From an uncultured Candidatus Binatia bacterium (GTDB taxonomy: Bacteria > Desulfobacterota > Binatia > UBA9968 > JAJDTQ01), in NCBI GenBank assembly GCA_964291295.2, contig OZ219755.1, positions 1-22,878 on the forward strand: a stretch of 22,878 nucleotides of DNA, read 5' to 3'. The notes beneath the pieces were generated by a model. The model made no database searches and was not told the origin of the DNA. It was given only the letters and a program-made list of their open reading frames with translations. The position numbers were made by a program, and so were the translations under genes. This document shows, piece after piece, positions 1-22,878 of this stretch. How positions within the stretch are numbered: the first letter of the stretch is position 1; every line of letters begins with the position of its first letter.

Positions 1-437
1 CGGGGACGGGTGGCGGTGGCGCGGATCGCGGCGAGTTCGGCGAGACCCAGGGGCCGGGCCTGCTGCTGGGGGACGGCCCCCGCACGACGCAGTCCGGCCA
101 GGGTCCGCCGGACCAGGGCGGACGCGGTGGGATCGGGATGGCCCGCGGCGCGGTGGGCGGAGCCGATGGCGGCCCGGCGGACCTGCAGGGTGGCGGGCCG
201 CATCCCGGGGGCGATCGCGGCGAGGTGCGCGGCCACGGTGGATGGGGTGGCCGGGAGGGACGCAAGAGCCGGAAGCACCGGAAGAGCCGGGTCCCGTCCG
301 CGCTCGGCGCACCAGTGCCGGAAGGCGGCCCAGTGGCGGCGGTAGGTGCGCCGGGTGCGGGGGGCGAGTTCGGCGGCGAGGGCCTCGCGGACGGCCCTGT
401 CCGCGCCTTCGCCGCCGAGGTCGGGCGGATCCTGCAT
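1..437 (-). CDS. Cre-like tyrosine recombinase, N-terminal (SAM-like/core-binding) half; runs off the left edge
   Basis: Not in the ORF track; translated by hand from ATG at 437: MQDPPDLGGEGADRAVREALAAELAPRTRRTYRRHWAAFRHWCAERG...LPATPSTVAAHLAAIAPGMRPATLQVRRAAIGSAHRAAGHPDPTASALVRRTLAGLRR...QQARPLGLAELAAIRATATRP. The T..TY...W..F..WC, P.tp..va.hL, AI...H...G..DPT and QA.PL motifs are typical of this family. Confidence 0.88.
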   Translation of the reverse strand, partial: MQDPPDLGGEGADRAVREALAAELAPRTRRTYRRHWAAFRHWCAERGRDPALPVLPALASLPATPSTVAAHLAAIAPGMRPATLQVRRAAIGSAHRAAGHPDPTASALVRRTLAGLRRAGAVPQQQARPLGLAELAAIRATATRP

Positions 438-722
438 GCCCGATGGTAAATACTGGAGGACATCGCATGCGTCGAGTCGATCCCACGGCCGTGACCCCGT
501 CGCCGGCGCCGCCGTGGGATCCGGCAGGGGCAGGCCGGCACTCCGGTCCGGCCCGCAGGCGGCTTTCCCCGCACCTGCCGGTTGCGGCGTGGCGGCAGGT
601 CCGCAGGGTTGCCTGCGAGAAAGACCGCTCCCTCCACGGTTGCGTGCCGGAAGGTCCGGACCTTCCGTGCGCCGGGCGAAGATCGCCCTCCCCCGCCGAC
701 CTGGCCGAGGGGCGGATCCGAC

Positions 723-999
723 ACGGGTCTCTTTCGGGATGCGCGCCTGCGGCGGTTGTTCGAGAGAGACGACGGGCGCCGGCTGCCACCAGGCCAGGTG
801 CCGGGAATCCGGCGGATGCTGGCGGTGCCGACGACCGTGAGCGGTCCTGCAGGCCCTGCAGCGCCATCCCCGGTGGAGGCCGCACCGACTCAAGAGTGAT
901 CGGAAGGGGTACTGGGCAATGGACGTGTCCGCCAACGATCGGCTCGTCTTCCGCTTCGAGGGGGGACGGGTCCGCGACATGCGACGGGAGGACCATCAT
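723..999 (+). pseudogene. higB: Frameshifted HigB/RelE-family toxin pseudogene
   Basis: One frame reads FRDARLRRLFERDDGRRLPPGQVPGIRRMLAV. After a +1 shift near 847-850 the next frame reads LQRHPRWRPHRLKSDRKGYWAMDVSANDRLVFRFEGGRVRDMRREDHH, a HigB C-terminus. There is no clear start codon, no stop after the DYH-equivalent (DHH), and the conserved NWR is NDR. It lies directly upstream of higA. Confidence 0.8.
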
Positions 1000-1006
1000 C
1001 GGGGAC

Positions 1007-1306
1007 ATGGCAGGGATCATGCGGAATCCGCCGCATCCGGGGGCGGTGATCCGGGACAGTTGCGTGGGGGCCGAGGCCGTGGAAGCGGTGGCCCGGCGCC
1101 TGGGGGTCGGTGCCGGCGCCCTGGCGCGGGTCCTCGATGGGCACGGGCGCATTTCGGAGGCACTGGCCCGGAAGATGGAAGCGGTCGGATGGTCCGATGC
1201 GCAGAGCTGGATGCAGTTGCAGGCGGCCTATGACCGGGCCCGGGAACGTCTGCGGCGGACAGCGCCCCGGGCAGCCGTCGGAGCGGGGCGGGAAGTCCAC
1301 CCGTAG
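1007..1306 (+). CDS. higA: HigA-family addiction module antitoxin (XRE HTH), 99 aa
   Basis: 3' end of ORF 242..1306: MAGIMRNPPHPGAVIRDSC...VARRLGVGAGALARVLDGHGRISEALARKMEAVGWSDAQSWMQLQAAYD. Shows the PPHPG, HTH and W..LQ..YD signatures. Alternative start at 1019. Confidence 0.88.
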   Translation: MAGIMRNPPHPGAVIRDSCVGAEAVEAVARRLGVGAGALARVLDGHGRISEALARKMEAVGWSDAQSWMQLQAAYDRARERLRRTAPRAAVGAGREVHP

Positions 1307-1329
1307 CTGACACATTACCTGTGCCAGGT

Positions 1330-1598
1330 CAGCAATGCGGAGCGGCTGACTTGCCATCAGCTCATCCTGCCGCCGTGGTTTCCACCAGCGACAGCTTGCC
1401 CGCCGGACTGCTGGTCGCGGACGATAGCTGCTCGATGTCGCCGCCTTCGGGAATCGGGATCAGGGTTCCGCGGGGAGCGCTGGCTTCGTCCGCCAAGGCC
1501 GCCGCAAGCTGGCTGGCCAGCCGTCCCTCCAGCCGGGCTGCCTGCAACGGAGCAGGTCCGATGGTGGCCCCTCGCTGACCGGGAATGGCGGTTTCCGG
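1330..1598 (-). pseudogene. Degenerate gene fragment, possibly from a phage portal-like protein
   Basis: Reads PLQAARLEGRLASQLAAALADEASAPRGTLIPIPEGGD...GKLSLVETTAAG*ADGKSAAP, where TGA falls at a position a Trp would fit. It resembles from memory an internal segment of portal-like proteins. No good start codon or RBS; the assignment is unverified. Confidence 0.3.
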
Positions 1599-1674
1599 TC
1601 ATGCCCGGAGGGGCCTCCGGGACGCCTCCCGGAGCCCGGAGGACCGCTCCGGACGGCGTCCGCCGGGGCGGTCT

Positions 1675-2229
1675 TCACCGGGGCTCCGCGTCACCGCGGA
1701 CCGGTCCGGTCTCGGGCGCAGGCAGGCCCCCGGGTTCCTCGCCGGTTTTCCCTGCAGGCCTCGGCGCCGCGGAACGCCCCGCAAAGTAGAAGGCGATGGT
1801 GGCACCGACCAACGGCCCGAATGCCGTGATCACCGTTTCCAGGACCGTGCTGTTGGTCCCGTTTTCCCCAGCCGCGGCTGAAGGCAGGAACGGTGCGAAT
1901 GCGAGCAGAGTTATGTAGGCCCCCACAATCCACAGTGCGAGCATCGCCCGGATCGAACCCCGCGGAAGATTCAACCCGCGCAGTTCTCCGGAGTCGACAG
2001 TGGTACCGGACTTACAGCGTGCCAGCAACGGAAGAGCTCCCAGCACAAGGATGACGATGATCCACTGAGCTAGCAGAAACAGGGACGGTACGCTCCATTC
2101 CCTTATTGCCGGAACAGCAAGGATCCCCGTACCAAGACCCACTGCAAACAGAACGATGGCCATCCATATCTCCATGCGACAGGAGTCGCCGTTCCTGCTG
2201 AAACGCCCGTCGTCCGTTGCATTGCTCAT
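1675..2229 (-). CDS. Hypothetical integral membrane protein with about 4 TM helices
   Basis: GGAGG 7 nt before ATG 2229. Four hydrophobic stretches. Contains GLNLPRGSIRAMLAL and LVGATIAFYF motifs of an uncharacterised membrane family. Confidence 0.75.
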   Translation of the reverse strand: MSNATDDGRFSRNGDSCRMEIWMAIVLFAVGLGTGILAVPAIREWSVPSLFLLAQWIIVILVLGALPLLARCKSGTTVDSGELRGLNLPRGSIRAMLALWIVGAYITLLAFAPFLPSAAAGENGTNSTVLETVITAFGPLVGATIAFYFAGRSAAPRPAGKTGEEPGGLPAPETGPVRGDAEPR

Positions 2230-2251
2230 ATCCGGCCCTCCGGTATCCAGA

Positions 2252-2371
2252 TCATGCCGATTGTACTGGCATTTGCCGGAACATGCTCATGTGGATCCCC
2301 TCTTCGTCGACATCGATTATGGAATCTGAACAACCCGCACACAACAGCAACCCGGGGATATCCGGCTGCAA
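2252..2371 (-). pseudogene. 3' relic of the small duplicated gene (copies at 3848 and 10751)
   Basis: Hand translation LQPDIPGLLLCAGCSDSIIDVDEEGIHMS... matches PELLLC(T/A)GY...IDIDEE(M/R)GET. 20 nt (AACCCGCACACAACAGCAAC) are identical to 10816-10835. Confidence 0.7.
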
Positions 2372-2524
2372 CCGACGGGGAACCTCGCTTTCCGGTCACC
2401 GAACGGGGGCGGACGGACCCCGCCGGACCGCTCTCCCCGGGGCATCGGGAGGACCTCCGACCGGTCGGCCGGGAACGCGCCGCGGCCATGTGGTATGTAG
2501 AGTGGGCGACGGCCGCCGTCGCTC

Positions 2525-3112
2525 GTGGTCATCTCCGGTCATCCCGTGGCAAGTCGCGAGCACTGGGATCTTCTCCGGCAAGCGGCGGACCGGGTCGGAC
2601 GCGACCTGTATGCGGCGAAGATGCAGCCCACCATGCAGATGTGCCGGTTGCTGATCCTGGGGGAGGACCACAGGGTGGGCTGGCATCCGGGCGTGGATCC
2701 GCTCGCGCTCTGTCGGGCCGTGTGGCGGACCTACGGCCGGGGCCGCCAGGAAGGCGGTTCGACGATCGCGATGCAGTTCGTCCGTGTGCTGTCCGGACGG
2801 TTCGAGAGAAGCTGGCGCAGGAAGGTCGAGGAGATGGCTCTTGCGATCCGGGTGACCGGGCATGTGTCCAGTGCCGAACTGCCGGCGCTCTACCTCTTCG
2901 TGGGCTACTACGGATGGCGGATGAACGGCTTCCCCCAAGCCTGTCAGCGGCTGGGGATCGACCCGGCCCGTTGCTCGCTCCGGGAATCGGCGCTGCTGGT
3001 GGCGCGGCTGAAGTACCCGCAGCCCAGAGATTGCCCGGCGGAGCGATGGCGGCAGATCGTCCGTCGCAGCGAATACCTGCTGGCGCGGTACGAGAGGAGT
3101 GGATCATCTTGA
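2525..3112 (+). CDS. Stand-alone GT51 peptidoglycan glycosyltransferase (transglycosylase)-like protein without signal peptide or TM anchor
   Basis: Motif 1 EDHRVGWHPGVD (catalytic Glu kept), motif 2 GGSTIAMQFVR, motif 3 RKVEE, degenerate motif 4 (SAELPALYLF..YYG) and motif 5-like SALLVARLKYP. An in-frame stop at 2498-2500 rules out an N-terminal extension. Confidence 0.88.
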   Translation: MVISGHPVASREHWDLLRQAADRVGRDLYAAKMQPTMQMCRLLILGEDHRVGWHPGVDPLALCRAVWRTYGRGRQEGGSTIAMQFVRVLSGRFERSWRRKVEEMALAIRVTGHVSSAELPALYLFVGYYGWRMNGFPQACQRLGIDPARCSLRESALLVARLKYPQPRDCPAERWRQIVRRSEYLLARYERSGSS

Positions 3113-3819
3113 AGGGTTCGCCGGCCTTCCATCTGGACCCGGCGCTGGCGGCGCTGCGCGGCACATATCCGGATCCGGAGGCTGTGCTGGCGGCCGTGGG
3201 AGCGGGCCCGCGCGAGTGTGCGGCGGTGTCCCGCCTGTGGATGTCCGAAGGGATTCCCTTCGCTTTCCGGACGTGTCCGGCGCTGTACGAGGAAGCCCGG
3301 TCCTGGCTGGCCGAGCAGCTGGAGCTGGATCCCAAGGCAATCAGCCTGCGCGGCAGTGGCCGGATCGGCTACTCCCTGGATCCGGACCCGAAGAAATGGG
3401 GTGCCGTCTATTGCCCGCGGCGTTCCGATCTGGACATTTTCGCCGTATCGGAACGATTGTTCACCCGGCTCCGCGAGGACTTCGAGCGGTGGAGCGATGA
3501 CTATTCCAGCGGCGCGATCGTGCCAGGACGCAAGGATGAACGGAGATACTGGCCAGAGAACCACAAGAGGGTGCCCCGCAACATGGAGCGCGGGTTCCTC
3601 GACTCACAGAAGGTGCCGAACCGCCCGGCCTATCCCGTTGCCTCCAGGACCAATGACTGCCTTGCGAGGCTCTGGAAAAAGCTGCGGACAACGGATGCGG
3701 GTCCGACGCCCCGGAAAAGACTGACACTGCGGTGCTACAGGGACTGGTCAGCCTACGAGCGGCAGGCGATCTGCAACCTGCAGGCTGCAGCAGGTCGGAA
3801 CCGCTCGCGGGCGGGCTGA
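3109..3819 (+). CDS. Pol-beta superfamily nucleotidyltransferase, 236 aa
   Basis: 3' part of ORF 2254..3819. TTG at 3109 overlaps the upstream TGA (TTGA), with GAGGAG about 10 nt upstream. Carries ISLRGSGRIGYSL.P...RSDLDIFAVS (hGS...DhD) and C-terminal LRCYRDWSAY. Confidence 0.8.
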   Translation: MKGSPAFHLDPALAALRGTYPDPEAVLAAVGAGPRECAAVSRLWMSEGIPFAFRTCPALYEEARSWLAEQLELDPKAISLRGSGRIGYSLDPDPKKWGAVYCPRRSDLDIFAVSERLFTRLREDFERWSDDYSSGAIVPGRKDERRYWPENHKRVPRNMERGFLDSQKVPNRPAYPVASRTNDCLARLWKKLRTTDAGPTPRKRLTLRCYRDWSAYERQAICNLQAAAGRNRSRAG

Positions 3820-3847
3820 CGGCCCTGGATTTGCCCGACCGCTCGGA

Positions 3848-4090
3848 TCATGTTTCTCCCATCTCTTCGTCGATATCGATCGTGGCGAAGCCAGGCTCAG
3901 CGGATGTGGCCTCCGGGTAACCCGTACATAACAACAACTCGGGGCCATCCGGATCGGACCACTCGCGGCTCCGTATATAATCCAGTACCTCGCGCTCCGA
4001 TGCTGCACGCAGCAGAACCTTCCCGTCAACGCTGTTGATCAGATAGTCATCCCGTTGCGGCACTGCCGTGTCTGCGGATAGAATTTCCAT
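3848..4090 (-). CDS. Small hypothetical protein (80 aa), copy 1; weak resemblance to DUF5678-type proteins
   Basis: GGGAGG RBS before ATG 4090. Clear paralogue at 10751-10987 with the frame and stop position conserved. Confidence 0.7.
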   Translation of the reverse strand: MEILSADTAVPQRDDYLINSVDGKVLLRAASEREVLDYIRSREWSDPDGPELLLCTGYPEATSAEPGFATIDIDEEMGET

Positions 4091-4297
4091 GCGAACTAGC
4101 CTCCCTACACAGAAGTTTAGCTCCGATGGGACCCGCGTGCAGGCAATTCCACCCGGCAAACCGGTGGTAGAGTGCCCGGCATGGCCGAGGATCGACTGAG
4201 TTGATTGCCCGACTCCCTTTTATGTTGAGAGAGTGCCGGAGAGAGGCTAGGCCAAGCAAGCCGTGGGCAGCCTCTCCAAGCGGTCACAGGGGGTACA

Positions 4298-4335
4298 AAC
4301 AACCCGCACAGGACGGCAACCCGGAGGTATCCGGC
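4298..4335. repeat. 38-bp direct repeat of 2329-2366; second relic of the small gene
   Basis: AACAACCCGCACAggACgGCAACCCGGaGgTATCCGGC matches 2329-2366 at 33/38. Related sequence lies inside both full copies (3919-3952, 10816-10849). Confidence 0.75.
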
Positions 4336-4349
4336 GGCGGCCGCGATGG

Positions 4350-4850
4350 CTATCTCCGGGGTGCGGCGTAGATCGGCTTGTGGGACAGCTCGAGAGTCGC
4401 CACGATCCACACGGGAACCGCGATGATCCCCATGGCCCGCTGTGGCCTCCCCGATGCCCACCAGCCGCCCAGGGAGCCGGGATCATGCAACAGCAGGTGG
4501 AACACCGCCGCTCCGCATGCAGCCAAGGCGGTCACGCCCCAGGCCTTGCGACGCTGCAGGAATGCCCGTTTGACCGAGACTCTTCTTACCTCGTTCCGCT
4601 GCCACGTCCGCGTGGTTCCATCCTGCAGCACAAGCGTCAGACTGTCTGCGGTCGCCGCGGAAAAGACACCGCTGAGCTTGCGCCGGCCCCGGGGCGCCTT
4701 GTCGTCGTGCAGCACGATCCGTACCTGTCGAGCGGTCTCCACGTTCCGAACACGGGACCAGTCCCGACCGGGTCTGGCTTGGCTCACCGATGCGAGTGCC
4801 AGGACCGCGCCACCCGCCGCCAGCACGCATCTAGCCGTTGCAAGTCTCAT
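4350..4850 (-). CDS. Exported/membrane protein: signal peptide, beta-rich domain, C-terminal hydrophobic hairpin
   Basis: Signal peptide ends ...LASVSQA. Then DWSRV..V...V.I.L..DKAP.G.RK..G.F...T.DSLTL and two C-terminal hydrophobic segments. Last gene of a three-gene operon. Confidence 0.75.
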   Translation of the reverse strand: MRLATARCVLAAGGAVLALASVSQARPGRDWSRVRNVETARQVRIVLHDDKAPRGRRKLSGVFSAATADSLTLVLQDGTTRTWQRNEVRRVSVKRAFLQRRKAWGVTALAACGAAVFHLLLHDPGSLGGWWASGRPQRAMGIIAVPVWIVATLELSHKPIYAAPRR

Positions 4851-4883
4851 GCCACTCTTCCCCGCCGGACCACATGGCCTGGT

Positions 4884-5801
4884 CTAGGGAACCGCCATCT
4901 GAATCTCCGCGATCTGGGTTTCAGCAACCACTCCCTGGAACCTCACTTCACCATCCGGTGTTACAGCATGGATGCGAATGCGTCCGGGGGGCACTCCTGC
5001 AAACCGTGCGGTCCCGGACGGGCTGGTATCCGTACGCTGGTGGAACGCCCGGCCATGCAGCAAGGATCCCCGCTCATGCGGCCGATATCCGGCAGGATCG
5101 GCTAGCAGCACCACGAGCGCACCCGGAACGGCTCCCCCGTTCCGGTCATGCAACTGGACGACCACAGTGCCTCCCTCCTCTTTCAGCACCAGATCCCCCA
5201 CGTCCATATGCCCGTTCTCTCGTACCATGGGCCCGAATGATACCGGGCGGTACCCTGCGACATGGGTATCCACGAAGAACGGAACCCCAACGCCAACGTC
5301 ACTCAACTGGAAGTAGCCGTCCCCGTCCGTCTGATGGAAGATATGGAAAGCTGCCCGGCGTACCGGCTGACCCGGCTCGTGGTAGCGAACATGAACCGTG
5401 GCATCGGCAATGCCCCGTCCAGCCGCATCCAGGATCCTTCCCGAGAGCTGCTGGGCCTCAGGAAACTCGATGTCCAGCAGCAGTCGACCGGTTGTCCCGG
5501 GTGGCAGGAATCGCTCGAACGGAGGTCGGCCCTCAGTAGAAACGTGGACCAGTATGCCATGCTGCGTTGGAGCGGAAATGCGGAAGTCCTTGCCACGCTC
5601 AACGATATGGGTTGTGACGACCAGTTCCGCTCCCTCCTCGAAGATGTCAACAGTTCCGCCTAGAGACTCGCCATCCGTGCTGCGGAGGCTTCCGGCTATC
5701 TCCACCGACTGGCCCGCGACGACCATACTCGTGCAAAAAGCCACAACCGCCAGAACGGTCATGGTTCTTGTCCTCCCACTTATCAGGTTCGATTGCTGCA
5801 T
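4884..5801 (-). CDS. Secreted protein with carboxypeptidase-regulatory-like (transthyretin/prealbumin-fold) repeats
   Basis: GGGAGG RBS before ATG 5801 and a signal peptide. Repeats such as LSGRILDAAGRGIADATV..TDGDGYFQL and V.LHDRNGGAVPGALV..TSPSGTARFAGVPPG. Confidence 0.82.
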   Translation of the reverse strand: MQQSNLISGRTRTMTVLAVVAFCTSMVVAGQSVEIAGSLRSTDGESLGGTVDIFEEGAELVVTTHIVERGKDFRISAPTQHGILVHVSTEGRPPFERFLPPGTTGRLLLDIEFPEAQQLSGRILDAAGRGIADATVHVRYHEPGQPVRRAAFHIFHQTDGDGYFQLSDVGVGVPFFVDTHVAGYRPVSFGPMVRENGHMDVGDLVLKEEGGTVVVQLHDRNGGAVPGALVVLLADPAGYRPHERGSLLHGRAFHQRTDTSPSGTARFAGVPPGRIRIHAVTPDGEVRFQGVVAETQIAEIQMAVP

Positions 5802-5814
5802 CAGAGATACCTCC

Positions 5815-6567
5815 CTATTCCCAGCCACAGCCGGTCTCGTATCCCGCATACACTTTCATTCGGAGCTGTGCATAGACATCACTGACAGGGTTGGTTGTGC
5901 TCGAAACATCTTGCCAGTCCGAGACTCCCTCACTGCATCCATAGTAGTCGCAGTTCAATGAGACGGTGATGCTAGGGTAGTACAGTGTTGTCACAAGGCT
6001 GTTTCCATTCCAGTCGAGTTCGTACAGTGACATAAAATTGGTTGGTTGAGTCCAAGACCTGAATGCGAATTTGCAGCCGTTTGAACTTGGCAGTGGTTCG
6101 GCCGATGATCCTTCGCATGGAATGGGCTTACGGTATACCCTGTTGCCAGGCGAAGCTATTCCCCGGGTAGAATATTGATAGTCCTTTGGCGAGTCACTAT
6201 CACCGTTGTAATACCTAGCGCTGCCTCTTCCGTATTTGATTCCAGAAGAACCTGTGCAAGAATTCCACTGCCAGATTTCTTCCCTAGTTCTCCAAGCCCT
6301 GCCCCGCTTCCATCCAGGAAACTGATTTGAATCGGCCACTTTACCGAAGTTCGATGTTACACCCCAGTTGCCGAACGGAGCTGAATGTATATCGCCATCA
6401 CACTCAACCCTTATTGTACTGTTGTTTCCAATGATTCTAGAGTGATTTTCCCCGGTATAGAAGGCCACGCAGTAATCAGTGAGCCCGGTTTCTTGGGCTG
6501 TCAGGCCTCCACCAACACACAGGAACGCGGTTGCAGCAGCAAGCCTCACTCTTCTTGTAATCGACAT
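5815..6567 (-). CDS. Secreted cysteine-rich hypothetical protein (250 aa)
   Basis: AGGAGG 8 nt before ATG 6567. Signal peptide ends ...GGGLTA. Eight Cys in the mature part, aromatic/Gly/Asn-rich, lower GC. Its stop codon abuts the next gene's RBS. Confidence 0.8.
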   Translation of the reverse strand: MSITRRVRLAAATAFLCVGGGLTAQETGLTDYCVAFYTGENHSRIIGNNSTIRVECDGDIHSAPFGNWGVTSNFGKVADSNQFPGWKRGRAWRTREEIWQWNSCTGSSGIKYGRGSARYYNGDSDSPKDYQYSTRGIASPGNRVYRKPIPCEGSSAEPLPSSNGCKFAFRSWTQPTNFMSLYELDWNGNSLVTTLYYPSITVSLNCDYYGCSEGVSDWQDVSSTTNPVSDVYAQLRMKVYAGYETGCGWE

Positions 6568-6589
6568 GGTTGCCACCTCCTATCCATAC

Positions 6590-7092
6590 TCAGAGTTCCG
6601 GACATGGGACTAATTTGGGATGTCACGCGGTGGGGTGGACTGCCGGGGTTGGCGAGGGATGTGGGGTCCGTTCTGGAGGCTGGGCGGGCGTTCGTGGATG
6701 GGTCGCGTAGCAGTGCTGGAAGAACTGCGGGTCGGGTGGAGGGGGGGGGCTGAACGGTCTGCCAGCTCGTGCAGGAGAGGGGGCCAAGGTCCAGATGGAA
6801 GCCGGTGCCAGCGCCCGGCAAGAGGCGTGCTGGCGCGGACAGGTGGCGTTGCAGTAGGGCCGCCGCCCGGAGTAGAATGATGGTGTGGGGCGCTGGAACG
6901 GTTGGACCTTGTGGAACTCGGCCGATGCAGTGCGGCTGCACCGGTGGCGCGGTCATGCACCCCGAGCGAATAGTCACCCTGCCGGTACCAAGCCTCTTCG
7001 GAGTGCAGCACGGATCACACAAGGCCCTGTCAGTCAGTGTCTTACCGCTGCCATCCCATTCGGCAAGGCGTTCCCCATGTCCGGAATTCTGA
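6590..7092. repeat. 503-bp non-coding segment bounded by 19-bp inverted repeats
   Basis: 6590-6608 TCAGAGTTCCGGACATGGG versus the reverse complement of 7074-7092 TCAGAATTCCGGACATGGG (18/19). A second inner inverted block at 6616-6631 versus 7044-7058 matches 14/16 with one gap. Confidence 0.75.
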
Positions 7093-7140
7093 TACTACCA
7101 TAATCGGCATGCCCGGAGCACATACCCCCGCATCACCCTT

Positions 7141-7314
7141 TCCCGGGCGGCTTCGTGCTTCGCAGATCGCTACGAGCTGGAGGCGGACCATTTCGCGGTC
7201 ACGCTGCTGATGCCGCGGCGGCTGTTCACGGCAGACCTGCGCACGGCCGGAGAGGGCCTCCCGGCCATCGAGGATCCGGAAGCGCTGGGGTTCGCGCGCC
7301 ACTACCATGGATGA
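7141..7314 (+). pseudogene. ImmA/IrrE (DUF955) metallopeptidase internal fragment
   Basis: Hand translation SRAASCFADRYELEADHFAVTLLMPRRLFTADLRTAGEGLPAIE contains the E.EAD.FA..LLMP signature. The HExxH motif and start codon are missing. Confidence 0.75.
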
Positions 7315-7394
7315 ATCCGACGGCTCCCGTCTTGGGGCCGAATCCGGAAGCACGGCCAGGAGTCTGGCCTGGGCACGCGGGAGGAACGAGGGCA

Positions 7395-10300
7395 TTGCCT
7401 GACGAAAGGGAAAGCTGCACGCTGGCAGGGGACCTGCTGGCCGGCGGGCCACGATACCGGAAGGAAGACAACGTCCGGCGGGACCTCGACCGGCTGCTGG
7501 TGGCCCTGGGGGTGGAGCGCACCGATATCGAAGGGGATTACTCGGTCCCGGAGGGTGCGATTGATCTGTACCTGCCGCGGCATCGGCTGGTGATCGAGAC
7601 GAAGGCGACGGGGAAGGCGGCGGCCCCGGACGAAGTGCAGGCGGGTCGGCAGGAATCCGCGCGCGGGCAACTGGAACGGTATGTGCAGGCCGTCATAGCC
7701 GACCAGCTGCAACTGCTGCCGGTCGGCAAGGACCTGGCGCCCGAACGGCGCTGGACCGGTATCGTCACGGACGGCCGGTACTGGCACGTCTACGACTACC
7801 CGCATGCGGAGACGCCCCTGGCCGGGCGCCGGACGCTGCACACCGGGCCCTGGGAAACAGGGGCGGAAGCCCTGGCCACGCGGCTGCGCGACCTGCTGGG
7901 CAGCGAACCGGTCGGGCGGACCTGGATACCGGCGGACCCGGCCGCGCTGTTCCGCGAGAGTCTGGAGCAGCTGGTCGCACTGTACGGGGATCTGGAAGGA
8001 CAGCCCCTCCGCGACATGCGGACGAAGCAGGCTCTCTGGCACGACATGCTGCGCGTCTCCGGCATGTCACCGCCAGGCCGGGTGGCACCCGACCGCCTGT
8101 TCGCCACCCACACGCTGCTGATCGTGATCGCCCGCATGGTGGTGCATGCACTGACCGCTGCCGGCGGCCCGCCAACGGCAGCGCTGCAGGATGGATTCGC
8201 CAGTTGGGTGCTGGGCTGGCCCCAGGGCGAGCAGTGGACCGAGTCCCTGTGGCACATCGTCCGCAGGCACGACTGGCGACCGCGACGCGGCGACGTGCTG
8301 CGCTCCCTGTACGAGTCCTTCGTGCCCGCCGCCGACCGGCAGGTGTTCGGGGAGTTCTACACGCCCGACTGGCTCGCGGCCATGATCGTCGAGCAGGCCC
8401 TCGATGCGCAGTGGCTGCAGGCTGCGATCCGGCAGGCCGAAACCGCCCTCGAAGACCGGCAGCCGTTACGGGGCGTGGGCGTCCTGGATCCGGCCTGCGG
8501 ATCGGGCACGTTCCTGTATCATGCCGCGCGGCGCATTCTCGCCGCACCCGCCATGAACGGGCTCACGCCCGTACAGAAGGCCAATGTCACGGCGCTGCTG
8601 CTGAACGGTCTGGACGTCCATCCCGTGGCGGTCGAGATCAGCAAGGCCAACCTGATGCGCGTGCTGCCCGCGCAACCCACCGAGGGTGAGTCCGCGCTCC
8701 GCGTGTACCTGGGGGACGCTCTGCTAGCCCGCAAGGAGGACATGCCGCTGTTCGACGGGCCCCTCATGCGCATCGCCACACCCCAGGGTCGATCGGTCGA
8801 CATCCCCACGGAACTGGTCCGCCAGGATACCTTCGGGGACAGCATCCGGCGGCTAGTCCGCGCGGCCAGCCGGGAAGAGGCCGTGCCGGACACGGTCCTC
8901 GGCCGGGTCTCGGAAGCCGCCCGCAGCGACTTGCGGCAATGCCTGCACGATCTCACGGCCGTGATCGGCCGGGAAGGCAACTCGGTGTGGGCATGGTATG
9001 CGATGAATGTCGCCTCCCCGCACCTGCTGGCGCTGCGCAAGGTCAACCGCATCGTGGCCAATCCGCCCTGGGTCCAACTCGCCAGCATCCAGGAACCCGA
9101 ACGCAAGCGCCTCATGGAGCAACTCGGAAACCGCCTGCAACTGCAGGCCGGCGGCCATCAGTCCCCCCATCTCGACATCGCCACCTTCTTCGTGCGACGC
9201 GCCCGCGAACTGTATCTGGCCGACCCGCAGCGCGATCCGGCGATCTGGCTGGTCAAGAAGTCGTCCCTGCGCGCCGGGCACTGGAGAAAGTTCCGGGAAC
9301 AGCACCGGTCGCTGGCCCAGACCGTGGACCTGGAGCCCCTCCAGCCCTTCGGCGGCGGCGATGCCAGGAGGTGCTGCCTCCTGCTGGAAATCTCGCCGCT
9401 GCGGTTCAAGGGACTCAAGGGAAAAGCACGTGCACCCCGACAGTCCACACCCACACGCAACATGGTGGCACGCATGATGCTGCCCCGCGCAGCTCCCGGA
9501 CAGCGGCAGAGGCCCCGCGCGGAGGACTCCTGGAGCACGGTCCGGAACCGCATCGGATTCGAGCCCGCACCCGAGCCCCTGCCGCAAGCCTCCTCGGACT
9601 ACCAGGGGACATTTCGCCAGGGAGCGAGCATCGTCCCTCATGTCCTGCTCCTTGTAGATGCGGCCTTCCCGCAAGGCGAGCGGGTCCGGGTGCGGACCCG
9701 CCCATCCAGGCAGCCCCGCTGGAACGCTCTCGAACCCCGCCATGTGGAGATCCCGCAACACTGGCTCTCCACCCTGTACCTGTCGAAGAACCTGCGGCCC
9801 TTCCTCGCTGCCACCGGCACCACGCAAGCCATCATTCCCAAGGATCCGCAGGGCAACCTGACCCTGTCGTCCGCGCTGGACGAAGCCGCCTGGGAAGTCC
9901 TCGATGAGGCCTGGCGGACGCACCGCAGCAGAGGCCAGCGAACGCCCCGCACGCTGGCCGAGCGGGTCGATTTCAACGGCGGTCTGTCCGCCCAGTCGGA
10001 TGCCCTGGCCAGTGACCGGTACAGAGTGCTGTACCCGGCTTCCGGTGACATCATGCGCGCTGCCCGGGTGCCCGCAGGAAACGGAGTTGTGGATTTCTCC
10101 CTCTACTGGCTTCTGGCGGAAAGTCCGGACGAGGCGGGCTATCTGACGGCCCTCCTGAACGCGCCATGCCTATCCCGCGCCTTCGCCGCGTCCCGCGAGA
10201 GCGGGCGGGACTTTCACCTGCATCCGTTCCGCAAGGTGCCGGTTCCCCGTTACGATTCCCGGAACACCCAGCACGCCGAACTGGCCCGGCTCTGCCGGGA

Positions 10301-10472
10301 AGCGGAGACGGTAGCGGAACAGATGTTGCAGGACCGGCAGCGGGCAAGCTCCCGCGCCGTCCGTAGCCGCCTGCTCGACAGCGGCATCCTGGCCAGGATC
10401 GACACGCTCGTGGCGGACCTGTTGCCCGACCAGTCCGTTCCAGAACCCGCACTTGCTGGCCCCGCTCGTTGA
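7395..10472 (+). CDS. Fused restriction endonuclease / N6-adenine methyltransferase / target-recognition protein (type IIG/IIL-like)
   Basis: N-terminal PD-(D/E)xK (IDLYLPRHRLVIETK), FGEFYTPDWLA, motif I VLDPACGSGTFL, motif IV NPPW and a C-terminal TRD-like region (YL.ALLN). Start taken as TTG 7395 after GGAGGA; ATG 7311 is the alternative. Confidence 0.9.
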   Translation: MPDERESCTLAGDLLAGGPRYRKEDNVRRDLDRLLVALGVERTDIEGDYSVPEGAIDLYLPRHRLVIETKATGKAAAPDEVQAGRQESARGQLERYVQAVIADQLQLLPVGKDLAPERRWTGIVTDGRYWHVYDYPHAETPLAGRRTLHTGPWETGAEALATRLRDLLGSEPVGRTWIPADPAALFRESLEQLVALYGDLEGQPLRDMRTKQALWHDMLRVSGMSPPGRVAPDRLFATHTLLIVIARMVVHALTAAGGPPTAALQDGFASWVLGWPQGEQWTESLWHIVRRHDWRPRRGDVLRSLYESFVPAADRQVFGEFYTPDWLAAMIVEQALDAQWLQAAIRQAETALEDRQPLRGVGVLDPACGSGTFLYHAARRILAAPAMNGLTPVQKANVTALLLNGLDVHPVAVEISKANLMRVLPAQPTEGESALRVYLGDALLARKEDMPLFDGPLMRIATPQGRSVDIPTELVRQDTFGDSIRRLVRAASREEAVPDTVLGRVSEAARSDLRQCLHDLTAVIGREGNSVWAWYAMNVASPHLLALRKVNRIVANPPWVQLASIQEPERKRLMEQLGNRLQLQAGGHQSPHLDIATFFVRRARELYLADPQRDPAIWLVKKSSLRAGHWRKFREQHRSLAQTVDLEPLQPFGGGDARRCCLLLEISPLRFKGLKGKARAPRQSTPTRNMVARMMLPRAAPGQRQRPRAEDSWSTVRNRIGFEPAPEPLPQASSDYQGTFRQGASIVPHVLLLVDAAFPQGERVRVRTRPSRQPRWNALEPRHVEIPQHWLSTLYLSKNLRPFLAATGTTQAIIPKDPQGNLTLSSALDEAAWEVLDEAWRTHRSRGQRTPRTLAERVDFNGGLSAQSDALASDRYRVLYPASGDIMRAARVPAGNGVVDFSLYWLLAESPDEAGYLTALLNAPCLSRAFAASRESGRDFHLHPFRKVPVPRYDSRNTQHAELARLCREAETVAEQMLQDRQRASSRAVRSRLLDSGILARIDTLVADLLPDQSVPEPALAGPAR

Positions 10473-10750
10473 ACGAATCGCTGCCATCCTCGCCCGGCAG
10501 GTCCGCGACGTCGCCTGCTCCGGTCGCGTTCGCGACTATTCTTACCCAAGTGCCAGTGCGTGGCGAACACCACGCCAAACCTGGCGCGGGTTCTCGGTGG
10601 GTGCGAGCGTCGTCGCGTCGGGCCGGATCTTCGCATGTCGCGGCCTCGATGGTCACTGCGTACGACGTGCCGGGTTCTTCGATGCTGTCAACGAGCATTC
10701 GCCAGAGCTTCAATCTCATCCCCGGCCAACGAGGCCCGGACCGCTTGGCA

Positions 10751-10987
10751 TCATGTCTCGCCCCGTTCCTCGTCGATGTCGATCTCCACGAAGACCGGCG
10801 CAGCACGTTCTGTATAACCCGCACACAACAGCAACTCGGGGCCCTCCGGGTCGGACCACTTGCAGCCTCGTACGTAATCCAGCGCCTCGCGCCTTGATGC
10901 TCCACGCAGCAGAACCTTCCCGTCCACGCTGTTGATCTGATAGTCACCCCGTTGCGGCACTGTCGTATCGGTGGATAGAATTTTCAA
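10751..10987 (-). CDS. Small hypothetical protein (78 aa), copy 2
   Basis: GGGAGG RBS before TTG 10987. MKILSTDTTVPQRGDYQINSVDGKVLLRGASRREALDYVRG..WSDPEGPELLLCAGY...IDIDEERGET is a paralogue of 3848-4090. About 60 bp of upstream DNA is also conserved. Confidence 0.7.
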   Translation of the reverse strand: MKILSTDTTVPQRGDYQINSVDGKVLLRGASRREALDYVRGCKWSDPEGPELLLCAGYTERAAPVFVEIDIDEERGET

Positions 10988-11052
10988 GAACCACCCTCCC
11001 TGCACGGGAGTCTAGCTCCGATGGAACCCGCGTGCAGACAATTCCACCCTGC

Positions 11053-11625
11053 ATGGCCGAGAAATTCCGCATCCTGCCGTCCTCCCCGCTCGCACAGGCC
11101 GCCCGTTCCTGCCCTCTGCTCGAGCAGCAGGCCGACCGGGAAGCCTGGGTCGACTGCTGTTCACGACGCTTCCTTCCCCTCGCGCGCCGCCTGGCCGGCA
11201 ACAGTGACGAGACCCGCGACATCCTGCAGGAAAGCTGGACCCGGGTACTGGAGCATGTCTGCACCTATCGCGGAGATTCCCCGGCCTGCTCCTGGGTACG
11301 GGCCATCGTCCACAACTGCGCACTCGATCTTCAGCGTCGGAACCGATCGTCCGACCGAAACCCTGGAATCGACATTGAGGACCCATCCCGGAATCCGGAA
11401 GCGCAGGCCCAGCAGCAGGAACTGCTGCACCTGCTGCGCGAGATGGTCGACTCGCTGCCCGCCGCTTACCGCGCCGTCTGCGAACTGCGCTTCGGCCAGG
11501 AACTCTCCGAAGCCGAGATCGCCCTACACCTCGGGATCTCTCTCTCGAACGTCTCCACCCGTCTCCACCGCGCTGTCCGGATGCTCCGGAAACGTCTCGA
11601 CAGCCGTCTCCGGCAACACCCCTGA
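11053..11625 (+). CDS. ECF-type sigma-70 factor
   Basis: Region 2: LARRLAGNSDETRDILQESW...SWVRAIVHNCALD. Region 4: SLPAAYRAVCELRFGQELSEAEIALHLGISLSNVSTRLHRA. Start uncertain (GTG 11032 or ATG 11053). Confidence 0.93.
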   Translation: MAEKFRILPSSPLAQAARSCPLLEQQADREAWVDCCSRRFLPLARRLAGNSDETRDILQESWTRVLEHVCTYRGDSPACSWVRAIVHNCALDLQRRNRSSDRNPGIDIEDPSRNPEAQAQQQELLHLLREMVDSLPAAYRAVCELRFGQELSEAEIALHLGISLSNVSTRLHRAVRMLRKRLDSRLRQHP

Positions 11626-11674
11626 ACAATGGCTTCCCCGGGGAGCCCGGATGACCGCTCGCTGGGCGGTTCCC

Positions 11675-11722
11675 TCACAAAAACCTATAAAAAACTTGTG
11701 ATGAATCCGCGCCTCAAACGTC
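11675..11722 (+). promoter_or_regulatory. Candidate ECF-type promoter with an overlapping inverted repeat
   Basis: TGTGAT-N16-CGTC (11697-11722) resembles the TGWAAC-N16-CGTC ECF promoter pattern. TCACAA-N15-TTGTGA inverted repeat at 11675-11701. Lies 50 nt upstream of the peptidase gene. Confidence 0.4.
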
Positions 11723-11773
11723 TTAGAAAGTAGAGAACCCGGAGACCGGTGGCAGATGGCCGAAGGAGGGAAC

Positions 11774-12592
11774 ATGCTCAAGAACGAAGTACCCCCATCC
11801 ACACTCGCGCTAGTGGTGGCTCTTGCTGGAACATATCTGTATGCTGTAAACCCGCTCCGCGCGCAACCCGTTCACGCTCCATCTTCGCGCGTCTCAATCG
11901 AAGTCTGGTGTGAAGACGATCGAAAGCGCCCTGTTCCCAACTGCAGCATGAGCATTCAGACGAGGCCACGTCAATATTCGAATGCTCATCTTCACATGGG
12001 AGGAAACCAACCAGTGAGCCTGTTAGGGACGTCAGAAACAGGACCATTCTCGGAACACATCATTGTCAACACAGGATCACGTGGAAAAACCACAGTATGG
12101 CTTAAGACTCATACCGTAGGACAGGCTGAAGATCTCCTAGCATGTTCAGCACGTGGCTGCATAGCGCAAACATATTTTATTGGTTATAATAACTTCGTAG
12201 AAGTTCTCGAAAACAACTTGTGGTTTCACGTTGGAGGTAGCACGACAAATCACGGAGACAATCGCTGGAATCACTGGATGACTCCATCAGCCATGAGAAA
12301 ATTAACGGCGACTGTAGCAAGCTTTAAATCGAAAAATCCAAGCTTGGGCAAACTCGCTGTCAACGACATGAGTTTGCCATTGGGTGGAACGTTTGACATC
12401 CGTCGGAACTGGCGTCCTCCCCACGAAGAGCACTCAATCGGTACGGCCGTCGATATCCGAGGAAACGGGGGTCCTGGGTCGATTCCACCCAGTAAACTAG
12501 CGGATTTTGTTGCTGAGTGCAGATTGAAAGGAGCCACAAGCGCAATAGCCGAAGGATCTGGTTCGAACCGTCATGTGCATTGCAAGTGGTAA
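11774..12592 (+). CDS. Secreted zinc peptidoglycan endopeptidase of the LAS clan (MepA/M74-like C-terminal domain)
   Basis: AGGAGG RBS and signal peptide (...NPLRA). Motifs NDMSLPLGGTFD...W.PPHEEHSIGTAVDIR (H-x6-D) and terminal HVH (HxH). N-terminal beta-rich, Ig-like region. Confidence 0.8.
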   Translation: MLKNEVPPSTLALVVALAGTYLYAVNPLRAQPVHAPSSRVSIEVWCEDDRKRPVPNCSMSIQTRPRQYSNAHLHMGGNQPVSLLGTSETGPFSEHIIVNTGSRGKTTVWLKTHTVGQAEDLLACSARGCIAQTYFIGYNNFVEVLENNLWFHVGGSTTNHGDNRWNHWMTPSAMRKLTATVASFKSKNPSLGKLAVNDMSLPLGGTFDIRRNWRPPHEEHSIGTAVDIRGNGGPGSIPPSKLADFVAECRLKGATSAIAEGSGSNRHVHCKW

Positions 12593-12626
12593 AAATCAAG
12601 TGAGAAATTCGACAGGAAAGGACATC

Positions 12627-13709
12627 ATGACACGTTCTATTTATATTGCAGTGATCACATTTATTGCTGCACTACAAACACCTGCTCAGGAGGCTTATCC
12701 CCAGATAAAAATCCTTCCATTCCGTAGCTGTGATTCGATTGCAAACGCAGAGCAAAACTCCGAATTGAAGTCCGTCCGGGAAGAAGTTCAGAAATTAGTT
12801 ACAGAGCTTCCGCGAGGGCGAGATAGGGATCTCGCCTTAGATCTATTGAGGGAGATTTCCGGAGGTATGCAAGACGGCTTATGCATGGCATTCAAGGATG
12901 GCGAATTCATGGCCCGTATTGTCGGAAATTCCGAAATTGGCGACAAGGACCCTGAGATTACCTTGGGAGATCGCAGTTCTCCAGAGATCAAGGTCGATGT
13001 CACAGAACTGCCAGAGGAAGCTGGCTTCGGCTACGTGTATCTCGTTTCGAACAAGGACCAAGCGAGAGATGCAATTACCACTTGGGGGGTAATGACACCC
13101 AAGGATGACCAAGCGTTGCGGATGGATCATCCCCTCTGGGAAGTCGTTTTGTCCCACGTTCCAGCGAGCGGGCATATGGCCGTAAAGGAACTCCCCGACG
13201 CAGAGGCTCGAAAAATGCCGAATATTGGGTCTGGGACCGACTTTTCGCGGTGGAGAGCCCCAACAGAACAACTGACGATCGGCCCCGGTTCGAGCCAGTT
13301 CCCTTTCACCCTGAAATCCCGTTTCCTACCAGGCTGGACGACAGCCTATGTGGGCTCCGAGGAAACTGTCAAGCTACCACAGAGCCCCATCTCCCCCAAA
13401 GCCCAAACCGCCCTGAACGAACTGGCGACACCGGAGAACTTCTATTCCAACGTAGTGACCATCGGACCCAAGTTCGCCCCCGAAACAGATCGCAGCTGGA
13501 TTGCGGGCGATTGGCATTTGGGAATCCAGATGATGACATCGGCGGATCAGCTTGAAGCCGGTTCGCCCTACGTTGTCAGTCTTCTGCAATCCTTGGCTCT
13601 GATTGCTGCGTCCGCATCCAAAGCACAAGTAGACCTGAAGGTCAACGAAGAACCGAAAGAGGGCTTGGAGGCCGTGCTCGACAAGGCCGTTCGTATGGCT
13701 TTGCGCTGA
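12627..13709 (+). CDS. Secreted hypothetical protein, paralogue 1 (360 aa)
   Basis: AAAGGA RBS before ATG 12627 and a signal peptide. Shares LPGWTTAYV.S, IGP.F, W..GIQ.M, SPYV..LL and G.E..LD...RMA with the next gene. Confidence 0.85.
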   Translation: MTRSIYIAVITFIAALQTPAQEAYPQIKILPFRSCDSIANAEQNSELKSVREEVQKLVTELPRGRDRDLALDLLREISGGMQDGLCMAFKDGEFMARIVGNSEIGDKDPEITLGDRSSPEIKVDVTELPEEAGFGYVYLVSNKDQARDAITTWGVMTPKDDQALRMDHPLWEVVLSHVPASGHMAVKELPDAEARKMPNIGSGTDFSRWRAPTEQLTIGPGSSQFPFTLKSRFLPGWTTAYVGSEETVKLPQSPISPKAQTALNELATPENFYSNVVTIGPKFAPETDRSWIAGDWHLGIQMMTSADQLEAGSPYVVSLLQSLALIAASASKAQVDLKVNEEPKEGLEAVLDKAVRMALR

Positions 13710-13736
13710 CCAACCACAAAAGAGGCAACCAACGCA

Positions 13737-14864
13737 ATGTTAACTAGATCTCAGACTGCCCTGATCGCTCTCGTATTCATCACGCCAGTATTCACCCAAG
13801 CACAATGGGTGGGTGCCGTCCGGGGCTGGTTCTCAACCCCTGGATGTGAACCTGATCCAGCACTTGATTCATCCAGAAATATCAATGACGATCAAGATGA
13901 AGATGGCGAACAACCTAAACTTGCCACCCGAGTACACGAACTCACAAAGTCACTTCCAGAAGGACGGGCACGGGAGCTTGCACAGAAACTTGAAACATCC
14001 CTCCGTCCAAGAAATCACCTGACGTATGTTTGCAAGGATAAGACGGAGACTGGATACGTTATCCGTTACCCAAAGAACTTGGAAGTTCAATACGATTCGG
14101 ATACTGAGGTTGTCGAGATTCGTTATGAGACTAGCAACCTTGGTCGACCAAAGATCAAATTTGATGTCACCGTTGATTTGGAAGAGAAAATGTTCCAATA
14201 CTCATACAGATTATCGAATGATAGCAATGCCACTAGGCCAATCGCAGGATGGTACATAGTGACAGATCCAGAAGATTCTTCTATACAGTCCGGAAACTCA
14301 GATAACTGGATAAATAGGGATCCGTATACTTTTCCATCTTGGGCACCTCAGTCTGCTTTATATGAAGATATTAGTGGCCCAGAATTGATAAGTGTTGAGC
14401 AGCCAGGAAGGCTAGTAATATGGAAATCAAGACAAACACTACAGCCGGGAGATAGTGCGGGAATTTTCACGATAAAATCTATTTTATTACCCGGATGGAC
14501 GACAGCATATGTGCGAAGTACAGGCCCATTAACACCACTTCCACGTTACCTAGATGGAGTCCCAAAACAGGCATTAGAAGAGATAGGTTTTCTTCAAAAA
14601 TGGGAAAATGGATATTCTTCAATTCCAGTAATTGGGCCTAGATTTGATGCCAATGTGGATAATACAGAAATATTCTCTAACTGGCTGAATGGAATACAAA
14701 TAATGATTAGACATGATTGGCTAAGCGGAGACTCTCCATACGTCAAGGAGTTACTCGAGTTCCTGCGGGATCCATCTATAGGAAAATTGAGTTCACACAT
14801 CCAATCCAAACCCATGAAAGGCATGGAGGAATTGCTGGACAGGATCATCCGCATGGCCTTCTAG
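13737..14864 (+). CDS. Secreted hypothetical protein, paralogue 2 (375 aa)
   Basis: AGAGG RBS and signal peptide (...VFTQA). Same motifs as the upstream gene. Lowest-GC coding DNA in the window (spot counts 20-27 G+C per 60 nt). Confidence 0.85.
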   Translation: MLTRSQTALIALVFITPVFTQAQWVGAVRGWFSTPGCEPDPALDSSRNINDDQDEDGEQPKLATRVHELTKSLPEGRARELAQKLETSLRPRNHLTYVCKDKTETGYVIRYPKNLEVQYDSDTEVVEIRYETSNLGRPKIKFDVTVDLEEKMFQYSYRLSNDSNATRPIAGWYIVTDPEDSSIQSGNSDNWINRDPYTFPSWAPQSALYEDISGPELISVEQPGRLVIWKSRQTLQPGDSAGIFTIKSILLPGWTTAYVRSTGPLTPLPRYLDGVPKQALEEIGFLQKWENGYSSIPVIGPRFDANVDNTEIFSNWLNGIQIMIRHDWLSGDSPYVKELLEFLRDPSIGKLSSHIQSKPMKGMEELLDRIIRMAF

Positions 14865-14895
14865 ATTTGCGTGGTCTGCTAGTTTCGAATCTCCC

Positions 14896-16524
14896 TCAGC
14901 GGGACGGACCGCTGTCGCGGTCTCTCCCCCGCGCTGGGGACCACGTCGGCCGTCCGCCGCCCCGCGATCTCTGCGGCCGTTCGCCCCGCTGTCGCTCCAG
15001 AGGGCCTTGCCACCGCCGCCTCAGCGCCTCGAGAGCCGGTCCAGTGCGTCCGCGATCCGCCTGTAGTCCCCGGCGAGCTGCGCGTAGTCGCTCCCCAATT
15101 CGTTCACATGCCGCTGCAACCGCTCGACCTGCCCGCGCAAGCTCTGCACCTGCTGCAGCAAGCCACTCACCCGCTCGGACGAACTCCTCCGCTCCCGCTC
15201 GTATTGCGCGGACAAAGCCCCCAGGGCCTCCGTCAGCCGTCTCTCCAGTTCCGTCATCCCGCCCCCTCAATCGCTCCCGATCCGGATCGCCGGTCGTCCG
15301 TCCAGCCGCCAGTTCGGATCCACCTCGCTCCCCTCCTCCAGCACCACGAACCGTCCCTCCGGCACCTCCCGCAACTCCACCCCCCACGTCACCGCCTCCA
15401 ACTCTTCCAGCGTCCGGCTCTGCTCCCGGATCTCTTCCCGCAATCCCTCCCGGATCTCGATCTGGCTCCGGATGCTGCTCGACAGCCACCGCGTCAGTCC
15501 CCAGTTCCCCAGCAAGATGAGCACGAAGACTCCTATCCCCGCTCCCAGCGGCAGGACCCAACTCCACTGCAGAACCGCGATCTGCCGCTCCACCACTTCC
15601 TCCATGGCGCTCTCGATGGTACGCTGCGCGCTCGCTCCGGCGTCTCTCACACTCTCGCCAAGCCGCCTGAACTCGCTGCGGATCCGCTCTTCGCTCCGTT
15701 CCCTCTCCGCCGCGATCAGACGCTCTTCCTCCACCCGCCTCTGCCGCAGCCGCTCGCTCAAGCTGCCCGGCCTCGAAGTCCCTGCCATACAGCACTCCTT
15801 TCAGTCGCCACCTCTGCCCGCTCTCCGGGTCCAGAGCCGTCACGTAGTCCCGGCCCTGCCGCGGCACCTCCAGTCCCGCTTCCTCCAGCGCCGCCACCAC
15901 CTCGGCCCGGTTCCGCACGTCTCCCGCCTCCACACGCTGCTCCAGGTACGTCCCCAGCAAACCCCGCCCGTCCGGTTCCACCTCCAGTCCCGCCCGCACC
16001 TGCCCCGCCCGGATGTACGCCTGGTACGGCCCCGGCTGCTGCACCCGCGCCCGCTCCGGATCGTCCGGACGACTCCACCCGTACTCCAGGTTCAGTGCGT
16101 CCCGCAGCGCATCATACGTCTTCTGCCAGCCCGGCGGCGCGATGTTCAGGCTCCGCCCCGTCGCCAGATCGCACCGCGCCGTCAGCACGTGCACGTGCAC
16201 CCCCCCGCCGCTCTCCCGGTGCAGCACCGCCGCCCACGCGTACCGCTCCGCATCCAGTCCCGCCCACGCCGTCTTCTCGAACTCCTCCAACGTCCGCTCG
16301 ATCTCCGCGTCGCTCGGTGCATCCTCCGGCGCCCACGCGATCACTCCCGACGTGTACCGATGCCGGAACTCCAGCGCGTCCGCCACCTCCGCCACCTCCT
16401 GCGGATCCCCGCGCAGCACCTCCACTCCGCTCCGCTCCTGCCCCTGACTGTCCCGCTCTCCCACCAGATACGCCGCAGCCGCTCGCGCACTGCCCGTCCC
16501 CCGTGCCAGGAACTTAATGTGCAT
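14896..16524 (-). CDS. mobA: Relaxase, ColE1 MbeA-like (MOB_P5 group)
   Basis: M.IKF..RG.GS.....YL (catalytic Tyr), VLRGDP, RYTSGV..W, FE..A.AGL...Y....V.H, HVH, DL.TG.SLN..PPG and RLKG.LY. GGAGG RBS; overlaps the end of mobC. Confidence 0.93.
   Translation of the reverse strand: MHIKFLARGTGSARAAAAYLVGERDSQGQERSGVEVLRGDPQEVAEVADALEFRHRYTSGVIAWAPEDAPSDAEIERTLEEFEKTAWAGLDAERYAWAAVLHRESGGGVHVHVLTARCDLATGRSLNIAPPGWQKTYDALRDALNLEYGWSRPDDPERARVQQPGPYQAYIRAGQVRAGLEVEPDGRGLLGTYLEQRVEAGDVRNRAEVVAALEEAGLEVPRQGRDYVTALDPESGQRWRLKGVLYGRDFEAGQLERAAAAEAGGGRASDRGGEGTERRADPQRVQAAWRECERRRSERAAYHRERHGGSGGAADRGSAVELGPAAGSGDRSLRAHLAGELGTDAVAVEQHPEPDRDPGGIAGRDPGAEPDAGRVGGGDVGGGVAGGAGGTVRGAGGGERGGSELAAGRTTGDPDRERLRGRDDGTGETADGGPGGFVRAIRAGAEEFVRAGEWLAAAGAELARAGRAVAAACERIGERLRAARRGLQADRGRTGPALEALRRRWQGPLERQRGERPQRSRGGGRPTWSPARGRDRDSGPSR
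15021..15257 (-). CDS. mobD: MbeD/MobD-like protein nested in mobA
   Basis: MTELERRLTEALGALSAQYERE.. matches the MbeD N-terminus (MTELE..L..AL..L...Y). GAGG RBS; coiled coil. Confidence 0.8.
   Translation of the reverse strand: MTELERRLTEALGALSAQYERERRSSSERVSGLLQQVQSLRGQVERLQRHVNELGSDYAQLAGDYRRIADALDRLSRR
15267..15788 (-). CDS. mobB: MbeB/MobB-like mobilisation protein nested in an alternative frame of mobA
   Basis: Own AAGGAG RBS. Coiled coil, TM helix (WSWVLPLGAGIGVFVLILLGNWGL), coiled coil, then TWGV.L.E...GRF.VL. Same position as ColE1 mbeB. Confidence 0.8.
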   Translation of the reverse strand: MAGTSRPGSLSERLRQRRVEEERLIAAERERSEERIRSEFRRLGESVRDAGASAQRTIESAMEEVVERQIAVLQWSWVLPLGAGIGVFVLILLGNWGLTRWLSSSIRSQIEIREGLREEIREQSRTLEELEAVTWGVELREVPEGRFVVLEEGSEVDPNWRLDGRPAIRIGSD

Positions 16525-16846
16525 CCGCCTCCCCCTTCCCCGCCACCAGCTCCCCGATCTCCCGCTCCAGCGCCACCAGATGCGCCACCACCTCCACCGC
16601 CTCCGCCTCCGCCTTGTACGTGTTCGCCCACTTCGCGATCTGGTTCAGGTTGTTCCCCACTCGCGCCAACTGCCGCAACCGCTCCCGCTCCACTCCCGCC
16701 GCCTCCGCCGTCCACGTCCGCGTCTTCCCCATCGCCGCCCGTAGCAGTTCCGACGGCCTCCGACCCGTCGCCGCCGCCTTCGCCTTCCACTCCCGCTGCT
16801 CCTCCTCCGTCACACGTACCGTCACGAACGCCGTCCGCCGACTCAT
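16514..16846 (-). CDS. mobC: Relaxosome accessory RHH protein MobC/MbeC
   Basis: R...V.VRVT.EE...W..KA and LARVGNNLNQIAK.AN signature. GGAGGAG RBS. Confidence 0.93.
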   Translation of the reverse strand: MSRRTAFVTVRVTEEEQREWKAKAAATGRRPSELLRAAMGKTRTWTAEAAGVERERLRQLARVGNNLNQIAKWANTYKAEAEAVEVVAHLVALEREIGELVAGKGEADAH

Positions 16847-16959
16847 CTCTCCGCTCCTCCCCGCCCGCTCCCCTCGCGGCCACCACCGCTACGGTCCCGA
16901 CCGCCCAGGCGACCCGCGCCGCTCCTGCCGGGCCAAGGGCCTCCGCCCGCCACGGACCG

Positions 16960-17170
16960 GGGTGTCGGGGCTCCGCCCTGACGCTGGGGTGTCGGGGAGC
17001 AAGGCTCCCTGACCCGGGGGTGCTGGGGGCGCGGAGGCCCCTGGCGAGTGGTGCAGGACGCGATAGTCCTGCTCGGGTCTCGGGGCGATGCCATGAGCCG
17101 GGGGGTTCGTAGGGGGGCCGGTGGCTCCCCCTCGCCAGCATCAATGTACCACATTGAGTAGGCTGGCTGC
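16960..17170 (+). other. Origin of transfer (ColE1 bom-like); putative nic near 17166/17167
   Basis: Two copies of the ColE1/pBR322 bom-type motif GGGTGTCGGGG...CCCTGAC (16960-16982, 16987-17014). Hairpin TCAATGT-ACC-ACATTGA (17141-17157) followed by GTAGGCTGG^CT, similar to ColE1 nic ACTGG^CTT. Orientation upstream of mobC is as in ColE1. Confidence 0.7.
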
Positions 17171-17274
17171 TGCCCAGCCGGCCATGGGCCGGTAAAGGCG
17201 CCGGGCTCCGCCCCGGCGCGCGTGTCGCGGCGCTGCACGAACCGGCGGTGGAAATGCTATCATGTCATGACGGT

Positions 17275-17694
17275 ATGCGACGCGACACGCTCCAGATCCG
17301 CATCGATCCCCAGCTCCGCGAGCAACTCGCCCGCCTCCGCTCCCACCACCACCTCAATGTCTCCTCCTGGGCCCGCCAGGTCATCGCCGAGGCCCTCGAG
17401 CAACAGTTCCCCGAACTCCCCCCGCCAGCTCCTCCCGACCCCGATCCGCCGACCAGGCCCCCCGACCCCACGCCCATCCCCGGCTGGAGACCCTGCCGCC
17501 TCCCCGATGGCTCCTGGGGCTCTTCCCTCCCCGATCCACCTCCCGACCTGCTCTCCCAGGACCTCCCCGGCCGCTCCATCTCCGTCACCGACCGCTCCGG
17601 TCAGTCCTGGATCGCCTCCGTCTCCTCCGTCATCGAACTCTCCCCCTCCCGCATCACCGTCAAAGACTCCGGCCGCCCCGCCAAACGTCCCTGA
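17275..17694 (+). CDS. RHH-type DNA-binding protein with Pro-rich linker and small C-terminal beta domain
   Basis: MRRDTLQIRIDPQLREQLARL....LNVSSWARQVIAEALE has a ribbon-helix-helix pattern. Preceded by extended -10 TGcTATCAT (17255-17263) and palindrome GTCATGAC (17264-17271). Confidence 0.7.
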   Translation: MRRDTLQIRIDPQLREQLARLRSHHHLNVSSWARQVIAEALEQQFPELPPPAPPDPDPPTRPPDPTPIPGWRPCRLPDGSWGSSLPDPPPDLLSQDLPGRSISVTDRSGQSWIASVSSVIELSPSRITVKDSGRPAKRP

Positions 17695-17704
17695 GCTACC
17701 CTCC

Positions 17705-17989
17705 ATGGCCATCCGCTCCTTCGCCAGCCGCAAGACCCGACGCTTCGCCAAAGGCGATACCCGCCGCCTCCCCCCAGCCTTGGCCACCAAGATCATCTCC
17801 GTTCTCGAACAACTCGATTCCCTCTCCGACCCCGCCGACATCCTCCAACTCGGCCACCAGACCCACGCCCTGACCGGCGATCGCAAGGGCTTCTTCGCCG
17901 TCCCCATCTCCGGCGCCTGGCGCGTCGTCTTCCGCTTCGCCGACGGTAACGTCTATGATGTGGAAGTGGTCGACTACCACCGCAGCTGA
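17705..17989 (+). CDS. higB: HigB/RelE-family toxin (plasmid maintenance killer), 94 aa
   Basis: 3' end of ORF 17222..17989: MAIRSFASRKTRRF...HALTGDRKGFFAVPISGAWRVVFRFADGNVYDVEVVDYH. Confidence 0.93.
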   Translation: MAIRSFASRKTRRFAKGDTRRLPPALATKIISVLEQLDSLSDPADILQLGHQTHALTGDRKGFFAVPISGAWRVVFRFADGNVYDVEVVDYHRS

Positions 17990-17995
17990 TTCCCC

Positions 17996-18316
17996 ATGAC
18001 ACTCTACGAACAGGACGGCTCCATCTCCCCCGAGCAACTCCAGACGCTCCTCTCCTCCATCCGTCGCTCCCCCTCCCACCCCGGTCGCTTCCTCCTCGAA
18101 GCTGCCCACAACAAATCCCTCAGCCTCTCCCAGGCCGCCCGCCAGATCGGCGTCGACATCGCCTCGCTCTCCCGCGTTACCGAGGGCCGCGCCCCGGTAA
18201 CACCCGAACTCGCCCTCCGCCTCGAAACCGCCGGCTGGGCCAGTGCCCATACCTGGCTCCGCCTGCAAACTCAGTACGACCTCGCCCAAGCCCGCCGCAA
18301 CCTAGCGGCCGCCTGA
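17996..18316 (+). CDS. higA: HigA antitoxin (XRE HTH)
   Basis: PSHPGRFL..., AARQIGVDIASLSRVTEGRAPVTPELALRLE...W LRLQTQYDL. Starts 6 nt after higB. Confidence 0.93.
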   Translation: MTLYEQDGSISPEQLQTLLSSIRRSPSHPGRFLLEAAHNKSLSLSQAARQIGVDIASLSRVTEGRAPVTPELALRLETAGWASAHTWLRLQTQYDLAQARRNLAAA

Positions 18317-18561
18317 CAAAACCGTCAGCTCGCTGCCGCCATACCACCGACGACTGAACCCGGTTGTCTGGGGGGTCTGCATGGCCCAGGATCTCGCCGG
18401 TGCCGGTGCCTCCCTCTCCGAACTCCTGCACGCCGGCCTCGCAGGGTCGCAGGGCAAGCCCTCCCAGTGCAGCCCTGAGGGAGGGATAGGGACCATAGGC
18501 GTCATAGGCGTAGACACCAATCAGCTGAATCTAAATCACATACGGGATAAAACGTAACCGG

Positions 18562-18804
18562 TTGTCGCTCAGTTCGTGCTTGCAGCGACACAGGCGAAGT
18601 CACTTCGCTCGGATACACCTTGGGGAAACTCACGTTCGATCTTCACCATGCCGCTGGCAGCCATGGAAGCCGACCAGTGCGGCTTCCATGGCTCCGCAGC
18701 CGACCGCGGTCGCGGTCGCGGCTCACTGTCTCCTCTGGCACCAGGCCGACGCCATCAAGGAGGGACCGCTCTTCCGCCGCATCCGCTACCCCACCGACGA
18801 CTGA
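18562..18804 (+). pseudogene. Eroded fragment of a second Cre-like tyrosine recombinase
   Basis: Contains W...AIKEGPLFRRIR, RRS..ARI in the same frame upstream and a KTDQ-like EADQ.G in another frame. No HxxR or catalytic Tyr follows. Confidence 0.45.
18659..18693. repeat. Perfect 14-7-14 inverted repeat (lox-like geometry)
   Basis: AGCCATGGAAGCCG-ACCAGTG-CGGCTTCCATGGCT. Confidence 0.85.
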
Positions 18805-19327
18805 TCCCGGCAACTCCCTGACGCCAGTTGGCCCCCAACGCGTCCTGCCCCTCCGGCGGGTCAAGGGACCATCGGGGCCTGTCGTGCGCTCCTACCCCGG
18901 CTGTCGTCCCATTACGGGGTGTTCTGACCGACCACAGAGAACGATACTCTGCTCTGGGAGAACCCTGCAGAACTCAGGGCCTATGAGAAATTCGGGCACT
19001 GTATTGGGGAACGGGCTATTGCCAATTCCCGGACTTGGGGGATCCGCCCAGCTAACTCCACAGACGGACCAAGATGCCCCGACCAGTCACTGCTACGGGC
19101 ACCATCCAGCCGATGGCTGGGTCTTGGGCTAACCTGAGAGGGCGTCCGGAAACGGAGGCAGGCAACGCTGGGGAGCGTCCTGCCGAGGGATACGGGCGTA
19201 ACGGTGACCGATGGTTGCCCGGGCGGCTCGAGAGGTTGACACCAGCGAGCCGCCCTTCCGGTCAGAGCCCCTCCATCGGGGCCGTTCCATGCCTAAAAAA
19301 ACCCTGGGGGAGCGCCCGCTAGGGCGC

Positions 19328-19380
19328 GGGGGCAAAGCCCCCCCTGTTCCGCGGGGGGTGCGGGGGGCGGCAAGCCCCCC
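19328..19380. other. Two GC hairpins flanking the replication origin
   Basis: GGGGGC-AAA-GCCCCC (19328-19342) and GGGGGGC-GGCAA-GCCCCCC (19362-19380). Confidence 0.55.
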
Positions 19381-19410
19381 CGCTCGGGCAGGGCACTGCG
19401 AGGAAGAGCG

Positions 19411-19466
19411 TTCAAGATTAGATTAGATCTTAGATAAAGCTTAGATAAAGATCTATATAACTGTAT
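19411..19466. other. AT-rich DNA-unwinding element of oriV
   Basis: AT-rich island in GC-rich DNA with repeated TTAGAT and two copies of TTAGATAAAG (19430-19439, 19441-19450), directly next to the iterons. Confidence 0.8.
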
Positions 19467-19627
19467 GGGTAACACCGATATGGCGCACGGGTAACACCGA
19501 TATGGCGCACGGGTAACACCGATATGGCGCACGGGTAACACCGATATGGCGCACGGGTAACACCGATATGGCGCACGGGTAACACCGATATGGCGCACGG
19601 GTAACACCGATATGGCGCACGGGTCAC
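19467..19627. repeat. Replication iterons: 7 perfect 22-bp tandem repeats plus a partial eighth
   Basis: GGGTAACACCGATATGGCGCAC x7 (19467-19620), then GGGTCAC overlapping the rep stop codon. The 22-bp period (two helical turns) is as in IncQ iterons. Confidence 0.95.
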
Positions 19628-20583
19628 TTAGCAGGAGCAACGGTAACATCCTCCCAGTCCATCGCTGGCCGACCGATGTCGAACCGACCCGGCGCGTATT
19701 CGACCACCGTCCAGGGCCGACCGAAGCCCTCCAGCTCACGCAGCCCGCGCCGAACTCGCTGGCGCCGAGCAGCCATTGCTCGCTTACTCGGCGCAGGTTC
19801 CGGCCAGACGTACATGCACAGCGTGTCGAGCCGTACCCGCCCACTTGATCCGTGGTTGATGAACGCACAGAGTCGCTGGTGGATCAGCCGTGCTGCATCA
19901 GTGCGCAAGGCTCGAACTTCTCTCAAGTCCATGCGGATGTACTTCACACCCGTCAGCTCGCCCAACCCCGCTAGCGCGATATTCGCCAAATGTGGATTGA
20001 GTGCCAGCTTCAGGTCGCCAGGGCCCCCACCCGGACTACCGTCCTTCTTCCAGATCCCGGCCATGAGGTGGACCGCACCACGCAGTCCCAACCCATCGAA
20101 CTTGACGCCGATCATACACAGCCGTTCGACGGATTTCTGAATCTTCTTGATGACGCTACCAGAGTTAGGATTGAGCCCTACGGCCCGGGCCACAGCCCTC
20201 CAACTCCCGTTGAGACGGAGCGCCACTTGATTTCTCAGATCATCCTTTGCCGCGAAGCCAAGTACCAATTGCATACCCTCTGTGTCATTCTGATCACCCA
20301 GCAGCAGTGCTCCATCGCTTATCACATCGTGCGTAACCAGCGCCATGATCCCTTGCAGTACCCGCAGATCGTCCACGCCTAGCAGATCCGGCGAAAGGAA
20401 GGTGATCGTCACATCACCCTTGCGGGACTGGTAGACCACTTCCAGCCGCTGCTTCCGTGCCGCTTCGCCCTTCGGCAGGGACCGGAACAGGCCGGGTGCC
20501 AGCGCGCAATCGGGGTCCATCGCTGCGAACTCCGGCAGATCCGGAGGTCCCAAACTCGATACCCCGGCAATCTCGTTCGGCAT
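19624..20583 (-). CDS. repC: Replication initiator, IncQ RepC family
   Basis: DP.C.LAPGLFRSL..GE, LG.DDLRVLQG..A, Y.R.D..EVRAL..D.ARLIHQRLC..I..G.SGRV.LDTLC.YVWP and W.V.EYA.G...I.RP. Start taken as ATG 20583, just after the upstream gene. Confidence 0.9.
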   Translation of the reverse strand: MPNEIAGVSSLGPPDLPEFAAMDPDCALAPGLFRSLPKGEAARKQRLEVVYQSRKGDVTITFLSPDLLGVDDLRVLQGIMALVTHDVISDGALLLGDQNDTEGMQLVLGFAAKDDLRNQVALRLNGSWRAVARAVGLNPNSGSVIKKIQKSVERLCMIGVKFDGLGLRGAVHLMAGIWKKDGSPGGGPGDLKLALNPHLANIALAGLGELTGVKYIRMDLREVRALRTDAARLIHQRLCAFINHGSSGRVRLDTLCMYVWPEPAPSKRAMAARRQRVRRGLRELEGFGRPWTVVEYAPGRFDIGRPAMDWEDVTVAPAK

Positions 20584-20588
20584 CGACA

Positions 20589-20744
20589 CTACCCCGGAAA
20601 CCGCTGTTCGAGTAGTTCGGTCACAACGGTCGTCATATCCCGCCCTTCGAGGGCACACCCCGCTTTGACTCGGGTATGCAGATCCACTTGGCGGCGCCTG
20701 CCAGGATTGGTTCGCGGCAGGCTGCATAGCATCATGAGCCGCAT
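20589..20744 (-). CDS. ParG-like RHH protein, possibly damaged by an in-frame insertion
   Basis: DLHTRVKAGCALEGRDMTTVVTELLEQRFP has a ParG-type helix pattern. The beta-strand region is interrupted by CSLPRTNPGRRR. Start uncertain (20744 or 20771). Confidence 0.6.
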   Translation of the reverse strand: MRLMMLCSLPRTNPGRRRQVDLHTRVKAGCALEGRDMTTVVTELLEQRFPG

Positions 20745-20784
20745 CTGTTCAAGCTCTCCCGTGCTGTCCACTTCGGCATGGTTT

Positions 20785-21111
20785 CTACTCTGCGGCGGGC
20801 GGTCCGCCACTTTTGGACAGGGGCGCGATTTCGGGCCGGCCACGCTTGGCAAACAAGTCGTTCAGCGCTTCGGCGAGCAACTCCTGGATTGTAGTTTCCT
20901 CTTCGGCAGCGAGCAGGCGGAGTTGCTTCTTCACGACCGGGGGGAAGTAAGCGGTTACGTTCGTTTTTGATTCCCGCCCAGGTCGGTAGTGGCGGTTGCG
21001 CGGAATCGAAGGCGGCGGTGGCGGTTCCGCTGGAGCTGCGTCACCGTCGGGAGCCCGTGTTCGGGCGCCTTGCAGCATGGCCTGCCGTAAGTCGGCCGTT
21101 CGTTTAGCCAT
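20785..21111 (-). CDS. RHH centromere-binding partner of ParA (type Ib partition adaptor)
   Basis: Flexible N-terminus, then R..K.NVTAYFPP.VKKQLRLLAAEE.TTIQELLAEALNDLFAK.G.P. Overlaps the parA stop; GAGGTG RBS. Confidence 0.85.
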   Translation of the reverse strand: MAKRTADLRQAMLQGARTRAPDGDAAPAEPPPPPSIPRNRHYRPGRESKTNVTAYFPPVVKKQLRLLAAEEETTIQELLAEALNDLFAKRGRPEIAPLSKSGGPPAAE

Positions 21112-21757
21112 TGGAGTTCACCTCTTCCAGAGTTGATGAGTTTACCACTTGACACATGAACTGGTAAACATATTCGATTTCCTGGGCCGCTTTACCCTTG
21201 GGCTCGTATTCCTGAGCACTCAAACCGACGCCTCCTGCGTGATCGAATGCCACACGCTGGCCGAGAGATGCCGGACACACCACAAGACCCAAGTCCTCGA
21301 GAACCTCCGTGGCTTGGTCCCTCTTGCGGCCGCGAGCAAGTACCCCGTTCAGAACTACCGTGGTGGAACGCCCGCCCGAGAACCGGACCAACTCGACTGT
21401 TGTCGCAACGGTTTCGAGATCGTAGACAGCTGGCCGGCATGGAATGAGCACATGGCGGCAAGCCCTTGCAGCTGCCATTGCAGCCTGCTCGGACCGCGGG
21501 GGCGTATCGATCAGGACAAGGTCGGCACCCTGCGCCTCGGCCGCTTGCAGGATATGCGGCAGTCGTGCGGGCTGGGCCGATATCACAACGGGGGAGTCTG
21601 ACCGGCGCCGGTCCCCCCAGCCGCTAGCACTTGCCTGTGGGTCCAGGTCGACAACAGCTGTAGTCCGTCCGTCTCGCTCGGCAGCCACGGCAAGCGAGAT
21701 GGCCAGGGTTGTCTTTCCAGTGCCACCCTTCTGCGCAATGATCGCAATCACGTCCAT
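21104..21757 (-). CDS. parA: ParA-family Walker ATPase (short type Ib)
   Basis: KGGTGKTT, VDLDPQAS and LIDTPP; 217 aa with no N-terminal HTH. Confidence 0.95.
   Translation of the reverse strand: MDVIAIIAQKGGTGKTTLAISLAVAAERDGRTTAVVDLDPQASASGWGDRRRSDSPVVISAQPARLPHILQAAEAQGADLVLIDTPPRSEQAAMAAARACRHVLIPCRPAVYDLETVATTVELVRFSGGRSTTVVLNGVLARGRKRDQATEVLEDLGLVVCPASLGQRVAFDHAGGVGLSAQEYEPKGKAAQEIEYVYQFMCQVVNSSTLEEVNSNG
21130..21169. promoter_or_regulatory. Centromere/operator-like 8-bp-period array inside the 3' end of parA
   Basis: Minus strand GTTTACCA GTTCATGT GTCAAGTG GTAAACTC ATCAACTC. Shares TTGATGAGTT with the upstream array. Confidence 0.6.
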
Positions 21758-21767
21758 GACCCACCTG

Positions 21768-21799
21768 CACTTGATGAGTTAACTCATCAACCCATCAAG
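21768..21799. promoter_or_regulatory. Centromere/operator-like array upstream of parA
   Basis: Perfect 20-bp palindrome TTGATGAGTTAACTCATCAA (21771-21790) within the 8-bp units CTTGATGG GTTGATGA GTTAACTC ATCAAGTG. Confidence 0.7.
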
Positions 21800-21862
21800 T
21801 TGTGATCTCGTCAAGAATATAACAGACTGACAGGGTTGTCCGCTCGACCACGTCTGCCGCTT

Positions 21863-22030
21863 TCACCCGGAAGTGGTGGCGGTCGGTTGCGGGTCGTCGT
21901 GGAGGTGGATGCGTTCGAGGGACTGGACGCGGTCGGCGAGGTCGGCGCAGAGGCTGTGGCGGGTGGCGTGGAGCTGTTCGCGGAGTGCGTTGGCGACGAG
22001 CTGTTCGGCGCCGGATCGCCCGGCGCGCAC
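21863..22030 (-). CDS. Possible small helical hypothetical protein
   Basis: Protein-like 3' end of ORF 21863..22849 (EQLVANALREQLHATRHSLCADLADRVQSLERIHL). GTG 8 nt after the upstream stop; weak RBS. Confidence 0.3.
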   Translation of the reverse strand: MRAGRSGAEQLVANALREQLHATRHSLCADLADRVQSLERIHLHDDPQPTATTSG

Positions 22031-22038
22031 TTCCGTCT

Positions 22039-22266
22039 TCAGTGCACGCTGGCGGTGGCGTCCTCCGCGGCGATCCGGACCGTCTTGGCCGTCTTGCCGG
22101 TCAGGGCGTCCTGGACGCGGATGACCGCCGCGCGCCCGCGCCGCCGTGGTTCCCACAGCCGGATCGCTTCGGCCAGCGCTTGATCGACGTTCTCCGCGAT
22201 CAGCGGTCCGGGTTTCTCGAAGCCGTTGACCAGCATCGTCCAGTGCGTGAATCTCGCAGGTCTCAT
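22039..22266 (-). CDS. Small hypothetical protein (75 aa)
   Basis: AAGGAG RBS before ATG; normal amino-acid composition; co-oriented downstream of the recombinase. Confidence 0.6.
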   Translation of the reverse strand: MRPARFTHWTMLVNGFEKPGPLIAENVDQALAEAIRLWEPRRRGRAAVIRVQDALTGKTAKTVRIAAEDATASVH

Positions 22267-22314
22267 TCCCTGTCTCCTTTCTGGCGCCCGCGGTGCGGAT
22301 CACCACTACCACTA

Positions 22315-22878
22315 TCACCGTTGCGTGGACCCGCCCCGGTCGGTGCGGTCCGGGGAGTCGCCTGCGGGGTCCGTGGCGGGCGGGTCCGCGAGGTACCTGG
22401 CGACGGCGCCCTGGCGGGCGGCCTCGCGGCGGGTGTAGCGCAGGACCATGGTGGCGGAGCGCCAGCCGGCGGCGGCGGCGATCTCGTGGGTGCTGGCGCC
22501 CGCGCGGGCGAGCTCGACGGCGAGTCCGACGCGTCCGGAGTGCCCCGAGAACCCCGCGCCCAGCCCGGCGGCGCGGGCGGCCGCGGCCACGCGACGGCTG
22601 ATCTGGCGCTCCCCGATCCCGAACACGCGCTCGGCCGGATCCGGCGCCGCGGTGCCCTCCGGACCCAAGGTGGCGAGCTCGGCCATGACGGAACGCGGCA
22701 GGTAGCGGGCTTCGCCGGCGGCGTGGGGATCGGTCTTGGAGCGGCGCACCCAGAGCAGTCCGGAGCCGTCGGGCCGAGCCTCGAGGTCGGCCCAGGTCAG
22801 CGCGGCTGCCTCGCTGCGGCGCAGGCCGGCATAGAGCAGCACGGCGCACAGGGCGCGGGCGGGGGACTCGCGATGGCG
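22315..22878 (-). CDS. Cre-like tyrosine recombinase, catalytic half; open to the right edge
   Basis: GLRRSE (R), RSKTD (K), GHSGR (HxxR), GW (Cre-type W) and M..RY (Y). The frame stays open up to 22878. Confidence 0.93.
   Translation of the reverse strand, partial: RHRESPARALCAVLLYAGLRRSEAAALTWADLEARPDGSGLLWVRRSKTDPHAAGEARYLPRSVMAELATLGPEGTAAPDPAERVFGIGERQISRRVAAAARAAGLGAGFSGHSGRVGLAVELARAGASTHEIAAAAGWRSATMVLRYTRREAARQGAVARYLADPPATDPAGDSPDRTDRGGSTQR

What the first reader, a model, noticed from the sequence alone, without database searches (positions are those of the whole stretch)
2525..3819. Coupled operon: anchor-less GT51 transglycosylase-like protein plus Pol-beta nucleotidyltransferase, a candidate new defence or toxin-antitoxin system
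Seen: two genes joined by a TTGA stop/start overlap with an internal SD. Gene 1 keeps GT51 motifs 1-3, including the catalytic Glu, but has no signal peptide, TM anchor or transpeptidase domain, and motif 4 is altered. Gene 2 has GS...SDLD NTase motifs with a long G.SL.P insert and a C-terminal Y..W..Y helix. Established: GT51 enzymes normally act outside the membrane on lipid II. Pol-beta NTases partner toxic effectors in CBASS, HEPN-MNT, AbiE/MenAT and Hailong (HalB makes oligo-dA that represses an effector). Inference: this is an effector plus NTase pair in which a cytoplasmic GT51 fold is the toxin, for example by polymerising or sequestering lipid II on the inner leaflet, or through a repurposed lysozyme-like fold. 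The NTase would restrain or trigger it by nucleotidylation or an oligonucleotide signal. The NTase motif layout reminds me of HalB-like enzymes, but I cannot verify that. I know of no described system with this pairing, and it sits in plasmid cargo near RM and TA genes.
Basis: partly seen in the sequence, partly recalled or inferred. Interest (0 to 1): 0.88.

Follow-up and report, generated by a model that had tools for sequence, protein, structure and literature searches.

The report
Anchor-less transglycosylase paired with unnamed partner
A small plasmid carries a widely spread, always-together gene pair, a cell-wall glycan polymerase that lacks its usual membrane anchor and an unnamed partner with nucleotidyltransferase-like motifs, which looks like an undescribed mobile defence or addiction module but has not been tested.

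Summary
Gene 1 (2525-3112) is a complete GT51 domain with both catalytic glutamates and no anchor. Gene 2 (3109-3819) starts at a TTG inside a TTGA overlap, behind an AGGAG.

The pair is a conserved unit. In 58 of 60 genome loci that hold a gene-2 relative, a GT51 gene lies directly upstream. One exception is at a contig edge and the other is a broken copy. No third gene is shared. Natural fusions of the two genes exist. The family is set apart from PBP1C, its nearest housekeeping relative.

Gene 2 has no Pfam, NCBIfam or PADLOC family. A confident model finds no fold match. Invariant GS...SDLD...D motifs on the expected strands and several weak profile signals point to a divergent Pol-beta nucleotidyltransferase. 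Likeness to HalB is not supported.

The context is mobile: this mobilisable plasmid beside a type IIG restriction enzyme, an Aliarcobacter plasmid island with TIR and PLD genes, and the end of a P2-like prophage. Distant gene-2 relatives pair with GmrSD_N proteins instead.

Best reading (about 0.4): a conflict module in which a cytoplasm-facing GT51 is the effector and the partner regulates it. No function has been tested.

The parts
2525..3112 (+). Gene 1: anchor-less GT51 peptidoglycan glycosyltransferase domain protein. 195 aa from GTG 2525; alternative start GTG 2546 gives 188 aa.
   Evidence: PF00912 at E 2.1e-26, profile positions 25-176 of 178. The best NCBIfam model is PBP_1c, far below its cut-off. 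The catalytic motifs are invariant in 37 of 37 relatives and align to 2oqo. No hydrophobic segment.
3095..3099 (+). AGGAG Shine-Dalgarno-like site for gene 2, inside the end of gene 1.
   Evidence: Read from the sequence. It lies nine bases upstream of the TTG start.
3109..3112 (+). TTGA start/stop overlap: TTG start of gene 2 and TGA stop of gene 1.
   Evidence: By the nearest-start estimate, relatives also overlap: -4 in 5 loci, -14 in 25 loci and other overlaps in 16 of 57 loci.
3109..3819 (+). Gene 2: 236-aa protein of an unnamed family with Pol-beta-nucleotidyltransferase-like motifs (G82-S83, D107-x-D109, D165).
   Evidence: No Pfam, NCBIfam or PADLOC match. 1096 representative clusters at E<=0.001. 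The AF2 model has pLDDT 94.1 and places the motifs on strand 1/helix, strand 2 and strand 3.

Best explanation
This is a self-contained, horizontally mobile two-gene module, and in some lineages a single fused gene.

Gene 1 encodes a complete GT51 glycosyltransferase with both catalytic glutamates and no export signal or anchor. It therefore sits in the cytoplasm or on the inner face of the membrane. There its only plausible substrate is lipid II, or a similar undecaprenyl-pyrophosphate-linked precursor, before flipping.

Gene 2 is made in step with gene 1 by translational coupling. It encodes a divergent Pol-beta-type nucleotidyltransferase-like protein.

The most likely role is a conflict module: abortive-infection or phage-defence, or plasmid or prophage addiction. 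GT51 would be the effector. Polymerising or trapping lipid II on the wrong side of the membrane would lock up the undecaprenyl carrier and stop wall synthesis. The partner would hold GT51 in check or switch it on, by nucleotidylating it or by making a nucleotide product.

Shown here: the gene structure, the GT51 identity, the lack of an anchor, strict co-occurrence, fusions, the mobile context, and an alternative GmrSD_N partner for distant relatives. Inferred: the cytoplasmic site of action, the substrate, which protein is the effector, the nucleotidyltransferase chemistry, and any role in defence.
For: 1. Strict pairing. 58 of 60 genome loci found with the gene-2 profile hold a GT51 homologue directly upstream on the same strand. 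L051 starts at a contig edge. L058 is a frameshifted copy without GT51.

2. No third conserved neighbour in those loci.

3. Coupling. By the nearest-start estimate the genes overlap in 46 of 57 loci.

4. Natural fusions. All 5 of the 150 best gene-2 relatives that are 428-634 aa long carry an N-terminal Transgly domain. P0392 and P0395 are fusions that match both window proteins. L019 has a 405-aa open frame. An AF2 model of the fusion P0263 has pLDDT 92.9 and pTM 0.74.

5. Distinct from housekeeping enzymes. Among longer proteins the family's own extended forms score E 2e-79 to 7e-22. There is then a gap to PBP1C at about 1e-16 and 33-46% identity.

6. Cytoplasmic side. 115 of the 120 best short homologues have no hydrophobic segment. 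The 5 that have one carry Arg-rich stretches after it and an acidic N-terminus, which by the positive-inside rule (recalled) puts the GT51 domain inside.

7. Mobile and defence context.
- This contig carries RepC, ParA, relaxase and MobC, a type IIG restriction enzyme and HigB-like plus HTH genes.
- On Aliarcobacter plasmid pM830MA the pair sits among IS21, DUF4365, PLD-like, TIR, DUF4917 and AAA ATPase genes.
- IMG/VR contig L099 holds the pair after a gene 73% identical to P2 gpD.
- Record titles of the 60 loci name about a dozen phylum-level groups.
- Only 5 of 401 genomes sampled from the window's own phylum have a match.

8. Modular partner. Distant gene-2 relatives in L090, L091 and L093 are followed by another protein instead of GT51. 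In L090 and L091 it is GmrSD_N (E 8e-20 and 2.7e-23). In L093 it was judged only by its DGQQR-type sequence.

9. Precedent. Audmula, a lactococcal plasmid antiphage protein, has a GT51-like domain (passages read in PMC11381338 and PMC12184496).
Against: No experiment of any kind bears on this.

Neither protein matches PADLOC-DB v2.0.0 at E<=1.

Of the 150 nearest neighbour ORFs from 58 loci, only a few belong to defence or mobile families: N6_N4_Mtase 3, Mrr_cat and Mrr_cat_2 2 each, integrase 2, transposase 2, RhuM 1, RelE 1. Many others are housekeeping genes such as ribonucleotide reductase and OMP decarboxylase. Those calls show only the 25 commonest families, so no proper enrichment figure exists.

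The pair is in only 1 of 72,556 plasmid records and 0 of 50,697 phage records.

The nucleotidyltransferase assignment is weak:
- No curated family matches P0002.
- The best of 47 relatives reaches only E 0.016 for PF01909.
- hhalign gives probability 18.5% over 28 columns.
- Foldseek finds nothing at E<=0.001 in the PDB or BFVD despite pLDDT 94.

Stable fusions are unusual for a classical toxin-antitoxin pair with a labile antitoxin. A catalytically intact GT51 could equally serve a constructive role.
Confidence: 0.4

Rival explanations
1. A constructive envelope function, as proposed for Audmula. The GT51 adds or alters peptidoglycan or another glycan, so that the wall resists phage endolysins or other stress without killing the cell. 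Gene 2 is a helper or regulator and not necessarily an enzyme.
For: All GT51 catalytic and substrate-binding motifs are kept. Audmula, a GT51-like antiphage protein, thickens the wall and delays lysis (passages of PMC12184496). A minority of relatives have an N-terminal hydrophobic segment (5 of 120; some fusions).
Against: 115 of the 120 best homologues, including the window's protein, have no signal peptide or anchor, so the enzyme cannot reach the wall by a known route. In the anchored variants the charge distribution points to an inward-facing domain (the rule is recalled). If gene 2 uses nucleotides, the fused forms must be cytoplasmic.
Confidence: 0.2
2. A two-enzyme pathway on a lipid-linked or soluble glycan. 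GT51 and the nucleotidyltransferase-like enzyme act one after the other on one substrate, for example nucleotidylation of a sugar hydroxyl as in aminoglycoside or lincosamide nucleotidyltransferases. The result is a modified precursor or resistance to a compound that targets lipid II.
For: Gene fusions and strict co-occurrence are the classic signature of enzymes that share a pathway or complex. Catalytic residues are conserved in both proteins.
Against: No further pathway genes are conserved nearby. The distribution is patchy and mobile. Distant gene-2 relatives pair with GmrSD_N proteins, which have no link to glycan chemistry.
Confidence: 0.15
3. The roles are reversed. Gene 2 is the toxin, a nucleotidyltransferase acting on tRNA or another target as MenT and AbiEii do. 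The GT51-like protein is its antidote or a sensor of cell-wall precursors.
For: In AbiE/MenAT-type pairs the downstream gene is the nucleotidyltransferase toxin (recalled). Gene 2 is the component shared between the GT51-linked and GmrSD_N-linked pairs.
Against: No match to AbiEii or any curated nucleotidyltransferase family. An antidote would not need both GT51 catalytic glutamates and the substrate-binding motifs to stay invariant. In the GmrSD_N pairs the gene order is reversed.
Confidence: 0.12
4. A remnant of a housekeeping penicillin-binding protein gene next to an unrelated hypothetical gene, with no joint function.
For: RefSeq annotates the Aliarcobacter copy as 'biosynthetic peptidoglycan transglycosylase'. 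The nearest canonical relatives are PBP1C.
Against: The short form is conserved, with 845 proteins of 107-342 aa at E<=0.001. It is paired in 58 of 60 loci, fused repeatedly and separated from PBP1C by a wide score gap.
Confidence: 0.01

Closest known systems
Audmula (lactococcal plasmid antiphage protein; Grafakou et al. 2024 NAR, PMC11381338; PNAS 2025, PMC12184496; passages read)
   Same: Both are carried on mobile elements and contain a GT51/PBP-transglycosylase-like domain. Audmula shows that such a domain can protect against phage.
   Different: Audmula is a single 392-aa gene with 4-5 N-terminal transmembrane helices and no partner gene. It is proposed to thicken the wall and not to act by abortive infection. 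The protein here has no anchor and always comes with gene 2. Sequence similarity to Audmula was not tested because its sequence was not on hand.
Penicillin-binding protein 1C and other GT51 enzymes (MtgA, class A PBPs)
   Same: The same catalytic domain with motifs 1-3 intact. PBP_1c is the best NCBIfam model (E 5.9e-28), and PBP1C proteins are the nearest canonical relatives at 33-46% identity.
   Different: There is no transmembrane anchor, no transpeptidase domain and no BiPBP_C domain. The score is far below the PBP_1c cut-off (97.9 against 494 bits). Motif 4 is altered. The family is mobile and patchy instead of core.
Hailong (HalA ion channel plus HalB nucleotidyltransferase; Tan et al. 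2025, read only as summarised in the review PMC13434031)
   Same: A two-gene operon in which a nucleotidyltransferase restrains a toxic membrane-directed effector. This is a working model for how the pair here might be wired.
   Different: The partner here is a GT51 enzyme, not an ion channel. Gene 2 shows no sequence or Foldseek match to any PDB entry. I could not confirm that the HalB structure is in those libraries.
MntA-HepT (MNT-HEPN) type VII toxin-antitoxin pairs
   Same: A small mobile pair in which a minimal nucleotidyltransferase with a GS...DxD motif neutralises its partner by nucleotidylation (recalled). hhalign aligns the GS...SDLD core of gene 2 to MNT proteins (E 0.0013).
   Different: There is no HEPN partner. 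Gene 2 is twice the size of an MNT, with a conserved N-terminal helical region and a 23-residue spacer between GS and DxD. It is below threshold for PF01909. The gene order is reversed.
GmrSD/BrxU-type DUF262 (GmrSD_N) restriction proteins
   Same: Distant members of the gene-2 family are coupled to GmrSD_N proteins in L090 and L091, which ties the family to restriction-type defence components.
   Different: The window's pair has GT51 in place of GmrSD_N, and the gene order is opposite.

Membership tests
GT51 peptidoglycan glycosyltransferase (PF00912) | Profile match above the curated cut-off over the whole domain | tested here: met
   92.9 bits against a cut-off of 27, covering profile positions 25-176 of 178.
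GT51 peptidoglycan glycosyltransferase (PF00912) | Motif 1 EDxxFxxHxG with the catalytic Glu, and motif 3 RKxxE with the second Glu (motif definitions recalled) | tested here: met
   E47, D48, H54, G56, R99, K100 and E103 are invariant in 37 of 37 sequences. They align with the corresponding residues of 2oqo.
GT51 peptidoglycan glycosyltransferase (PF00912) | N-terminal membrane anchor placing the domain outside the cytoplasmic membrane | tested here: not met
   No hydrophobic segment in P0001 (maximum Kyte-Doolittle mean 0.95), and none in 115 of the 120 best homologues. A stop codon lies directly upstream.
GT51 peptidoglycan glycosyltransferase (PF00912) | Polymerises lipid II | not testable with these tools
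   This needs an enzyme assay.
Class A PBP / PBP1C | Transpeptidase domain (PF00905) and, for PBP1C, BiPBP_C (PF06832) | tested here: not met
   Only PF00912 was found. TIGR02073 scores 97.9 bits against a cut-off of 494.2.
Pol-beta nucleotidyltransferase superfamily | hG[GS] then [DE]h[DE]h then a third carboxylate, on strand 1/helix 2, strand 2 and strand 3 (pattern recalled from Kuchta et al. 2009) | tested here: met
   G82-S83 follow strand 78-81. D107 and D109 lie at strand 109-113. D165 lies on strand 163-165. GS and DxD are invariant and D165 is at least 90% conserved in 47 sequences. The spacer is 23 residues, against the usual 9-13.
Pol-beta nucleotidyltransferase superfamily | Significant match to a curated family profile | tested here: not met
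   P0002 has no Pfam or NCBIfam hit at E<=1. 7 of 47 relatives hit PF01909, with a best E of 0.016. P0378 reaches E 0.01. L091 hits PF18765 at E 0.0074. hhalign against MNT gives probability 18.5%.
Pol-beta nucleotidyltransferase superfamily | Fold match to a solved nucleotidyltransferase | tested here: not met
   Foldseek found 0 matches at E<=0.001 in the PDB and 0 in BFVD. The query model has pLDDT 94.1.
Hailong | HalA-type transmembrane channel partner and a HalB-type nucleotidyltransferase | tested here: not met
   The partner is a soluble GT51. No PDB sequence or fold match for gene 2. Whether HalB is present in those libraries was not verified.
MNT-HEPN, AbiE/MenAT and CBASS | HEPN, AbiEi or Cap effector partner, and MNT, AbiEii or CD-NTase profile matches | tested here: not met
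   No PADLOC or Pfam match for either protein apart from Transgly.
Toxin-antitoxin / abortive-infection module (generic) | Small, coupled, mobile gene pair | tested here: met
Toxin-antitoxin / abortive-infection module (generic) | One product is toxic and the other neutralises it; or protection against phage | not testable with these tools
   This needs expression and phage-challenge experiments.
Audmula | Single protein with N-terminal multi-pass membrane domain plus GT51-like domain | tested here: not met
   No transmembrane segment, and a two-gene architecture.

The most novel reading that the evidence does not exclude
The pair is a new kind of abortive-infection or addiction system. Its killing step is peptidoglycan polymerisation on the wrong, cytoplasmic side of the membrane. 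An inward-facing GT51 converts lipid II into dead-end glycan strands and sequesters the undecaprenyl carrier. It is gated by a new branch of Pol-beta nucleotidyltransferases, and that same branch also gates GmrSD_N-type effectors in sister systems.
Probability: 0.2. Interest if true: 0.88.

Novelty: new variant of a known kind. Interest (0 to 1): 0.68.

Why it matters
GT51 enzymes are textbook extracytoplasmic wall polymerases. A large, conserved family that lacks any export signal, and is locked to an unnamed enzyme-like partner, would mean one of two things. Either lipid II is attacked or used from the cytoplasmic side, or the GT51 fold has a second job.

If the module is a defence or addiction system, it adds the cell-wall precursor pool as an effector target. 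It also defines a new regulator family: 1096 representative clusters, no Pfam entry, and no fold match to a solved structure. That family is shared with GmrSD_N-type systems.

The module has only two genes of about 1.3 kb and occurs as natural fusions, so it is easy to test.

Tried and rejected
Complex prediction. The job for gene 1 plus gene 2 returned 'no answer' with a score of 0.00. It is not used as evidence either way.

Sequencing runs. Three DNA or unknown-type holders from one study were listed, and no RNA holder. Nothing can be said about expression.

Search for more GmrSD_N-linked relatives. The metagenome scan with the two-sequence alignment A8 returned 1 locus (L093). A second phylum scan with A8 returned the same 5 genomes as before.

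Co-variation of the two proteins. Identity to the window's GT51 and to its partner correlates across 49 loci (Spearman 0.45). The five closest loci drive this: the other 44 give 0.25 (p 0.11). I do not use it as evidence of co-evolution.

Promoter and terminator scan of 2150-4250. No promoter-like site was found, and one terminator-like site at chance level.

Rfam and tRNA scans of the window. Nothing relevant.

The 46-nt repeats around the operon. I first considered cassette boundaries or an RNA element. They turned out to be the 3' coding ends of small paralogous minus-strand genes.

Literature. Nine searches found no description of a GT51 plus nucleotidyltransferase pair or of a cytoplasmic GT51 toxin. 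Supplementary tables of large defence-prediction papers were closed, so the pair could be listed there as an unnamed candidate.

Full report
THE OBSERVATION

The window is a whole 22,878-bp contig (C2) of a three-contig genome. On its + strand lie two ORFs:
- Gene 1, 2525-3112: 195 aa from GTG 2525. An in-frame GTG at 2546 would give 188 aa, the commonest length among homologues.
- Gene 2, 3109-3819: 236 aa from a TTG start.

The TTG start and the TGA stop share the bases TTGA at 3109-3112. An AGGAG lies at 3095-3099, nine bases upstream of the start. Homologues of gene 2 start at the aligned position.

GENE 1

Gene 1 matches Pfam Transgly (PF00912) at E 2.1e-26 over profile positions 25-176 of 178. 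The best NCBIfam model is PBP_1c, but at 97.9 bits against a cut-off of 494.

In an alignment of 37 family members these residues are invariant:
- E47-D48 .. H54 . G56
- G77 . S79-T80 . A82-M83-Q84
- R99-K100 .. E103

A profile of that alignment matches the solved GT domain of Aquifex PBP1a (2oqo) at E 2.7e-20, with these motifs in register. The Asn of the LYLN motif is replaced. The motif names and the roles of the two glutamates are recalled knowledge.

There is no hydrophobic segment in either protein. A stop lies directly upstream of 2525.

A CONSERVED UNIT

Word-based searches found 153 relatives of gene 2 and 845 short relatives of gene 1. Many shared contig lengths between the two lists hinted at co-occurrence. 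An exhaustive profile search found 1096 representative clusters for gene 2 at E<=0.001, of which 272 are at E<=1e-30.

A scan of one genome per species returned 60 loci.
- In 58 of them a GT51 homologue lies directly upstream on the same strand.
- L051 begins at the contig edge.
- L058 is a frameshifted copy with no GT51.

By a nearest-start estimate, which leans towards small gaps, the genes overlap in 46 of 57 loci. The overlap is 14 bases in 25 loci and 4 bases in 5 loci. Only one locus has a gap above 22 bases.

Clustering all flanking ORFs showed no third conserved gene.

FUSIONS

Fusions are frequent.
- The five relatives of 428-634 aa among the best 150 all carry an N-terminal Transgly domain.
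- P0392 is 73% identical to gene 1 and 65% identical to gene 2. P0395 is also a fusion.
- P0236 is a fusion whose gene-2 part stops partway through.
- The Vibrio mytili locus L019 has one 405-aa open frame.
- An AF2 model of the fusion P0263 has pLDDT 92.9 and pTM 0.74. This fits a defined arrangement of the two domains but does not prove one.

NOT A HOUSEKEEPING REMNANT

Among longer proteins, the family's own extended forms score E 2e-79 to 7e-22. There is then a gap to PBP1C proteins at about 1e-16 and 33-46% identity, and these carry transpeptidase and BiPBP_C domains. The plasmid collection shows the same picture.

WHICH SIDE OF THE MEMBRANE

115 of the 120 best short homologues have no hydrophobic segment. 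Most stop-to-stop frames in the 58 loci have none either.

The five short homologues that have one, and some fusions, show an acidic or neutral N-terminus and an Arg-rich stretch after the hydrophobic helix. By the positive-inside rule (recalled) this is the opposite orientation to ordinary PBPs and places the GT51 domain inside the cell. This is an inference and not a measurement.

GENE 2

Gene 2 has no hit in Pfam, NCBIfam or PADLOC at E<=1.

An AF2 model built on 47 sequences is confident, with pLDDT 94.1 and pTM 0.88. Foldseek nevertheless finds nothing at E<=0.001 in the PDB or BFVD. A profile search of PDB sequences finds only chance-level rows.

The evidence for a Pol-beta nucleotidyltransferase is consistent but weak:
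- The invariant G82-S83 follows strand 78-81. The invariant D107-x-D109 sits at strand 109-113. D165, at least 90% conserved, sits on strand 163-165. This matches the recalled pattern hG[GS] ... [DE]h[DE]h ... h[DE]h, though with a 23-residue spacer.
- 7 of 47 relatives touch PF01909, with a best E of 0.016. One fusion reaches E 0.01. A distant relative touches PF18765 at E 0.0074.
- hhalign against 16 MNT proteins from related genomes aligns only the GS...SDLD core, with probability 18.5% and E 0.0013.
- The nearest named clusters in the ESM Atlas carry NTP_transf_2 or Polbeta.

I put the nucleotidyltransferase assignment at roughly two in three. The suggested likeness to HalB is not supported by any search.

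CONTEXT

This contig is a mobilisable plasmid. It carries RepC, ParA, a MobA-type relaxase and MobC/NikA. It also carries a type IIG restriction-methylase at 7155-10472, a HigB-like toxin with an HTH partner, and an RHH protein.

In the plasmid collection only Aliarcobacter pM830MA holds the pair. There it is annotated as a biosynthetic transglycosylase plus a hypothetical protein. It lies between IS21 and genes for DUF4365, PLD-like, TIR, DUF4917 and AAA ATPase proteins.

No phage record holds the pair. One IMG/VR contig does, downstream of a gene 73% identical to P2 gpD and before a Mug-like gene. That places it at the end of a P2-like prophage.

Record titles of the 60 loci name about a dozen phylum-level groups. 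Only 5 of 401 genomes sampled from the window's own phylum have any match. This is the patchy spread of a mobile accessory module.

Against a strong defence-island signal: of the 150 nearest neighbour ORFs only a handful are methylases, Mrr-type nucleases, integrases, transposases, RhuM or RelE. Many others are housekeeping genes.

A SECOND PARTNER

Three of the five phylum hits are divergent.
- In G148 a GT51 gene is paired with a shorter gene-2 relative.
- In G158 and G374 the gene-2 relative is followed, with overlapping stop and start, by a GmrSD_N (DUF262) protein (E 8e-20 and 2.7e-23).
- A metagenome contig (L093) shows the same arrangement, judged by its DGQQR-type sequence only.

The reciprocal model matches the window's gene 2 at E 2.7e-7. 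The gene-2 family is therefore a shared component that couples to different enzymes. One of those enzymes belongs to a family best known from type IV restriction and BREX accessory proteins (recalled).

MECHANISM

The best-supported reading is a conflict module. GT51 acts as the effector on lipid II at the inner leaflet, and the partner regulates it.
- Shown: anatomy, identity, coupling, fusion, mobility and partner swapping.
- Inferred: site of action, substrate, toxicity, the partner's chemistry and any phage link.

Hailong, read only in a review, and MntA-HepT (recalled) are models for how a nucleotidyltransferase can restrain an effector. Audmula shows that a GT51-like domain can protect against phage, but by a different route and with a different architecture. 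The rivals and their weights are given in their own sections.

NOVELTY

Nothing in PADLOC v2.0.0 or Pfam, and none of the nine literature searches, describes this pair. Supplements were closed, so an unnamed listing elsewhere cannot be excluded. I class it as a new variant of a known kind, the two-gene effector-plus-regulator module, with an unprecedented effector and an unnamed regulator family.

Noticed in passing
window 3848-4159 (-), about 10750-10995 (-), remnants at 2290-2400 and 4298-4343: A repeat of about 46 nt occurs four times on this plasmid and nowhere else in the genome. It is the 3' coding end of small paralogous minus-strand genes whose products end in ...PELLLCxGY...IDIDEE.GET. 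Two copies look intact and two look like remnants. Each lies just downstream of a cargo block: the GT51 pair and the type IIG enzyme. The 3848-4159 product has no Pfam or PADLOC match.
   Followed up: partly
L090 3938-5604, L091 3921-5554, L093 113-1721: Distant relatives of gene 2 (191-210 aa) are translationally coupled to 339-348-aa GmrSD_N (DUF262) proteins. This looks like a second, undescribed two-gene module built on the same partner family.
   Followed up: partly
window 11756-14864 (+): Three consecutive ORFs (278, 378 and 375 aa) lie in a stretch of 46-54% G+C on a plasmid that averages 64%. They have no Pfam or PADLOC match and look like recently acquired cargo of unknown function.
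   Followed up: no
window 7155-10472 (+): A 1105-aa type IIG restriction-methyltransferase: PADLOC REase_MTase_IIG at E 1.4e-39, with weak Pfam N6_Mtase and MmeI_Mtase matches.
   Followed up: partly
window 17222-18316 (+) and 20785-21111 (-): A HigB-like toxin domain lies at the end of ORF 17222-17989, followed by an HTH protein (17996-18316). An RHH antitoxin-like protein lies next to ParA.
   Followed up: no
window 4884-6576 (-): Two ORFs lie in a lower-G+C stretch (52-59%). One has a CarboxypepD_reg domain and the other has no family. Both begin with hydrophobic N-termini, so they may be secreted or envelope proteins.
   Followed up: no
window 3-980 (-) and 21863-22876 (-): Open frames run off both ends of the contig on the minus strand, with no Pfam match. 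If the contig is circular they may be one gene spanning the junction.
   Followed up: no
L010 and L030 (same Latescibacterota chromosome, OZ250150.1): One genome carries two separate copies of the GT51 plus partner pair about 140 kb apart.
   Followed up: no
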